NCBI GenBank assembly: GCA_032250895.1
Contig: JAVVEZ010000001.1
Location: 31,831 to 95,830 of the forward strand
Source of the DNA: Pseudomonadales bacterium
GTDB taxonomy: Bacteria; Pseudomonadota; Gammaproteobacteria; Pseudomonadales; Pseudohongiellaceae
Reading direction: 5' to 3'
Length of the DNA stretch: 64,000 bases
In this document: one piece after another, positions 1 through 64,000 of the stretch
Position numbering within the stretch: the first letter of the stretch is position 1
How the letters are laid out: every line of letters starts with the position of its first letter
Position numbers and translations under genes: made by a program
Notes under the pieces: generated by a model
Database searches by the model: none
Seen by the model: only the letters and a program-made list of their open reading frames with translations
Told to the model about the DNA's origin: nothing

Positions 1-1235
1 CGTGGACGCCCGATTTTAAAGGGATTGCTGATCATTTCGTGCCAGTGGGCCACCCAGCCAGGGGTTCTGCCGGTGGCAAAAATAACAGTGAAGAGATTGG
101 TGGGGATGCCAATGGCTTTCAGGATAATGCCGGAGTAGAAATCCACATTGGGATAAAGGTTGCGTTCTATGAAGTATTCATCTTCGAGGGCGATCTTCTC
201 CAGTTTGACGGCAATCTTCAACAAGGGATCATCTTCCATGCCCAGTTCTTCCAGAACGTTCTGTGAGGCTTCGCGCAGCACTTTGGCGCGCGGGTCAAAA
301 TTCTTGTAAACCCGGTGTCCGAAGCCCATCAGCTTGAAAGGGTCGTCCTTGTCCTTGGCTTTTGCAATGAACTTGCCAATGTTCGATTCATCGCCAATCT
401 GGCCAAGCATCTTCAGCACGGCTTCATTGGCGCCGCCGTGGGCAGGCCCCCACAAAGCGGTAATGCCGGAGGAAATGCAGGCGTAGGGATTGGCGCCGGT
501 GGAACCGGCCAGGCGTACGGTGGAGGTGGAGGCGTTCTGTTCGTGATCGGCATGCAGCAGAAAAATCTTGTCCATGGCATCGGCGAGGATGGGGCTGGCT
601 TCGTAGTTTTCACAGGGTGTACCGAACATCATATGCAGAAAGTTGGCACTGAAGTCCAGGTCATTGCGTGGATACATGAAGGGTTGGCCGATGGAGTATT
701 TGTAGCACATGGCGGCCAGGGTCGGCATTTTGGCAATCAGGCGCAGCGCGGCAACCTTGCGATGCTGTTCATTATCGATGACCAGTGCATCATGGTAGAA
801 AGCCGATAATGCACCGACGACTCCCACCATGATGGACATGGGGTGTGCCTGTCGTGGAAAGCCGTTGAAAAAGTGATGAATCTGCTCGTGCACCATGGTG
901 TGGTAGCGGATGTTGTTGACGAATTCCGCCTTTTCCTCGGTGCTCGGCAACTCACCATTGAGCAGAAGGTAGCAGCATTCGAGATAATCGGACTTTTCAG
1001 CCAGTTGTTCGATGGGATAGCCGCGATACAGCAAAACCCCTTTGTCACCGTCAATATAGGTAATTTTGGATTCACAGGAGGCAGTGGACATGAACCCCGG
1101 ATCAAAGGTGAATATGCCCTTGGCGGTAAGTCCCCGGACATCGACTACATCCGGGCCCAGGGAGGCCTCGTAGACAGGTAACTCCAGGGTTTCATTGACG
1201 CCATCAACGGACAACTGAGCTTTTTTCTCAGTCAT
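1..1235 (-). CDS. gltA: Citrate synthase (type II); the C-terminal end is cut off by the left window edge
   Basis: Absent from the ORF track because it runs off the edge. Hand translation of the minus strand from CAT at 1233-1235 gives [72 protein letters not shown]..., and later [17 protein letters not shown]. Colinear with enterobacterial GltA. Divergent from sdhC as in the classical arrangement. Confidence 0.93.
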
Positions 1236-1591
1236 AGGGACTCCTTATAGATTATTTTGACAACATGTGAGGAACGAGTGCGGACAACCCACCCTGATAC
1301 AGAGCGGCAACACTATCCGGTGAGACCTGAATTGTCAAATAAGCTGACAGCCGCTTTGGCATGATTGCCATTATTCGTATTTCGATTAGAGCAGAACGGT
1401 CCTGAAAGACGATAGACGGATTTTGGGGAAGGCGCCGAAATGAGGCGAACCTGACCCTTTTGAACTTCTCATCTGAAGGAATCCTGAAGGCAGGAGCGCC
1501 ATGTCCGAAGCTGAAATCTTCAGAAATCCGGCGGAAAATAGTTACTAATCCCGCTATTTTTAAGGCATAATATGGCCTATTTTTGGCTGCT

Positions 1592-1641
1592 GGAGACCTT
1601 TATAGGGAACTTGATAAGTTTTTATCAAATTCTGGGTCTCC
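1592..1641. promoter_or_regulatory. Nested inverted repeat just upstream of sdhC: GGAGACC (1592-1598) / GGTCTCC (1635-1641) enclosing the perfect palindrome TTGATAA-GTTT-TTATCAA (1611-1628). Candidate operator or 5'-leader hairpin.
   Basis: Read directly from the sequence. Lies in the 500-bp gltA/sdhC divergent control region, about 100 nt upstream of the likely sdhC start. Confidence 0.25.
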
Positions 1642-1737
1642 TGAGTGGTAATGCTTCCTCCAAAGCTGGCAACTCCTTACGTGACGGCCAGGGGCGGGGG
1701 TCTGAAAACTTGCAAACAGGAAGGCTGTGATAACGCT

Positions 1738-2121
1738 GTGAAAGATAAAAGGCCTGTCAATCTGGATTTGGGCACCATTCGTTTACCTCTGGCTGCGTAC
1801 ACGTCGATACTCCACCGGATCTCAGGTGTGATTGTGTTTATCGGTATTGCCATTCTGCTCTGGTTGTTTGATCTGTCCCTGGGTTCCGAGGACGGCTTCA
1901 ATACCATCAGGCAGACTCTCGATTCGTTCATGGCCCGGCTTGTTCTTTGGGGCATCCTCTCTGCGCTGGCCTACCATCTCGTCGCCGGAATCAGACATTT
2001 ATTGATGGACATGGGTATTGCCGACGGCAAGGCATCCGGTACGAACAGTGCCCGGCTGGTTGTGGTGGTTGGCATCTTGCTGATTCTTGTTCTGGGAGGG
2101 TGGTTATGGCCGGCCGTGTAA
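1738..2121 (+). CDS. sdhC: Succinate dehydrogenase cytochrome b556 subunit
   Basis: ORF 1645-2121. Homology to SdhC starts at VKDKRPVNLDLGTIRLPLAAYTSILHRISGV, so an in-frame GTG at 1738 is the likely start (1645/1651 are alternatives). Three TM helices. First gene of sdhCDAB. Confidence 0.85.
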   Translation: MKDKRPVNLDLGTIRLPLAAYTSILHRISGVIVFIGIAILLWLFDLSLGSEDGFNTIRQTLDSFMARLVLWGILSALAYHLVAGIRHLLMDMGIADGKASGTNSARLVVVVGILLILVLGGWLWPAV

Positions 2122-2483
2122 GCAGTGTAAGCAGCCTGGGTCGCAGCGGCTTGTATGACTGGATGGTGCAGCGGGTCTCTGCTGTGTTGATGCTGGCCTA
2201 CATCCTGTTTCTGGTGATCGTGCTGGTCAGGACGCCGGACATGCAGTATGCCGACTGGCAGGCCATCTTTGCGCTGACCTGGGTGAAAATTTTCAGTCTC
2301 ATCACGCTGCTGGCACTGTGTGCCCATGCCTGGGTCGGCATGTGGACGATTGCAACAGATTACCTGACTGGCGCCATGTTGGGTTCTGCGGCGACTTGCA
2401 TTCGTTTTGGGTTTCAAAGTGCTTGCCTGATTGTGCTGCTTGCCTATTTTGTCTGGGGCGTGCAGATTCTATGGAGTGTATAG
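2106..2483 (+). CDS. sdhD: Succinate dehydrogenase hydrophobic membrane anchor subunit
   Basis: In-frame ATG at 2106 inside ORF 1947-2483 (MAGRVSSVSSLGRSGLYDWMVQRVSAVLMLAYILFL...). Overlaps the sdhC stop. Three TM helices. Position is between sdhC and sdhA. Confidence 0.8.
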   Translation: MAGRVSSVSSLGRSGLYDWMVQRVSAVLMLAYILFLVIVLVRTPDMQYADWQAIFALTWVKIFSLITLLALCAHAWVGMWTIATDYLTGAMLGSAATCIRFGFQSACLIVLLAYFVWGVQILWSV

Positions 2484-2486
2484 ATC

Positions 2487-4259
2487 TTGGCTAAAATCAG
2501 AACGCTTTCCTTTGACAGTGTGATCGTGGGCGGCGGTGGCTCCGGCCTGCGTGCCGCTCTTCAGCTTTCCCAGTCGGGTTACCGGACCGCCGTTATCTCG
2601 AAGGTTTTCCCCACCCGCTCTCATACGGTTTCAGCCCAGGGGGGCATCACCTGTGCCATCGCCAGTGAAGACCCCAATGATGACTGGCGCTGGCATATGT
2701 ACGATACGGTCAAGGGCTCCGATTATATCGGTGACCAGGACGCCATCGAATACATGTGCAGCGAGGGCCCGCAATCGGTTTTCGAACTCGAACACATGGG
2801 GCTGCCGTTTTCCAGAAACGAGTCCGGTCGCATCTATCAGCGTCCCTTTGGCGGACAGTCGAAAAATTTCGGCAAGGGCGGGCAGGCTGCCCGTACCTGT
2901 GCGGCAGCTGACAGAACCGGCCATGCCCTGCTGCATACCCTGTATCAGGCCAATCTGAAAAATGAGACCACCTTTCTCAATGAATGGTATGCCACCGATC
3001 TGGTCAGGAACCAGGATAGCGTTGTGGTCGGTGTCATTGCCCTGTGCATCGAAACGGGTGAAACCGTGTATGTGAAATCCAAGGCGACTGTTTTTGCCAC
3101 CGGCGGAGCCGGCCGGATCTATGCCTCGACCACCAATGCGCTGATCAATACCGGTGACGGCATCGGCATGGCCCTGCGGGCCGGTTTCCCGGTTCAGGAT
3201 ATTGAAATGTGGCAGTTCCATCCCACCGGTATTTATGGGGCGGGAACCCTGATAACGGAAGGCAGCCGTGGCGAAGGAGGTTACCTCATCAACAAGGATG
3301 GCGAGCGTTTCATGGAACGTTATGCGCCCAATGCCAAGGATCTTGCGGGACGGGATGTGGTGGCGCGCTCGATGATCCTGGAAATTCTGGCGGGCAGGGG
3401 TTGTGGTCCGGAGGCCGACCATGTGCTGTTGAAACTGGATCATCTGGGAGAAAAAGTACTGAACGAGAAACTGCCAGGCATTCTCGATCTTTCACGCACC
3501 TTTGCCCATGTCGACCCGGTCAGGGAAGCCATTCCGGTCATCCCCACCTGTCACTATATGATGGGTGGTATTCCAACCAATGTACATGGACAGGCCATCA
3601 CCCAGGATGCCAATGGCAATGACCGCATTATCGAGGGCTTGTTTGCCTGTGGTGAAGCCGCCTGTGTGTCGGTGCATGGCGCCAATCGGCTGGGGGGCAA
3701 TTCGCTGCTGGATCTGGTGGTTTTTGGTCGCGCCACCGGTATTCATATCGAAAAAATGCTCAGTCAGGGTCTCGAACAGCGTGAAGCGGCCGATACTGAT
3801 ATAGACCAGGCCATGACGCGCCTGAACCGGCTCAATACTCGTTCCGGCGGCGAGAGCGTGGCGGGGCTGAGAAAGGAACTGCAGGCGATCATGCAGAGTC
3901 ATTTCGGGGTATTCCGCCGGGGTGACTTCATGCGCGAAGGTATAGAAAAGCTGAAAGAACTGCGTGGACGCACCGCCAATATCAAGCTGGAAGACAAGAG
4001 CATGACCTTCAACACTGCCCGGATCGAGGCCCTGGAACTTGAAAACCTGTTTGAAGTGGCGGAAGCCACGGCCATTGCTGCGGAAGGCCGCGAAGAGAGC
4101 AGGGGCGCCCATGCCAGGGAGGATTTTACCGAGCGTGATGATGTCAACTGGCTGTGCCATTCATTGTATTTTCCGAGCGAAAAAAGACTGGCTAAACGTG
4201 CCGTGAATTTTGCACCCAAAACAGTCGCCAAATTTGAGCCAACGATACGAAGCTATTGA
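2487..4259 (+). CDS. sdhA: Succinate dehydrogenase flavoprotein subunit
   Basis: 590 aa. Has the FAD-binding [14 protein letters not shown] and HTVSAQGGI (covalent-FAD His), plus [10 protein letters not shown] and the usual C-terminal domain. TTG start at 2487. Confidence 0.97.
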
Positions 4260-4999
4260 TAACTATTTCTGAATCAGCCAAAGGTAAAAGTACTGTGCTA
4301 GTAAGTATTTACCGTTATAACCCGGAAACGGACAAGGAACCCTGGATGCAGGACCTTCAGGTAGAGCTACCCGTGGGGCGTGACCTGATGGTGCTGGATG
4401 TATTGCAGCAGCTGAAAGACAAGGACCCCAGCATTGCCTATCGGCGTTCCTGCCGCGAGGGGGTATGCGGATCGGACGGTATGAATATGAACGGCCGTAA
4501 TGGTCTGGCCTGCATCACGCCAGTATCGAGTATCGTCAAGAATGGCAAACTGGTCCTGCGGCCCTTGCCGGGGCTTCCTGTCATTCGGGATCTGGTGGTG
4601 GATATGAATGCGTTTTACCGGCAGTACGAAAAAATAAAACCCTATCTGCAGAATGACACGCCGGCACCGGCAATAGAACGCTTGCAGTCACCGGAGGAGC
4701 GGGCAAAGCTGGACGGTCTTTACGAATGCATCCTGTGCGCCTGCTGTTCCAGCAATTGTCCGTCATTCTGGTGGAATCCGGACAAGTTTGTCGGGCCGGC
4801 GGGCTTGCTGCAGGCGTATCGCTTTTTGATTGACAGCCGTGATACCCATACTGACGAACGTCTGGCCGATCTGGAAGACCCCTTCAGCGTATTTCGTTGC
4901 AGGGGCATCATGAACTGTGTTGCCGTTTGTCCGAAAGGGCTGAATCCGACACGGGCCATTGGCCATATTCGCAGCATGCTGCTGGAAAGGGGCATCTGA
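4256..4999 (+). CDS. sdhB: Succinate dehydrogenase iron-sulfur subunit
   Basis: Contains [45 protein letters not shown] and [17 protein letters not shown] (three Fe-S cluster motifs). Start is uncertain: TTG 4256 overlapping the sdhA stop, or in-frame GTG 4295. Confidence 0.95.
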
Positions 5000-5028
5000 A
5001 CAGGCAGGATAAATCGCCATAAGGAATA

Positions 5029-5054
5029 CTTTACAGAATGATAAGTCTGTAAAG
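5029..5054 (+). terminator. Short AT-rich hairpin between sdhB and sucA (CTTTACAGA-N8-TCTGTAAAG followed by TTT). Possible attenuator or partial terminator.
   Basis: Perfect 9-bp inverted repeat read from the sequence. Enterobacteria also have a processing/termination site between the sdh and suc genes. Confidence 0.3.
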
Positions 5055-5094
5055 TTTCGGGTAGAGTCTGAAATACACAAGAGGATAGAGATAG

Positions 5095-7941
5095 ATGCAG
5101 GACAACCTCAGGGAAATAATGTTACGAAGTGGACATATTTCCGGCAGCAATCTGGACTATGTGGAGGGACTCTACGACGCCTATCTGAGCGATCCCAAAT
5201 CAGTCTCTGAGGAATGGCGCCGGTATTTTGCCGGGTTGCCACTCGTCAACGGTGGTCTACCCGAAGTTTCCCATGCAAGAATTGTCGAACAGTTCAAGGG
5301 CTTGCCGAAAAGGGGAATGACCAACCTGGGCCAAAGTGTCCCCAACAGCAAGTTGCCTGGCAGCCTGGAACATGAAGCCAAACAGGTCAATGTCGTACAA
5401 CTGATCAGTTCCTATCGGGTGCGTGGGCATCAACATGCCAATCTCGATCCGCTGGGCCTGATGCCCCGTGAAAATGTGCCTGATCTGGAACTTGAGTTCC
5501 ATCACCTGTCGGAAGCGGACCGCTCGACCATGTTCAGGACTCAGCCGCTTTTCATCCCGCAGAAAGCGGCACCGCTGGCGGAAATCATCTCTATCCTGGA
5601 GGATGTTTATTGTAATTCCATCGGCTATGAATACACCGGTATCGTTGATCTTTCGCAGAAACACTGGATACAGCGGCGAATTGAAAGCATCGGTGGCAAG
5701 CCGATTTTTTCGATGGCTACCCGCTTGCATATTCTTGAACGGCTGAGTGCGGCGGAAGGCCTGGAAAAACACCTGGACGGTAAATACCCAGGCACCAAGC
5801 GCTTTGGCCTCGAGGGTGGCGAAAGCCTGATCCATGCACTGGATGACATCATTCAACGTGCTGGTGAGCAGGGTACCAAGGAGATAGTCATTGGCATGGC
5901 CCACAGAGGGCGCCTGAATGTTCTGGTGAATACGCTGGGCAAGAATCCATCACAGTTGTTCGATGAATTTGAAGGACGGGCCAAGTACCTGAATTCAGGT
6001 GATGTGAAATATCACCAGGGTTTTTCCTCCAATGTCATGACGCCGGGTGGCGAAGTTCATTGCAGCATGGCCTTCAATCCGTCTCATCTGGAGATCGTAA
6101 CGCCGGTGATAGAAGGTTCCGTCAGAGCCAGGCAGGATCGCCGTAACGATCAGAGCGGTGAAACCGTGTTGCCAATTGCCATACATGGAGACGCGGCTTT
6201 CGCCGGGCAGGGGGTGGTCATGGAAACCCTGCAAATGTCGCAGACCAGGGCTTATAGCACGGGTGGAACGGTTCATATTGTCATCAACAATCAGGTTGGT
6301 TTTACCACCAGCCGTCAGGATGACTCCCGTTCCACGGAATACTGTACCGATGTGGCAAAAATGGTGCAATCGCCTATTTTTCACGTCAATGGAGATGATC
6401 CGGAAGCGGTTCTGTTTGTTACCCAACTGGCCCTGGACTTCCGGAATGAGTTCCGCAAAGACGTTGTGGTGGATCTTATCTGCTATCGGCGCAGAGGTCA
6501 CAATGAAACCGATGAACCGGCCTCTACGCAACCGTTGATGTACAGAACCATCCGTGCCCTGAAGACCACCCGAACTCTTTATGCCGAAAAATTGATATCG
6601 GAAGGCCTGATCAGTGAGCAACAGGCTGAAGACATGAACAAGAGTTACCGCAAGGCACTTGATGAAGGCACTCATGTGGTGAAAAGCCTGGTGCATGAAC
6701 CGAATACCGCCTTGTTTGTTGACTGGCGTCCCTATCTCGGGCACGACTGGACCATGCCCTGTGATACGACTGTGCATCTTGATCATCTGAAGAAACTGGC
6801 GGAAAAGCTGGTGGAATTGCCACCTGGCTTTACTGTAAACCGGCAGGTTGCCAGAGTTCTGGAGGATCGCGGCCGGATGGCCAGAGGTGAATTGTTGGTG
6901 GATTGGGGCTGTGCCGAGTTGCTGGCCTATGCCAGCCTGGTGGACAATAACTATCAGATACGTCTGACCGGGCAGGATGTGGGACGTGGCACTTTCTCAC
7001 ACAGGCACGCCGTGCTGCATGACCAGGAAAGCGGCGAGACCTTTGTTCCGCTGCAGACGCTGTCGCAAGCGCGCACCTTCGTCATCTACGATTCGATCCT
7101 CTCCGAAGAAGCGGTGCTGGCATTCGAATACGGTTATGCCACGACCCGGCCTGATGCCCTGGTGATCTGGGAAGCCCAGTTTGGCGATTTCGCCAATGGC
7201 GCCCAGGTGGTCATAGACCAGTTTTTGACCAGTGGCGAATACAAGTGGGAACGCCTGTGTGGTCTGACCTTGCTGTTGCCTCATGGTTACGAGGGGCAGG
7301 GGCCTGAACATTCTTCGGCGCGTCTGGAACGCTTCCTGCAATTGTGTGCGGAGAAAAACATTCAGGTCTGTATCCCCACCACACCTGCCCAGGTTTTCCA
7401 TATGCTGCGGCGCCAGATCATCCGGCCCCTGCGAAAACCGCTGATTGTCATGTCGCCCAAAAGTCTGTTGCGGCACAAAGAGGCGGTATCTTCACTGGAA
7501 GAACTGGCGCATGGTTCTTTTTGCAATGTGTTGCCGGAGACGGACGAGCTTGTACCTAAGAAAGTCAAACGCATGGTTCTGTGCAGCGGCAAGGTTTACT
7601 ATGAACTGCGCGCCAAACGGCGGGAAGAAAATATCACGGATATTGCCATTGTCCGTCTTGAGCAATTGTATCCTTTTCCCGAAAACGAACTGGCAGAGGT
7701 ACTGGCCCCCTATACGGGCCTCAGGGATGTGGTCTGGTGTCAGGAAGAACCCCAGAATCAGGGAGCCTGGTATTCCAGCCAGCACCATATGCGCAACGTG
7801 ATTACCCAGTTCAATCCGCGCCTGATGCTGACCTATGCCGGCAGGGAGGCTTCTGCGTCTCCGGCGGCCGGGTATGCGGCTCTGCATATGGCCCAGCAGG
7901 AAAAATTGATCGGAGAGGCCTTGGCTCTGGATAAACGCTGA
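5095..7941 (+). CDS. sucA: 2-oxoglutarate dehydrogenase E1 component
   Basis: 948 aa, full-length colinear with SucA (e.g. [62 protein letters not shown]). Confidence 0.97.
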
Positions 7942-8000
7942 GCCGGGCAGATGCTGCAAACATTGATTACCATACAACTATAAACAGTAAGGGAACGGAT

Positions 8001-9239
8001 ATGTCCATTGAGATCAAAGCGCCTGCATTTCCTGAATCTGTGCCTGATGGCACTATTGCCACCTGGTATAAAAAGGCAGGCGAAGCTGTCACCCGCGATG
8101 AACTGCTGGTGGATATTGAAACCGACAAGGTTTTGCTGGAAGTGGTGGCTCCTGCTGATGGCGTGTTGAAAAGCATCACAAAAGATGCCGGTGAAATTGT
8201 TGTCAGTCATGAGCTTCTGGCGGTTCTCGAGGAGGGTGGGACAGTTGCAGCTACGACAGCGAGTCCCGCCAAGGCCGAGACAGGCAAGGCCGGTACGGAC
8301 AAAATGGAAGAAGAGGATAAGGCGGCTGCAGAAATACTGATGAGCCCGGCAGCCCGAAAGCTCATCGATGAACATGGCATCGATCCGGCCCGGGTCGCTT
8401 GTTCCGGCAAGGATGGTCGTATGACCAAGGAGGACGTGCTCGCCTTTCTTGATCAGACCTCAGCAGAACAAACAGGTAGTGTTGCGGTTTCGACAGCGGC
8501 ACCACTTGAGGCAAGGCCTCCCATGATGGGTAGTGATCGGCCAGAACAGCGTGTCGCCATGACACGCCTGCGGGCAAAGGTCGCTGAACGGCTTCTGCAA
8601 GCCACCCACAGCACAGCCATGCTGACGACCTTCAATGAAGTGAATATGCAGGAAGTCATGAATCTTCGAAGCCGCTACAAGGAAATGTTCGAGAAAAAAC
8701 ACGAGGGCGTCCGGCTCGGTTTTATGTCATTTTTTGTACGAGCCAGCGTTGAGGCCTTGAAACGCTTTCCGGCTGTGAATGCCTCCATCGACGGCAATGA
8801 CATGATCTACCATGGTTATCAGGATATTGGTGTTGCGGTTTCTTCTCCCAGAGGGCTGGTGGTGCCGGTGCTGCGTGATGCCGATACCCTTGGTTTTGCA
8901 GATATCGAACGTGCTGTCATGGACTATGGCATCAAAGCCAGGGACGGCAAGCTCGCCATTGAAGAAATGATGGGTGGCACCTTCACTATTTCGAACGGGG
9001 GTGTGTTTGGCTCTCTGCTTTCCACGCCCATCCTGAATCCGCCACAAACAGCCATTCTGGGCATGCACAAGATCCAGGATCGGCCCATGGCGGTGAATGG
9101 CGAAGTGCGAATACAGCCGATGATGTATCTGGCCCTGTCCTATGATCACAGAATGATCGATGGCCGCGAGGCAGTACAGTTTCTGGTCACTATCAAGGAA
9201 TTACTGGAAGATCCAGCCAGAATATTTTTAGAAGTTTAA
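8001..9239 (+). CDS. sucB: Dihydrolipoyllysine-residue succinyltransferase (E2 of the 2-oxoglutarate dehydrogenase complex)
   Basis: 412 aa. One lipoyl domain ([12 protein letters not shown]), an E3-binding domain ([14 protein letters not shown]) and a catalytic domain ending in DHRMIDG. Confidence 0.96.
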
Positions 9240-9257
9240 CCAGACGATCAGGAATAA

Positions 9258-10706
<1,449 letters not shown>

Positions 10707-10861
10707 GGGCTTGAGTTGTCCTGGGCAATTTTCTGCCTATGTCCAATGAATACCTGACCTTGCCCGTATCTTCGGGTGCGTCGATGCCAGGTATTTCCGG
10801 GCTGGGGCAGCTTGAAATTCCCGGTTCAGCCAGAAATTACAATCTGACGAAGGATGCATAA

Positions 10862-12028
10862 ATGAATTTACATGAATATCAGGCAAAACAATTGTTTGCC
10901 GACTACGGTCTGCCGGTTTCCACCGGCTTTGCCTGCGATACCCCGGAGGAAGCTGCCGCAGCCGCAGACCGCGTAGGCGGCAGCCGGTGGGTGGTCAAGG
11001 TCCAGGTGCATGCCGGTGGCCGGGGCAAGGCCGGTGGCGTAAAACTGGTTTCCAGCAAGGAAGAAATCAGGGATTTTGCCCGACAATGGCTGGGCAAGAA
11101 CATGGTGACCTATCAAACCGACAGGAACGGCCAGCCCGTGAGCAAAATTCTGGTTGAGTCATGCACGGATATTGCCCAGGAACTTTATCTGGGCGCAGTC
11201 GTCGATCGTACTTCCCGTCGTATCGTTTTCATGGCCTCTACCGAAGGGGGGGTGGAGATTGAAAAAGTAGCCCATGACACGCCCGAGAAGATCCTGAAGG
11301 CCACCATTGACCCACTTCTGGGTGCACAGCCCTATCAGGCTCGCGAGCTGGCCTTCAAACTGGGTTTGAGCGGGGACCAGATCAAGCAGTTTACGCGTAT
11401 TTTTTTGGGACTGGCCAAAATGTTTGAGGAATATGACCTGGCATTGCTGGAAATCAATCCACTGGTCATCACCGCACAGGGCAATCTCCACTGTCTGGAT
11501 GCCAAACTCAATATCGATGGCAATGCCTTGTTTCGCCAGCCCCGAATCCGGAATATGCATGATCCCAGTCAGGAAGATGAGAGAGAGGCCAATGCGGCCA
11601 GGTGGGATCTGAATTATGTGGCGCTGGATGGCAACATTGGTTGCATGGTCAATGGTGCAGGCCTGGCCATGGGTACCATGGACATCGTCAAACTGCACGG
11701 CGGGCAACCCGCCAATTTTCTGGATGTCGGTGGCGGTGCGACCAGGGAGCGTGTTTCTGAAGCCTTCAAGATCATTCTTTCCGACAGCAAGGTCAAGGCC
11801 GTACTGGTCAACATCTTCGGAGGCATCGTGCGTTGTGACCTCATCGCTGAAGGCATCATTTGTGCCGTCGAGGAAGTGGGTGTGAAAGTGCCGGTGGTGG
11901 TGAGGCTGGAGGGCAACAATGCCGATCGGGGAACCCGGGTACTGGCAGAAAGCGGCCTGAACATCATTGCCGCGAAGAATCTGACGGATGCAGCCGAACA
12001 GGTTGTCAAAGCAGCGGAGGGGCTATAA
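10862..12028 (+). CDS. sucC: Succinyl-CoA synthetase beta subunit
   Basis: 388 aa. Starts [19 protein letters not shown]; has the ATP-grasp domain and [18 protein letters not shown]. Confidence 0.97.
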
Positions 12029-12900
12029 TGAGCATTTTGCTGAACAAGGATACAAGGGTAATCTGTCAGGGTTTTACCGGTTCTCAGGGCACCTATCATT
12101 CCGAGCAGGCCATGGAGTACGGTACCAGAATGGTCGGTGGCGTGACGCCTGGCAAGGGTGGGCAGACCCATCTGGGACTGCCGGTATTCAATACGGTTTC
12201 AGAGGCGGTTCAGGAAACCGGCGCCGAAGCCACGGTCATCTATGTGCCGGCTCCCTTTTGCAAGGATTCCATCGTCGAGGCGGTCAATGCCGGTATAAGG
12301 CTCATCGTCTGCATTACCGAAGGCATACCGACCCTCGACATGCTGACGGTCAAGGTCAAATGCGACGAGATGGGCGTGCGGCTGATTGGTCCCAACTGCC
12401 CCGGCATCATTACCCCGGGCGAGTCAAAGATCGGTATCATGCCGGCCCACATCCATCTGCGGGGCAAGGTGGGGATTGTTTCCCGCTCGGGAACCCTGAC
12501 CTACGAGGCCGTCAAACAGACCACGGATTACGGCTTTGGCCAGTCCACCTGTGTTGGAATCGGAGGAGACCCCATTCCAGGATCCAGCTTTATCGACATT
12601 CTTGCCCTGCTGGAACAGGATGAGCAGACCGAGGCGATTGTGATGATCGGAGAGATCGGGGGAAGCGCCGAGGAAGAGGCAGCGGCCTTTATCAAGGAAC
12701 ACGTCAGCAAGCCGGTGGTCTCATATATTGCAGGGGTCACGGCGCCGGCAGGCAAGCGTATGGGGCATGCCGGGGCCATCATATCCGGTGGCAAAGGAAC
12801 CGCTGACGAGAAGTTTGCGGCCCTGCAGGCGGCGGGGGTGCTTACCGTGAGAAGTCTTGCCGAGATCGGCAATGGTCTGAAACGGGCGGCAGGCTGGTAA
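12028..12900 (+). CDS. sucD: Succinyl-CoA synthetase alpha subunit
   Basis: ATG at 12028 overlaps the sucC stop (TAATG). Sequence [27 protein letters not shown]..., [10 protein letters not shown], and the phospho-His loop [14 protein letters not shown]. The upstream part of track ORF 11860-12900 is a spurious extension. Confidence 0.96.
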
Positions 12901-13227
12901 AGGCCTGATGGATGCCGTTTTTGGCTGGACCTGGAAAAAGAAAATTGAAGCGGATTTTGGGCGGGTTTTTTATCTCTCAGGAGGTTTAAACTGCCGCAAG
13001 TAGTATGTTATGCTCGCCAGCCAAACGGACTGCAAGAGGTATTCAGGGACATGATATTGATTGAAGACAGGAACGCTTGATACAGCCTATGGCAGGGTTT
13101 TCGCTGTTTTGACAAGCTGTTCTACCAAAGTGTTTTATGGGGATTAACTTAAGATTGGGCCTTGTCTTTGCCGGTTCTTCATTCTTGGCAAAGCTGGCCT
13201 GGTTTTTATGACAAAGTGGGATGACAC

Positions 13228-14034
13228 ATGAGCTACCATCGTTTTAAACAAAAGGTTTTTGTTCCGTTACTGGTAATGCCGACTCTGTTTTTTTTGACGG
13301 GTTCGGCAAGCGGCCAGGATACCGTGGTGAATACCCAGATATTGGACCGGGCAGGGGAAATAGCAGAAAAGGCTTTTGCAGCCGCCAAAGAATCCCAGGT
13401 CAGGATCAATAAGTTATCCGACCAGGCTGATGAATTGCTCGGCCAATACCGGGATGAAGCCAAAATCGTCGATGGCCTGGTGGTTTACAACGCCGGCATG
13501 CGAAGAACCATCGCGGAGCAGGAAAAAACCATTGCCCGTTATGACAAATCGATCACTGAAGCCGCCGAGCTGCAGAGGCAGATCCCCCCTCTGATGGAAA
13601 GAATGATGGTGGCGCTGGAGCAGTTTGTTGCACTTGATCTGCCTTTCCAGGTAGAAGCCAGACAGCAAAGACTCGATCTGATCCGTGGTGCCTTTGATGA
13701 GGCCAACGTTTCCATTGCAGAAAAATTCCGTCTCGTTCTGCAGGCTTATCAAATAGAAAGCGGTTATGGCCGCACCATGTCCTCCTATACCGATAATCTG
13801 GAAATAAATGGTGTTGAAAGAGACGTGGATATTCTTCAGGTGGGTCGTATCGCCCTGATTTATCAAACCAGTGATCAGACGTCAACCGGGGTCTGGGACA
13901 AAAATGCCAAGCAGTGGCTTGCCTTGCCGGACAGTTACAGAAGGCCTGTGGCCAATGGCATTCGTATGGCGAAGAATCTGGCCAGTACCGAGATTCTTGA
14001 ATTACCGATTATTGCTCCGGAGTCAGTACAATGA
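13228..14034 (+). CDS. ttpB: DUF3450/TtpB-type periplasmic coiled-coil protein of a TonB2-type system
   Basis: 268 aa with a signal peptide and coiled-coil-rich sequence. ATGA overlap with the next gene. Position and size match the first gene of the Vibrio-type ttpB-ttpC-exbB2-exbD2-tonB2-ttpD cluster. Confidence 0.6.
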   Translation: MSYHRFKQKVFVPLLVMPTLFFLTGSASGQDTVVNTQILDRAGEIAEKAFAAAKESQVRINKLSDQADELLGQYRDEAKIVDGLVVYNAGMRRTIAEQEKTIARYDKSITEAAELQRQIPPLMERMMVALEQFVALDLPFQVEARQQRLDLIRGAFDEANVSIAEKFRLVLQAYQIESGYGRTMSSYTDNLEINGVERDVDILQVGRIALIYQTSDQTSTGVWDKNAKQWLALPDSYRRPVANGIRMAKNLASTEILELPIIAPESVQ

Positions 14035-15452
14035 ATTTTATAAGAAAAACGGCATTAACCTTTTCGGCTGGCTTCCTGTGTCTGTTCATGCAGCAGGTCC
14101 TGGCCCAGCAACCCGCAGCGGCGCCAGCTCCTGCAGTTCCACAAATGGCGAGCAGTCTCGATGACCTGCTGAAGAAAGTCGAAGAGGCGCGCCTGAATGA
14201 GACGGAAGAACAAAAACAAAGAGAAGCCCAGTTCCGGGCCAATGTCAGTCAGCAGCAGTCTCTGTTGAATGAGATGCGGCAACGACGTGCGAATGAAGAA
14301 CGGATCAGTGTGGATCTGGAAAGCAAATACAATGAAAATGAAATCATCAAGGCCCAGCGGGATGCCACGCTGAAAGAGCGCCTGGGTGATCTGGATGAAT
14401 TGTTTGGTACCATTGCCGGTGTGGTAGGCGATACCCGCAGCAATTTTGAAGCCTCCCTGGTCAGTGCCCAGTTCCCGGGCCGGGAAGCTTTTCTGGATGA
14501 ACTGGCGGCAACCGCTACCAGCGACTCTGATCTGCCCAGCATTGAAGAGTTGGAAAGACTGTGGTTCTACCTCTTGCAGGAAATGACCGAATCTGGCCGG
14601 GTGTCCGAATTCACCGCCAATGTCGCACAGCCTGATGGCACTCAGAGTGAGCAGGCAGTGGTCCGTATCGGCTCCTACAATATCGTCTCCAATGGCCAGT
14701 ACCTGACCTTCAATCCCAACACCAAGCGTCTGAGCGTACTGCCCAGGCAGCCTGCTGGATACACGGATACTGCCGTGGCCATCCAGAATGCGACATCCGG
14801 ATTCACCACTGTAGGTATCGACCCTACCGGTCCCACCGGCGGTTCCTATCTGGCAGCGCTGATCAGCAGTCCAAACCTGCAGGAGCGCGTTGAGCAAGGT
14901 GGTACGGTGGGTAATATCATCATTGCGCTGGGTATCGTGGCCTTGTTGTTTGCGCTGGAAAGGTTGTTCACACTGGGCATGATCGGTTCCAAGGTGAGCT
15001 CACAGCTCAAGCACCCTGGCAAGCCCAACAAGAACAATCCGCTGGGCCGGGTCCTGATGGTCTATGAAAGTGACCGAACCATGGACATCGAAACCCTGGA
15101 ACTGAAGCTGGGTGAGGCCATCCTGCAAGAGACACCAAAGCTGGAGAAATTCCTGACCCTGCTGAAGATTATCGCCACAGTAGCTCCTTTGATGGGTCTG
15201 CTCGGAACGGTAACCGGTATGATCCAGGTGTTTCAGGCCATTACCTTGTTCGGTACCGGCGACCCCCAGATCATGGCGGGTGGTATTTCCGGCGCCTTGG
15301 TGACAACTGTTTTGGGTCTGGTTGTGGCGATTCCGACGGTACTGCTGCATACCCTGGTAAAAGGGCGCAGTGACCGCATCATCCATGTGCTGGAAGAACA
15401 GGCCACCGGTATCATTGCCAGAAAATCCGAGGCTGGTGAATCAAAAGCTTAA
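14031..15452 (+). CDS. ttpC: Large MotA/TolQ/ExbB-family proton-channel protein (TtpC-type)
   Basis: 473 aa. Long periplasmic N-terminal domain plus a C-terminal MotA/TolQ/ExbB channel motif (VAPLMGLLGTVTGMIQVFQAI). Confidence 0.8.
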   Translation: MNFIRKTALTFSAGFLCLFMQQVLAQQPAAAPAPAVPQMASSLDDLLKKVEEARLNETEEQKQREAQFRANVSQQQSLLNEMRQRRANEERISVDLESKYNENEIIKAQRDATLKERLGDLDELFGTIAGVVGDTRSNFEASLVSAQFPGREAFLDELAATATSDSDLPSIEELERLWFYLLQEMTESGRVSEFTANVAQPDGTQSEQAVVRIGSYNIVSNGQYLTFNPNTKRLSVLPRQPAGYTDTAVAIQNATSGFTTVGIDPTGPTGGSYLAALISSPNLQERVEQGGTVGNIIIALGIVALLFALERLFTLGMIGSKVSSQLKHPGKPNKNNPLGRVLMVYESDRTMDIETLELKLGEAILQETPKLEKFLTLLKIIATVAPLMGLLGTVTGMIQVFQAITLFGTGDPQIMAGGISGALVTTVLGLVVAIPTVLLHTLVKGRSDRIIHVLEEQATGIIARKSEAGESKA

Positions 15453-15484
15453 CTTAAGCTGGATCTACTTTTGGAGAAGAGCTT

Positions 15485-16021
15485 ATGTATTTTGCTTTAA
15501 TGGAAAGTATCGAATCCATCTCTGCTTTCATGGAGAGGGGTGGGCAGGTGCTCTGGCTGATTGCGCTGCTGCTGTTTGTAAAATGGACCCTGTTGTTTGA
15601 ACGTGCGTGGTTTCTCAAAACCACGCACAAGAAAAATGTCAGAGCCGCGTTGAGCGAATGGGAGGCCAGGTCTGACAAGAGCTCCTGGAATGCCCATGCC
15701 ATCAGGCAGCAGTTGATTTCAGGCGTTTCCCTCGACCTCAAATCCACCATTCCGGTGATCGAAGTCCTCGTGGTGATCTGTCCCCTGCTCGGTCTGCTGG
15801 GTACCGTGACCGGCATGATCGAGGTCTTTTATGTGATGGCCGTGACCGGCGGTGGCGATGCCAAGCAGATGTCCGGGGGGGTCGCCAAGGCGACCATTCC
15901 CACTATGGCAGGCATGGTGGGGGCGTTGTCCGGAATTTTTGCCAGTAATTGGTTAAAGCACAAGGCTACTATGGAAATGGAGTTGTTGGAAGACCACCTC
16001 ACCATTCACCATGGACACTAA
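15485..16021 (+). CDS. exbB: ExbB/TolQ-family proton channel protein
   Basis: 178 aa, three TM helices, motif CPLLGLLGTVTGMIEVF. Confidence 0.88.
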   Translation: MYFALMESIESISAFMERGGQVLWLIALLLFVKWTLLFERAWFLKTTHKKNVRAALSEWEARSDKSSWNAHAIRQQLISGVSLDLKSTIPVIEVLVVICPLLGLLGTVTGMIEVFYVMAVTGGGDAKQMSGGVAKATIPTMAGMVGALSGIFASNWLKHKATMEMELLEDHLTIHHGH

Positions 16022-16045
16022 AACGAGCCAAGCAGCAGGTCAACT

Positions 16046-16450
16046 ATGAAAGGTTTTGGAAAAGCAAAAGATGAAGAGCAGGCGGGTGAGATCGATCTCA
16101 CCCCCATGCTCGATGTAGTATTTATTCTGCTGATCTTCTTTATCGTGACGGCGGTTTTTGTCAAGGAAGCCGGCTACGATGTTTTGAGGCCGGTTGCTGC
16201 CACCAGTGAGCCGACGACCATGGAACCCATTCTCATTGCGATTTCTCCGGCCGGTGAGATATGGATGGATGGCGATATCGTACTGCCACGGAATGTCCGG
16301 CTGAGAATTGAGCAGCGGGTGGCAGAATCACCGAATGCCGGCGTTGTCATACAGGCAGATCAGGGGGCACCCAATGAGTTTGTCCTGATCGTACTGAATG
16401 CAGCCAGGGAAGCTGAGGTTACCAATGTACAGATTGCAGCGGAGGAATAG
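16046..16450 (+). CDS. exbD: ExbD/TolR-family protein
   Basis: 134 aa. Has the conserved Asp-containing TM region (EIDLTPMLDVVFILLIFFIV). Confidence 0.9.
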   Translation: MKGFGKAKDEEQAGEIDLTPMLDVVFILLIFFIVTAVFVKEAGYDVLRPVAATSEPTTMEPILIAISPAGEIWMDGDIVLPRNVRLRIEQRVAESPNAGVVIQADQGAPNEFVLIVLNAAREAEVTNVQIAAEE

Positions 16451-16453
16451 GTC

Positions 16454-17068
16454 ATGATCAGAATTGTCAATCTTGGTATTGCAGTTTTGTTGGCGGCAGT
16501 CGTTACCACTTCATTGTTTTTTCTGATGCAGCTGTTGATTGCTTCGGGGCTGACTCAGCCGGAGCGCGGTGAGCAGCGAAAGATTGCGGATATCACGATG
16601 CCGCAACAGGAAGTGGTGATCCAGCGTCAGGAACCGAAACCTGAAAAGGTGGAGGAACCCGAGGAGATACCCGATCTGCCTGATCAGACCATTCAATTGA
16701 CGGCTCCCACCGGCCCCGGGATCAGCCTGGCAAGAGTGAATATTGATCTGGGTGACGTTGGCAATGGTGCCACTATTTCGGCAGCGGATGCCGAATATCT
16801 GCCCATTGTAACGATTGCCCCCCAATACCCACAGCGAGCGCTGGCAAGGGGCATCGAGGGCTGGTGCCAGGTGATGTTTACAGTGACTGAAAATGGTACG
16901 GTCGTGGACCCTGTCGTGGTGGATGCGGAACCGCCGAATATTTTTGACAGCTCTTCGATAAGGGCTGTACAGCGCTTCAAATTCAATCCACGGACCAAGG
17001 ATGGTCAGCCTGTCAGAACGCCTGGTGTCCAATACGTTTTCCGTTACAATCTTGATCAGGATCAGTAA
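16454..17068 (+). CDS. tonB: TonB energy transducer (TonB2-type)
   Basis: 204 aa. N-terminal TM helix, a Pro/Glu-rich spacer (QEPKPEKVEEPEEIPDLPDQ) and a TonB_C domain (YPQRALARGIEGWCQVMFTVTENGTV...RFKFNP). Confidence 0.88.
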   Translation: MIRIVNLGIAVLLAAVVTTSLFFLMQLLIASGLTQPERGEQRKIADITMPQQEVVIQRQEPKPEKVEEPEEIPDLPDQTIQLTAPTGPGISLARVNIDLGDVGNGATISAADAEYLPIVTIAPQYPQRALARGIEGWCQVMFTVTENGTVVDPVVVDAEPPNIFDSSSIRAVQRFKFNPRTKDGQPVRTPGVQYVFRYNLDQDQ

Positions 17069-17081
17069 AAGGGCCAATGAC

Positions 17082-18485
17082 ATGAACAAAGAGAATATAA
17101 ACAAGCTCAAAATGTCCCGGAATTTATGTGCGGGTTTTACGTCCCTGACACTCGCCGCCGCCTTTCTGACGGTCTTGCCGGTAGTCGATTCGGCCATCAA
17201 CCTGAATATGTTCAGCCATACCCAGGTGCTGGCACAAAGAGCCGCCGATGAGACCAGGCCCCCGCCAGCCACCCGGCAGGCGCAGACTCTCAGCCAGAGA
17301 GTGTTCCGTGTGATTGAAAATGTCATGGAACTGCGCGACGAGAAGGAAGACTATGCCGGTGCTCTCAAGGCACTGGATGAAATCAAGGCCATGAATGACG
17401 CAGGGCGGCTCAATGATTATGAACAGTTCACCATGTGGCTGTTCTACGCCAGTATCGACCAGGCCCAGGAACGCTATGCAGAAGCCGTCCTCTCCTATGA
17501 GCAAATACTGAAGCTTCCGAACCTGACACCAGACCAGCGCGAGCAGGCCCTGTCAATTATTGGGCAGCTCTACTATGTGCTGGAAGACTACCGGAAAGCC
17601 ATCGATGCGCTGAAAAAATATCTGGAAGTGGCAGTCGACCCCAGCCCGGATATGTATCTGCGCATAGGTACGGCCTATTATCAGCTCGATGAGTTCCAGG
17701 AAGCCATTCCCTTCGTTTTGCGCAATATGGAACTTGAGCTCGCTTCCGGTGATCTCGTTCCCGAATCCACTTATGGCCTGTTGAGGGCTCTCTATCTGTC
17801 GGTGGAGGATTATCCCAAGGCCAAACAGGTCCTGCGGGAGATGGTCGTGCTCTTCAACAAGCCTGAGGACTGGGGTTTTCTGGCTTCCATTCACGGTCAG
17901 ATGGAAGAGTTTCCGCAGCAACTTCAAACCTACTATGTCGCCAACGCCATGGGTTATCTGGAATCGGAGAATCAGCTGATGAATCTGGCTTTTCAGCTTT
18001 TCAACAACGATAATCCTTACGGTGCGGCAAAACTGGTGGCCGATGGCATTGCCGCTGGCGTGATCAAGGAAACGGAAAGCAACCTGTCTTTCCTGTCACA
18101 GAGCTGGCAGATTGCCCGTGAAGATGAAAAGGCCATCGAGCCCTTGATAAAGGCTGCGGAAATTTCGGAAGAGGATGCCGGCGAGCTGTATGCACGTTTG
18201 GGCCGGGCCTATCTCAACCTGTCGGAGTTTAAAAAGGCTGCTGATGCTTTCGAGACGGCTTTGAAGGAAGGTAAACTGGACCGTCCGGATCAGGTGCGTA
18301 TCACGCAGGCGAGAGCCTTGATGGATGCCAAGGAATTCGACAAAGCCTTGACTGTCCTGAAAGAAGCTGCAAAAGATCAACGCAGCAAAACGCTTGCCAA
18401 TACCTGGATCAAGGTGGTGGAAAGTGAGAAAGCCAGGGAGGACTCTCTGCAAGAAAGGAGAGAACTCTACAAAGGTTTTTTCTGA
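17082..18485 (+). CDS. ttpD: TPR-repeat protein, TtpD-type last gene of the TonB2 cluster
   Basis: In-frame ATG at 17082 (MNKENINKLKMSRNLCAGFTSLTLAAAFL... signal peptide) within ORF 17001-18485. TPR-like repeats are present throughout. Followed by a strong terminator. Confidence 0.65.
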   Translation: MNKENINKLKMSRNLCAGFTSLTLAAAFLTVLPVVDSAINLNMFSHTQVLAQRAADETRPPPATRQAQTLSQRVFRVIENVMELRDEKEDYAGALKALDEIKAMNDAGRLNDYEQFTMWLFYASIDQAQERYAEAVLSYEQILKLPNLTPDQREQALSIIGQLYYVLEDYRKAIDALKKYLEVAVDPSPDMYLRIGTAYYQLDEFQEAIPFVLRNMELELASGDLVPESTYGLLRALYLSVEDYPKAKQVLREMVVLFNKPEDWGFLASIHGQMEEFPQQLQTYYVANAMGYLESENQLMNLAFQLFNNDNPYGAAKLVADGIAAGVIKETESNLSFLSQSWQIAREDEKAIEPLIKAAEISEEDAGELYARLGRAYLNLSEFKKAADAFETALKEGKLDRPDQVRITQARALMDAKEFDKALTVLKEAAKDQRSKTLANTWIKVVESEKAREDSLQERRELYKGFF

Positions 18486-18540
18486 GGGCAACAGTTTGTT
18501 GAAAAAGTCCGTCCATGACCCGGCTTAGCAGGGGGTTTGT

Positions 18541-18570
18541 AAAAAACGCATCTTCGGATGCGTTTTTTTT
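18541..18570 (+). terminator. Rho-independent terminator (AAAAAACGCATC-TTCG-GATGCGTTTTTTTT), symmetric so potentially bidirectional
   Basis: Perfect 12-bp stem, tetraloop and T-run, read from the sequence directly after ttpD. Confidence 0.85.
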
Positions 18571-18629
18571 GGCCTTGAATATCAGGATTTTGGCCCAATA
18601 ATGCTGTCTGTGCACTTCGTAATCCATTC

Positions 18630-20561
18630 ATGGGAGACAAACCACCAATGACCGCGACAGCAGGAAAGGAAACCCTGGGGTTTCAAACTGAAGCGAAACA
18701 ACTGCTTCATCTGATGATTCATTCCTTGTACAGCAACAAGGAAATATTTCTGAGAGAACTGATTTCAAATGCTTCTGATGCGGCAGACAAGCTGCGTTTT
18801 GAAGCTCTGGCAGATCCCAAACTGTATGAAGATGACACCGATCTGAAGATAGTCGTGGAAGCTGACAGCAAGAAAAAGACCCTGACCATCCGCGACAATG
18901 GCATTGGCATGAACCGGACGGAGGTGATCGATCACCTGGGAACGATTGCCAAATCCGGTACGGCACAGTTTCTCGCGAAGCTCAGTGGTGATGAAAAGAA
19001 GGATTCACAATTGATTGGCCAGTTCGGCGTTGGTTTTTACTCGGCTTTTATCGTGGCCGATAAAGTGGAGGTACTGACGCGTCACGCAGGCGATGCTCCG
19101 GAGCAGGGTGTGAGATGGGAATCTGCCGGTGAAGCGGAGTTCAGTATTGAAAATATCGAAAAAAAGGAGCGTGGCACTACCGTTATTCTTCATCTCAAAA
19201 AAAATGAGAAAGAATTTTCGGAACTGTATCGCTTGCGCAGTATCGTGAAAAAATATGCCGATCATATTTCCCTGCCGGTGATGATGGAGAAGCAGAACTT
19301 CGGTGCCGACGAGGAAGCGCAGAAAAAGAAAACTGAAGTGGAATTTGAGACAGTCAATTCTGCAAAAGCCCTGTGGACACGTCCCCGCACGGATATCAAA
19401 GACGAGGAATACAAAGAATTCTACAAGCACGTCTCCCATGACTTTGGTGATCCTCTGGATTGGAGCCACAATAAAGTCGAAGGCAAGCTCGAATACACCA
19501 GCCTTCTGTATATTCCGGCAAGAGCGCCGTTTGATCTATGGAATCGCGATGCGTCGAGAGGTCTTAAACTGTATGTACAGAAAGTGTTCATCATGGATGA
19601 TGCCGAACAGTTTTTGCCACTTTATCTGCGTTTTGTAAAAGGCATTGTCGACTCCAGGGATATTGCCCTGAATGTCTCGCGCGAGATTCTTCAGCAGGAT
19701 CCTGCCGTTGACTCGATGAAAAGTGCCCTGACCAAGCGGGTGCTGGATATGCTTGAAAAAATGAAGAAAAAGGACTTCGATAAATACAAATCCTTCTGGA
19801 AGGAGTTTGGGCCGGTCATCAAGGAGGGGCCTTCCGAAGATCACAGCAACAAGGAAAAGATAGCAAAGTTGATGCTGTTTGCTACCACTCATACCAATAC
19901 CGCCGAACAGGATCAATCCCTGCAAGATTACGTGGCGCGAATGAAGCCTGAACAGAAGAAAATTTACTACATCACCAGCGAAACTTACAATACGGCAAGA
20001 AACAGCCCGCATCTCGAAGTCTTTACCAAAAAGGGCGTGGAGGTCTTGTTATTGACAGATCGTGTCGATGAATGGCTGATGAGTCACCTGACCGAATTTG
20101 ATGGCAAGCCGTTCCAGGATATTACCAAGGGAGAACTGGATCTTGGCGACCTGGACAGCGATGAGGACAAGGAAAAACAAAAACGCGAGGATGAACAGGC
20201 CAAACCACTGCTGGAAAGGATCAAAAGCAGTCTCGGCGAGCGTGTGACTGATGTCAGAACCACCCACAGACTCACGGATTCACCGGCTTGCCTGGCCCTG
20301 GGTGAGCATGATATGGGAGCCCAGATGCGTAAAATCATGGAAGCGGCGGGGCAGAAAATGCCAGAGTCGAAACCAGTGTTTGAAATCAATCCCGGTCATC
20401 CTTTGATCCAGAAACTCGATCAGGAGAGTGACGAGGACCATTTCAATGATCTGGCCGCCATCCTGTTTGATCAGGCCAGCCTTGCTGAGGGGGGGCAACT
20501 GGATGACCCGGGCACTTACATCAAACGTCTCAACAAACTGCTGTTGGAGCTGAGCCACTGA
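18630..20561 (+). CDS. htpG: Molecular chaperone HtpG (Hsp90)
   Basis: Contains [38 protein letters not shown] and [11 protein letters not shown]; full-length Hsp90. The true start may be the in-frame ATG at 18648, which is preceded by GGGAGA. Confidence 0.97.
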
Positions 20562-20574
20562 ACGCCTGACATTA

Positions 20575-20604
20575 CTCCCGACAGGCCTCCTGGGCCGTCG
20601 GGAG
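20575..20604 (+). terminator. GC-rich hairpin after htpG (CTCCCGAC-A-GGCC / GGCC-GTCGGGAG) with only a weak T tract
   Basis: Read from the sequence. The core CCCGACAGGCCTCCTGG resembles the terminus of the palindromic element at 22171-22339. Confidence 0.45.
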
Positions 20605-20687
20605 GCTTCCGTGTTGCGCGCGGCGGGGTGTCTCGCCGGTATAATCCTTTAATCTGCGGGCTCCTGTTGCCCATTTACGGGTCTGTC

Positions 20688-21707
20688 ATGGCTGATAAAT
20701 TTTCTTTTGCCTTGCGTGTTGCCTGCCTGCTGTTTGCTGCTGGATTGTTGGCCTGTTCTTCCGAAGAAGACCGCCCGAACGATACGACGGCGGCCCCGCT
20801 TTCTGAGGTATTCCGCAACAAGGTGGTGGAAACGTCTCTGGATGGAATCCCTGGGAATCTGGTCAGCAGTCTGCGTGAGATTGGTGCTAACACGAATATT
20901 CCCGCCACTGCCGCCTTGTATGCGCCCACGTTTACAAAAAGCTATTTTGCCGGCTTCAACATCAACCGGGATATTGCCTACGGTCCGGCGCCACGCAATG
21001 TACTGGATGTCTTTACCACCAACAGTACAGCACAGAATCGGCCGGTGGTGGTCTTCGTGCATGGCGGTGGTTTTGGCGGCGGGAATAAAAACTCTGCCAC
21101 CTCACCTTTTTACGACAATATTCCAGCCTGGGTTGCCACGCAGGGCATGGTGGGCGTCAACATAAACTACCGTTACGCGCCCGCGAACACCTGGCCTGCG
21201 GGTATTGAGGACATGCGTGCGCTGGTCGCATGGCTGAAAACGAATATCGCCCAGTATGGGGGAAATCCCAATCAGATATTCCTGTGGGGCAAGTCGACGG
21301 GGGCTTCCCATGTCGCTGATTACATCGCTGATATTGAACGCAAAGGTGAAGATGAGCAGGTGGCCGGCGCCATTTTGAGCTCAGGGTTCTATTTGCTGGG
21401 TCAGGAGCCTGTGTGGCAGGCTTACTATGGCGATGATGTTTCGCTGTACCCTTCCCGCAATGCCCTGTCAGGACTTTTGTCCACGGATACTCCGATCTTC
21501 GTGAGTTATGCGGAGTTTGATGGAGACATGTACAAGGAACAGTTCAAACTGTTGCTGGAAGCAATGGATAGTGCAGCAAAGAGAGTCGATGCCCTGTATC
21601 TGCGAGGGCATTCCCATATGTCAGAAACTTATGCGGTAGGAAGCACGGATGAAACACTGACGGGGCCGGTTCTGGCTTTTATCCGCCGTGTGAGTACAGC
21701 CATGTAG
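20688..21707 (+). CDS. Alpha/beta-hydrolase-fold lipoprotein (carboxylesterase/lipase-like, HGGG type)
   Basis: In-frame ATG 20688 gives MADKFSFALRVACLLFAAGLLAC|SSEE (lipobox). Has the oxyanion motif VVVFVHGGGFGGG and the nucleophile elbow GKSTG. Confidence 0.8.
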   Translation: MADKFSFALRVACLLFAAGLLACSSEEDRPNDTTAAPLSEVFRNKVVETSLDGIPGNLVSSLREIGANTNIPATAALYAPTFTKSYFAGFNINRDIAYGPAPRNVLDVFTTNSTAQNRPVVVFVHGGGFGGGNKNSATSPFYDNIPAWVATQGMVGVNINYRYAPANTWPAGIEDMRALVAWLKTNIAQYGGNPNQIFLWGKSTGASHVADYIADIERKGEDEQVAGAILSSGFYLLGQEPVWQAYYGDDVSLYPSRNALSGLLSTDTPIFVSYAEFDGDMYKEQFKLLLEAMDSAAKRVDALYLRGHSHMSETYAVGSTDETLTGPVLAFIRRVSTAM

Positions 21708-21758
21708 AAGGGTTTGCTGCCAAGGTTTTCAATGAGAATTCACTTGGAAGCAAACCTT
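21708..21758. terminator. Imperfect hairpin between the convergent esterase and csp genes (AAGGGTTTGCTGCCAAGG ... CTTGGAAGCAAACCTT). Possible bidirectional terminator.
   Basis: Inverted repeat with one bulge and one mismatch and an ~18-nt loop, read from the sequence. Confidence 0.4.
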
Positions 21759-21788
21759 GTCTGACAGTGTTGAACAGCCTTGGGCTGA

Positions 21789-21998
21789 TCAGCAAACCAC
21801 CACGTTTTCGGCTTGAGGACCTTTCTGGCTCTGGCCAACAGTGAAGCTGACTTCCTGGCCCTCGGCCAGACTTTTGAAACCAGCACTTTGAATGGCGCTG
21901 TAATGGACAAAAATATCCTGGCCGTCATTTCGGGTAATGAAACCAAAACCTTTTGATTCATTGAAAAATTTAACGCGGCCCAAGGCTGTATCAGACAT
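21789..21998 (-). CDS. cspA: Cold-shock protein, CspA family
   Basis: 69 aa. Sequence [30 protein letters not shown] contains the RNP1 and RNP2 motifs. Confidence 0.93.
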
Positions 21999-22170
21999 AG
22001 CAATATCCTGTAATAAAAATAATTGGTATTAGCGTAAAAATTGCTTATAGAAGTGATTTACAGGACGAAAAACCGGGAAGAAGTGTTCGAAGTGTAGTAC
22101 AAATATACAGCCGGATTTCTAGGCTGGACGCAGTCTACGCCCGTTTTTCACGAAGTCAAGGTTTATCTGC

Positions 22171-22339
22171 CTAGGAGCCTGTCGGACTCAGGATAGTTCT
22201 ACTGCGGCGGCGGGAAATCGGCCCCTTTTTCCGCTCTTTTTCGTTAAATAGACCCCACTATTCGCCTCAAAAGACCGAAAAAATGGACTCGATTTCCCAC
22301 TCGCCTCGCTACGAACACCTGAGTCCGACAGGCTCCTGG
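22171..22339. repeat. ~169-bp non-coding palindromic MITE/REP-like element
   Basis: Perfect 20-nt terminal inverted repeats AGGAGCCTGTCGGACTCAGG (22173-22192) and CCTGAGTCCGACAGGCTCCT (22318-22337). The arms continue imperfectly inward (GGGAAATCG / CGATTTCCC). CTGC lies on both flanks (22167-22170 and 22340-22343), a possible 4-bp target-site duplication. Confidence 0.6.
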
Positions 22340-22413
22340 CTGCTGTTCTTGCCGGCCGACATGATCTCCCTGCAAGACCAGGCCTGTCCTGACTTTGCAG
22401 GGCAACACGCTAT

Positions 22414-23040
22414 TTATGTTCTTTGCAATTTGATCGCGACGCACTGGTGATACACGTCATTGTTGTCGCCGGGTGAGGTGTTATAGACACCATGGAATCC
22501 CCGTGCAGGGTCTTCCATGACCTGAATTACTTGCAAGGTACAGTTGTCACATTCCACATCCGGCAGGGTAAGCTGCCAGGTATAGGTGGCTGCCGTGCCG
22601 CGCAGATGAGGATTCAGATAGTCCATCAACACCGTTGCATTATTGAAAAAGTCGCCATCCTCTGCCGGGTTGCCGGGGCGGCATTGATCGTTTTCATCGA
22701 TGGGACAACCGCCGTCACGATTCGGATCCTGGGCCACGATCCAGCGTGGATCCAGGAAATCATCGTCACCGTCGTTATCGAAGGCAATACGGAAATAACC
22801 GGGGTGAGAAACATATTCCGCGACACTCAACGTGATGGTCTCACCGGGCTGATAGGTGTAGGACGCGCCGGTGGCGATGCCATCAGGATTTCCGCAGGGG
22901 GCCATCTTGGTATCCGCTCCCCGTTCTCCCTGCGCAAATTTGGCGACATGCGTGCCGGCCCGCTCCAGGTCGATATGGGCCTGGCTCAGTCCGGGAATGG
23001 CGAGCAATGCAAAAAGTGCGAAGCTGGTGTTGATGTTCAT
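22414..23040 (-). CDS. Secreted Cys-rich protein whose predicted mature N-terminus is His. Candidate histidine-brace copper protein (LPMO-like).
   Basis: 208 aa. Signal peptide MNINTSFALFALLAIPGLSQA|HIDLER... Six Cys, further conserved-looking His/Tyr (SHPGYFRIAFD, VYHQC) and an acidic loop (DNDGDDDF). Confidence 0.45.
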   Translation of the reverse strand: MNINTSFALFALLAIPGLSQAHIDLERAGTHVAKFAQGERGADTKMAPCGNPDGIATGASYTYQPGETITLSVAEYVSHPGYFRIAFDNDGDDDFLDPRWIVAQDPNRDGGCPIDENDQCRPGNPAEDGDFFNNATVLMDYLNPHLRGTAATYTWQLTLPDVECDNCTLQVIQVMEDPARGFHGVYNTSPGDNNDVYHQCVAIKLQRT

Positions 23041-23113
23041 GGGCTTTCCTTCTTATGTTGTCATTGTTGTTTGCGAGGATTCAGGTTGCCAGGAGCCCGA
23101 CAGGTTCCCAGGG

Positions 23114-25366
<2,253 letters not shown>

Positions 25367-25480
25367 TCAGAAGGTGCAGGGAAAAGGCGTCAAGCCCGCC
25401 GGCACACGCAAAACCGACATTATAGCAGCAAGACGACAAAGAGTAAGGGAACCCAAGAGACAGGCTTATGGCAAAACTCC

Positions 25481-27229
25481 TTACATCCGTTCCAGGGTTT
25501 CGATACCCAGCAGTTCCAGCCCCTGTTGCAGGGTTCTGGACGTCAGCAGGCACAATCTGAGACGGGACTCCCGCACGGCGTTTTCAGCCTTGAGGACCGG
25601 GCAGGCTTCATAAAATTTCATGAAGACACCGGCCAGTTCGTAAAGATAGAGGCAGAGCTGATTGGGGAACCCGTCGCGTGCCACGGTCTCGACCACATCG
25701 GTAAACTGCAGCAGTTTGAGTGCCAGGTTCTTTTCTGCGGCTGCTCTGATGAGGATTGGAAGGCTGCTGCGAGTGTCTATCTCTTCACGTCGAAAGATGC
25801 TGCTGATTCTGGCATAGGCATAAAGCAGATAGGGCGCGGTATTACCTTCAAAGGAGAGCATGCTGTCCCAATCAAATACATAATCGCTGTTGCGGTTTTT
25901 GGAGAGATCGGCGTATTTGACGGCGGCAATGCCGACGACTTCGGCAATACGACGTTTCTCGGTTTCAGCCAGATCGGGATTTTTGCTGCTGACCAGTTTG
26001 AAGGCGCGTTCAACGCTTTCCGCCAACAGATCGATCAGTTTTACCGTGCCGCCGGTGCGGGTCTTGAAGGGCTTGCCGTCCGCGCCCATCATGGTGCCGT
26101 AGGACAGGTGTTCCAGCGAGCAGTGGGCAGACGCCAGGCCTGCTCGTTTCGCCACGGCAAATACCTGCTGAAAATGCAGGGTCTGGCGGGCATCGACCAC
26201 GTACAGCACCCGATCGGCCTGCAATACCTGGCTGCGGTAGCGGATGGCGGCGAGATCGGTGGTCGCATATAGATAGCCACCACCGGATTTCTGCACGATG
26301 GTCGGCAGGGCTTTGCCATCCTGGTTGCGGAATTCGTCCAGGAAAACACATTTGGCACCTTCAGATTCACGGAGTAATCCGGCCTGATCCAATAGTTGAA
26401 TCACTTGTTCCAGCTTGTCGTTATAAAAACTCTCTGGAACAATGTCATGGGCTGTCAGGGTGACATTGAGTTTTTCATACAAGTGCTGACAATGTGCAAT
26501 GGATACCTCGATAAACCGGTGCCACAGGGCCAGACAGACGGGATCTCCGGATTGCAATTTGACGACATTGTCGCGAGCGACTCTGGCAAAATTTTCGTCA
26601 GTATCAAAACGCTGTTTTGCAATGCGATAAAAGGTCTCCAGATCCGCCAGTTCTCTGGCGGCAGTGTCTTCGTCCTGCTCCAGTTCCAGCATATGGGTGA
26701 TCAGCATGCCGAACTGGGTCCCCCAGTCGCCGAAATGGTTCTGCCGGATCAGGGTATGCCCCAGATAATCCAGGGTGCGGGCGATGGCATCGCCGATAAT
26801 GGTGCCACGTAAATGGCCCACGTGCATTTCCTTGGCCAGGTTGGGCGAGGAATAATCGACGACGATGGTCTGTGGCGCGGTACTGAGTTCCACCAGGCGG
26901 CCCTGGTTCAGCCGGGTGACCTCGGTGGCGAGAAAGTCCGGGGAGATGGCGATATTGATGAAGCCGGGCCCGGCCAGTTCCACTTTTTCGGCGATTCCCC
27001 CCAGATCCAGTTGAGCCAGCACCTGCTGTCCGAGTTCACGCGGATTCTGCTTTAATCGTTTTGCCAGTGCCATGATACCGTTGGCCTGGTAGTCTCCGAA
27101 CTGCTCGGATTTGGAATAGTTGATGAGGGCCTGACAATCGGCTTCGCCGGTGATTGCGGAAAGTACCAGGCTGATTTTGTTATCGAGGACTTGCTTGAGA
27201 TTCATGTTGAGTGATGGCCCCTGCGTCAA
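25481..27229 (-). CDS. argS: Arginine--tRNA ligase
   Basis: 582 aa. Class I HIGH-type motif (HVGHLRGTIIGDAI), the anticodon-binding DALR-type C-terminus and a terminal ...ERM. Confidence 0.96.
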   Translation of the reverse strand: MTQGPSLNMNLKQVLDNKISLVLSAITGEADCQALINYSKSEQFGDYQANGIMALAKRLKQNPRELGQQVLAQLDLGGIAEKVELAGPGFINIAISPDFLATEVTRLNQGRLVELSTAPQTIVVDYSSPNLAKEMHVGHLRGTIIGDAIARTLDYLGHTLIRQNHFGDWGTQFGMLITHMLELEQDEDTAARELADLETFYRIAKQRFDTDENFARVARDNVVKLQSGDPVCLALWHRFIEVSIAHCQHLYEKLNVTLTAHDIVPESFYNDKLEQVIQLLDQAGLLRESEGAKCVFLDEFRNQDGKALPTIVQKSGGGYLYATTDLAAIRYRSQVLQADRVLYVVDARQTLHFQQVFAVAKRAGLASAHCSLEHLSYGTMMGADGKPFKTRTGGTVKLIDLLAESVERAFKLVSSKNPDLAETEKRRIAEVVGIAAVKYADLSKNRNSDYVFDWDSMLSFEGNTAPYLLYAYARISSIFRREEIDTRSSLPILIRAAAEKNLALKLLQFTDVVETVARDGFPNQLCLYLYELAGVFMKFYEACPVLKAENAVRESRLRLCLLTSRTLQQGLELLGIETLERM

Positions 27230-27463
27230 GGGGCGGCATTATATACTATTTCACTGTGCAGATTGACTCTGAGAGCTTGCTGAGTCAGGGCAAAGCTTCT
27301 GGCATAATGCGCAGGTCAGAATAGAGGGATTTTCCGGTCTGTTTAGGGAACTGGTGCAGAACTCTCGGAATCTCACGGCTGCAGGGGAAATATTTGTTCT
27401 GACTATCCGGTCAGTGAGGCAGTGTTTGAAATTTGGCATATGACGGTGTCACCAGAGGAAAAT

Positions 27464-28204
27464 ATGAATATTGACAATTTTGGATCAGGCCGGGCCACAC
27501 AGCGGGTTTTCCGCTCGGGTATCATCTTTATGTTATTGGTACTTGGCCTCAGTGGCTGTGCCCAAACCGGCGCGACCAGCCATAATGATCCTCTGGAGCC
27601 TTTCAATCGCAAGGTGAATACCTTCAACGATTATCTGGACCGTTTCTTTCTCAAGCCTGTTGCCCAGGCTTATACATTTGCAATCCCCAGCTTACTGCGC
27701 ACCGGTATCAGCAATGCCTTTGACAACATCAGTTACCCGCTGGTGATAGTCAACCAGTTTCTGCAGGGCAAGCCGGCCACCGGGGGGCAGGATTTGGCGC
27801 GTCTGCTGGTCAATTCGACAGCAGGGATAGGAGGGCTTTTCGATGTGGCTACCGGCTGGGGGCTGCCGGCCCATGATGAGGATTTCGGGCAAACCTTTGC
27901 GGTTTGGGGCATACCCAGTGGCCCCTATCTGGTGGCACCCTTGTTCGGACCTGTTACCATCCGCGATGGGATAGGCGATATTGGTGGTATTTTTGCTTAC
28001 CCCCCGACTTATTTTGACGATGTCTCCCTGCGTAATTCATTATATGGAGCCTCTTTGGTCGATCAACGTGCCAGACTGCTGAAAGCAGAGGAACTGGTCT
28101 CGGGAGACAGGTACCTGTTCATTCGTGATGCTTATCTGCAGCGGCGCGAGTTCCTGAATAACGATGGGGCGGTTTCTGAAACAGATCCCTTTCTGGATGA
28201 CTGA
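27464..28204 (+). CDS. mlaA: MlaA/VacJ-family outer-membrane lipoprotein
   Basis: In-frame ATG 27464 within ORF 27422-28204. Lipobox LVLGLSGC. MlaA hallmarks DPLEPFNRKVNTFNDYLDRFFLKPVAQAY and FGQTFAVWGIPSGPYLVAPLFGP. Confidence 0.9.
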   Translation: MNIDNFGSGRATQRVFRSGIIFMLLVLGLSGCAQTGATSHNDPLEPFNRKVNTFNDYLDRFFLKPVAQAYTFAIPSLLRTGISNAFDNISYPLVIVNQFLQGKPATGGQDLARLLVNSTAGIGGLFDVATGWGLPAHDEDFGQTFAVWGIPSGPYLVAPLFGPVTIRDGIGDIGGIFAYPPTYFDDVSLRNSLYGASLVDQRARLLKAEELVSGDRYLFIRDAYLQRREFLNNDGAVSETDPFLDD

Positions 28205-28220
28205 TTTTGAGGCATCTTTT

Positions 28221-28250
28221 TAGAGGTGCCCTTGATATAGAGGTGCCCTT
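28221..28250 (+). repeat. Tandem direct repeat TAGAGGTGCCCTT-GATA-TAGAGGTGCCCTT (period 17 bp) between mlaA and the RND gene. Candidate operator.
   Basis: Two perfect 13-bp copies read from the sequence, 44 nt upstream of the RND start codon. Confidence 0.3.
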
Positions 28251-28293
28251 CAAGACGGGACAACAGCATGTTTATGAGCAGGTACTGAATTAG

Positions 28294-30792
28294 ATGGTAA
28301 AAAGAAAAATATTGGCCTATGTCCGGCTATTCATGTCCGGGCGTTATCGTGAATGCCTGAATTATCCGATCCTGATTATTTTAGCCATCCTCTTGCTCAG
28401 TTCGCTTGCGATCTCGTATTCAGACGATTTCAGTTTTGACGCATCGGAAGATACGCTGGTGGCGGAAGGCGATCCAGACCTGGCCTACTACCGCGAGGTC
28501 AGTCAGAGCTTTGGCGGCGAGGAATTTCTGTTCCTGACCTATACGCCACGTTCCGCACCGGTGCTTTCTGCCGGAATCCTGAAGCGCCTCGATCAGCTGA
28601 TACAGAGACTGGAACAGGTGGAAGGCGTGAGTGGGGTGACCTCGATTTTTGATGCGCCACTGCTGAGCAGCCCACCGGTTCCTCTGACTGAACTGGCGAC
28701 GGGTTACCGGACACTGCACTCCCCTGACGTTGATCTGGACTTGGCAGCCAAGGAATTGACCGAGAGCCCTCTGTTTCGTGAGTTGCTGATATCGGCCGAT
28801 GGTCAGACAACGGCCCTGCGCATCGATCTCGACGGAAACCCGCAACTGGACATGCTGAAGGACAGACGCGATCGTCTGCGGCAGCTGCATGAACCTTCAG
28901 ATGAGGAAAAAGCAGAACTGGCAGAGCTGGAACAGAGCTATCGGAGCGAATATGCCCGCAGTCTGGTGCGCCGTGATACAACCCTGGCGGAACTGCGTAC
29001 GATCCGGGACAGTCTCGATAGCGACATTACTGCGCATCTGGGGGGAGTGCCACTGGTAGCCTCCGACATGATCGAATATGTCAAGAATGATATTGCCATC
29101 TTTGGCTCTGCGGTCATCATCCTGATCGCCATCATGCTCTTCATCATTTTCAGACAACTGCGCTGGGTGTTGCTGCCTCTGGTCAGCACCGCCATCACCG
29201 TGCTGCTGACTGTAGGGATACTGGGGTTTCTGCGCCAGGCAACCACGGTGATCTCGTCAAATTTCATCTCTTTGCTGACCATCATCACGATCTCTTTCGC
29301 CATTCATCTGATTGCCAGATACCGTGAGTTGAGAGCACAGAATCCGGATATTGCTCACACCGACCTGGTGTTCAGGACCATGAAGGACAAGCTGGCCCCC
29401 TGTGTCTATACCGCGTTGACGACCATCGTGGCCTTTGCCTCGCTGGTAACCAGTGAAATCGTCCCGGTCATGGATTTTGGCTGGATCATGTGCCTGGGTA
29501 TCGCGGTGTCCTTTGTTGTGACCTACAGCCTGTTTGCCGGACTTTTGCTGCTGCTTCCCAAGGGCGCGGCCAGCGCGACATTGCATCACGAGCCGGCGTT
29601 GACCCGGTTTCTGGGCCATATCTCGGCCAGATACGCCCCCCTGGTACTACTTGCCACGGTACTGTCCTATATCGTGGCTGCCGTGGGTATCAATCGCTTG
29701 AGCCTGGATAATCGTTTTGTTGAATATTTTCGTGAAGATACGGAAATTCATCAGGGCATGGCCTTCATCGATGAAAACCTTGGTGGCACCATCCCCATGG
29801 AAATCATTCTGAAATTTCTGCCTTATGAAGAACCGGAGCTGGATGCCGACAGCGATTTCTTCAGTGCTGAAGACGATCCCTATCCGCAACGTTACTGGTT
29901 TACACCTGACAAGCTGGAATATCTGGCTCGTCTGCAGGCCTATCTTGACAGTAAGCCGGAGATCGGCAAGGTCGTGTCGCTGTCCAGCCTGGAACAGGTT
30001 GCCCGAAGTTTCAACGATGGCAAGCCGCTGGGCTCAGTGGAATTGGTAGCCGTCCTCAGTGCCATGCCGGAACAGATTCGCAGGGAGCTGATTGACCCCT
30101 ATGCCTCTCCGGAGACAGGGATGATGCGGGTATCCACGCGAATTCATGAAACCGGGCCGCCTTATTCTCTGGATAACGTGATAAAGGACATTGAGTCCTT
30201 CGCTACCGATGAACTGGATTTTGCCGAGAGTGATGTTCGTGTCACCGGCATGGCCGTGTTGTTCAATGGCATGCTGGCGCATCTGTTTGATTCGCAGAAG
30301 TCCACGCTGATATTCGTGATTGCAGCCACCCTGGTCATGTTTGCGCTGCTGTTGCGCTCCGTGACATTGGCCGTACTTGGCCTGATACCGAATATTCTGG
30401 CGGCGGCTACTGTACTGGCCTTCATGGGCTTTGCCGGCATTCCCCTGGATATCATGACGATTACCATAGCGGCCATCATCATTGGCATTGGCGTGGACGA
30501 TGCGATTCATTATCTGCATCGCTTTCAGGAAGAATACGCTCTTGTGGGGGATGTGAAGACCGCTGTACTCAACAGCCACAGCAGTATCGGCGATGCCATA
30601 TATTACACCTCGGTGACGGTCGTCATCGGCTTTTCCGTGCTGGGTTTTTCCAACTTCATACCCACGGTATATTTTGGATTGCTGACGGCCCTGGCAATGG
30701 TGCTGGCATTGTTGGCCAACCTGACTGTCCTGCCCAGCCTGCTGGTGCTGGTTTATCGCCAGAAAAAAGCGGTACCGGCAGCATGGCCATGA
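28294..30792 (+). CDS. RND-superfamily exporter of the COG1033 / MMPL / HpnN-like type
   Basis: 832 aa. Two repeated halves, each with a large periplasmic loop followed by a multi-helix TM bundle (sterol-sensing-domain-like). There is no adjacent membrane-fusion or outer-membrane-factor gene. Confidence 0.8.
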   Translation: MVKRKILAYVRLFMSGRYRECLNYPILIILAILLLSSLAISYSDDFSFDASEDTLVAEGDPDLAYYREVSQSFGGEEFLFLTYTPRSAPVLSAGILKRLDQLIQRLEQVEGVSGVTSIFDAPLLSSPPVPLTELATGYRTLHSPDVDLDLAAKELTESPLFRELLISADGQTTALRIDLDGNPQLDMLKDRRDRLRQLHEPSDEEKAELAELEQSYRSEYARSLVRRDTTLAELRTIRDSLDSDITAHLGGVPLVASDMIEYVKNDIAIFGSAVIILIAIMLFIIFRQLRWVLLPLVSTAITVLLTVGILGFLRQATTVISSNFISLLTIITISFAIHLIARYRELRAQNPDIAHTDLVFRTMKDKLAPCVYTALTTIVAFASLVTSEIVPVMDFGWIMCLGIAVSFVVTYSLFAGLLLLLPKGAASATLHHEPALTRFLGHISARYAPLVLLATVLSYIVAAVGINRLSLDNRFVEYFREDTEIHQGMAFIDENLGGTIPMEIILKFLPYEEPELDADSDFFSAEDDPYPQRYWFTPDKLEYLARLQAYLDSKPEIGKVVSLSSLEQVARSFNDGKPLGSVELVAVLSAMPEQIRRELIDPYASPETGMMRVSTRIHETGPPYSLDNVIKDIESFATDELDFAESDVRVTGMAVLFNGMLAHLFDSQKSTLIFVIAATLVMFALLLRSVTLAVLGLIPNILAAATVLAFMGFAGIPLDIMTITIAAIIIGIGVDDAIHYLHRFQEEYALVGDVKTAVLNSHSSIGDAIYYTSVTVVIGFSVLGFSNFIPTVYFGLLTALAMVLALLANLTVLPSLLVLVYRQKKAVPAAWP

Positions 30793-30853
30793 GGTAGCAG
30801 AGCGATATGAGATTTGCTGTTTGTAATGTACATGAAAATTTCCCGGAGAGATT

Positions 30854-31489
30854 ATGAAAACGATGAATCTGGCCAGATTGATGACATTTCTGGTGTTTGG
30901 CATGATGCAGACAATGATTGCGATGGCGGCCGAAACCAAGGACCCGCAGCAGGTCATCAGAGAATCCACGGATCGGGTGCTGGCGACCATTGAAAAGCAG
31001 AAGGCCAGCAATGGTGGGAAGGTTGCCGATGGCATGGCCGAGGAATTGCTTGATGTTCTGGAGCCGGTCGTTGACTTTGCAGCCATTGCCCGAGGAGTAA
31101 TGGGCAGCCATGCCAAGCTTGCCACGCCGGAACAGACACAGAAATTCGAAACGGTTTTCAAGGACAGCATGGCACAGTTGTATGCAAAAAGTTTTGAAGC
31201 ACTGGAAGTTGAAAAGGTGACGATTCTTGATCCGGCACCCGATTTTGACCCGGCCAGGGGCCGGGCGACGGTACAGGCCGAGGCGACGACAACGGATGGA
31301 AAAGTGTTTTCACTGAGCTATTCGATGCGTTCTGATGCCCAGCATGGATGGCGCGTGCGCAATATCATTGTCGATGGGATCAATCTCGGTCTGACCTATC
31401 TCAATCAGTTTGATGGTGCAATGAAGCGCTACGGCAATGATATCGGCAAGGTGATCTCGACCTGGACAGCCGAAATGGAATCGAAGTAG
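30854..31489 (+). CDS. MlaC/Ttg2D-family periplasmic lipid-binding protein (toluene-tolerance family)
   Basis: 211 aa with a signal peptide. Family-typical blocks: VLEPVVDFAAIARGVMG, FKDSMAQLYAKSF and WRVRNIIVDGINLGLTYLNQF. Confidence 0.75.
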   Translation: MKTMNLARLMTFLVFGMMQTMIAMAAETKDPQQVIRESTDRVLATIEKQKASNGGKVADGMAEELLDVLEPVVDFAAIARGVMGSHAKLATPEQTQKFETVFKDSMAQLYAKSFEALEVEKVTILDPAPDFDPARGRATVQAEATTTDGKVFSLSYSMRSDAQHGWRVRNIIVDGINLGLTYLNQFDGAMKRYGNDIGKVISTWTAEMESK

Positions 31490-31515
31490 TCGGGTAGTAC
31501 AAATCTGGATTGGGA

Positions 31516-32451
31516 TCAAGGATGTTGATTGCCATGCTGGCTTGGTGACCCGATCAGCCTGATACCCATCCAGATGCCCCCCAGCATGCCCAGCAGTGCC
31601 GAAAAGCCGGCCGGCGACAGGGCAGGCAAGGCCAGCAGGAGCTGATAGTCGTTGCCGCCCAGGGCAAAGGCCGCTCCCAGACCCATCAGCGTGCCGCTGC
31701 CAAGATGTTTGAGGCTGCTTTGCAGGCCGGGAACATGCCAGTGGAAACGCCGGTAGCGCCAGGCACCGATGCCCATTCCGATCAGCATCAGCAGCAGCAG
31801 GGCGACCCTGTCCAGGGCTGGCAGAATCTCCGGATCATGTTTTATGATCGCCAGCCCCAGATCCCTGATGAAATCACTGGGAGACCAGGCGGGCTGCAGC
31901 AGAAACAAGGCTCCCACCAGAATACCGACCAGCATGATACCGCTCCACAGGCGCCAGTTCTGACGCTGCCGCCAGTAAATCAGGGTGCTGGCAAGCGCCA
32001 GGCAGACGATGATCACCCAGCACAGCCATAAACTGGCCGGGTCCAGTTCACGGTAGACAAAGTCCAGGCCCGTGTATTCGGAAGCCAGCCAACCCAGCAG
32101 CCAGCCCATCATGGTGAAAAGCATCCGCAGGTCGCCGCTGGCCAGCCGGCTGGCCGTGGAAATCGAACAGGAGCCATTGATGGCGGCACCCAACCCGAAA
32201 ATGACGCCGCCTGCCGGAAATCCCCAGTGAAAGTCATAACTTGTCAGGTGTGAACGAAGCTGGGCGAATTGCATCAGGGGCAGGTACAGGTAGATCCAGA
32301 AGCCACTGCTGACAATGGCGATCAGGCGCAGGTGCCTGCCTTGCATCCAGTCCGTGATACCGCGCACCATGCACAGGCCGGTTATCTGGGCCAGGTAGCC
32401 AATTGCCATGGCCAAGAACAGCATGATCGATATGGACAACAATATCTGCAA
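31516..32451 (-). CDS. YeeE/YedE-family (sulfur-compound transport-like) inner-membrane protein
   Basis: 311 aa, polytopic, two-fold repeat. Conserved Cys in short re-entrant-like segments (ITGLCMVRG, INGSCSIS). Assigned from memory of the family, not searched. Confidence 0.45.
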   Translation of the reverse strand: MQILLSISIMLFLAMAIGYLAQITGLCMVRGITDWMQGRHLRLIAIVSSGFWIYLYLPLMQFAQLRSHLTSYDFHWGFPAGGVIFGLGAAINGSCSISTASRLASGDLRMLFTMMGWLLGWLASEYTGLDFVYRELDPASLWLCWVIIVCLALASTLIYWRQRQNWRLWSGIMLVGILVGALFLLQPAWSPSDFIRDLGLAIIKHDPEILPALDRVALLLLMLIGMGIGAWRYRRFHWHVPGLQSSLKHLGSGTLMGLGAAFALGGNDYQLLLALPALSPAGFSALLGMLGGIWMGIRLIGSPSQHGNQHP

Positions 32452-32608
32452 GGACAGTCCCCCCCTGTCAGTTCCCGATCACAGAACGGATTTTTCGCCG
32501 GGTCTTGGATCGGAATCTGAAGAATAAAATAATGTAATGAGCAGGACCGGATTATGCGGATTAACTGCCTGGCAACCTTGCTGCCTGAGAGACAGGTGAA
32601 ATAATGCT

Positions 32609-33433
32609 TTATTCCTCTATGAAGGAAATCGTTCGCACTTCCATGCTCTCGCGGGGAGGGTCATTTTCTGAAGATTCGGGATCATTGATGGCGGTGTGGC
32701 CAGTCCATTGGGGCTGGCTGCTGTCCGAGTCATACAGTTTGAAGGCCAGGATTTCATCGGGCTGCATGTGATGCACGTAGTACCAGCGATGGTCCGGGTT
32801 GTAACTGAGATTGAAGCCCCACAGCGGCGGCCGCGAGGGGTCGTCCAAACCGCCGCGAATCTCGCTGTCGTTGAGATCGGATGCCAGTACGGTCGAGGCA
32901 TCACACAGGGCCAATGGCGAGCGGTACACGGGCTTGTTGATCGGACGCCAGAAATTCATCAGTACCACGCGCTTTTGCAACCAGTATTGGGCTTCTTCCT
33001 TTCCCATGATCTCCCGGCACTGTTCTTCTATCGTTCTTCTGCCGTAATCGACATGGGCACCGAAGGAGGGCAGACGGCCCTGTTTGATCGTCGGGTCATC
33101 ACTGCGCGCGACCGGGCCAAAGGCAATGGCCCTGGCAGCACCGTTGATGCGCAGGGCAAGTTCGATCACCTCCGGCATGAAAACAGTTTTCACCTCTTCG
33201 GGGTCGAAAAAATTCCTGACAGCCGTGTTGTGCGTGAGCAGCGCAAAACCGTTTTTCTCCACGCTGATCTCATGCCTCAAGGGCCGCATGTCGGTAATGG
33301 TCATGATATGATCATCGGCCGGCCAGTAGGATTTTTCGCGTTCCGCTGGATAGAAGATCGTGGCTTCCCCTTTTACGACATAACGGATGGGGGCCTGAAT
33401 TTGTTTGGGTCCGGCATTAGCCTGTGCTGTCAT
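32609..33433 (-). CDS. CmcJ/NvfI-family oxidoreductase (2OG/Fe-oxygenase-like fold)
   Basis: 274 aa. Blocks recalled for this family: NGFALL, GAHVDY, LMNFWRPI, SPLALCDASTV, HRWYYVHHM and KLYDSD. Confidence 0.5.
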   Translation of the reverse strand: MTAQANAGPKQIQAPIRYVVKGEATIFYPAEREKSYWPADDHIMTITDMRPLRHEISVEKNGFALLTHNTAVRNFFDPEEVKTVFMPEVIELALRINGAARAIAFGPVARSDDPTIKQGRLPSFGAHVDYGRRTIEEQCREIMGKEEAQYWLQKRVVLMNFWRPINKPVYRSPLALCDASTVLASDLNDSEIRGGLDDPSRPPLWGFNLSYNPDHRWYYVHHMQPDEILAFKLYDSDSSQPQWTGHTAINDPESSENDPPRESMEVRTISFIEE

Positions 33434-33679
33434 GGAATATGAATCTCAAGAGTGTTGGTTGACGATGCGGGTCTTATAACATTGTGCCCTCTGGCAGGCA
33501 AGGCTGTCGGGTGGGATGCTTGAGCCTGATCAATACGGCAGGCGGGCGCCGATGCCCAGGTTCATCCAATGGTTTTATGATGGCGGTTTATTCAGTAGAC
33601 TGCCGGTTTGACTGCAAGCCACAACAACAATAGCGATGCTTGCCAGGTGTCATGAAGCCCTGGCCATTCAGGGGGTAGT

Positions 33680-34993
33680 ATGTCTCTGTTGCAGGTCCGG
33701 CAACACATTCTCGAAGGTCCGATGCGGCCCTTGCAATGGCAGGTGGTCGCCATTGGCGTCCTGGTCAACATGCTCGATGGTTTCGACCTGCTGGCAGCTT
33801 CCCTGATTGCACCCATCATCACGCGCGAATGGGGTCTGCAACCGGAGGCGCTGGGCATGCTGCTCAGTGCCAGCCTGCTGGGCACTTCCATCGGCGCCTT
33901 CGTGCTGTCGCCGCTGGCCGATGTGCTGGGACGGCGCACCTCGATCATGCTCAATCTGGGCCTGATGGCGGTCGGCATGATGCTGTCCGCCAGGGCTGAA
34001 TCCATCTGGATGCTGACCGTTCTGCGCGTGCTGACCGGCATGGGTGTGGGCGCCATGGCCAGTGCAGTGGGTACCCTGGTGTTTGAATATTCTTCTAAAA
34101 ATACGCGCGAGCTGGGCCTGGGGCTGGTCACCATCGGCTACAACGTCGGCGTGGTGCTGGGAACCCTGTTTGCCGCCTGGTTCCTGGGCCGTTACAGCTG
34201 GCCGGCCATCTTTGTGCTGGGAGGCGTCCTGACCCTGCTGCTGATTCCAGTGGTGTATTTTCTGTTGCCGGAGTCCCTGGATTATCTGGTCGCCAGGCCG
34301 AAAGCGAATTCTCTGATGCAAATAAACAAGGTGCTCAAACGCCTGGCCATTCCGCTACTGACTACGATGCCGACACCGTCCGTACGGGCACAGCAGGGTG
34401 GCCTGATGGATCTGCTGCGCCAGCCGATTCTGCCGCGCACCCTGATGATGGGCCTGAGCTACTGCCTGTACATGATGTCATCCTATTTTTTCCTGAGCTG
34501 GGCCAACCAGCTGACCGTTGACGCCGGTTTTGCCGATGCCGTGGGCCTGTCGGTGTCCAGGCTCACCAATATCGGTGGCATTGCCGGTGGTATCATCATC
34601 GGCCTCATCTGCTACAAGATGGCCTTCCGTGCCATTTCCACGGCCATCCTGATTCTGATGGGCGTATTCATCATGATTTTTGGCAGGGTGGCTGGCAACA
34701 TCATGTTCGTGGAAGTCGTTTCCTTCCTGATCGGCTTTGGTATTTTCGGGGCGGCGGTCGTACTGTATTCCACCGCCGCCAAGACCTTTCCGGCACGGGT
34801 ACGGGCGACCGGTGTCGGTATCTCGATGGGCGCGGGGCGCTTTGGTGCCTTCGTCGGTCCCTTGATGGCAGGCTATCTGCTGGGTGCCGATCTGGGCCGG
34901 GCACTGACCTGTCTGATCATGGCGGTGCCGGTCATCATTGCGGCCTTTACCCTGCTGAGGGTTCCCCTGACCCCCATTGACGGCGAGGTCTGA
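33680..34993 (+). CDS. MFS transporter, aromatic acid/H+ symporter (AAHS, PcaK-like) family
   Basis: 437 aa, 12 TM helices. N-terminus LQWQVVAIGVLVNMLDGFDLLAASLIAPIITREWGL and motif A LADVLGRR. Confidence 0.85.
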   Translation: MSLLQVRQHILEGPMRPLQWQVVAIGVLVNMLDGFDLLAASLIAPIITREWGLQPEALGMLLSASLLGTSIGAFVLSPLADVLGRRTSIMLNLGLMAVGMMLSARAESIWMLTVLRVLTGMGVGAMASAVGTLVFEYSSKNTRELGLGLVTIGYNVGVVLGTLFAAWFLGRYSWPAIFVLGGVLTLLLIPVVYFLLPESLDYLVARPKANSLMQINKVLKRLAIPLLTTMPTPSVRAQQGGLMDLLRQPILPRTLMMGLSYCLYMMSSYFFLSWANQLTVDAGFADAVGLSVSRLTNIGGIAGGIIIGLICYKMAFRAISTAILILMGVFIMIFGRVAGNIMFVEVVSFLIGFGIFGAAVVLYSTAAKTFPARVRATGVGISMGAGRFGAFVGPLMAGYLLGADLGRALTCLIMAVPVIIAAFTLLRVPLTPIDGEV

Positions 34994-35064
34994 AGACGAT
35001 CGCCTGAGCCAACAACCTTTGCCCGACACTCAAGCCAGGACGGAACTATTCCGTAAATGATCCC

Positions 35065-36663
35065 GTGAATGATGCCGTAGATGATTCTCAGTGTGTCACC
35101 CGCAGTCTTCTGGAACGCAATGCCCGGCAGTGGCCACAGCTGAGCGTACTCAGGTTTGACAATGGCGAGGCCTTCACCTGTGCCGAACTGTTGCAGGCGG
35201 TGAAGAGCCGGGCTGCCGCCTTGCAGCAACTCGGCGTACAGCAGGGTGAGTATGTGTTGAGCTGGCTGCCCAACTGCCCGCTCGCGGTGCTGAATCTTCT
35301 GGCACTGAATTTCATTGGCGCCATCTATGTCCCGATCAATACCGCCTACAAGGCTTCCCTGTTGCAGCATGTGCTGCACAATGTCGGCGCCAGGCTGATG
35401 ATTGCCGATGGCCGGCTGCTGACACAGTTGGCCGGCGTGGATACCGGCAGCTTGCAAACTATCGTCGTGACGGGTCCGGAACGTCCTCAACTGCCGGGGA
35501 TCGAGTTGCTGCCCGACAGCGTGTTGCAGGCCGATCCGGCGACACTGCGCGAGCCGGTGCGGGCGATACAGGCCCGGGATACCCAGTGTGTGATCTTCAC
35601 CTCCGGGACCACCGGGCCCTCGAAAGGCGTGCTGTGTTCCTATCGGCATACTTACCGGGCGGCCTGTGAATTTCGGCATGTCGGCCCCGGTGACTGCAAT
35701 CTGGTGGCCCTGCCGATGTTTCACATGGGCGGCGTGCTGGGCATCAACTTTGCGTTGATTCATGGGGGCACGGCGGCAATCGTGGAACGTTTCCGTACGG
35801 CCAGTTTCTGGGAGACCGTCGCCAGGCTGGAGGTGAGCGCCGTGGGTTTGCTGGGCACCATGGTACAGTTTCTGGTGCAGCAGCCATTACGGGAACATGA
35901 AAAACAGCACAGTATCAGAACTGCCGTGATTGCTCCTTTCGGTGACGAGGCCTTGTTATTCGCCGAACGCTTTGCCGTGGATGTGTTTACCGAATTCAAT
36001 ATGACGGAGCTTTCGGTACCCCTGTGGTGCGGTCCCAATCCGACGCTGCGTGGGACCTGCGGCAAACCGCGGGCAGGGGTGGAGCTGCGTCTGGTCGATA
36101 CCGGAGGCCGGGAGGTGGCGGTCGGCAGCGTGGGGGAACTGATATTGCGCACGCAGGATCCCTTTGAACTCAGCCATGGTTATCTGAACGATCCGCAAGC
36201 CACTGCGCGCAGCTGGCGCGAGGGCTGGTTTCATACCGGTGATCTGTTTTATCGTGATGCAGATGACAATTATTTCTTCGTCGATCGCGCCAGGGACATG
36301 ATGCGTCGCCGCGGTGAGAACATCAGCTCCTTTGAAGTGGAAGCGGAACTGTTGCAGTTCCCGGGGGTCAAGGCAGCGGCTGCGCTTGGCGTACCCGGTG
36401 ATGGCGGCGAGGACGAGGTGCTGGCGGTCTTGTCTCCGCTGGCCGGGGCACGGCTCGACCCGGGGGCACTGATTGCTTTTCTGCAGCCACGCCTGGCCAA
36501 TTTCATGATTCCACGCTATGTGCGCATCATCGCGGAACTGCCGCTGACGCCGACTCAGAAGATCGAGAAGCACGTGTTGCGCGCGCAAGGGATTACTGAC
36601 GACACCTGGGACCGCGAAGCGGCCGGCATCCAATTGCCAAGACTGGATTTGTCCAATAGATAA
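35065..36663 (+). CDS. ATP-dependent acyl-CoA ligase (adenylate-forming family, CaiC-like)
   Basis: 532 aa, GTG start. AMP-binding motif IFTSGTTGPSKGV, then GWFHTGDLFYRDADDNYFFVDRARD and the C-terminal Lys region PLTPTQKIEKH. Confidence 0.88.
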   Translation: MNDAVDDSQCVTRSLLERNARQWPQLSVLRFDNGEAFTCAELLQAVKSRAAALQQLGVQQGEYVLSWLPNCPLAVLNLLALNFIGAIYVPINTAYKASLLQHVLHNVGARLMIADGRLLTQLAGVDTGSLQTIVVTGPERPQLPGIELLPDSVLQADPATLREPVRAIQARDTQCVIFTSGTTGPSKGVLCSYRHTYRAACEFRHVGPGDCNLVALPMFHMGGVLGINFALIHGGTAAIVERFRTASFWETVARLEVSAVGLLGTMVQFLVQQPLREHEKQHSIRTAVIAPFGDEALLFAERFAVDVFTEFNMTELSVPLWCGPNPTLRGTCGKPRAGVELRLVDTGGREVAVGSVGELILRTQDPFELSHGYLNDPQATARSWREGWFHTGDLFYRDADDNYFFVDRARDMMRRRGENISSFEVEAELLQFPGVKAAAALGVPGDGGEDEVLAVLSPLAGARLDPGALIAFLQPRLANFMIPRYVRIIAELPLTPTQKIEKHVLRAQGITDDTWDREAAGIQLPRLDLSNR

Positions 36664-36673
36664 GGGCTCACAA

Positions 36674-37759
36674 TTGGCACAGATGAAAACCACCGGCCCC
36701 CTGCGTGGCCTGAAAGTTCTCGAATTCGCCGGCCTCGGCCCGGCACCGTTTTGCGGCATGCTGTTGGCGGACATGGGCGCCGATGTCATACGTATCGATC
36801 GCCCTGAAAGCCGTTATGAGGCCGCCGATGTGGAGGCGCGCGGACGGACGTCCGTTCGCCTTGATCTCAAAGATCCGGAGCAGAAGCAGCAGGCCATGGC
36901 ACTCGTCAGCAGGGCCGATATCCTGATCGAGGGTTTCCGTCCCGGTGTTATGGAGCGCCTGGGCCTGGGGCCTGAGACTGCACTGGCACTGAATCCGAAA
37001 CTGGTCTATGGCCGCATGACCGGTTGGGGGCAGACCGGGCCGCTGTCCGGCAAAGCCGGACATGATCTGAATTATCTGGCACTCACCGGTGCGCTGCATG
37101 CGATCGGCAGCAGGGAAAAACCGGCGATTCCGCTCAATCTCATCGCCGACTTTGGCGGTGGTGCCCTCTATTTGGCCATGGGCGTATTGGCTGCGCTGCA
37201 CCATGCCAGGCAAAACGGCCAGGGCCAGGTGGTCGATTGCGCAATGACGGAAGGGGTCATCTCCATGCTGGGCATGATCTATGGCGATTTCGCGGCAGCA
37301 CGCTGGCACGATCAGCGCGAGAGCAATGTCATCGATGGCGCGGCGCCTTTCTACAATGTGTATCCGTGCCGCGACGACAGGTGGCTCAGTGTCGCCTGTA
37401 TCGAAGCACCGTTTTATCAGGCCTTTCTGCAGGCGGCGGGAATCAGCGATGAGCTGTTTCGTGAGCAGTGGAATGAAAGCCTGTGGCCGGCGCAGAAGCA
37501 GGTTCTGGAAATCCTGTTCCGGAGCCGCAGCAGGGATGAATGGTGTGCCGTGTTTGCAGAATATGACGCCTGTGTAACGCCGGTGCTGAGTCTGACGGAA
37601 GCACCCCAGCATCCGCACAACCAGGCGCGCCAGAGTTTCATCAGCGCTGCCGGCATCACCCAGCCGGCACCGGCTCCCAGGTTCAGTGCAACGGCGAGTG
37701 CGGTCCAGACCGAGACCAGAGAGCTGTCGGTGCAGGCGCTCATCGATTCATGGCAATAG
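36674..37759 (+). CDS. Family III CoA-transferase (CaiB/BaiF family, alpha-methylacyl-CoA racemase-like)
   Basis: 361 aa. Has GPLRGLKVLEFAGLGPAPFCGMLLADMGADVIRIDRP, and GHDLNYLALTG carrying the catalytic Asp. Only 10 nt after the ligase stop. The start may be ATG 36683. Confidence 0.88.
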   Translation: MAQMKTTGPLRGLKVLEFAGLGPAPFCGMLLADMGADVIRIDRPESRYEAADVEARGRTSVRLDLKDPEQKQQAMALVSRADILIEGFRPGVMERLGLGPETALALNPKLVYGRMTGWGQTGPLSGKAGHDLNYLALTGALHAIGSREKPAIPLNLIADFGGGALYLAMGVLAALHHARQNGQGQVVDCAMTEGVISMLGMIYGDFAAARWHDQRESNVIDGAAPFYNVYPCRDDRWLSVACIEAPFYQAFLQAAGISDELFREQWNESLWPAQKQVLEILFRSRSRDEWCAVFAEYDACVTPVLSLTEAPQHPHNQARQSFISAAGITQPAPAPRFSATASAVQTETRELSVQALIDSWQ

Positions 37760-37832
37760 GGCCCTGGCATCAAAAAACGCTTTTCTGCAAGGGAACTGCG
37801 CAGGAATGGCGGTTGAGAACAGTCCTTGAAAG

Positions 37833-38714
37833 CTATTTTTTTTGCTGTAAACGTGTGCCCTTGGCATCACGCACCACGTAGCCGCCACCGGGGTCGGCAA
37901 AATGACTGCCGATGATGTAGGTGTCCGTGTTGACCACGTCGGCAACAAATTTGCTGCGGGTCTGGCAGGCGACCTCGGGCAGCATATCGAAGCGAACCCT
38001 GTCTTCCGGCAGCGCCAGTTGGATGGGATGGTGCAGCATGTCGCCGGTCATCACGGCGCGTTCACCCCGGGATTCGATGATGACGCTGACATGGCCCGGG
38101 GTATGGCCGGGGCTGGGCATCAGGCTCAGTTCCGGGCAGACCTTGTGTTCAGGCTCGATCAGGTCCACCAGCCCGGCATCGACCACCGGCTGCACGGAAT
38201 CGTACATATGGTTGAGGTCGTGATAGCCCTTGGTTTCCTTCAGCATCATCCAGTGCTCGTATTCCTGGCGGCCGAACAGATAACGCGCATTGGGAAAGGT
38301 CGGCACCCACTGACCTGCGACCCGATGGGTGTTCCAGCCCACGTGATCGAAGTGCAGATGCGTACACAGCACCGTATCGATGGATTCGGGTGTGAAACCG
38401 GCATGCGCCAGGTCTTCCATGAAACTGGTATGCATGTTGGTAAACACCGGAAACTCGCGTTCGCGATCATTGCCGATACAGGTATCGAGCATGATCCGGC
38501 GATCCCTGGTGCGCATTACGAAGCACTGGAAGGAGATGATCATCCTGCCGTCCTGGGTGGCCCAATGGGGTTGCAGCCAGGGATAACTCAGCACCGTTTC
38601 GGGTGTGGCATCTGCGAGCAGCATGCTGATGTCGTCTTCCCAGTTGTTGACTTCGACGATGCGGGTGATTTCGACATCGCCGATCTGCCAGGTTTTCATG
38701 GTTTCTATTGCCAT
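37833..38714 (-). CDS. MBL-fold metallo-hydrolase (lactonase-like)
   Basis: 293 aa. HxHxDH motif (CTHLHFDHVGWN), a later GHTPGH and a distal His. Confidence 0.85.
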   Translation of the reverse strand: MAIETMKTWQIGDVEITRIVEVNNWEDDISMLLADATPETVLSYPWLQPHWATQDGRMIISFQCFVMRTRDRRIMLDTCIGNDREREFPVFTNMHTSFMEDLAHAGFTPESIDTVLCTHLHFDHVGWNTHRVAGQWVPTFPNARYLFGRQEYEHWMMLKETKGYHDLNHMYDSVQPVVDAGLVDLIEPEHKVCPELSLMPSPGHTPGHVSVIIESRGERAVMTGDMLHHPIQLALPEDRVRFDMLPEVACQTRSKFVADVVNTDTYIIGSHFADPGGGYVVRDAKGTRLQQKK

Positions 38715-38763
38715 GTGTCATTCTCCTTTGTCACGACCGTAATGATTCAAGGAAGCGCCGCAT

Positions 38764-40410
38764 TCAACGCAATTCGCTCAGTGCTGCCGGTGCCGGCAGG
38801 GAAAGTATCATATCGGCGGCCTTTTCCGCGATGGCGACCACACTGGCATTGGTATTGCCACCGACCAGGCGTGGATAGATGGACGCATCCGCCACGCGCA
38901 GGCCTTCGATGCCATGTACCTTCAGTTCGTGATCGACTACCGCATCCGCGCCGCTGCCCATGCGGCAGGTGCCGCCGGGGTGATGCACAGTGGCCAGGGT
39001 GTCGCGCACATAGGCTTGCAGTGCGGCATCAGAGCTGATTGTTGCACCGGGCAGGCGTTCGTGAGCCTGGTAGGCCCTGAAGCCATCCTGTGCGCAGATC
39101 CTGCGCGCCAGTTTCAGGCCGCGCACCAAGGTGTCGATGTCGGTCTGGGCGCTGCCCAGTGCCGGGTCGATCAGCGGTGCAGACAGTGGATCGCTGCTGC
39201 TGATACTCACCGTACCCCGGCTTTCCGGGTACAGACAGACCAGGCTGATGGCAAAACCATGCCCCAGCGGCAGCGGAAAGGCTCTGGTATTGCGGCGCGC
39301 CGGCTGGAATACCACCTGCATGTCGGGACGGTCCAGGCCCGGCATGGAACGGATGTAGGCATTGGTTTCAAACAGATTGCTGCTCAGAGGGCCGCGTCGC
39401 GCCAGCAGGTATTCGAACCCGTTATAAATGTTGCGCAGACTGGCCTTCCAGGACAGCCCGTAGGACGTGCTGTCACGCATGTCCATGGCCACATAGGTGG
39501 CGGGATGATCGGCAAGGTGCTTGCCCACACCCGGCAGATGATGCACCGGTTTGATGCCGGCATTGTCGAGTTGCTTGCGGTCGCCGATACCGGAATGCAG
39601 CAGGATGTGGGGTGAATGGAAGGCCCCGGCGCTGAGAATGATTTCACGTCTGGCAGCAAGTGTCAGGCGGGTACTTTGTGTCTGCACTTCCACGGCATTG
39701 GCACGGCCGTTTTCCACCAGGATGCGGCGTGCCTGGGTAGTCGTCATCACGTGGAGGTTGGGGCGATCCAGCACCGGACGCAGATAGGCAGAGGCCGTGG
39801 AGACCCGGCGACCCCGGCTGATGGTGCCCTGGCGATAACCGTAACCTTCCGGTTCCGCCGTGTTGAAATCCTGGCAATGGGGAAAGCCCAGCGCCTGCAT
39901 GCCCGCATTGAAGGCTTCACAGAGTCTGTTGGTGCGCTGCATGAAGCTCACGCTCATGGGCCCGCCCTGATGGTGATACGGTGAGTGTGGATAATCCGGG
40001 TTGTGCTCCGAACGCAGAAAGTAGGGCAGCAATTCGGCATAGCTCCAGCCCTTGTTGCCCTGCGCCGCCCAGTCATCAAAATCGCGGGCATTGCCACGGT
40101 AATAGGCCATGCCATTGATGGACCCTGTGCCGCCCAGCACCCTGCCGCGCGGCAGGGGAATCTGACGCTGGCCCAGTGCCGGCTGCGGCGTGCTCACCAG
40201 ACCCCAGCCAAAGCGCTCGCTCATGATGGCGGCGCCGACGGCGGCGGGGATATTGATATAGGGATGCTGCTCCGATGCGCCGGCCTCGATCAGGCAGACC
40301 TGGATATCGGGCTGCCCGGAAAGCCGTGCCGCGAGCACACAACCGGCAGTACCGGCGCCAATGACGATGTAATCGTAGGTCGTGATGTGCTGCTGTCGTG
40401 CCGGGCTCAT
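38764..40410 (-). CDS. GMC-family FAD oxidoreductase (choline/alcohol dehydrogenase-like), copy 1
   Basis: 548 aa. Contains DYIVIGAGTAGCVLAARLS, LPRGRVLGGTGSINGM and VHHPGGTCRMG. Confidence 0.92.
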   Translation of the reverse strand: MSPARQQHITTYDYIVIGAGTAGCVLAARLSGQPDIQVCLIEAGASEQHPYINIPAAVGAAIMSERFGWGLVSTPQPALGQRQIPLPRGRVLGGTGSINGMAYYRGNARDFDDWAAQGNKGWSYAELLPYFLRSEHNPDYPHSPYHHQGGPMSVSFMQRTNRLCEAFNAGMQALGFPHCQDFNTAEPEGYGYRQGTISRGRRVSTASAYLRPVLDRPNLHVMTTTQARRILVENGRANAVEVQTQSTRLTLAARREIILSAGAFHSPHILLHSGIGDRKQLDNAGIKPVHHLPGVGKHLADHPATYVAMDMRDSTSYGLSWKASLRNIYNGFEYLLARRGPLSSNLFETNAYIRSMPGLDRPDMQVVFQPARRNTRAFPLPLGHGFAISLVCLYPESRGTVSISSSDPLSAPLIDPALGSAQTDIDTLVRGLKLARRICAQDGFRAYQAHERLPGATISSDAALQAYVRDTLATVHHPGGTCRMGSGADAVVDHELKVHGIEGLRVADASIYPRLVGGNTNASVVAIAEKAADMILSLPAPAALSELR

Positions 40411-40561
40411 ACAGTAAAGTATCGCGAATGGGGGACGGTCGAAGACCGGTTATGGATAGATAAGCTAGCAGGTAAAACCGCCCGGTGGAAGGTAGTCCGT
40501 AAAAGTTGCTCTATAAAAACAATCCCGCTATCTTTGGGCGCTCAGAACCCGAGGATGCCCG

Positions 40562-41752
40562 ATGGAATTCAACGAAATCATTACTGCGCACGGCGCCAGC
40601 CATACCTTGCAGGGCCATTTTGAACCAGAATACCGCCCGGTGGTGGAGGCCTTTATCGAAAACTTCAAACAGGAGGATGAAGTCGGGGCGGCGGTCAGCA
40701 TCATGTTGCAGGGCAAGACGGTGGTGGATCTCTACGGCGGTTGGCGCAATGCCGCCATGAGCACAGTCTGGGATGCCTCCACACTGGTGTGCATGATGTC
40801 GGTGGCGAAGGGCATCACGGCGATCTGCTTCAACATGCTGATCGATCGTGCTTTGGTGCATCCGGATGACCCGGTCATCAAGTACTGGCCGGAATATGGC
40901 CACAATGGCAAGGAAAAGACCCTGATTCGGCACTTCCTCGATCACACCGCTGCGGTACCGGTGCTGACCACCAACAAACTCTGGCCGGGCGCCATGTTTG
41001 ATCGCGAGGCCATCATTCATGCGCTGGAAGAACAGGAGCCGCTGTGGGAAATTGGCACCCAGGCCGCCTATCATGTGCATCACCAGGGCTTCCTGCTGGG
41101 AGAAATCATGCGCCGCATCACCGGCATGACCGTGGGCCCCTTTTTGCGCCAGGAAGTGGCCGGCCCCCTGCGAGCCGAGTACTACATTGGCAACATGAGT
41201 GCTGCCGAGCAGGCGCTGGTGGCGGAAGTGATGCCAAACATGAACGCGCGCCTGTTCGCCGCCAAGGATCATGAGGAAGACAGTTCATTGCGGGCACTGG
41301 CCTTCAAACAGAATCCGGATGAAGCCTGGGCCACCACGATGAACAGCCGGATCTGGCGCGAGGCCGAAATTGCCAGTGGCAACGGTCATGGCAATGCCCG
41401 TGGCGTGGCGCGCATCTATGGTGCCCTGGGCAATGGCGGCGAACTCGATGGTGTGCGGCTGATGAGCAAGGCAGGCATCGAAGCCATGATCACCGAGCAG
41501 CACAATCAAATGGAATTGTTGCAGGACCGTCCCTACCACCAGGCCCTGGGCATTCTGCTCAATACTCCGGAAGCGGTGTATATGGGACCCAACAGGCGCA
41601 GTTTCGGTCATCATGGCATCGGCGGCTCCATTGGTTTCTGTGATCCCGATGCCGGCATTGGTTTTTCCTATGCCTGCAACAAGATGCATGCGGTGGGCAC
41701 CAACGGTCCACGTGCGGCAAGGCTGATCGATGCCCTGTACCGTTGTGGCTAA
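40562..41752 (+). CDS. Beta-lactamase-fold serine hydrolase (EstB/class C-like esterase), copy 1
   Basis: 396 aa. SxxK nucleophile motif (MSVAKGITA). No signal peptide. Divergent from GMC copy 1. Confidence 0.8.
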   Translation: MEFNEIITAHGASHTLQGHFEPEYRPVVEAFIENFKQEDEVGAAVSIMLQGKTVVDLYGGWRNAAMSTVWDASTLVCMMSVAKGITAICFNMLIDRALVHPDDPVIKYWPEYGHNGKEKTLIRHFLDHTAAVPVLTTNKLWPGAMFDREAIIHALEEQEPLWEIGTQAAYHVHHQGFLLGEIMRRITGMTVGPFLRQEVAGPLRAEYYIGNMSAAEQALVAEVMPNMNARLFAAKDHEEDSSLRALAFKQNPDEAWATTMNSRIWREAEIASGNGHGNARGVARIYGALGNGGELDGVRLMSKAGIEAMITEQHNQMELLQDRPYHQALGILLNTPEAVYMGPNRRSFGHHGIGGSIGFCDPDAGIGFSYACNKMHAVGTNGPRAARLIDALYRCG

Positions 41753-41869
41753 ACCGGACTTCGAAAGTTCGGGAGCCCACAGACCGGCGCATCCTAGACA
41801 GGGCACTGGACAAAAGCGTCATTGCTCGGCAGACTGCATTCTGATTTCATAACATCAATGGAGGGTCCG

Positions 41870-42490
41870 ATGACTGCAATGGCACAAAAAATAACGCATG
41901 ATCCCAATTTCAAGGTGAAGACCCAGGGTCTGCATCACGCCGCTTATCTTACCAAAGACATGGACGCGACCGTCCAGTTTTATAACAAGGTGCTCGATAT
42001 GCCACTGGTGGTGACCCTGGCGCTGCCGTCGCCGGACCCCTTTGCTGGCCAGATCAAGGTGCGCGGTGATGTCGCTGGCACCCGCCACTATTTCTTCGAT
42101 TGTGGTCAAGGCGCCTGCCTGGCGTTTTTTTCATGGAACGAAACCTTCGGTGATACCAGCGCGGAGCTCGGTGTGATGCACCATGTATCGCTCAATATAG
42201 GCTCCGAGGAGGAGCTTTATGCGATGAAGGCCAAACTGGAAGCCAATGATATTGAAGTGTCGAATGTGATAGACCATTTTTTCTGCAAGTCGATCTATTT
42301 TCGTGATCCCAATGGCCTGTATCTTGAATATTCAGTCACGACGCTCGAATATACCGAAAATACGCCTTTCCTCGAAGATCCCAATCCGGTCAGGGAGGCG
42401 GTGAAGGTACTGGGCGACAAGATGGAGAAATACAAGACAAAATTCCGTGAAGGCCATGATTTCGTCGACGCGGGCAACAAGAAGCAGTAA
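41870..42490 (+). CDS. VOC-family (glyoxalase/bleomycin-resistance/dioxygenase) protein
   Basis: ATG 41870 is preceded by GGAGG (ORF 41822-42490). Has GLHHAAYLTKDMDATVQFYNKVLDM and a second module with HHVSLNIGSEEEL. Confidence 0.75.
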   Translation: MTAMAQKITHDPNFKVKTQGLHHAAYLTKDMDATVQFYNKVLDMPLVVTLALPSPDPFAGQIKVRGDVAGTRHYFFDCGQGACLAFFSWNETFGDTSAELGVMHHVSLNIGSEEELYAMKAKLEANDIEVSNVIDHFFCKSIYFRDPNGLYLEYSVTTLEYTENTPFLEDPNPVREAVKVLGDKMEKYKTKFREGHDFVDAGNKKQ

Positions 42491-42501
42491 GCAAGCACCG
42501 G

Positions 42502-42546
42502 CACGCGGGTCGAGCACGACGTCGACCCGCGTGTTCCTTTTTCTTC
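42502..42546 (+). terminator. Rho-independent terminator (CACGCGGGTCGA-N8-TCGACCCGCGTG followed by a T-rich run)
   Basis: Perfect 12-bp GC-rich stem read from the sequence, 12 nt after the VOC stop. Confidence 0.8.
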
Positions 42547-42602
42547 TGGATTTAAACTCTGACATCCTTGTAAAAAAACAATTATATTGGAGGAATTACA
42601 CG

Positions 42603-43769
42603 ATGAACGGTCTCAAAGCCAGCCTTCATGTCATCCTCGCGGCAGCCACTATGTTCTCTATTACGGTGGAGGCACAGCCGCCGGTTTTTGTCCAGCCGCA
42701 AGCCCTGTCACAAGAAGGCCGTTTCATGCCGGGCTCGGGCAATGAAGCCATTGTGAGAACCCGCTATACCGTCAAGGCGGATGGCACCACGGACGACATT
42801 GAGATTCTTGGTGGTTTTAGCAATCAGTCCCTGGACAACACGCTGCGTCAGACCATACGCAATTGGACCTTTACCCCGGGCACCGTCAATGGTGAAGCAG
42901 CAGATTTTTACAACCAGGAATATACCTTCAGCATTCGTGTCAATCCGAATGCCCCCGCAGTACCCGCATTGCCGCCCGGAGGCAGACGACGTGGCGCGCC
43001 GCCTGCCCAAAATACGGCTGCTGGAGAAAACGCCGAGGCTTCTCCTTCCTCTCAGATCCTGGACTTGAGCAAGGTCCCAGCTCCCGAGCTGGCGCTGTCA
43101 TCCGGTGTCAGGGAAGAATTTGACAAGATCACTGCCATGGTTGCCGAGAAAGACCATGACAAGGCATTGAAGGCAGTAGACAAACTGATACGCAGGGAAC
43201 TGCACAGCGTCTTTGATTACTGCCTGGCCCAGGAGATGAAATCAAGCATTCTGATGGCAATGGAGAAGCCTTTTGAAGCCCTGGAGGCCAGTAAACTGGC
43301 GACCGTGGGTGCCGAGAATGCCCAGGGTGGATTCGACCATTTCCTGACGCCGGATATTCTCGAGGATGCCCTGCGCAAGAAGTTCCTGCTGGCCGCCACG
43401 CTCAGGCAAGCAGCGCTTGCCTGGGAAACCTATGAATTGCTCCAGAGCCGGTTTTCCCTGGCACCGGATGACAAGATTCATGAGCAGGCCAGAACTATCC
43501 GGTCCCTGCTGGACTCTCCCGAGCCACTGCCGCTGCTCGCGAAAATCGACGATGACAAGTGGACCTACACACCCGTCCGGCGCATCTTCACCGTGACCAA
43601 TGTCGATGGCAGGCTCAGCCGCATCGATGCCCGCTGTGAACGCAAGAACCTGCAACTGGAGTATCAGGCGGATGTGGACTGGACCCTGCCAGAAGCTCTG
43701 GGTCGCTGCCAGTTGGATTTCGTGGGCAAGAACGGCACGCAGTTTACGGTGTATGAATTTACCGAATGA
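42603..43769 (+). CDS. Secreted protein with an N-terminal TonB_C-like domain, a Pro-rich linker and a helical plus beta C-terminal region. Function unknown.
   Basis: ATG 42603 (MNGLKASLHVILAAATMFSITVEA|QPP signal peptide). TonB_C-like block: TVKADGTTDDIEILGGFSNQSLDNTLRQTIRNWTFTPGTVNG. Linker: PNAPAVPALPPGGRRRGAPPAQ. Confidence 0.5.
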   Translation: MNGLKASLHVILAAATMFSITVEAQPPVFVQPQALSQEGRFMPGSGNEAIVRTRYTVKADGTTDDIEILGGFSNQSLDNTLRQTIRNWTFTPGTVNGEAADFYNQEYTFSIRVNPNAPAVPALPPGGRRRGAPPAQNTAAGENAEASPSSQILDLSKVPAPELALSSGVREEFDKITAMVAEKDHDKALKAVDKLIRRELHSVFDYCLAQEMKSSILMAMEKPFEALEASKLATVGAENAQGGFDHFLTPDILEDALRKKFLLAATLRQAALAWETYELLQSRFSLAPDDKIHEQARTIRSLLDSPEPLPLLAKIDDDKWTYTPVRRIFTVTNVDGRLSRIDARCERKNLQLEYQADVDWTLPEALGRCQLDFVGKNGTQFTVYEFTE

Positions 43770-43851
43770 AGTCGGTACCTGAAAAACGCACGTAGCGGGC
43801 TATCACCGTGAAAAAAATCTCGAACGCCGCCGCGTGTTCGCGGCAAAGTGG

Positions 43852-44745
43852 ATGACAATGAAAAAGAATGGAAAAGCAAAATTCTGTTTTGTTGCCTTGC
43901 TGCTGCTTGCATTCAACAGCCAGGCACAAAGCGGTTTTTCGGAACACAGGCTTGAATCAGCAGGTCAGACCCGCACTTACCGGGTGTATCTGCCGGAAAG
44001 TCATCAGCGTGAGGCTGTGCCATTGGTCTTCAGTTTTCACGGATCAGGTGGTGTACCACAGAATCAAGTCGATACCAGTCATTTCGATATACTTGCGGAA
44101 CGACACGGTTTTGTTGCGGTTTTTCCTGCCGGGGCTTTTACCAATACGGTTACAGCCCGCAGCTGGAACGCAAATAGGGAAGCCGGTGTGGACGACGTGC
44201 AACTGGTACGGGACATCATCGAGGATGTCGCCGGCTATGTGAATATAGACCGCTCCAGAATCTATGTTTCAGGCATGTCTGGCGGTGGCCGCATCAGTAG
44301 CCGCCTGGCCTGTGAACTTTCCGATATCCTGGCGGCGGCAGCGCCGGTGGCCGGATTGCAATATCCTGACGGTTGTCTGCTCAAGCGCCCTGTGCCCATT
44401 ATCACCTTTCATGGTATGGCCGACGCCGTCAACCAGTACCTTGTCAGCGAAAAATCCAGACCCTATTGGCGCATGGGTGTGGAAACGGCATTGGACAAAT
44501 GGCGGCAGGCCAATGGCTGTTCTCTGATCAACACCGCTGACCGCCTGTCACAGCATGTCATGTTCTACAGCTGGACTGATTGTGACGACGGGGCAGACAT
44601 TCACTTTTATCAAATTGATAATGGTGGCCACACCTGGCCTGGCTCTGATATTGATGACACGGTGCCAGCGTTGGGTGTTGGCAACCAGGATATCGATGCC
44701 AGTGAATTGATCTGGGCATTTTTCAGCAAACACAGATTGCGCTGA
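43852..44745 (+). CDS. Secreted esterase of the PHB-depolymerase / LpqC (CE1-like) family
   Basis: Signal peptide MTMKKNGKAKFCFVALLLLAFNSQA|QSG, then PLVFSFHGSGG, and the nucleophile elbow YVSGMSGGG. Confidence 0.75.
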   Translation: MTMKKNGKAKFCFVALLLLAFNSQAQSGFSEHRLESAGQTRTYRVYLPESHQREAVPLVFSFHGSGGVPQNQVDTSHFDILAERHGFVAVFPAGAFTNTVTARSWNANREAGVDDVQLVRDIIEDVAGYVNIDRSRIYVSGMSGGGRISSRLACELSDILAAAAPVAGLQYPDGCLLKRPVPIITFHGMADAVNQYLVSEKSRPYWRMGVETALDKWRQANGCSLINTADRLSQHVMFYSWTDCDDGADIHFYQIDNGGHTWPGSDIDDTVPALGVGNQDIDASELIWAFFSKHRLR

Positions 44746-44807
44746 AGCGGTATAATGCCGACCTTCATCATGCCACTGGCGGCTTCGTCAGGGCCCTCTG
44801 TCTGGAA

Positions 44808-46028
44808 TTGAGTTTGAAATCGGATATTGTCAAGTTGGCTCTGGTCCTGGGATCATTGAGCTGGATCGGTCCTTTTGCCATCGATATGTACCTGCCTGCC
44901 ATGCCGGTCATTGCACAGGACCTGGGGGCATCCGTGGCGGCTTCCCAGGCGACCTTGATGGCCTTCTTCATGTCCTTCGGTCTGAGTCAGTTGATCTATG
45001 GCCCGGCCTCCGATGTTTTCGGTCGCAAACCGCCGTTGTATTTCGGTCTGGTGGTGTTTGGTCTGGCTTCGCTGGGCTGTGCGCTGTCTCCAGGCATCGA
45101 GTGGTTGATTGCCATGCGGTTTTTCCAGGGGCTCGGGGCCGCAGCGGTGATGTCGATTCCGCGGGCGGTCATTCGCGATTGCTATACCGGCAACGACGCC
45201 ACGCGTCTGATGTCCACCATCATGCTGCTGATCGCCATCTCACCCATGTTCGCGCCCTTGCTGGGTAGCGCCGTGATCGTGCCCTTCGGTTGGCGCGCCG
45301 TGTTCGTTGCCGTTGCGCTGGCAACGGTCATGGGTTTTTTGATGACGCGCTTCGGCCTGAAGGAAACCCTGAGCAAGGAGAAACGTAGACCGTTCAAAAC
45401 TGAACAACTGCTGCGGGCTTTTGCTGTATTGTTTCGGGACAAGCACTACATGGGCCTGACCCTGATCGGCGGCATGGGCATGGCCAGCTTCTTTGCCTTT
45501 CTGGCGACCAGTTCATTTCTGTACATGGATTATTATGGGCTCAGCTCCTTCCAGTACAGTCTTGCCTTTGCGCTGAATGCCTTTGGATTCTTCATGGCGA
45601 GCCAACTGGCCGCCAATCTGGAAGCACGCTTCGGCGCCATCAAGGTCATCAAGTCTGCCGTGGCCGGATACTTCTGCAGTGCCTGTTTGATGTTTGCCGT
45701 GGTGATGCTGGGTGCCGGGACGTTCCCCGTGCTGGTCGTGCTCCTGCTGACGACCTACGCTTTTCTCGGATTGGTGCTGCCGACCTCCATGGTGCTGGCC
45801 TTGGAAGACCATGGCCCGATTGCCGGCACCGCCTCGGCACTGGGAGGAACCCTGCAGATGATGGTCGGTGCCGCCGCCATTGCCATCGTCAGCGCCGTAT
45901 TTGATAACACACCCGTACCCTTGGTGATTGCGGTTGTCATCTGCGCGGCAATGGCCTTTACGCTGTCCCTGAGTACGCTGAAAAGCCTGCCTTGTCAAAA
46001 TAACAACCACGATGGAGGAGCCTGCTGA
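44808..46028 (+). CDS. Bcr/CflA-family MFS drug/H+ antiporter
   Basis: 406 aa, 12 TM helices. Has GPFAIDMYLPAMPVIAQDLGAS and GPASDVFGRKPPL, both typical of Bcr/CflA. Confidence 0.85.
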   Translation: MSLKSDIVKLALVLGSLSWIGPFAIDMYLPAMPVIAQDLGASVAASQATLMAFFMSFGLSQLIYGPASDVFGRKPPLYFGLVVFGLASLGCALSPGIEWLIAMRFFQGLGAAAVMSIPRAVIRDCYTGNDATRLMSTIMLLIAISPMFAPLLGSAVIVPFGWRAVFVAVALATVMGFLMTRFGLKETLSKEKRRPFKTEQLLRAFAVLFRDKHYMGLTLIGGMGMASFFAFLATSSFLYMDYYGLSSFQYSLAFALNAFGFFMASQLAANLEARFGAIKVIKSAVAGYFCSACLMFAVVMLGAGTFPVLVVLLLTTYAFLGLVLPTSMVLALEDHGPIAGTASALGGTLQMMVGAAAIAIVSAVFDNTPVPLVIAVVICAAMAFTLSLSTLKSLPCQNNNHDGGAC

Positions 46029-46457
46029 TCAGCCGGTTTTCAGAGTCATGCGGCCTTTGCGCTCCTGAAATTTCCAGCCTTCCGCGGTTTTCACATACCT
46101 GTCGCTGAATTCGCCTATCTGCAAGGGGCCGGCGAGCAGAGGCAGGGGCGCATCCGACTGCGGAGCCGCCAGGAAGCTGAGCAGACTGAAGCCGGTGGCT
46201 TCGGTGGCCGAAACGACCTCGATCACACAGTTGCTGGCGAGATGACGGATGAGCAGTGGTGGACGCTTGAGAAATGCCTGGTAGATGGTCTCGCGGCCCT
46301 TGATCTCGACCTCGGGTACCGAGGGGCGATACAGGCTGCCATCTTCGGCAAAGAGTGCACACAGGGCTTTGAAATCGTGCTGGTCGCCGTAGTTGGCAAA
46401 CAGACGGCAGAGTTTTTCGCAGTGCCATTCGATGGCGAGGGTTTCGGTTTCGGTCAT
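46029..46457 (-). CDS. SnoaL-like / NTF2-fold protein
   Basis: 142 aa. Sequence LAIEWHCEKLCRLFANYGDQHDFKALCALFAEDGSLY... is typical of the SnoaL_4/NTF2-like family. Its stop codon abuts the Bcr stop (TGA|TCA). Confidence 0.6.
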   Translation of the reverse strand: MTETETLAIEWHCEKLCRLFANYGDQHDFKALCALFAEDGSLYRPSVPEVEIKGRETIYQAFLKRPPLLIRHLASNCVIEVVSATEATGFSLLSFLAAPQSDAPLPLLAGPLQIGEFSDRYVKTAEGWKFQERKGRMTLKTG

Positions 46458-46474
46458 ACGGGTTTTCTCCTCTG

Positions 46475-46499
46475 GGAGTCTGTCGAACTCAGGATGATT
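46475..46499 (+). repeat. Solo copy of the terminal repeat of the 22171-22339 element (GGAGTCTGTCGAACTCAGGATGATT versus GGAGCCTGTCGGACTCAGGATAGTT)
   Basis: 21 of 25 positions are identical by hand alignment (19 of the first 21). Lies in the divergent SnoaL/serine-hydrolase intergenic region. Confidence 0.5.
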
Positions 46500-46614
46500 A
46501 TCTCAGTTGGTGCTGGAATGATGAGTGCAGGCGCAGGTTGAGTCTGCCATCCCAAACAGCATAAGATAGCGCATCGTGTGTCAATATCAATCAGCAGCAG
46601 CGCCGAGGGGAAGT

Positions 46615-47772
46615 ATGTCAGCAGCAGCCAGGGGTCTGAACCAGGAGCGTCTCGACCATTTGTGTGAGGTCATTCGTGATGATATTGCCAGAGACCGCTA
46701 CTTTGGTGCGGTGGTGCTGGTGGCGCGGCAGGGCCGGGTTGCGCTGCATGAGGCCTTCGGCCACAGTGGCGGGGATGAACAGAAGCCCTTGCAGCGGGAC
46801 TCGGTGTTTTCGCTGTTCTCGCTGACCAAGTGCTTTACCAATGTACTGGCTTTGCGGGCCATCGAACTGGGGCAGTTCGCATTGACCACCCGCATCAGCG
46901 AGATCATCCCGGAATTCAGTGGCGGCCAGCGTGAGGCAATCAACGTCTTCCATCTGCTGACTCACCAGAGTGGCTTGCCGGCGGTATGGATTCCCAAGCC
47001 GGGCATGTATATCGACCGCCTCGACGACATCATCGAGGCCATCTGCCAGAACATCCGCTCGGCAGAAAAGCCGGGTGAGAAAGTGCATTATTCTCCACTG
47101 GTCAATCATGCCCTGCTGGGAGAGGCGGTGCGCCGCTGCGATCCCAAGGGACGCTCCTATCGTCAGTTGTTGCAGGATGAGGTGCTGACACCGCTGGGCA
47201 TGAACGATACGGCCATCGGCCGGCGCCAGGATCTGGCCGCACGCCATGTGTTCCCGGATTTCCGCGGCAAGCCGCCGCAGGAGCATCTGGGCCACAGCAA
47301 TCATGGCCCGCAGGGTGCCTTCATGGAAGAGCAGGCTGAAATGCCCTGGGTGGGTGGCATTTCGACGGTGCCCGATCTGTTCCGGCTGGCGGAAATGTTT
47401 CGCCGTGATGGTGAGCTCGACGGTCAGCGCATCCTGTCTCCGGCCATGCTCGACAAGGCCACCCTCAACTGGACCGGCGACAAGCCCAATGAACTCTACA
47501 AGGCGGTGGCCATCAACCACGGCTGGCAACCGTATCCGGCCTACATCGGGCTGGGTTTCTGCCTGCGCGGGGAGCAGATGTGCCCCGGCCTGTTCGGCAC
47601 GCTGACCTCGCCGCGCACCTTCGGCAACTATGGCTCCGGCAGCACACTGTTCTGGGTGGATCCGGTGAGCGAGCTGAGCTTCGTCTATCTGTCCAGTGGT
47701 GTGATGCAGCAGGCGCCCAATATCGAACGCTTTCAGCGTCTGTCGGACATTGTGGCGTCGGCGGCGGTGTAA
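46615..47772 (+). CDS. Beta-lactamase-fold serine hydrolase, copy 2
   Basis: ATG 46615 is preceded by GAGGGG (ORF 46576-47772). SxxK motif FSLTKCFT. Confidence 0.8.
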   Translation: MSAAARGLNQERLDHLCEVIRDDIARDRYFGAVVLVARQGRVALHEAFGHSGGDEQKPLQRDSVFSLFSLTKCFTNVLALRAIELGQFALTTRISEIIPEFSGGQREAINVFHLLTHQSGLPAVWIPKPGMYIDRLDDIIEAICQNIRSAEKPGEKVHYSPLVNHALLGEAVRRCDPKGRSYRQLLQDEVLTPLGMNDTAIGRRQDLAARHVFPDFRGKPPQEHLGHSNHGPQGAFMEEQAEMPWVGGISTVPDLFRLAEMFRRDGELDGQRILSPAMLDKATLNWTGDKPNELYKAVAINHGWQPYPAYIGLGFCLRGEQMCPGLFGTLTSPRTFGNYGSGSTLFWVDPVSELSFVYLSSGVMQQAPNIERFQRLSDIVASAAV

Positions 47773-47777
47773 GGCGC

Positions 47778-49409
47778 ATGGACTTTGACATCATCATCAT
47801 TGGTTCCGGTACGGCCGGCACCGTGCTGGCCAATCGCCTGTCGGCGGATCCGCAGACCTCGGTCTGTCTGATCGAGGCGGGTCCGAAGGACAATACAGCA
47901 CTGGTGCGGATTCCATCCTTTGTCGGCACCCTGATGTTTCACAAGCGTTATGGCTGGGGCTACAAGACCACGCCCCAGCAGGCCCTGGGCGGACGCCAGC
48001 TGCCATTGCCGCGTGGCCGCATCCTCGGCGGCTGTTCTTCCACCAATGGCATGGTGTATTCCCGCGGCCATCCGCTGGATTACGACGAGTGGGCGGCCAT
48101 GGGCAATCCAGGCTGGAGCTTCCGCGAACTGCTGCCGTATTTCATCCGCTCCGAAAACAACGTGGACTACCCCGATTCGCCCTGGCACGGCAGCGCCGGC
48201 GAGATGCCCATCGCGCATGTGCGGCAATACAATCCGATGATCAAACCCTTTCTGCAGGCTACTGAAAGCCTGGGTTATCCACGTTGTGAGGATTTCAACG
48301 GCTGCCTGGACCCGGCCGGTTTCGATGTGCGCCAGAATGCGCTGTACAAGGGGCGGCGGGTGTCGGGCGTGACGGCCTTCCTGAACCCGGTCCTGCAGCG
48401 GCCCAATCTGAGCATTCTGACCGGGTGCCTCGTCAACAGGGTGGATATCGAGCATGGCAGGGCGGTGGCCGTCGACGCGCTGCTCGAGGGGCAACATGTC
48501 AAGATCAGGGCGAGGCGGGAAATCATCGTCAGCGCCGGCACCTACGGTTCCCCCGCCATCCTGTTGCATTCGGGCATTGGTGACGCCGAGGCTCTGAACC
48601 CGCTCGGCATCAATGTACACCGGCATCTGCCCGCCGTAGGCCAGAACCTCCATGACCATCCTTCAGCGGTGGTGCAGATGCAAACCTCCAACAGTGAGTC
48701 CTATGGCATCAGCTGGAAGGCACTGCCGCGCAATGCGCTGAGCGTGTTCCAGTATCTGCTGTTGCGCCGCGGTCAGCTGGCCGGCAATCTGTTTGAAGTG
48801 ACCGGCTTTGTGCGCAGCAAAGAAGGTCTGGACCGGCCCGATGTGCAGTTCGTGTTCATGCCGGCCACACGTCCGACGCCAAAATTTCCCTTTCCCATTG
48901 GCCACGGCTTTGGCGTGAACTCGATACTGCTGCGGCCCGAGAGTCGCGGCAGTGTGAGCCTGGCCAGCCGTGATCCGCATGAGGCGCCGCTGATCAATAC
49001 CAATTTCCTCGCCGAGGAAGAAGACGTGAACACGCTGCTGCGCGGCCTGCGTATCGCACGCCGCATTCTGGGCAGCCCGGCCATGGCAAAATACGCCGCC
49101 ACGGAAATACTGCCGGGTGCGGCGACTGACAGTGATGATGAGCTGCGGGCCTATATCCGCAGCATGTGCACGTCCGTCCATCACCCCGGGGGCACCTGCC
49201 GCATGGGCAATGATCAAAACTCCGTGGTGGATGGCGAGTTGAAAGTGCGCGGCATCGATGGCCTGCGGGTGGTGGATGCCTCCATCTTTCCCCGGGTGAT
49301 CAGTGGCAATACCAATGCCCCGGTGGTGATGGTGGCCGAGAAGGCGGCAGACATCATCCTGGGACGCCCGGCACCGGCGCCAATGGATCTCCCGCCTGCA
49401 CGGCGATGA
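47778..49409 (+). CDS. GMC-family FAD oxidoreductase, copy 2
   Basis: ATG 47778 (MDFDIIIIGSGTAGTVLANRLS), 5 nt after the hydrolase stop. Alignable by eye with copy 1 along its full length (LPLPRGRILGG, LLPYFIRSENN, SPAILLHSGIGD, VHHPGGTCRMG). The 5' part of track ORF 47580-49409 is a spurious extension. Confidence 0.92.
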   Translation: MDFDIIIIGSGTAGTVLANRLSADPQTSVCLIEAGPKDNTALVRIPSFVGTLMFHKRYGWGYKTTPQQALGGRQLPLPRGRILGGCSSTNGMVYSRGHPLDYDEWAAMGNPGWSFRELLPYFIRSENNVDYPDSPWHGSAGEMPIAHVRQYNPMIKPFLQATESLGYPRCEDFNGCLDPAGFDVRQNALYKGRRVSGVTAFLNPVLQRPNLSILTGCLVNRVDIEHGRAVAVDALLEGQHVKIRARREIIVSAGTYGSPAILLHSGIGDAEALNPLGINVHRHLPAVGQNLHDHPSAVVQMQTSNSESYGISWKALPRNALSVFQYLLLRRGQLAGNLFEVTGFVRSKEGLDRPDVQFVFMPATRPTPKFPFPIGHGFGVNSILLRPESRGSVSLASRDPHEAPLINTNFLAEEEDVNTLLRGLRIARRILGSPAMAKYAATEILPGAATDSDDELRAYIRSMCTSVHHPGGTCRMGNDQNSVVDGELKVRGIDGLRVVDASIFPRVISGNTNAPVVMVAEKAADIILGRPAPAPMDLPPARR

Positions 49410-49472
49410 CGGCCGTTTTATGCGGGGATGATTGTGAGGGCGGCCTCTTTAATTTTGACAGGAGATATTGGC

Positions 49473-50228
49473 ATGCAACCTGATCTGACAGATCACTACA
49501 TTCTTGTCACCGGCGCGGGCCGGGGGCTGGGCCGCCATGTTGCCGAGCATCTGGCTGGCTGTGGCGCCGTCATCGCGGCGGTGGACATAGACCGTCCGGC
49601 TTGTGAAGAAACCGTTGCACGCATCGAGGCCACCGGCCGGCAGGCGCAAGCCTATGGTGGTGATGTGGCCGACCCTGCCGTGTTCATGGCCATCGCCGAT
49701 GGTTTCGCGCAGCAGGCTGGCCGTATCGATGTCATCGTCAACAACGCCATGGTGCTGAAATATGGACCGGTGCAGAATGTGGAAAACACGCTGCTCAGCA
49801 CCATGCTCGATGTGGGCATCAAGCCGGTATTCTGGGCAGCGCAGGCCTTGCTGAAACACAAGGACGCAAGCCGTGGCGCGGTCATGATCAACATGGCGTC
49901 GCCGGTGGTGAACCGTGGCTATCCCAATACCTCGGCTTACACTGCCACCAAGTGCGCGATTGCAGGGCTTACCCGCGTGCTGGCCGCAGAACTCGGTCCG
50001 CAGGGCATTCGTGTCAATGCGGTATCGCCCGCATCGGTACCGACACCGGGTGCCCTCGGCATCGTTCCCAGGGAAGAATACGAGCGCCGCATCGCCACCA
50101 TTCCGCTGCGCCGGCTGGGCACCGAGGCAGACAACTCCAATGCCATCGCCATGCTGCTGAGCCCGGAAATGTACTTCGTCAATGGCGAAATCTTCAACAT
50201 CGATGGTGGTGTTGCCGCTTCCATGTAG
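49473..50228 (+). CDS. SDR-family oxidoreductase
   Basis: ATG 49473 is preceded by AGGAGA. Has VTGAGRGLG (TGxxxGxG), NNAM and SAYTATK (YxxxK). Confidence 0.88.
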   Translation: MQPDLTDHYILVTGAGRGLGRHVAEHLAGCGAVIAAVDIDRPACEETVARIEATGRQAQAYGGDVADPAVFMAIADGFAQQAGRIDVIVNNAMVLKYGPVQNVENTLLSTMLDVGIKPVFWAAQALLKHKDASRGAVMINMASPVVNRGYPNTSAYTATKCAIAGLTRVLAAELGPQGIRVNAVSPASVPTPGALGIVPREEYERRIATIPLRRLGTEADNSNAIAMLLSPEMYFVNGEIFNIDGGVAASM

Positions 50229-50229
50229 A

Positions 50230-50310
50230 GCGGGTGCCAGCCTGGAACTGGCGCCCTTCAACATCAGGGTCAACGCCATTCACCCGGGCTATGTGCGCAC
50301 CGCAATCTGA
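50230..50310 (+). pseudogene. 3'-terminal relic of a second SDR gene (...ASLELAPFNIRVNAIHPGYVRTAI*)
   Basis: Hand translation of 50230-50310. This is the conserved post-catalytic SDR segment (IRVNAIxPGxxxT). It lacks everything upstream and starts right after the stop of the intact SDR. Confidence 0.65.
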
Positions 50311-50414
50311 ACCAGCCCCAATGGCATGGATTCCTCCGTGCTGTCATCTTTCCTGAACACCAATCCCTGAAAACAAGAACTGATCAACCTTTTCCTGATT
50401 GATTTTGTGGGAGC

Positions 50415-50867
50415 ATGGGCATAGTTCACAGCATCCCGGGAATACCAATGAACCTGAAGAATTTCAAGATTGCCGCCGACCGTACGGCGTTTGAACGAGA
50501 GGGTGAATATTATGATTTGCACAACTGCTATGACTTCGTTGGTTTTCATTATGAAGCCCTGAAAAAACAGTTGAGCTTTGACTGGAAAATCAAGGTTTCC
50601 GAAACAAAATCCACCCATGGCGCAGATGTCATATGCCTGGTGGTAAATGAAGCCTACTTTTTTGAACTTGTCGAACAGGGCAGGGATATGAAAAACACTG
50701 AACATGACCGTCTCAGCAGTGTCGGCTTTCTGTGGCATGGTTTGTTTGAAGAAATGGGCGTCTGTTTTTCGCACCAGCCTGATGAGGCATCAACCCATCT
50801 GATGCTGGAATTTGAAAGTGGTCTGGCGATCAAGGTCAAGGGAGAGTCAGTGACGCTCATTGTGTAA
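50415..50867 (+). CDS. Hypothetical protein (ORFan-like) in an AT-richer stretch. The start may be ATG 50448.
   Basis: A 150-aa ORF with protein-like composition. No signal peptide and no motif I recognise. The overlapping minus-strand ORF 50289-50774 looks less protein-like. Confidence 0.35.
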   Translation: MGIVHSIPGIPMNLKNFKIAADRTAFEREGEYYDLHNCYDFVGFHYEALKKQLSFDWKIKVSETKSTHGADVICLVVNEAYFFELVEQGRDMKNTEHDRLSSVGFLWHGLFEEMGVCFSHQPDEASTHLMLEFESGLAIKVKGESVTLIV

Positions 50868-51165
50868 GCCGTGCCATACCATCGGTTCATATGTTGCGAA
50901 TGACATCCATGTCTACGCCAATAAGAATCGAAATGATATCAATATAATATCAAAAACCCGTGGCTGGTAAGCTGGAATGATTGATCAGTTGAGATGTGTA
51001 TCACAAGCTGAAAAAAATTCAATAGCTTGATGGCGTATATTTCACTTAAATAGACCACCGGCAGCCTTTACGACGACAAACGTTGTTTTCCTTAGCCATA
51101 TTGGCGTAATTATGGAACCGATAAGATGTAATAGCCAGGTAAAAAAGAAAAAAAACGATCAGGGA

Positions 51166-52356
51166 ATGGTGATGAAAAAGATACTGACAATAGTGCTTGC
51201 ACTGTGCATTGCGGATGGCGGAATCAGTGCCCGGGAAGATATCCCCACCCCTTTGCCGGATGGCACCAATGTCATTCTGTTCGGCATGGGCGAATACGAG
51301 AACCTGGGAGAGAGCATTTATATTGGTGCGGTTTATCTGGCGTTGCTGGATGTGAATATTCTGCCGGGTACTTCCAAACGCATGGAAATGAGAATCGTCA
51401 CCGATAATCTGTCCGCGCGCCGGTTCACCCAGCTATGGGTAGATGCGATAACCCTCAGTAGCAGCCGTGAGGAAAGAAATGCCCAGGCCGATCAGATACA
51501 GCAGTTTGGCCGGCTTTTCCAGGACAGTCTGGTTCGCGGTGACCGGGTAAGCTTCGATTATCTGGCATCACGTGAGCAGACAGTGGTATTGCTCGATGAG
51601 GTGCCGCTTGGTGAGATTCCCGGTGCGGATTTCTACCATATATTGCTCAATGCCTGGATTGGTGACATACCGTTGAGCGGGCAACTGAAGGCGGGCCTTC
51701 TGAAGCAGGTGACACCGGAAAAAACAAGCCATACCGAGGAGCTTTTTGCCGATCTTGTCTTTTCATCGGAGCGGCATCATGCGGTTATGAGTCGTTATTC
51801 CGTTGCGTCCGGACAGAAGCACTCAGCGCTGGGGCTCAAGTCCCTGGAAGACGATGGCAAGAAAGAAGCCGAACGACTGGCTGAAGAAGCGCGGCTGGCG
51901 GCACTCGAAGGGCAGCGGCAGAAAGAACTGGCGGAGCGGGCCAGGATTGCCGCAGCAGAGAAAGCCGCGCGCATTGAAGCGGAGCGTCTGGCCAGAATTG
52001 CTGAAGAAGAGAGACTGGCGCGAGAGAAGGCTGAAGAAGAGCGGGCACGCTTTGAAGAAGAACAGGAACAGCTGATTTTTGCCTATCGGGAAACCCTGGT
52101 GCGCTGGTTGAGCGAATATCTTGAGTACCCGCAACGGGCCGTTGACCGGGGTCAGACCGGCCGGGTTGAGCTGTCTGTCGTCAGCAATCGCAAGGGTGAA
52201 ATAATCGCTGAGAGTATCGTCAGCAGTTCAGGCAATTCCATGCTGGATCGGGCGGCACTGAGAATGCTGGAGCGTGGCAAACCCCTGCCTGAAATGCCGG
52301 AAGCGCTGGTCGGCGAAACCTTTACGTTCATTATGCCGGTAAATTTTTACTTGTAA
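51166..52356 (+). CDS. Secreted or anchored TonB_C-domain protein with an N-terminal globular domain (chalcone-isomerase-like?) and a TolA-like Glu/Arg/Ala-rich coiled coil
   Basis: ATG 51166/51172 (MVMKKILTIVLALCIADGGISA). Coil: EAERLAEEARLAALEGQRQKELAERARIAAAEKAARIEAERLARIAEEERLAREKAEEERARFEEEQ. TonB_C: YPQRAVDRGQTGRVELSVVSNRKGEII...RGKPLPEMP. Confidence 0.6.
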   Translation: MVMKKILTIVLALCIADGGISAREDIPTPLPDGTNVILFGMGEYENLGESIYIGAVYLALLDVNILPGTSKRMEMRIVTDNLSARRFTQLWVDAITLSSSREERNAQADQIQQFGRLFQDSLVRGDRVSFDYLASREQTVVLLDEVPLGEIPGADFYHILLNAWIGDIPLSGQLKAGLLKQVTPEKTSHTEELFADLVFSSERHHAVMSRYSVASGQKHSALGLKSLEDDGKKEAERLAEEARLAALEGQRQKELAERARIAAAEKAARIEAERLARIAEEERLAREKAEEERARFEEEQEQLIFAYRETLVRWLSEYLEYPQRAVDRGQTGRVELSVVSNRKGEIIAESIVSSSGNSMLDRAALRMLERGKPLPEMPEALVGETFTFIMPVNFYL

Positions 52357-52414
52357 TGTTGGCGAGTCAAGTTCGGACAATATTCACTTGCAGTAAATTT
52401 CCACAGGGAAAGGT

Positions 52415-54157
52415 GTGCAGGACACAGTAGCAATGGAAACGAAAATATCACCGATGAAGCTGTTGATACTGGATACGGCTGAAAATACGACAGAAGCATT
52501 CATCAGCCTGCTGAACAAACAAGGCATAGCCACTAGTTGTGAACGCATCAGTGACAGGAATAGTCTGTTCGAATCGCTGAATAGCCGACAGTGGGATATT
52601 TTGCTGTTGAATCAGGACGCTGAGGATGTTACGGCCTGCATAAACTTCATCAGAAAAAATGCAACGAATACGGCGGTAATCATGTTGACTCCAGATGCCT
52701 TTGATATTCAGCAGCTCACAGACGCTGCCCGCAAGGGGCTGGCTGGAATGGTCTCTCTGGAATGCAGGGACTACTCGATCAATACCATGGTGAAGGAATT
52801 CAGCATTGTCCGGGAAAGACGCAAACAGTTGCGACTCGAGCAGGAAACCCGGGAGTTGATGGCGCGTTGTCAGTTGCTGCTCAGCAGTTCGAGAGATGCC
52901 ATTGCCTATATACATGATGGTATGCATATCTATGCCAATGATTCCTATCTGAAGCTGTTTGGTTATAGTGATATGGATGATCTACTCAGCATCCCATTTA
53001 TCGACATGATTGAGCCAGGCGACAGACAGGAATTGAAAGTCGCATTGACGAATATCCAACGCAGAAAGCGGGAAAACGGCGCAGATGAGGAAAAAGTGCT
53101 GACAGCGACGGCGCTCGATGCCAGCCAGCAGGGCTTCCCGGCCCGGCTCGTACTGAAACCCACCTTGTATGAAGGGGAACGCTGCCTGCAGTTGCTGATC
53201 GCCAGGCAGCTGAAAAGCAGGCCTGTGCTTGCCAGGCCGGGGCAGGACATGGAAGGGGATACGGATACAGATGTGGTTGTCGGCGAAACGCCGGTCCTGC
53301 CTTCAGAGACGATCATTGCATCGCTGGACACAAACAAACGCAGGAAAAGGGATGTGGAAAGTCCTGTAGCCAAAACAGTTTTGACAAAAGAAGCTGTCAG
53401 TACGGCCCTGGCAGGCAAGCAAATCACGCTGGTCTATCAGCCGGTCATCTCTACCGCCGACATTGAACCGGAATTTTATGAGGTTGAGCTCAGAATTTAT
53501 GGTCAGAACAGGGAAACATACACGCTACAAGACTTCCCGGGGCCTATCAATGACACTGCCATTGGTCAGAAAACCGACCAGTGGGCCATTGCCCAGGCAC
53601 TGAAAGTAATGGCTGAACGCTACAAGCAGGGACAGGCTCTGCAGTTTCTGCTGACGCTTACGGCCCAGACTATCCGCGACCGGAATTTTTCCGGGTGGTT
53701 GTCAAGCGCAATGTCAGGCAGGCAGCTCGGCGGGCATGCGCTGATTCTGAATATGCGCGAGGCGGATGTACTTGCCAACAGGGAAGCGGGCAGGGCACTG
53801 ATCGGGAAGCTGCAAGAATTCGGTATCGAGGTGTGCATCAGCGATTACAGCCATGGTGAGGCGATAAGCAGTCTGCTGCATGGCTGTCGGACAGCTTTTG
53901 TGCGGCTGGCCGCTCCACTCAGCGAAAAAGCGATGCAGGATGGTGCCGGCCTGCTCAGTCTGCAGACCATCATTGACGTCCTGCACGCCGACAAAACCAA
54001 GGCCATAGCCCTTGATGTCGCCACTCCCGAGAAGCTGGGGACCCTGTGGAAAGCCGGCGTGGATCTGGTGCAGGGTAGTTATTTCCAGCATGAGGTGCAG
54101 GAACTCGATGCCAGCTCGTTCTCGGAACAGATCGACGTGCTGCGAAATGTAATTTAG
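52415..54157 (+). CDS. Degenerate REC - PAS - degenerate EAL protein (FimX-like, without a GGDEF domain)
   Basis: 580 aa. REC-like N-terminus with Asn at the phospho-acceptor position (WDILLLNQ). PAS block (RDAIAYIHDGMHIYANDSYLKLFGYS). EAL fold (LVYQPVIS...) with EVELR in place of EALLR, and SDYS in place of DDFG. Confidence 0.7.
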   Translation: MQDTVAMETKISPMKLLILDTAENTTEAFISLLNKQGIATSCERISDRNSLFESLNSRQWDILLLNQDAEDVTACINFIRKNATNTAVIMLTPDAFDIQQLTDAARKGLAGMVSLECRDYSINTMVKEFSIVRERRKQLRLEQETRELMARCQLLLSSSRDAIAYIHDGMHIYANDSYLKLFGYSDMDDLLSIPFIDMIEPGDRQELKVALTNIQRRKRENGADEEKVLTATALDASQQGFPARLVLKPTLYEGERCLQLLIARQLKSRPVLARPGQDMEGDTDTDVVVGETPVLPSETIIASLDTNKRRKRDVESPVAKTVLTKEAVSTALAGKQITLVYQPVISTADIEPEFYEVELRIYGQNRETYTLQDFPGPINDTAIGQKTDQWAIAQALKVMAERYKQGQALQFLLTLTAQTIRDRNFSGWLSSAMSGRQLGGHALILNMREADVLANREAGRALIGKLQEFGIEVCISDYSHGEAISSLLHGCRTAFVRLAAPLSEKAMQDGAGLLSLQTIIDVLHADKTKAIALDVATPEKLGTLWKAGVDLVQGSYFQHEVQELDASSFSEQIDVLRNVI

Positions 54158-54258
54158 CAGGCTGTTGAAAAACAGCCTGCCAGCCCGGGCCATGAATGGA
54201 CTTTTTCAACAAACTGTCAGGCACGAATCGTTGCCAATTGTCAGCAGGATGAACAGGT

Positions 54259-54672
54259 ATGGAAGAAACAGATATGAGTGAACTGAGAGTCATGGTGATA
54301 GATGACAGTAACACCATACGCAGAACCGCCGAAGCCTTGCTGAAGAAAACCGGTTGCACGGTAATCACGGCAGAGGATGGATTTGATGCACTGGCCAAGA
54401 TCGTCGCCACCAGGCCGGATATTATTTTTATTGATGTCATGATGCCGAGGCTCAATGGCTATGAGACCTGCTCGATTATCCGCAGCAACAAGACATTCGA
54501 GAATGTTCCGCTGGTACTGTTGTCAAGCAAGTCAAGTTTCTGCGACAAGGCCAGGGGAGCGGTGGTCGGTGCCAACAGCTATCTGACCAAGCCCTTCAGC
54601 AAGGATGAGCTGCTTGGTGCGATAAGCAAACACACCGGTAATGCTGACAATGTCATGGCAGTGAGCATCTGA
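54259..54672 (+). CDS. pilG: Twitching-motility CheY-like response regulator PilG
   Basis: 137 aa. Near-colinear with Pseudomonas PilG as I recall it (LRVMVIDDSNTIRRTAEALLKKTGC.VITAEDGFDALAKI...MMPRLNGYETC...YLTKPFSKDELLGAI). Confidence 0.92.
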   Translation: MEETDMSELRVMVIDDSNTIRRTAEALLKKTGCTVITAEDGFDALAKIVATRPDIIFIDVMMPRLNGYETCSIIRSNKTFENVPLVLLSSKSSFCDKARGAVVGANSYLTKPFSKDELLGAISKHTGNADNVMAVSI

Positions 54673-54723
54673 CCCGCTGTGCTCATGAAGGCCAGTGGGG
54701 CGGACAATAAAAAAGAGGCAGAT

Positions 54724-55092
54724 ATGAAAAAACTGAAAGTGCTGATCGTGGATGATTCGGCAGAAGACACCAGAAAAGCCGCATTGCTACTGAAAAATGC
54801 CGGTCATGCGGTGATCGTTGCCAGCAATGGCATGGAAGGTGTGGCGATGGCAAAACAGCAGTTGCCGGATCTGATTCTGATGGACATCGTCATGCCCGGC
54901 CTGAACGGTTTTCAGGCCACCCGGCAACTGAGCCATGATGAGGTCACGAGAAACATTCCGGTGATAGTGGTCAGCGGCAAGGATCAGGAAACAGACAAGG
55001 TGTGGGCAATGCGACAGGGCGCAAAGGCCTATTTGACCAAAACCATCGAGAAAAAAATCTTGCTTGATACCATTGGAGATCTCATGTCATGA
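54724..55092 (+). CDS. pilH: CheY-like response regulator PilH
   Basis: ATG 54724 (MKKLKVLIVDDS...) within ORF 54679-55092. Has LMDIVMPGLNGFQATRQL, KDQETDKVWAMRQGAKAYLTKT. Confidence 0.9.
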   Translation: MKKLKVLIVDDSAEDTRKAALLLKNAGHAVIVASNGMEGVAMAKQQLPDLILMDIVMPGLNGFQATRQLSHDEVTRNIPVIVVSGKDQETDKVWAMRQGAKAYLTKTIEKKILLDTIGDLMS

Positions 55093-55673
55093 GCGCCATA
55101 TCCGGGATAAGCAACAATGCCTTTGAACAATTGTGGAATCTGGAGGAACGGGTTCGTCTCAGTAGCGCCTCATTGCCGAAGACAGTCGATACCCGCGAAC
55201 AGTGGTCAGGAGTGATGTGTCATATCGCCGGCAAAGATTTTATTGTGCCCTTGTCTGCCATCTCTGAAATTCTGGAACAGAAAGCTGTAACTTTTGTCCC
55301 TGCTTGCGCTGACTGGTTAAAGGGTTTGCTGAATCTGCGTGGGCGTTTATTGCCGATATTCGATGTCAGTGAATTCCTCGGGACTGATGACGGCAAAAGC
55401 AGTTCGTATCAGGTGATGGTTGTTGAGAAGGACAGCGTTTTTTGTGGCATTGCAGTAGAAAGGATAGATGGCATGCAGAAGTTCTATCAGGATGATTTCA
55501 ATGCACTGGATTCATGCCATGAAGCCGAGGTCGGGCCGGTCAGAGAGTTTGTCAGCCTGGTGACAGAAATGGAAGAAAAAATCTGGTATCAGCTGGATAT
55601 ATTCAGACTGGCATCACGCATCAGTCAGACCAGTCCAGCTTCTGTTGCAGACAACACAGACGTGGCAGCCTGA
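55089..55673 (+). CDS. pilI: CheW-like coupling protein PilI
   Basis: 194 aa. ATGA overlap with pilH. CheW fold blocks (FIVPLSAISEILE, LLNLRGRLLPIFDV). Confidence 0.85.
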   Translation: MSAISGISNNAFEQLWNLEERVRLSSASLPKTVDTREQWSGVMCHIAGKDFIVPLSAISEILEQKAVTFVPACADWLKGLLNLRGRLLPIFDVSEFLGTDDGKSSSYQVMVVEKDSVFCGIAVERIDGMQKFYQDDFNALDSCHEAEVGPVREFVSLVTEMEEKIWYQLDIFRLASRISQTSPASVADNTDVAA

Positions 55674-55741
55674 GTCCTGATTGTTCAAGGGCGCCTGATC
55701 GACAGCGCAACGAATAAATGTAGCGAATAAAGGAAACGACA

Positions 55742-57949
55742 ATGAATACCAAAAGAGATAAAAAGATGGCCAAGCTGAGCAAGCCAAGAACCCGTATTTT
55801 GATGACCCTGTTCGTTGTAGCATTGGCCTTGCTGGTGATAAATCTGGTGTTCGTCAATATTCACTCGGGTGAAGACCAGATCTATATTCAGCGCACTGCG
55901 GACTTGCGGGTGCTGTCGCAGGAGATTCCGCAGCGCGCCGCTGAGGCCATTGCCGGCTCTGATGAAGCCTTCGACCAGTTGTCCCGGGCCAGGAGCGATT
56001 TTGACGCTGCCTGGAATCTGATCATTGACGGTCGGAAGGCCTATGTCGACTCGGGTATCGGGCTGAAAACAAATCTGCCTGGTCGTGGCAACATCATCAC
56101 TCTGCGCCAGCCCGATGCCCAGAATCTGTGGACCCGGATAAGCGGCAACGCAGAACTGGTTCTGGCCAATCGCGAAGGCATTGAAAGTCTGAACGCCATT
56201 ATTACCACGGCTGCTGCCAACATTCCGCAAATGCAGCGCAGCTATGATGAGGTGGTGAATACCTTGTTGGATAACAACGAGTCGCTGGCCACTATCGCCG
56301 TTGCTCAACGCCAGACCTGGCTGTCGGAACGCATTGCGCTGAACCTGAACCGCATTGCTGCAGGTGATGAGCAGGCGCAAGCGGCAGTGGAACAGTTGCA
56401 GCGTGATATCAGTCTGTTCTCGAGCAACCACGAAGCCTTGCTGGAAGGGGATGTTTCAATCGGTATCAACCGGGTCGCGGATAGCGTTGCCCGCGCTGCT
56501 CTGGACAATATTTCCGAGCTGTTCTCGGCGCTTGAAGCCCGGTCCATTGACATTATCGCGGCTGCACCGCAGATATTCAAAGCCACACAGGCCGTGGATG
56601 CCATCGTTAGGGATGCAGAATTATTGCAGGTGGACGTCACAGAACTGTACCAGTTCTTTACTGAAACCAGGGGTCAGCATCTGGCTTCGCCAGTGCTGGC
56701 TTACGGTCTGCTGCTCGGCATCCTGTTCTTGATGGTCCTGTACGGTATCGAAGTGATCAGACAGTCACGTCTGGCGGAAAGAATGGCCGGCACAGAGAAC
56801 CAGAAGAAAAACAACGCGGTGATGAACCTGCTGGAGGAAATTTCCGATCTGGCGGAAGGTGATCTGAGCGTTGAGGCCACGGTCAGTGAAGATTTTACCG
56901 GTGCGATTGCCGACTCCATCAACTACGCCGTGGGTCAGTTGCGGGAACTGGTGTCGGCAATTATCGAGGTATCTGTGCAGGTCAGCGAATCCACCCGTTC
57001 CTCCGAACGTACTGCCAGGCACTTGTCGGATGCATCTGAGCGGCAGACCAGCAATATCAGCTCGGTGTCCGAATCCATCCGCGAAATGGAACAGAACATC
57101 AACCGTGTATCGGCCAACGCGATCCGATCACTGGATGTGGCACGCAATTCGGTCGATATTGCCTCAGGGGGTGCCGAGGTGGTGAAAAATACCATCCAGG
57201 GCATGGATATCATTCGTGGGCAGATCCAGGAAACCGCCAAACGCATCAAAAGACTGGGGGAAAGCTCGCAGGAAATTGGTGGATTCGTGTCGCTGATCAA
57301 TGACATTGCCGACCATACCAACACGCTGTCACTGAATGCCGCCATTCAGGCCGCGATGGCGGGCGAGGCCGGCAAGGGTTTTGGTGTGGTTGCCGACGAG
57401 GTGCACGCGCTGGCGGAGCGTTCAAGGGATGCCACCCGTCAGATCGAAAGTCTGGTGAAGGTGATTCAGCGCGATATCACCGAGGCGGTATCCTCGATGG
57501 AACAAACCACCACCGAGGTGGTGCAGGGTACCCATCTTGCCCAGGGTGCCGGCTCTGCTCTGGATGACATCGAGAAAGTATCCAGGGAGCTCGCCGCCCT
57601 GGTCGAGGAAATTACCGATGCAGCCCAGAGTCAATCCAGGACCGCGTCTGAAATTACCGGATCAATGGAAATCATTCAGCAGATCACCACCGAAACCTCA
57701 TCCGGTACCAAGGCTACCAGCGAGTTTATCTTCAACCTCGGCAAGCTTACCGACAGATTGCACAATGCCGTTGCCGGCTTCAGTCTGTCCCCAAAAAACA
57801 GTGAATCAGCGCTGCCTGCCCAGGATGGTGCGGCAGCCGGCAGTACGGATGACGAAGACAGGATGGCGGCTGATGTGGATGTGGTGGTGGCTTATCCGCA
57901 ACAGGACAAAGAGCGCAATTTCAAGGTGAGAGGGATGGCTACAGCCTGA
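55742..57949 (+). CDS. pilJ: Methyl-accepting chemotaxis protein PilJ
   Basis: 735 aa. PilJ-type periplasmic N-terminal domain, HAMP domain and the MCP signalling hairpin (TNTLSLNAAIQAAMAGEAGKGFGVVADEVHALAERS). Confidence 0.92.
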   Translation: MNTKRDKKMAKLSKPRTRILMTLFVVALALLVINLVFVNIHSGEDQIYIQRTADLRVLSQEIPQRAAEAIAGSDEAFDQLSRARSDFDAAWNLIIDGRKAYVDSGIGLKTNLPGRGNIITLRQPDAQNLWTRISGNAELVLANREGIESLNAIITTAAANIPQMQRSYDEVVNTLLDNNESLATIAVAQRQTWLSERIALNLNRIAAGDEQAQAAVEQLQRDISLFSSNHEALLEGDVSIGINRVADSVARAALDNISELFSALEARSIDIIAAAPQIFKATQAVDAIVRDAELLQVDVTELYQFFTETRGQHLASPVLAYGLLLGILFLMVLYGIEVIRQSRLAERMAGTENQKKNNAVMNLLEEISDLAEGDLSVEATVSEDFTGAIADSINYAVGQLRELVSAIIEVSVQVSESTRSSERTARHLSDASERQTSNISSVSESIREMEQNINRVSANAIRSLDVARNSVDIASGGAEVVKNTIQGMDIIRGQIQETAKRIKRLGESSQEIGGFVSLINDIADHTNTLSLNAAIQAAMAGEAGKGFGVVADEVHALAERSRDATRQIESLVKVIQRDITEAVSSMEQTTTEVVQGTHLAQGAGSALDDIEKVSRELAALVEEITDAAQSQSRTASEITGSMEIIQQITTETSSGTKATSEFIFNLGKLTDRLHNAVAGFSLSPKNSESALPAQDGAAAGSTDDEDRMAADVDVVVAYPQQDKERNFKVRGMATA

Positions 57950-60900
57950 TGGAGACCCGTGTGAAGCCATGGCAAAATTTTTATGCCTTCAGTAAGGTAA
58001 AAACCTGCATTGAACACCTTGTGCAGGAAGTGGCAATGACATTTGAAGCCTGTCTGGAGGAAGAACAGGCGGCGCTGATGTCGCCACAGCAGTTCTCACT
58101 GTGCAGCGCCAGGCTCGAACAGATTGCCGGTGTTCTGCGGGTAATGGAATATCAGGAACTGGCCTTGCTGGTGGATGAAATGCTTGGCTTGCTGAAGGAC
58201 TCAGCCAACGCGGCGATGCAGGCAGAACCCGCACGGCTTGTTGAAAGCCGGCAGTTGGTTTTTGTGGCGGCCACGGACTTTCCGGCAATTCTGGAAGGTG
58301 TGTTGTCGGGCCAGATTCAACACTGGTATGAATACAATCAGTTGTTCAATCGGATCCGCAAGGCCAGGAACATGAGCCTGGTGTTCAGCAGTCAGACCTT
58401 GTTGACCAAGCCGCACATCCCGTTCAAGGATAGGTTTGCGACACATCCGCAGCAAATGACGCGGCTGCTGGACCAGCATGTTGCTCATTACAACGAGGCC
58501 AAAACACAGATTCTGCAGAACCGGGATATCCGTCAGGGCATCAATGCCTTCCAGAATATCTTTACCAATCTGGAAGTCATGGGTCGGGATTTTCGACTGT
58601 CCACGTTGTGGGGCTTGTGTGCCACTCTGGCCGAGTCATTGTCAGAAGAACAGATGCGGCACGAGCATCCAGTGCTGAAATTGTTGTGCTCTTTCTCAAC
58701 TGTCATGCAGCGAGTCAGGGATAATGGCGCCAGGGCTCTGAATCAGAATATTCCTGAAGATATTCTGGAGAAAGTGCTGGATGCGCTGACAATGCCCTTG
58801 CATGAAACCAGCCGCTTGCTGGCAGTCAAGTGCTGGTTCAATCTGGACCTGGAACTGGCCAGGGCGCAGCGCCTCAAACAGCAGGACCTGCTGGTCAGTT
58901 TTTCCCGCAAGGATGCCTTCACCAAAACCATCCGTTTGTTGACAGAACGTATAAGCCAGTTGTCTGAACGGATCAACGGGGAGATTGCCGGCACGGATTT
59001 TTCACCGGGGCAGATTGAAGACTGTATTCAGGCACTTGAATCCATTCAGGCATCGATTCGTGTACTGGGCATCATGTCACCGGTGGAACTGATTGAGCAG
59101 TGCCTTGCCTGCGCACCCCGGCAGGCCAAGGTTTCAGACTCACTGTCACGGCAAAGCATTGTGGACTTTCTCAATCAATGCGCACAGATACTCTATCAGT
59201 GCGAACTGAGCCTGCTGAGTCATGCGGAAGAACTGGAAAGAGCCGTCTTTGTTTCCAGGGCCGGAAAGGACGCGGGTATGGCCTTCACCGGCGTCAAACT
59301 GAGCGTTGTACTCGAAGCCATCAAGAATCTTGAACAGGTCGTGATTGCGATCAACAATTATGTGGATGCAGACTACGATGGCAGCAAGCTGTCAGATGCC
59401 ATCAGACAACTCGAGGGTGCGCGTGTGGCGCTGATGGCGGTGCCGCTTGAGAAAGCGGTTGCCTATTGTGCCGGTGCCAGGGAGTTCGTCGAGCATCTTT
59501 TGCCGCATCAGGGGCTTGCAGTCAGGGAACGGGGCGCGGACGCGTCCTTTCATGCCTTTGCCCATTTGATCATCAATACCATTTTATACCTGGAACAGGT
59601 CAGTATCGGCAGAGCCGAAAAATTTGAACGCATCGTGCAGGAGTCCGACAAACTGCTGGAAAGCGTGCAGTCCGCGCTTGCGAATGAACCTGAGCGGCAG
59701 GCAGCGGCGATGGCTGAGGCCGGCAATGTCACTGCCGGATTCTCTGAAGAAGGCCCTGAACAGGATTCTTCTGATGACACAGGGCCTGTCAGTCAGCCTG
59801 AGCCGGACACCACTGTGCTCGAGGGGGATGAAGACATTCAGGCCATCTTTATTGAGGAAGCTGAAGAAATATTGCCCCAGATTCATGACAGCCATGACTT
59901 GCTGTGTCAAAACCTGCATGACGCCGAAGCTCTGGCCGATCTGCGCCGCAGTTATCATACCTTGAAGGGCAGTGGCCGGATGGTTGGTGCGGAGGCCCTT
60001 GCAGCACTGGCCTGGAGTGTCGAGAATCTGCTGAATCATGTGATCGGTGGCGCCGTGGTTCTTGATAACACAGTGCTGGGCGCCCTGCGGCAGGTGCAGG
60101 AGAAACTGCCGTTTCTGGTTGACGGATTCCGGAACAATGAACATGCTGCCGTCGTGGCCGACAGTGTTGCGGCTGAGGTCGCCTGGATGGACAGTTTTGT
60201 GACGGCGAATTCAGTGGCCGAGGCCCCGACAGGGGTGCTTGCAGAAACAGCAGGCACGGCCAGGGAAAAGCCGGCGCTGTACATTGTGACAAAGCAGCAG
60301 GACACAGCCATTGATACGCCGGTGCATGAAAGCGGCGACCTTGAACGGGCGGCTGCGGAAGATGATGTGGCATCGGAGTCTGCCAGCAAGGCCGACGGCG
60401 AGAGTTTGTCCGAGGTGTTTGCCATTGAAACTCAACGGCAGATAGGGCGCATCCGCCAATATCTGGATGATGACCTTGCTGCCGATGCAGAAGAACAGGC
60501 CATCACCACCAGCAGTTATCTTATTCCTGTACACACCTTGTATGGCAATTGCACAGTAGCGGAACTACAGCAATTCGGACATGTCGTGGGTCAGTTGGAG
60601 AGGCTGTTGCAGGACCATCCCTACCGTAAGGTCAACAATAGCCTGAAAATCCTGCTGAGTGAATTTTGTGAAATTTCGGCCCGGGTCACCCATGACATCA
60701 CAGGCACCACTGCCGTGGCATTGACGGATGCACTGCGCCAGGAGCTGGATGAGTTTCTGTCGTCGCTGGCGAGGGTCAGGGATGAATTGTCGGGACATGA
60801 GCCGCCCGATGCCTATGCTGTGGAGATTGATGCAATTGTCTCGACCATGAGCACAGACGCGGATTCCGATAATCATTATGCAGATGCTGACGACTCCCTG

Positions 60901-63711
60901 GAGACTACGGATTACGATGCGCTGTTACTATCCGGTTTTCTGCGGGAATCCCGGGCGATCAATGCGCTCATCGGAAATCTTTACCAGGCCTTTCGGGTAG
61001 AACACCAGCATGACAGGGCGCAGCAGTTGCAGGATCAGTTTGCTCATTTTGAAGGTGCTGCCAGTCTGGCTGAACAGGCCGCCATTGCCTCGGTTTGTCA
61101 TGCCTTGTCGATTCTTTACAAGCAATATGCCGAGGGGCTGTTTTCAATCAACGATACGCTCATCACCTTGCTGGATCAGTTGCATGCCTGGGTGAATGCG
61201 GGCATGCAGATGCTGGAAGACGGCGCGGCCGCTCCGGCACCCGTACCCGACCACTTGCTGATGCAATTGAAGCAGAGCATCGGACAGCAGATCGCCGTCA
61301 GGACCACGGAGAAGGTCATGATGGCAGAGGAGCAGGTGGAAGAATCCCTGCTGGCCGTCTTTGTCGAAGAGGCTGCCGAAATCCTGCACGAGCTGGACAG
61401 TCGCATGGCAGACTGGCAGCAGGCTCCTGACGATCGCGGTGTTCTGGATGATCTGCTGCGTTCATTGCATACGCTCAAAGGCAGTGCGGCCCTGGTCGGC
61501 GAGCAGGAGCTGAGCGAGGCTGCGCATCGTTTCGAGACCCTGATCATCGAAGCCGGTCACGGCGGTCGACATCTGGATGAGCATTTCTTTGCCGTCGCCG
61601 ACCGGCATCTGAATATCCTGCAGGTCTTGTTTGCGCTGTACCGGAGCGATGAAAACGGATGTCTGCGCAGAATGCCGATCAGCGACGATGAACTGACAAA
61701 ACTGCTGCAGGTGGACGAGGTGGAGGTCAGCATCGGAGCTGCCGGCAGTCATGATGGCATCAGCGTCCTCAGCCCGGTCCCGCAAGTACAGGCGGCGTCA
61801 TTGGATATGCCGGAAACTGATGTCGCCCGCAGTAATACCGGGGTGGCGCTGGACGAGCATGTGCGGGTGTCCGGCAATCTGCTGAAAGACCTGCTCAATG
61901 ACACTGATGAAATCAGCATCGCCCGTAACCGTATTGAACAGAACATGACTGATTTCAATGTCCTGATGGCGGACATGGATGAAACCCTGGGCAGACTGCA
62001 GGATTATATCCATAGTTTTGAAATGCATACCAAAACCGGGACCGGTATCAGCCAGAGGGCGGTCGGCGATGGCCTGGTACCTGCGGGCGGGTATGACAGA
62101 AATCAGGGCAGTGATTTTGATGCGCTGGAGATGGACAAATACACCGAGTTGCAGCAAATAGCCCTGTCCTTGCTGGAAGACTATGACGACCTGCGCGACA
62201 TCAGGAAGAATCTGTCTGGCAAAATCAGAAATGTCGGCACCATGCTGAATGAACAGCAGCGCTCCACCCACAAGCTGCAGGACGGGCTCATTTCCTCGCA
62301 GATGGTGCCCTTTGCCGGCATTGTGCCGCGGCTGCGGCGGCTGGCCAGACAGGTCGGTACCGAGCTCAACAAGCAGCTCACGATCAAGTTCAGTAATCCG
62401 GAAGGAAAAATCGACAGAAGTATTCTGCAGGCTGTGGTCAGTCCGATCGAGCACATGATACGCAATGCGATTGACCATGGTATTGAATCCACCGAAGACC
62501 GGGCCGCGCTGCAGAAACCGCTCCAGGCCGAACTGCTGGTGAAACTGTATCGCCAGGGCGCCAATATCATTCTGGACATCAGCGATGACGGGCGCGGCAT
62601 CGACACCCGCAAGATCAGACAGAAAGCCATCGCTGACGGCATTCTGGATCCCGATGCCACGGTCTCTGATCAGGAACTGTGCCAGCTGATTCTGCGTGCC
62701 GGTTTCAGTACCTCCGACACTATTTCCCGTATTTCCGGTCGTGGCGTGGGCTTGGACGTGGTCCGGAAAGAGATCAAGCAGATTGGCGGTGATATTGAAA
62801 TTCATTCCCGCCCCGGGCTGGGGACGACCTTCAGGATTCGGCTGCCTCTGACTTCCTCCTTGAACCGGGCGCTGCTCTTCAGGGTGGCCGGGATCGAGTA
62901 TGTCATGCTGCTGAATACGATTGACGGCATTATTCTCGAAAAGACCGCGACCCTGCAAAACTGCTACAAGGAACAAAAGACCTCCGTCTTCCAGTATGCC
63001 GGTAAATCCTATGAACTGGCTTACCTCGGCGCGCTGCTGGGAGACCGTGCCACACCTGACTTTCAACACGGCATGGAGGTCTCGTCATCGCTGTTGCTGG
63101 TATCGGGTACACACAGGAATGTGGCCCTGCATGTCGACGCCATCATGGGCAGTCGAGAATTGGTCGTGAAGTCTCTGGGAAAGCAGTTTGCGAACATATC
63201 GGCACTGGCTGGCGGTGTCATTCTTGGTGATGGCCGGGTAGTGCTTGTGCTGGATCCTCACTCGCTGGTAGACAGCAATGCCAACAAAGACAGTGCATTG
63301 TTCCAGACCGTGCTGTCGGGTCAGTCAGTTGCAGCTGATACAGAAGGCGGCAAGACTGTACTGGTAGTGGATGATTCCATCACCGTCAGAAAAGTCACCT
63401 CGGCAATACTCAAGCGCAATGGCATGAAGGTGATACTGGCCAAGAACGGCCTGGAAGCGGTCGAGATACTGCAAAACACCTTGCCGGACATCATGCTGCT
63501 GGATATTGAAATGCCGAAAATGGACGGTTTTGAAGTCGCCGCCCATATCCGTCAGCAAGACAGCGATGTCAGGAACCTGCCGATTATCATGATTACGTCG
63601 CGCATCGGTGAGAAACATCGCAGCCGGGCAGAGAAAATCGGCGTGAACCAGTACATGTGCAAACCTTTCCAGGAAGAAAACCTGCTGGAAGTGATTGCCG
63701 GCTACAACTGA
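57949..63711 (+). CDS. chpA: Hybrid CheA-type histidine kinase ChpA (PilL) with multiple Hpt domains and a C-terminal receiver
   Basis: 1920 aa. ATGA overlap with pilJ. Two canonical Hpt motifs (SYHTLKGSGRMVGA, SLHTLKGSAALVGE) and two degenerate ones (VHTLYGNCTVAE, AHFEGAASLAE). HATPase (DDGRGID, GRGVGLDVV), a CheW-like domain and REC (VLVVDDSITVRK...LLDIEMPKMDGFE). Confidence 0.93.
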   Translation: METRVKPWQNFYAFSKVKTCIEHLVQEVAMTFEACLEEEQAALMSPQQFSLCSARLEQIAGVLRVMEYQELALLVDEMLGLLKDSANAAMQAEPARLVESRQLVFVAATDFPAILEGVLSGQIQHWYEYNQLFNRIRKARNMSLVFSSQTLLTKPHIPFKDRFATHPQQMTRLLDQHVAHYNEAKTQILQNRDIRQGINAFQNIFTNLEVMGRDFRLSTLWGLCATLAESLSEEQMRHEHPVLKLLCSFSTVMQRVRDNGARALNQNIPEDILEKVLDALTMPLHETSRLLAVKCWFNLDLELARAQRLKQQDLLVSFSRKDAFTKTIRLLTERISQLSERINGEIAGTDFSPGQIEDCIQALESIQASIRVLGIMSPVELIEQCLACAPRQAKVSDSLSRQSIVDFLNQCAQILYQCELSLLSHAEELERAVFVSRAGKDAGMAFTGVKLSVVLEAIKNLEQVVIAINNYVDADYDGSKLSDAIRQLEGARVALMAVPLEKAVAYCAGAREFVEHLLPHQGLAVRERGADASFHAFAHLIINTILYLEQVSIGRAEKFERIVQESDKLLESVQSALANEPERQAAAMAEAGNVTAGFSEEGPEQDSSDDTGPVSQPEPDTTVLEGDEDIQAIFIEEAEEILPQIHDSHDLLCQNLHDAEALADLRRSYHTLKGSGRMVGAEALAALAWSVENLLNHVIGGAVVLDNTVLGALRQVQEKLPFLVDGFRNNEHAAVVADSVAAEVAWMDSFVTANSVAEAPTGVLAETAGTAREKPALYIVTKQQDTAIDTPVHESGDLERAAAEDDVASESASKADGESLSEVFAIETQRQIGRIRQYLDDDLAADAEEQAITTSSYLIPVHTLYGNCTVAELQQFGHVVGQLERLLQDHPYRKVNNSLKILLSEFCEISARVTHDITGTTAVALTDALRQELDEFLSSLARVRDELSGHEPPDAYAVEIDAIVSTMSTDADSDNHYADADDSLETTDYDALLLSGFLRESRAINALIGNLYQAFRVEHQHDRAQQLQDQFAHFEGAASLAEQAAIASVCHALSILYKQYAEGLFSINDTLITLLDQLHAWVNAGMQMLEDGAAAPAPVPDHLLMQLKQSIGQQIAVRTTEKVMMAEEQVEESLLAVFVEEAAEILHELDSRMADWQQAPDDRGVLDDLLRSLHTLKGSAALVGEQELSEAAHRFETLIIEAGHGGRHLDEHFFAVADRHLNILQVLFALYRSDENGCLRRMPISDDELTKLLQVDEVEVSIGAAGSHDGISVLSPVPQVQAASLDMPETDVARSNTGVALDEHVRVSGNLLKDLLNDTDEISIARNRIEQNMTDFNVLMADMDETLGRLQDYIHSFEMHTKTGTGISQRAVGDGLVPAGGYDRNQGSDFDALEMDKYTELQQIALSLLEDYDDLRDIRKNLSGKIRNVGTMLNEQQRSTHKLQDGLISSQMVPFAGIVPRLRRLARQVGTELNKQLTIKFSNPEGKIDRSILQAVVSPIEHMIRNAIDHGIESTEDRAALQKPLQAELLVKLYRQGANIILDISDDGRGIDTRKIRQKAIADGILDPDATVSDQELCQLILRAGFSTSDTISRISGRGVGLDVVRKEIKQIGGDIEIHSRPGLGTTFRIRLPLTSSLNRALLFRVAGIEYVMLLNTIDGIILEKTATLQNCYKEQKTSVFQYAGKSYELAYLGALLGDRATPDFQHGMEVSSSLLLVSGTHRNVALHVDAIMGSRELVVKSLGKQFANISALAGGVILGDGRVVLVLDPHSLVDSNANKDSALFQTVLSGQSVAADTEGGKTVLVVDDSITVRKVTSAILKRNGMKVILAKNGLEAVEILQNTLPDIMLLDIEMPKMDGFEVAAHIRQQDSDVRNLPIIMITSRIGEKHRSRAEKIGVNQYMCKPFQEENLLEVIAGYN

Positions 63712-63731
63712 ACAGGCCTGAATATCGGAGC

Positions 63732-64000
63732 ATGCAGATGAATTCACTGGCAAAAAACCAGGGCGGAACCACTCGGGATGAAGGCCGCAGCCACTGCCTG
63801 CTGATCCGGGCGGAATCATTGCAGTTGATCGTGCCCAGAATACTGGTGGCAGAAGTCATCGACCTGGAGGGTATGGAGTTTGTCGCCAGTCTGAATCCGG
63901 GAATCAGAATATTTTTCTGGCGGGGTTATCAGGTGCCCTTGATCAGTTCGACAGTATTTGGTCAGGCAGGTCAGGTGGATAGTGCCGGGCACAGCAAGAT
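63732..64000 (+). CDS. chpC: CheW-like protein (ChpC-type), 3' end beyond the window
   Basis: Not in the ORF track (runs off the edge). Hand translation gives MQMNSLAKNQGGTTRDEGRSHCLLIRAESLQLIVPRILVAEVIDLEGMEFVASLNPGIRIFFWRGYQVPLISSTVFGQ..., matching the ChpC/CheW-like pattern. Confidence 0.65.
   Translation, partial: MQMNSLAKNQGGTTRDEGRSHCLLIRAESLQLIVPRILVAEVIDLEGMEFVASLNPGIRIFFWRGYQVPLISSTVFGQAGQVDSAGHSK

Follow-up and report, generated by a model that had tools for sequence, protein, structure and literature searches.

In the canonical Mla system, the outer membrane lipoprotein MlaA (with OmpC/F) and the periplasmic carrier MlaC operate together with the ATP-driven MlaFEDB transporter. 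Two preprints have advanced the hypothesis that an RND-superfamily protein can replace MlaFEDB. For hopanoids, HpnN was proposed to function with the MlaC-like HpnM and the MlaA-like lipoprotein HpnS (TIGRFAM GenProp0761; bioRxiv 10.1101/2025.07.29.667474, 2025 preprint). For Campylobacter jejuni, the operon Cj1371-1373, encoding MlaA (Cj1371), MlaC (Cj1372), and an MmpL-like RND antiporter (Cj1373), was proposed to constitute a route for (lyso)phospholipids that is driven by the proton motive force (PMF), probably anterograde, and independent of MlaFEDB (bioRxiv 10.64898/2026.08.28.747810, 2026 preprint). In Methylococcus capsulatus, the MmpL/HpnN-like RND protein BstA is accompanied by the dedicated periplasmic lipid-binding proteins BstB and BstC in sterol transport towards the outer membrane (PMC11713862).

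We analyzed a 64-kb stretch of DNA from a marine gammaproteobacterium (a Pseudomonadales metagenome-assembled genome, MAG; the whole stretch is hereafter the window). The three co-directional open reading frames reported in the preliminary description are present on the forward strand and agree with the NCBI gene calls: a 246-residue MlaA/VacJ-family outer membrane lipoprotein (27464..28204; MDT8397042.1, named VacJ family lipoprotein), an 832-residue MMPL/HAE3-like RND-superfamily lipid transporter (28294..30792; MDT8397043.1, MMPL family transporter), and a 211-residue MlaC/Ttg2D-family periplasmic lipid carrier possessing a signal peptide (30854..31489; MDT8397044.1, ‘ABC transporter substrate-binding protein’). 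Profile searches matched all three family assignments (PF04333, PF03176, and PF05494, respectively). The genes are separated by 89 bp (MlaA-RND) and 61 bp (RND-MlaC), and the trio is flanked by opposite-strand genes on both sides, argS and icd upstream and a YedE-like and a CmcJ-like gene downstream. The 234-bp intergenic region between the divergent argS and MlaA-like genes (27230..27463, forward strand) is the presumed promoter region of the cassette; a sigma-70 consensus scan gave no match there, and the promoter is thus assigned by position. A Shine-Dalgarno-like GAGGA motif lies 6 nt 5' of the ATG at 27464.

The correspondence with the canonical Mla components extends to family, fold, lipobox, signal peptide, and MlaA motifs. 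The MlaA-like protein matches PF04333 over profile positions 2–194 of 195 (E 1.3e-70), its residues 35–241 match the Escherichia coli and Klebsiella MlaA structures 8i8r and 5nuo (E 2e-32), and the DPLExFNR...FN motif is retained. The lipobox, read in the translation, is LGLSG/C with Cys32 as the lipobox cysteine; 23 of the 30 cassette homologues share this residue, and the other seven have no aligned Cys. The protein scores 136 bits against the NCBIfam enterobacterial MlaA equivalog, for which the cutoff is 375, and it is therefore a paralogue or distant orthologue; the MlaC-like protein likewise falls below its enterobacterial equivalog cutoff. The locus departs from the canonical system in that an RND gene is interposed between mlaA and mlaC, and the energy source would be the PMF and not ATP. 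As had been claimed, a Pfam survey of open reading frames of at least 150 residues detected neither mlaF/E/D/B nor a membrane-fusion or OMF partner for the RND protein in the 64 kb.

The carrier matches PF05494 over profile positions 2–165 of 166 (E 1.4e-33), with a signal peptide read in the translation as ..IAMA/AE. Its best solved relatives are the Pseudomonas aeruginosa and Pseudomonas putida Ttg2D proteins (6hsy, 4fcz; E 3e-27), as compared to E 7.5e-5 for E. coli MlaC. The anticipated MlaC fold was recovered in the AF2 model (pLDDT 92.1): the top 11 Foldseek PDB matches are all MlaC/Ttg2D, with target-normalised TM-scores of 0.82–0.84 and 33–34% identity to Ttg2D. Ttg2D binds two glycerophospholipids or one cardiolipin (PMC8035174). 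With Ttg2D as the closest relative of the carrier, the cargo is most likely a glycerophospholipid, possibly with two diacyl lipids or one cardiolipin held per carrier in the same manner.

The RND protein matches PF03176 in two stretches (E 3e-40) and Patched/SSD, and its helices are consistent with 12 transmembrane (TM) segments and periplasmic loops at residues ~45–250 and ~470–650. A GIGVDDAIH motif lies in the helix taken as TM10, in the C-terminal TM bundle; the 61 aligned homologues all have D735 and H739, and at least 90% of them have D736. The AF2 model (pLDDT 85, pTM 0.78) retrieved MmpL4/5, MmpL3, HpnN, and NPC1 as best Foldseek matches with query-normalised TM-scores of 0.63–0.70, at 13–16% identity to the matches of the MmpL/HpnN group. 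By its predicted structure, the RND protein belongs to the MmpL/HpnN/NPC1 group of lipid transporters. The fold, two MMPL repeats, lipid substrates, and lack of an AcrA/TolC-type partner are shared with mycobacterial MmpL3/MmpL4/MmpL5 and Burkholderia HpnN; the partners differ, with MmpS and AcpM serving the mycobacterial MmpL proteins and MlaC-like and MlaA-like proteins present here. The protein scores 183 bits against the HAE3 model TIGR00921 (cutoff 352).

The architecture resembles that proposed for HpnN-HpnM-HpnS, and the cassette could accordingly be read as a true hopanoid, polycyclic isoprenoid, or sterol exporter of this or the BstA type. HpnM is the top NCBIfam match of the carrier, and HpnN is both among the NCBIfam matches of the RND protein and its best PDB sequence match. 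All of these scores fall far under their cutoffs: 126 of 752 bits (TIGR03480) and 70 of 1100 (NF052374) for HpnN, 69 of 160 for HpnM, and 38 of 1400 for BstA. The match to the HpnN structure spans only the TM region, residues 647–820, and the carriers BstB and BstC possess unrelated folds (PhnD-like and TRAP-T-like). The HpnM match is also non-specific, as a Microbulbifer stand-alone mlaC product from the ancestral mla locus likewise prefers the HpnM model (74 bits) to enterobacterial MlaC (56 bits). No shc or hpn gene was found in the window by the Pfam survey, and the sequences flanking 80 related loci contain no recurrent gene of this kind. Identification of the RND protein as HpnN was rejected; of its description as ‘HpnN/MMPL type’, the MMPL part holds and HpnN proper does not. 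As the carrier resembles a phospholipid carrier by sequence and fold, the cargo is probably not a hopanoid, and we regard a hopanoid-type module as very improbable.

The C. jejuni operon comprises the same three components, and the hypothesis put forward for it is the one considered here. In C. jejuni MlaC and the RND protein are translationally coupled, as are RND and MlaC in 10 of 38 relatives of the present cassette, where the genes overlap by 4–23 bp, mostly 4 or 8. The gene order differs, mlaA-mlaC-RND in the epsilonproteobacterium and mlaA-RND-mlaC in the marine gammaproteobacterium. [quoted passage not shown] The shuttle idea is not new, and the arrival of independent groups at the same model for analogous operons counts in its favor. 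The statement that the arrangement had not been characterized is accurate with regard to experiment; the association and the hypothesis are already in the literature in the two preprints cited above.

Comparison of loci bore out the expectation of synteny across many genomes. The trio occurs in the same order and strand in Chromatocurvus halotolerans, in MAGs assigned to the Pseudomonadales (one) and the ‘Magnetococcales’ (one), and in a lineage known from 24 metagenomic contigs, with unrelated flanking genes in each of the four contexts. Eighty genome loci with a related RND gene included 28 with MlaA-RND-MlaC, eight with RND-MlaC, and one with MlaA-RND and a 37-residue MlaC remnant. When only the 69 loci with adequate flanking sequence at both ends were considered, the counts were 25, 6, and 1, with 37 loci possessing neither partner; adjacent partners are evidently not required for members of the RND family to work or to be encoded. 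All-against-all clustering of the flanking open reading frames identified only MlaC (36 loci) and MlaA (29 loci) as recurrent neighbors, with no other real gene family present in more than seven loci. The adjacency of the trio is non-random. In a neighbor-joining tree, the 37 linked RND proteins fall into two neighboring clades together with just three unlinked loci, and the remaining 40 unlinked proteins fall into separate clades. Median gaps among the relatives are 35 bp (MlaA-RND) and 16 bp (RND-MlaC), a spacing typical of operons. Pairwise distances across 26 trios, taken without control for species phylogeny, are correlated at r=0.93 for RND-MlaC, 0.81 for RND-MlaA, and 0.79 for MlaA-MlaC (Mantel 0/2000 each). 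The cassette is kept together in many marine bacteria, and its co-location and co-inheritance establish functional linkage; physical hand-off between the components is a separate matter that we infer.

Functional linkage would also arise if the MlaA-like and MlaC-like proteins served an ATP-driven MlaFEDB encoded elsewhere in the genome and the co-regulated RND protein had a different envelope-lipid function, exchanging no lipid with them. MlaFEDB is widespread in Proteobacteria, the absence of mlaF/E/D/B pertains to the 64-kb window of the genome, and Ttg2D, the nearest relative of the carrier, is itself a bona fide partner of MlaFEDB. C. jejuni possesses a separate mlaFED in addition to its mlaA-mlaC-RND operon, and its authors allow for dual use (bioRxiv 10.64898/2026.08.28.747810); a variant in which the two Mla-like proteins serve both engines follows that suggestion. 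Several observations argue against service to an MlaFEDB elsewhere. Co-inheritance is tighter between RND and MlaC than between MlaA and MlaC, and translational coupling of RND with MlaC is frequent. The cassette relocates to unrelated contexts as one block, and two MAGs each carry two complete divergent trios (L006/L009 and L023/L026), which is hard to square with partners serving a single ABC system. In related orders, moreover, the ancestral mla locus has retained mlaC without mlaFED and mlaB. We consider service to a distant MlaFEDB unlikely.

Taken together, the family assignments, synteny, MlaC fold, and RND structural group make a functional RND-MlaC-MlaA module the best reading, and the balance of evidence leans towards the three genes forming one operon for a trans-envelope lipid-transfer module. 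The trio probably moves membrane lipids between the inner and outer membranes independently of the ATP-driven MlaFEDB transporter. In the proposed mechanism, the inner membrane MMPL/HAE3-type RND protein would draw a lipid out of the outer leaflet of that membrane and up into the periplasmic domains, driven by the proton gradient via Asp735 and Asp736 in the presumed TM10. The soluble MlaC-like carrier would dock, receive the lipid in its hydrophobic pocket, and diffuse across the periplasm, and the MlaA-like lipoprotein would receive or donate the lipid at the outer membrane. Of the hybrid shuttle envisaged in the preliminary description, the parts, fold, and synteny stand, and the hand-off, cargo, direction, and energy coupling are what we infer from them.

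Transport is most likely directed from the inner to the outer membrane, as known MmpL/HpnN-type RND proteins export. In the reverse direction, lipid at the outer membrane that is mislocalised or exogenous would be extracted by the MlaA-like protein; the MlaC-like protein would then carry it inward, and the RND protein would insert it into the inner membrane, akin to transfer from NPC2 to NPC1. The structural relatives of the RND model include NPC1 and NPC1L1, which accept lipid (sterol for NPC1) from a soluble carrier, and the canonical MlaA-MlaC pathway is generally regarded as retrograde. Against this, coupling to proton influx normally moves substrate outward, and all characterized bacterial MmpL/HpnN-type RND proteins are, to our knowledge, exporters; the sequence of the trio favors neither direction. 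Retrograde scavenging appears quite improbable.

In several Cellvibrionales-type genomes, mlaC stands by itself at the ancestral mla locus, which lacks mlaFED and mlaB.

The MlaA-RND spacer contains two direct copies of TAGAGGTGCCCTT (28221..28250, forward strand), at 28221-28233 and 28238-28250, the second ending ~44 bp 5' of the RND ATG. The description of this element as a perfect 13-bp tandem repeat is correct as to the perfect copies and incorrect as to a head-to-tail arrangement, since GATA intervenes and the period is 17 bp. It fell below the TRF threshold and was unscored, and TAGAGGTGCCCTT was found neither elsewhere in the window nor in the corresponding spacer of 14 related loci. 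No related locus carries it, and a role as a functional element is unsupported; the repeat is a lineage-specific local duplication of 17-bp period without conservation.

The trio comprises three forward-strand genes, encoding the MlaA-like lipoprotein (27464–28204; MDT8397042.1, PF04333), the RND transporter (28294–30792; MDT8397043.1, PF03176 MMPL) and the MlaC-like carrier (30854–31489; MDT8397044.1, PF05494). These coordinates agree with the NCBI gene calls for the source MAG, an uncultured Pseudomonadales bacterium. Opposite-strand genes lie on both sides: argS (25481–27229) forms the upstream border, a monomeric isocitrate dehydrogenase gene also lies upstream, and genes for a YedE-like membrane protein and a CmcJ-like oxidoreductase follow downstream. 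The preliminary description had reported three co-directional, adjacent genes with no mlaF, mlaE, mlaD or mlaB alongside, and both statements hold. A Pfam survey of the long ORFs (at least 150 aa) of the 64-kb window detected no Mla gene besides the trio, and no MFP, OMF or hopanoid (shc/hpn) gene; MlaF, MlaE, MlaD and MlaB were found neither in the window nor in the flanks of related trios. Scans for promoters and terminators were uninformative, with counts close to the shuffled expectation.

The MlaA-like protein scored 237.5 bits against PF04333 (Pfam gathering score, 25; E = 1.3e-70) over profile positions 2–194 of 195, matched MlaA structures at E = 2e-32, and aligned over its whole length to E. 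coli and Klebsiella MlaA, the N-terminal DPLExFNR...FN motif included. The previously noted lipobox LGLSGC is present in the translation (LLVLGLSG/CAQ, with Ala at +2), predicting a lipoprotein signal peptide. Of 30 cassette MlaA homologues, 23 have a Cys aligned with that of the lipobox; the other seven lack it at that position and come from relatives' loci L005 (the closest relative of the window), L010, L012, L022, L037, L041 and L072; these proteins may be secreted and not lipid-anchored, or their starts or alignment may be wrong. The carrier matched a nearly complete PF05494 profile (116 bits, cutoff 26; E = 1.4e-33) and bears a predicted cleavable signal peptide, as expected of the MlaC/Ttg2D-family carrier proposed at the outset. 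The 30854–31489 product is also predicted to fold as MlaC: its AlphaFold2 model has a pLDDT of 92, and the top 11 Foldseek matches all belong to the MlaC family. The best structures were Ttg2D of P. putida and P. aeruginosa (target-normalised TM-score 0.82–0.84, 33–34% identity), and by sequence, too, Ttg2D was the closer match (E = 3e-27 vs 7.5e-5 for E. coli MlaC). The cargo of Ttg2D is either a pair of diacyl glycerophospholipids or a single cardiolipin (PMC8035174). Relative to the canonical E. coli Mla system, both window proteins fall below the NCBIfam equivalog cutoffs, 136 vs 375 bits for MlaA (NF011672) and 26 vs 195 bits for MlaC (NF011697), in models built on enterobacterial sequences.

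The RND protein matched PF03176 in two stretches (E = 3e-40) and, in addition, a Patched/sterol-sensing TM repeat. It scored below the cutoff of the HAE3 subfamily (TIGR00921, 183 vs 352 bits) and below those for HpnN (TIGR03480, 126 vs 752 bits; NF052374, 70 vs 1100 bits), reached 38 bits against the BstA model (cutoff 1400) and was barely detectable with the MmpL3 model. Judged by these profile scores, no curated model of an RND lipid exporter comes close to it, and since even the HAE3 cutoff is missed, the protein represents a distinct clade with no curated model of its own. By sequence, the HpnN structure is matched in the C-terminal TM bundle only. In the AlphaFold2 model (pLDDT 85), the predicted helices fit 12 TM segments with two large periplasmic loops, and Foldseek superposed the model on MmpL4/5, MmpL3, HpnN and NPC1-type proteins (query-normalised TM-score 0.63–0.70, identity 13–16%). 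The earlier label of an “HpnN/MMPL type” exporter is thus apt in its MMPL part and in the fold similarity to MmpL, HpnN and NPC1, but not as HpnN membership, the HpnN cutoffs being missed widely. Within the motif GIGVDDAIH, D735 and H739 are invariant and D736 is at least 90% conserved among 61 RND homologues; D735 and D736 sit in helix 720–751, taken to be TM10, and the D735/D736/H739 pattern is that expected of a putative proton relay. The model also places a charged helical element (residues ~183–239, 28840–29010; helices 183–196 and 203–239) in the first periplasmic loop, from where it leads back to TM2. This element could be a docking site for the carrier; the best structural matches of the RND are MmpL4/5 proteins, and the PDB entries of these carry a coiled-coil domain annotation.

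Scanning one genome per species across 185,579 species yielded 80 loci with a related RND, for which the gene content of the stored flanks (±7–10 kb around each match) was read by profile search; a second count was limited to the 69 loci that had sufficient sequence to either side. MlaA, RND and MlaC occur together at 28/80 loci (25/69 well-flanked), RND and MlaC at 8/80 (6/69), MlaA and RND with a 37-aa MlaC remnant at 1/80 (1/69), and neither MlaA nor MlaC at 43/80 (37/69). The synteny of the trio is therefore confirmed in relatives, and its MlaA-RND-MlaC order recurs among unrelated neighbours in a Pseudomonadales MAG (RND 69% identical), Chromatocurvus halotolerans (65%), a “Magnetococcales” MAG (52%) and a metagenomic lineage on 24 contigs; Methylophaga MAGs have RND and MlaC only. 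In all-against-all clustering of the flank ORFs of the 80 loci, MlaC (36 loci) and MlaA (29 loci) alone recurred beside the RND. No fourth conserved gene (MFP, OMF, MCE or regulator) emerged from this clustering, which, with the Pfam result for the window, bears out the original view of an RND lacking a membrane-fusion or OMF partner.

In a neighbour-joining tree, the RNDs linked to MlaA or MlaC fall into two neighbouring clades with only 3 unlinked loci inside, and the remaining unlinked RNDs form separate clades; such unlinked members of the family are frequent in Pseudomonadales MAGs. Pairwise protein distances in 26 complete trios are correlated (r = 0.93 for RND-MlaC, 0.81 for RND-MlaA and 0.79 for MlaA-MlaC; Mantel 0/2000 for each of the three pairs), the distances being taken without independent control for species phylogeny. 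The estimated median gap is 35 bp from MlaA to RND and 16 bp from RND to MlaC, with RND and MlaC overlapping by 4–23 bp in ten pairs, mostly by 4 or 8 bp; RND-MlaC is the tightest and most closely co-inherited pair of the trio. Two MAGs each harbour two divergent complete trios (L006 and L009 in CAYFVJ01; L023 and L026 in JBBKXJ01), which suggests paralogous cassettes, possibly with different cargo. Taken together, the recurrent order, clustering in the tree, distance correlation, short gaps and double trios reveal a selectively maintained three-gene cassette; the adjacency is more than chance, and the cassette is a real, conserved operon.

In a Neptunomonas MAG (L017), MlaA and RND are followed at 9556–9666 by the 37-aa MlaC remnant, 59% identical to the MlaC homologue P0172; the cassette may be decaying here, or the assembly may be at fault. 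At L093 (5670–11374), an unlinked RND gene lies beside lipid-related neighbours, a divergently oriented gene for an AMP-binding, acyl-CoA synthetase-like protein and, downstream, one for a patatin-like phospholipase, a pairing seen in this one context only.

What is shown for the trio is the family and fold of each product, a conserved cassette, close gene spacing and co-inheritance; the best-supported reading is a PMF-driven, Mla-like shuttle. The RND would draw a glycerophospholipid out of the inner membrane and pass it to the MlaC-like carrier, which would in turn exchange lipid with the outer-membrane MlaA-like lipoprotein. A physical hand-off from RND to carrier to lipoprotein is probable, as is proton coupling of the RND; the cargo would be glycerophospholipid by similarity to Ttg2D, and the direction would be export after the examples of MmpL3 and HpnN. 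In a rival reading, the system would operate in the retrograde direction, in the manner of NPC1. The mechanistic idea first put forward for this locus is a reasonable, unproven one.

Export of hopanoids or sterols is a disfavoured explanation. HpnM is the best hit of the carrier; nevertheless, every Hpn model is missed widely, by the RND at the HpnN scores already given and by the carrier at 69 vs 160 bits for HpnM (TIGR03481). The window is devoid of shc/hpn linkage, and no extra family recurs in the flanks of the 80 loci. Moreover, a stand-alone mlaC of Microbulbifer, which resides at the ancestral mla locus, also fits HpnM better (74 bits) than the model of enterobacterial MlaC (56 bits). 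The best hit to HpnM is therefore uninformative, being generic for non-enterobacterial MlaC, and membership of the trio in HpnN/HpnM was rejected on the cutoffs and this control.

Outside the window's own genome, a distant homologue of the carrier in Microbulbifer harenosus occupies the ancestral mla position, with kdsD on one side and ibaG-murA on the other; mlaF, mlaE, mlaD and mlaB are missing there. All other contexts inspected likewise had a stand-alone mlaC at that locus: two MAGs, a Logan assembly, and one MAG each of Porticoccaceae and Cellvibrio. Genomes of this kind include Microbulbifer CP185860, GCA_048549915.1 and GCA_021323495.1. Altogether, seven loci have mlaC alone after rpoN-lptB-lptA-lptC-kdsC-kdsD(-yrbG): L085 (6001–6672), L086, L087 and L088 (6001–66xx), L089 (4550–5182), L090 (3022–3654) and L094 (7001–7630). 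Downstream, ibaG-murA-hisGD follows in 5/7, with other genes in the MAGs L086 and L094; at all seven loci, mlaF, mlaE and mlaD are absent upstream of mlaC and mlaB is absent downstream. A 104-aa ORF after mlaC at two loci was considered as a cryptic MlaB and rejected, as it had no STAS match. As mlaC is kept and genes to its left and right are gone, the pattern resembles loss of the ABC engine more than a move elsewhere. A rival account of the trio has its MlaA and MlaC serving an MlaFEDB complex whose genes lie elsewhere, either exclusively or alongside the RND. That a marine Pseudomonadales/Cellvibrionales lineage lost MlaFEDB, the RND family replacing it as inner-membrane partner of MlaC and MlaA, strikes us as rather unlikely. 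Were it true, the window cassette would represent a PMF-driven Mla pathway in compact form and not an accessory system; if those genomes lack mlaFEDB and have the RND family, the RND would be the replacement Mla engine of the lineage, and evolution would have exchanged one energy source for another in a core envelope pathway.

Phospholipid traffic between the membranes of Gram-negative bacteria, and the direction in which Mla components work, are still debated. With MlaA and MlaC hard-wired to a proton-driven RND, the trio amounts to a natural experiment in which the same carrier and outer-membrane parts meet a different engine. The cassette recurs in many marine Gammaproteobacteria and in MAGs labelled Alphaproteobacteria or Magnetococcales, and its culturable hosts include Chromatocurvus halotolerans DSM 23344 (GCA_004340525.1) and Marinobacter sp. 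ELB17.

Two preprints propose related systems. For hopanoids, HpnN (RND), HpnM (MlaC-like) and HpnS (MlaA-like) are proposed to act in a Mla-analogous manner in “Origin and transport of bacterial hopanoids”, and the TIGRFAM hopanoid genome property had already included a VacJ-like lipoprotein (bioRxiv 10.1101/2025.07.29.667474). In C. jejuni, mlaA (Cj1371), mlaC (Cj1372) and an MmpL3-like RND gene (Cj1373) form one operon with translational coupling, for which PMF-driven anterograde transport of phospholipid/lysophospholipid is proposed, with mlaFED located elsewhere (bioRxiv 10.64898/2026.08.28.747810). The three Campylobacter genes resemble the window trio in being adjacent and co-directional, but their order is A-C-RND and not A-RND-C, and no Campylobacter protein appears among the 120 RND homologues listed. 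Our literature searches returned no description of a marine gammaproteobacterial version, or of any beyond the hopanoid and Campylobacter systems. The arrangement, first presented as not characterised to date, is indeed experimentally uncharacterised, but the same idea is already contained in the two preprints. The window trio is distinguished by its gene order, by an RND from a clade that lacks a curated model and by a carrier resembling Ttg2D; it is a further, still hypothetical case of a kind already hypothesised, and it extends to further lineages an idea that until now had concerned hopanoid producers and Campylobacter alone.

The spacer between the MlaA and RND genes contains two perfect 13-bp copies (28221–28233 and 28238–28250). 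These had been described as a perfect tandem repeat, which is right as to the copies but slightly off as to their arrangement, 4 bp lying between them. The motif is absent from the corresponding spacer of 14/14 related loci and from the rest of the window, and the repeat was unscored by TRF. Confined as it is to the source genome, it was rejected as a regulatory site; a recent duplication with a 17-bp period explains it best, and a functional role has no support.

Elsewhere, the Pfam survey of the window recorded sdhAB-sucAB-lpd-sucCD, htpG, esterases, MFS transporters, GMC oxidoreductases and beta-lactamase-family proteins. It also recorded two forward-strand clusters that look ordinary: DUF3450-ExbB-ExbB-TonB-TPR at 13228–18485, a TonB2-type energy-transduction system whose ExbD region, before TonB, lies outside the scan, and a Pil-Chp type IV pilus chemosensory cluster at 55089–63711 with pilI/pilJ/chpA-like genes for a CheW-like protein, a PilJ-type MCP and a ChpA-like hybrid histidine kinase (1920 aa; Hpt, HATPase, CheW and receiver). 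On the opposite strand, 22414–23040 encodes a protein of 208 aa that contains Cys, is predicted to be secreted and matches no Pfam family; after its predicted signal peptide (..GLSQA/HIDL), His would be the mature N-terminus, a feature reminiscent of histidine-brace copper proteins.

Follow-up and report, generated by a model that had tools for sequence, protein, structure and literature searches.

In a 64,000-nucleotide stretch of bacterial DNA (the window), the gene immediately upstream of the pilGHIJ-chpA cluster encodes a shortened member of the FimX family that falls outside canonical FimX. With modest confidence, we interpret this paralog, which belongs to a pilG-linked sister branch of FimX, as an adaptor in the Pil-Chp system that has no enzymatic activity and would work with little or no input from c-di-GMP. 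The features of the locus are as follows:

51112-52356, + strand, upstream gene with Chalcone_3, a coiled coil and TonB_C (Pfam)
52415-54157, + strand, coding sequence of the FimX-like paralog, 580 aa if read from GTG 52415, but more probably beginning at ATG 52433 (574 aa)
52454-52765, + strand, pseudo-receiver (REC-like), residues 14-117 (AlphaFold2 fold, hhalign)
52766-52885, + strand, long connecting helix, residues 118-157 (AlphaFold2 secondary structure)
52886-53206, + strand, PAS domain, residues 158-264 (Pfam)
53207-53386, + strand, predicted disordered mixed-charge linker at the place of GGDEF, residues 265-324 (AlphaFold2, domain searches)
53387-54109, + strand, degenerate EAL domain with most c-di-GMP contacts replaced, residues 325-565 (Pfam, Foldseek, residue mapping)
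54155-54182, + strand, hairpin with a 12-bp stem and no adjacent T-run, between the FimX-like gene and pilG, overlapping the FimX-like stop codon
54259-54672, + strand, pilG, single-domain response regulator (Pfam Response_reg, E 3.7e-26)
54679-55092, + strand, pilH, single-domain response regulator (Pfam Response_reg, E 7.5e-24)
55089-55673, + strand, pilI, CheW-like (Pfam CheW, E 1.2e-22)
55742-57949, + strand, pilJ, methyl-accepting chemotaxis protein (MCP) with a PilJ N-terminal domain (Pfam MCPsignal, PilJ)
57949-63711, + strand, chpA, 1920 aa (open reading frame list), whose start coincides with the stop codon of pilJ, pilK being absent from this junction

The open reading frame of the FimX-like protein is real. 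Its translation likely starts at ATG 52433, because a stored protein of 574 aa (P0002) is identical over 574 residues from M7 and the N-termini of relatives begin 9-10 residues ahead of the LLILDT strand. A mis-binned contig was also considered and was ruled out, since positions 1-27.2 kb of the window are syntenic with a genome of the same genus at 69-80% DNA identity.

The initial annotation described the product as FimX-like, and this assignment holds. The best sequence matches in PDB are to the EAL domain of Pseudomonas aeruginosa FimX (PaFimX; E ~8e-19), and the predicted EAL fold superimposes on the corresponding structure, 3hv8, with a TM score of 0.87 and an rmsd of 2.1 A. Homology extends across an Asp-less REC-like domain, a PAS domain with the AYIHDGMHIYAN motif and the EAL domain (alignments A1 and A2); these three regions align with FimX proteins of ~690 aa, and the GGDEF region is absent. 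At E <= 1e-30 there were 404 representatives, and most of the best 150 listed are ~690 aa long, like annotated REC-PAS-GGDEF-EAL homologs. The same genome encodes a second, full-length REC-PAS-GGDEF-EAL FimX (C14, E 2.4e-106), in which Q461, E475, L477, R479, E568, K616, D618, E654 and Y673 are all retained. Since a canonical FimX with a preserved c-di-GMP site is present, the window gene is a paralog; the proposed shortened FimX variant is correct as to family, but it stands beside the FimX of this genome rather than replacing it. A Pseudohongiellaceae metagenome-assembled genome (MAG) with a pilG-linked copy likewise has a canonical-type copy.

In phylogenetic analysis, a clade of 19 sequences that includes the window protein was separated from 33 canonical FimX sequences with an SH-aLRT support of 100, and FastTree agreed. 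The canonical side included Pseudomonas, Marinobacter, Xanthomonadales (Luteimonas, Stenotrophomonas and Rhodanobacter, with Xanthomonas itself left out), Moraxellaceae (four MAG sequences used as Acinetobacter-type proxies, with A. baylyi FimX itself left out) and the genome's own canonical copy. The window protein has neither the four-domain architecture of canonical FimX, nor a position within its clade, nor its fimW-fimX-serB locus. As judged from this tree, its branch is a well-supported sister clade of canonical FimX; the tree is unrooted, and what appears as a sister family could also have split off from within canonical FimX and evolved fast. Clade members are 27-45% identical to the window protein, one of them (L103) is split by a frameshift, and T21, N66, F195, E351, C474 and L551 form a set of conserved residues particular to the clade. 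Mean identity within the clade versus within canonical FimX is 0.34 versus 0.33 for REC, 0.39 versus 0.43 for PAS and 0.31 versus 0.38 for EAL, so that within the clade the EAL domain is still constrained when set against REC.

The position of the gene is conserved along with the family. In each of the five clade lineages that had a readable gene neighborhood (the window; L001; L002 with L154 and L155; a JGI contig; and L103), pilG-pilH-pilI-pilJ-chpA comes directly after a FimX-like gene, in keeping with the annotated placement immediately upstream of pilG. Window PilG is 84% identical to that of L001, and the chpA equivalents of relatives encode Hpt, HATPase_c, CheW, REC and FimL-like domains. 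The Chalcone_3/TonB_C gene also precedes the FimX-like gene in L001 and L002; a Chalcone_3 gene is upstream in the JGI contig and, in L103, is separated from it by two open reading frames (DUF3833 and glyoxalase-like). In the window, pilG begins 101 bp past the FimX-like gene, after the hairpin, versus a gap of 13-49 bp in the four relatives, which leaves co-transcription with pilG conjectural here; we count this spacing and the hairpin against the adaptor interpretation. The sole PilJ of the genome is the one in the window, and PilJ proteins of other FimX-like-linked clusters are 74, 64 and 50% identical to it, versus 42-44% for ordinary clusters of the same order. Those ordinary Pil-Chp clusters have no FimX-like gene upstream of pilG, and the FimX-like/pilG-chpA cluster was not found in 24 genomes of the same family. 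PF13675 was too weak as a Pil-Chp marker (even the PilJ of the window scores only 30 bits with it), and a full-length PilJ search was used instead.

Several further searches returned mainly canonical FimX. A search with the clade alignment yielded mostly Marinobacter FimX, and a search of contig loci with the pattern AY[LIV]H.GMH gave canonical FimX at 79 of 80 loci, because the pattern is shared with canonical FimX; L103 was the sole gain for the clade. When a clade profile was run against 400 genomes of the order, with two candidates scored in each, only G000 had two matches; the E-values of this profile fail to separate the branches because it scores canonical FimX highly. A clade-specific DNA pattern matched two metagenome contigs, both taken as the L002 lineage because their identities to the window proteins equal those of L002, and no additional independent lineage emerged. 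The clade is rare, and its carriers are uncultivated marine-type gammaproteobacteria.

At the N-terminus, residues 14-117 are modeled by AlphaFold2 as a (beta-alpha)5 fold (pLDDT about 80-88), and the N-terminal profile of the clade aligns with PilG/PilH receivers in register and end to end over 105 columns (hhalign E 0.0046, with a probability of only 7.6%). Response_reg (PF00072), the type of REC HMM named in the initial annotation, was not detected in the protein by Pfam at E <= 1; by its predicted fold and the hhalign alignment the domain is still receiver-like. In the same PilG/PilH alignment, the phospho-acceptor Asp is matched by N66, the acidic pair by D20-T21 and the conserved Thr/Ser by T92, and beta5 has no Lys at its end. 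The receiver fold is thus retained, and the acceptor Asp, the acidic pair and the conserved Lys are missing, exactly as had been read from the sequence at the outset. Of 17 clade members, 13 keep N66, which no sequence of the canonical set has; the lack of the Asp as such is common to FimX proteins throughout the family and not peculiar to the window protein. The PAS domain expected after it was detected by Pfam at residues 153-259 (E 8.6e-8). It is the best-conserved part of the family, with the AIAYIHDGMHIYAN motif and invariant columns at Y165, G169, H171, N175 and Y178.

The linker that follows contains 10 acidic and 9 basic residues and is about 60-62 residues long; its location and charge are as first described, but its length had been put at ~80 aa. 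A pLDDT below 50 over residues 268-319 predicts disorder, and the GGDEF region spans 62 residues in this protein versus a median of 194 in canonical FimX. GGDEF is absent by Pfam (E <= 1), and no relic was found when residues 256-330 were compared by blastp-short and phmmer with eight GGDEF-bearing relatives (best E 0.09, only a 4-residue VLAR match), which agrees with the annotated lack of this domain and with the HMM check of the linker suggested there. MAFFT put VLARPGQD of the linker under the LARxGDD strand of FimX, and this candidate relic was judged to be an alignment artefact. Loss of GGDEF recurs in the FimX family (16 of 159 sequences examined). GGDEF-less FimX proteins at canonical loci (e.g., L032 and the Marinobacter-type P0010) likewise have a REC-PAS-short linker-EAL arrangement, with linkers of 31-91 aa. 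These variants nest within canonical FimX clades and retain E475, R479, K616, E654 and Y673, whereas the window protein lies outside those clades and keeps only E475 and R479 of this set; P0010 has the canonical radical-SAM / fimX / serB context, and the window gene lies at pilG instead.

The EAL domain was detected by Pfam at residues 326-558 (E 2.6e-31) and modeled with a pLDDT of about 85-93, and Foldseek gave TM scores of 0.85-0.87 to FimX EAL structures and of 0.8-0.87 to many EAL structures. Its residues were judged by aligning it to five canonical EAL domains that this genome encodes, and each substitution listed in the initial annotation was recovered. The protein has EVELR where the canonical domains have E-A/L-L-x-R, LTLT at N-x-S (Asn to T414), NMRE at E-x-T-E (Glu to N446), SDYS at DDFG (Asp to S476), VRLA at K-x-D (Lys to R497, Asp to A499) and LDVA at E-G-V-E (the two Glu to L533 and A536), while YQPV, R360 and QG are retained. 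The TIM-barrel-like EAL fold of active phosphodiesterases (PF00563) is present, and of the catalytic and metal-binding set only E356, R360, E449, D477 and Q553-G554 are left. By these residues the domain is catalytically dead and cannot hydrolyse c-di-GMP.

The residues that hold c-di-GMP in FimX have also been largely replaced. The PaFimX contacts L477, H533, F652, E654 and Y673 correspond to E358, T414, D534, A536 and S555 in the window protein, i.e., five of the six contacts named in PMC12139848 are replaced and R479 is kept; K616 is replaced as well (R497). Q342, E356, R360, E449, Q553 and G554 match Q461, E475, R479, E568, Q671 and G672 of PaFimX, so that among Q461, E475, L477, R479, H/N533, K616, E654 and Y673 only the Q, E and R are conserved. 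Canonical FimX proteins retain Q461 and R479 in 33 of 33 cases, E654 and K616 in 30 of 33 and Y673 in 19 of 33; in the clade, Q461 and R479 are each found in 6 of 19 members, K616 in 4 of 19, and E654 and Y673 in 0 of 19. The positions of L477, H533, F652, E654 and Y673 are unconserved across clade members. In Acinetobacter baylyi FimX, loss of these five residues accompanies non-binding (PMC12139848). The proposal that the protein is a c-di-GMP sensor wired into the Chp pathway has therefore become doubtful, with five of six PaFimX contacts replaced and no conservation of these positions in the clade, and c-di-GMP sensing by the window protein appears doubtful on residue grounds. It is, however, among the more conservative members of its clade and may show weak or altered c-di-GMP binding.

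Known proteins offer partial parallels. P. aeruginosa FimX (PA4959; 3hv8, 3hv9, 4afy, 4j40) shares with the window protein an Asp-less REC-like domain, a conserved PAS domain and a non-catalytic EAL domain with E-V-x-x-R, and it is functionally tied to type IV pili and, via PilG, to Pil-Chp: PilG drives the polar recruitment of FimX and PilB and is required for bringing them to the leading pole (PMC8325320). Unlike it, the window protein has no GGDEF, belongs to another clade, is encoded at the pilG locus, has the contacts replaced and occurs alongside a canonical FimX. FimX of A. baylyi (ACIAD2209; Ellison et al. 2025 preprint, PMC12139848) did not bind c-di-GMP by ITC, bound ChpA directly and acted in pilus placement via Pil-Chp. 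Its contact residues are lost as in the window protein, including the same change of Y673 to Ser; it differs in retaining a degenerate GGDEF-like domain, in lacking R479, which the window protein has, and in not being encoded beside pilG (adjacency is not stated in PMC12139848). This parallel is one of analogy, because the four Moraxellaceae proxies fall in the canonical clade and do not group with the window protein, and the link of the window protein to ChpA is one of genomic linkage. FimX of Xanthomonas citri and X. campestris (XAC2398; 4f3h, 4foj, 7lkq), a type IV pilus regulator, matches the window protein in its EAL domain (E 1e-9 to 3.5e-8) and in fold; unlike the window protein, it has the canonical EAL motif and GGDEF, binds c-di-GMP and docks on PilZ-PilB, and the sampled Xanthomonadales FimX proteins lie apart in the canonical clade. 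RocR and PvrR of P. aeruginosa resemble the window protein in joining an N-terminal receiver fold to EAL, with weak profile and fold matches, but they are phosphorylatable, active phosphodiesterases without PAS, whereas neither the acceptor Asp nor the catalytic residues are present in the window protein.

This last resemblance raises the question of an active REC-EAL phosphodiesterase of the RocR/PvrR type that would reduce the local c-di-GMP level around the Pil-Chp complex. The Pfam EAL match is well over threshold, and there are a weak NCBIfam match to PvrR and Foldseek matches to RocR; these are outweighed by the loss of metal- and water-activating residues (T414, N446, S476, R497, A499, L533, A536), by a receiver without acceptor Asp and by the non-catalytic nature of the closest relatives, which are FimX proteins. 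We give this explanation practically no credence, the comparison with the five EAL domains of the same genome having ruled it out. It is also very improbable that the gene is a decaying, functionless fimX duplicate, retained by chance or through polarity on pilG expression. Erosion of all enzymatic and ligand motifs, deletion of GGDEF and the frameshift in L103 would fit decay; intact open reading frames of similar length in deeply diverged lineages (27-45% identity) at a conserved position upstream of pilG do not, and neither do the domain-wise identities close to those of canonical FimX, the conserved residues of the clade's own or the confident predicted folding of all three domains.

More serious, yet on the whole rather unlikely in our view, is a minimal FimX whose degenerate EAL domain still binds c-di-GMP and relays the signal directly to the Pil-Chp proteins of the adjoining genes. 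EAL receptors without catalytic activity are well established as a class, the high-confidence predicted fold matches c-di-GMP-bound EAL structures of FimX and LapD, purifying constraint acts on the domain within the clade, and the Gln of YQPV, E449, QG and both the Glu and the Arg of E-x-x-x-R are all in place. Against these stand the five replaced contacts, among them a Glu at the position of L477, beside the phosphate-binding Arg, and the presence in the same genome of a canonical FimX with an intact site. Because E654, Y673, R479 and Q461 are unconserved in the clade and conserved in canonical FimX, c-di-GMP binding as the function of the family is disfavored.

The protein for which we favor a non-enzymatic adaptor role belongs to a distinct branch, as yet without a name, that is encoded directly 5' of pilG in one lineage of pilGHIJ-chpA clusters. 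Its disordered linker remains at the place where a degenerate GGDEF was lost, its pseudo-receiver is non-phosphorylatable owing to the Asn at the acceptor site, and its EAL fold persists without hydrolysis and with most of the c-di-GMP-holding residues of FimX gone. As an adaptor it would connect ChpA, phosphorylated PilG or both with the machinery of pilus extension, acting on where this is placed or whether it is activated; the candidate partners are ChpA, PilG or PilB. The role of c-di-GMP receptor would stay with the canonical FimX encoded elsewhere in the genome. A bolder scheme, which we consider quite improbable, assigns the protein to a separate subtype of Pil-Chp as one of its dedicated core components, with FimX ancestrally a Pil-Chp output or adaptor and c-di-GMP sensing arising later in one branch. 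There, the pseudo-receiver with its conserved Asn would dock on the phosphotransfer domains of ChpA or on phosphorylated PilG and tune phosphoflow or polarity, and the protein might have taken over a feedback role in clusters in which pilJ abuts chpA and pilK is missing.

In a literature search, no description of a FimX-like gene linked to pilG in this way turned up. The suggestion that this arrangement had not been described stands with respect to the genetic hard-wiring; the functional connection between FimX and Pil-Chp, on the other hand, was already known (PMC8325320, PMC12139848). An open question is how the pilus extension motor receives its signal from Pil-Chp, the physical link being unclear (PMC8325320, PMC12139848, PMC12533971). 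A FimX-like branch that is fixed before pilG and co-inherited with pilGHIJ-chpA provides independent genomic evidence for FimX-type proteins as Pil-Chp components. Members of this clade are natural minimal variants, in which GGDEF and the c-di-GMP pocket would be dispensable and the PAS motif, the pseudo-receiver and the EAL scaffold are kept, and this division into dispensable and kept parts could guide interaction mapping in model organisms.

The open reading frame at 52415-54157 (plus strand) comprises 580 codons counted from a GTG. Translation more likely starts at the ATG at 52433, six codons inside, since the resulting 574-residue product matches both the copy in the protein collection (P0002) and the N-terminal length of its relatives. 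Pfam detected PAS and EAL domains but, at E <= 1, no GGDEF or Response_reg, and NCBIfam gave only partial EAL and PAS matches, far below threshold. Folds were predicted by AlphaFold2 from an 11-sequence alignment (mean pLDDT 77.8).

Domain architecture of the window protein
Residues 14-117: five-stranded beta-alpha domain (AlphaFold2)
Residues 118-157: long helix (AlphaFold2)
Residues 153-259: PAS (Pfam, E 8.6e-8)
Residues 160-264: PAS fold (AlphaFold2)
Residues 268-319: segment with pLDDT < 50 (AlphaFold2)
Residues 325-565: EAL barrel (AlphaFold2)
Residues 326-558: EAL (Pfam, E 2.6e-31)

The best solved relatives by sequence are EAL entries of Pseudomonas aeruginosa FimX (PaFimX; E ~8e-19), with Xanthomonas FimX and DosP ranking behind. 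The predicted EAL domain superposes on that of PaFimX (3hv8; TM 0.87, rmsd 2.1 A) and also on that of Xanthomonas FimX. In a collection of 5.8 billion proteins, strong matches were nearly all REC-PAS-GGDEF-EAL proteins of ~690 residues from Marinobacter, Pseudomonas and their relatives, i.e., canonical FimX. A multiple alignment revealed homology in the REC-like region, PAS and EAL; the GGDEF block is absent from the window protein. On the PaFimX match and this alignment, the FimX-like identity proposed in the initial annotation holds.

The window protein is a paralog: at 95% completeness, the genome (3.49 Mb in 153 contigs) has another, full-length FimX on contig 14, which matches a Pseudomonas FimX over residues 7-688 with E 2.4e-106. 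This canonical copy, P0122 (contig C14, 18390-20444; 1468-3705, minus strand, in the extracted locus L003), is highly diverged (terminal branch of 1.9 substitutions per site); its longest ORF begins at a TTG far upstream, so its start is putative. An exhaustive HMMER search of 1.84 billion representatives placed a small set of nearest relatives (P0003, P0123-P0133, P0135, P0138 and P0005; 420-820 residues) ahead of the mass of canonical FimX. Together with the window protein they form one clade of 18-19 rows with support of 100 in both FastTree (90 rows) and IQ-TREE (52 rows) analyses. Every canonical FimX included falls on the opposite side of the split: those of Pseudomonas, Marinobacter, Xanthomonadales, Moraxellaceae, Beggiatoa and Endozoicomonas, and the genome's own copy. 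As the tree is unrooted, the clade, hereafter pilG-linked, may be a sister family or a fast-evolving offshoot. A literature search found no paper on such a branch of the FimX family, which is undescribed so far.

The PAS and EAL domains are separated by 62 residues in the window protein versus a median of 194 in canonical FimX. A linker does occupy the place of GGDEF, as initially described, but instead of ~80 charged residues it has 60-62 of mixed charge (10 acidic and 9 basic). The reported lack of GGDEF was borne out, as neither Pfam at E <= 1 nor linker comparison found a relic. Among 159 family sequences examined, GGDEF is replaced by 31-91 residues in 16 full-length proteins. Seven of these fall in the pilG-linked clade, the other nine at scattered places in canonical clades; the FastTree topology calls for five to six independent losses as a minimum. 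Because GGDEF-less variants also occur within canonical clades, this loss is recurrent in the FimX family, not unusual. Within the pilG-linked clade, a seven-member subclade that includes the window protein has 32-78 residues at the GGDEF position, and some members retain a GGDEF-length segment (190-295 residues), still recognised by Pfam in P0005 and not in the protein of locus L103.

The GGDEF-less REC-PAS-EAL proteins inside canonical clades are P0010 (L032, 1315-2991), P0147, P0178, P0195, P0212, P0214, P0255, P0261 and P0265. P0010, from a Marinobacter-type genome, is encoded in a canonical radical-SAM / fimX / serB locus and, among the positions tabulated below, keeps E475, R479, K616, E654 and Y673.

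The receiver and EAL substitutions initially listed were correct at every residue. The N-terminal profile of the clade aligned in register over 105 columns with PilG/PilH receivers of the window and related clusters, with hhalign E 0.0046 and a probability of only 7.6%; in this low-probability alignment, the phospho-acceptor Asp column holds N66 (WDILLLN), the acidic pair column D20-T21 and the conserved Thr/Ser column T92, and the window protein has no Lys at the beta5 end. A receiver lacking the acceptor Asp is normal for all FimX proteins (PMC11656802) and was also seen in our residue census of the family. The EAL domain was compared with five canonical EAL domains from the same genome.

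EAL motifs and their state in the window protein
E-A/L-L-x-R: EVELR
N-x-S: LTLT
E-x-T-E: NMRE
DDFG: SDYS
K-x-D: VRLA
E-G-V-E: LDVA
YQPV, Arg, QG: retained

PaFimX contacts c-di-GMP through L477 and R479 (phosphates) and H533, F652, E654 and Y673 (bases), and Acinetobacter baylyi FimX, altered at all six, did not bind c-di-GMP by ITC (Ellison et al., PMC12139848). These contacts were mapped by a HMMER alignment to 3hv8/3hv9 and by two MAFFT alignments made independently. At the six positions the window protein carries E358, R360, T414, D534, A536 and S555, so that only the Arg is retained and five of the six are changed; the Tyr-to-Ser change at the Y673 position is identical to that in A. baylyi FimX.

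Conservation of EAL positions (canonical FimX; pilG-linked clade)
Q461: 33/33; 6/19
E475: 29/33; 4/19 (Asp in 14)
R479: 33/33; 6/19
E568: 31/33; 6/19
K616: 30/33; 4/19 (Arg in 14)
E654: 30/33; 0/19
Q671: 33/33; 11/19
Y673: 19/33; 0/19

A family binding c-di-GMP the way FimX does should keep the contact positions, and the pilG-linked clade does not (E654 and Y673 occur in none of its members), which casts doubt on c-di-GMP sensing. The genome's canonical FimX, P0122, retains the full contact set. Even so, sequence comparison shows no free drift of the clade's EAL domain: pairwise identities average 0.31 (EAL), 0.34 (REC) and 0.39 (PAS), compared with 0.38, 0.33 and 0.43 in canonical FimX, and the clade has conserved residues of its own (T21, N66, F195, E351, C474 and L551). 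Within the clade, the window protein ranks with the more conservative members, keeping Q342, E356, R360 and E449, so weak c-di-GMP binding is conceivable. With five contacts replaced and the positions poorly kept across the clade, the sensor role proposed initially appears unlikely.

The genomic link to pilG recurred in relatives. All five lineages with readable surroundings (the window; relatives' loci L001, with P0003, and L002, with P0005; a JGI contig, with P0006; and L103, from a Pseudohongiellaceae MAG) have the FimX-like gene in the same orientation as, and directly upstream of, pilG-pilH-pilI-pilJ-chpA, and they cover most major subclades. Two TARA/ENA contigs show the same identities to window proteins as L002 and apparently represent that lineage. 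Between the FimX-like gene and pilG lie 13-49 bp in the four relatives and 101 bp in the window, where a hairpin with a perfect 12-bp stem (54155-54182, GCAGGCTGTT-GAAA-AACAGCCTGC) overlaps the FimX-like stop codon. It has no T-run directly 3' and might act between the two genes as a partial terminator or to stabilise mRNA. A Chalcone_3-domain gene lies upstream in all five lineages, fused to TonB_C in three, and adjoins the FimX-like gene except in L103 (two ORFs between). Canonical fimX is found in a fimW-fimX-serB context, and in three ordinary Pil-Chp clusters from other families of the order the stretch upstream of pilG has no FimX-like gene; in two it contains a gshB-like gene, divergently oriented, and a TonB_C protein.

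A TonB_C protein thus neighbours pilG in both cluster types (window 51112-52356; 4927-5859 and 4955-5863 in ordinary clusters L151 and L153). The window gene is co-directional and encodes an N-terminal Chalcone_3 domain and a coiled coil; the ordinary type (genomes G045 and G042) is ~300 residues long and follows the gshB-like gene on the opposite strand. Their common part is only the ~55-residue TonB_C domain, at ~35% identity. In each of the five lineages chpA comes straight after pilJ, no pilK (CheR) intervening, and the window's pilJ stop codon overlaps the start of chpA (57946-57952). The L103 FimX-like gene (CBFIIQ010000011.1, 6944-9419) is split into two overlapping ORFs of 324 and 515 residues by a frameshift near 7872-7918, which stems either from misassembly or from recent breakage of the gene.

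PilJ of L001, L002 and L103 is 74, 64 and 50% identical to that of the window, compared with 42-44% for ordinary clusters of the same order; for PilG the values are 84, 74 and 65% versus 62-65%. Pil-Chp proteins of the linked clusters thus form a lineage of their own, nearer to each other than to those of ordinary clusters from the window's order, which fits joint inheritance of the FimX-like gene and its Pil-Chp lineage. Members of the clade are rare: scanning with a clade-specific DNA pattern gave only two contigs (JGI/TARA), and one of 80 loci among the matches listed from the species-representative collection was a member, in a scan swamped by canonical FimX. Across 400 genomes of the order, with two candidates scored per genome, only the window genome had two FimX-like matches. 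The window's own family yielded no PilJ ortholog in any of 24 genomes, among them a same-genus genome, G001 (89% complete); of the order's 16 other families, 15 have one. Mis-binning of the contig was ruled out by synteny of window 1-27.2 kb with G001 (69-80% DNA identity). In the 20-40 kb interval matches end at ~27.2 kb, and 44-64 kb has no DNA match in G001. Given this and the lack of PilJ in the family genomes, the TonB-like / FimX-like / pilGHIJ-chpA block looks like flexible-genome content, probably acquired horizontally or else retained in this lineage. Its right boundary lies beyond the contig (C28).

PilG favours the recruitment of FimX and PilB to the pole and their polarisation in P. 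aeruginosa, and PilH acts against this (PMC8325320; reviewed in PMC12632253); mutations that suppress a fimX deletion lie in Pil-Chp (PMC12533971). The FimX of A. baylyi directly binds ChpA, shares its location with Pil-Chp proteins and places pili independently of c-di-GMP (PMC12139848). Given these ties (PMC8325320, PMC12139848) and the inheritance of the FimX-like gene with pilGHIJ-chpA, the simplest reading is that the window protein would serve as a protein-protein adaptor of the Pil-Chp pathway, combining a receiver that cannot be phosphorylated, the PAS domain conserved in the family and an EAL scaffold whose nucleotide site is eroded. Its partner may be ChpA, PilG~P or PilB, and its output may be placement or activation of the extension motor. 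We are highly confident that this is an enzymatically dead, GGDEF-less, Pil-Chp-linked FimX paralog; the complete adaptor model, with partner and output, we favour by a little over even chances. The initial observation was therefore confirmed and its interpretation supported in part. The clade is rare, its hosts are uncultivated, and the evidence comes from sequence and predicted structure; within these limits, the window protein provides genomic support for a direct connection between FimX and Pil-Chp and represents a natural minimal FimX variant.
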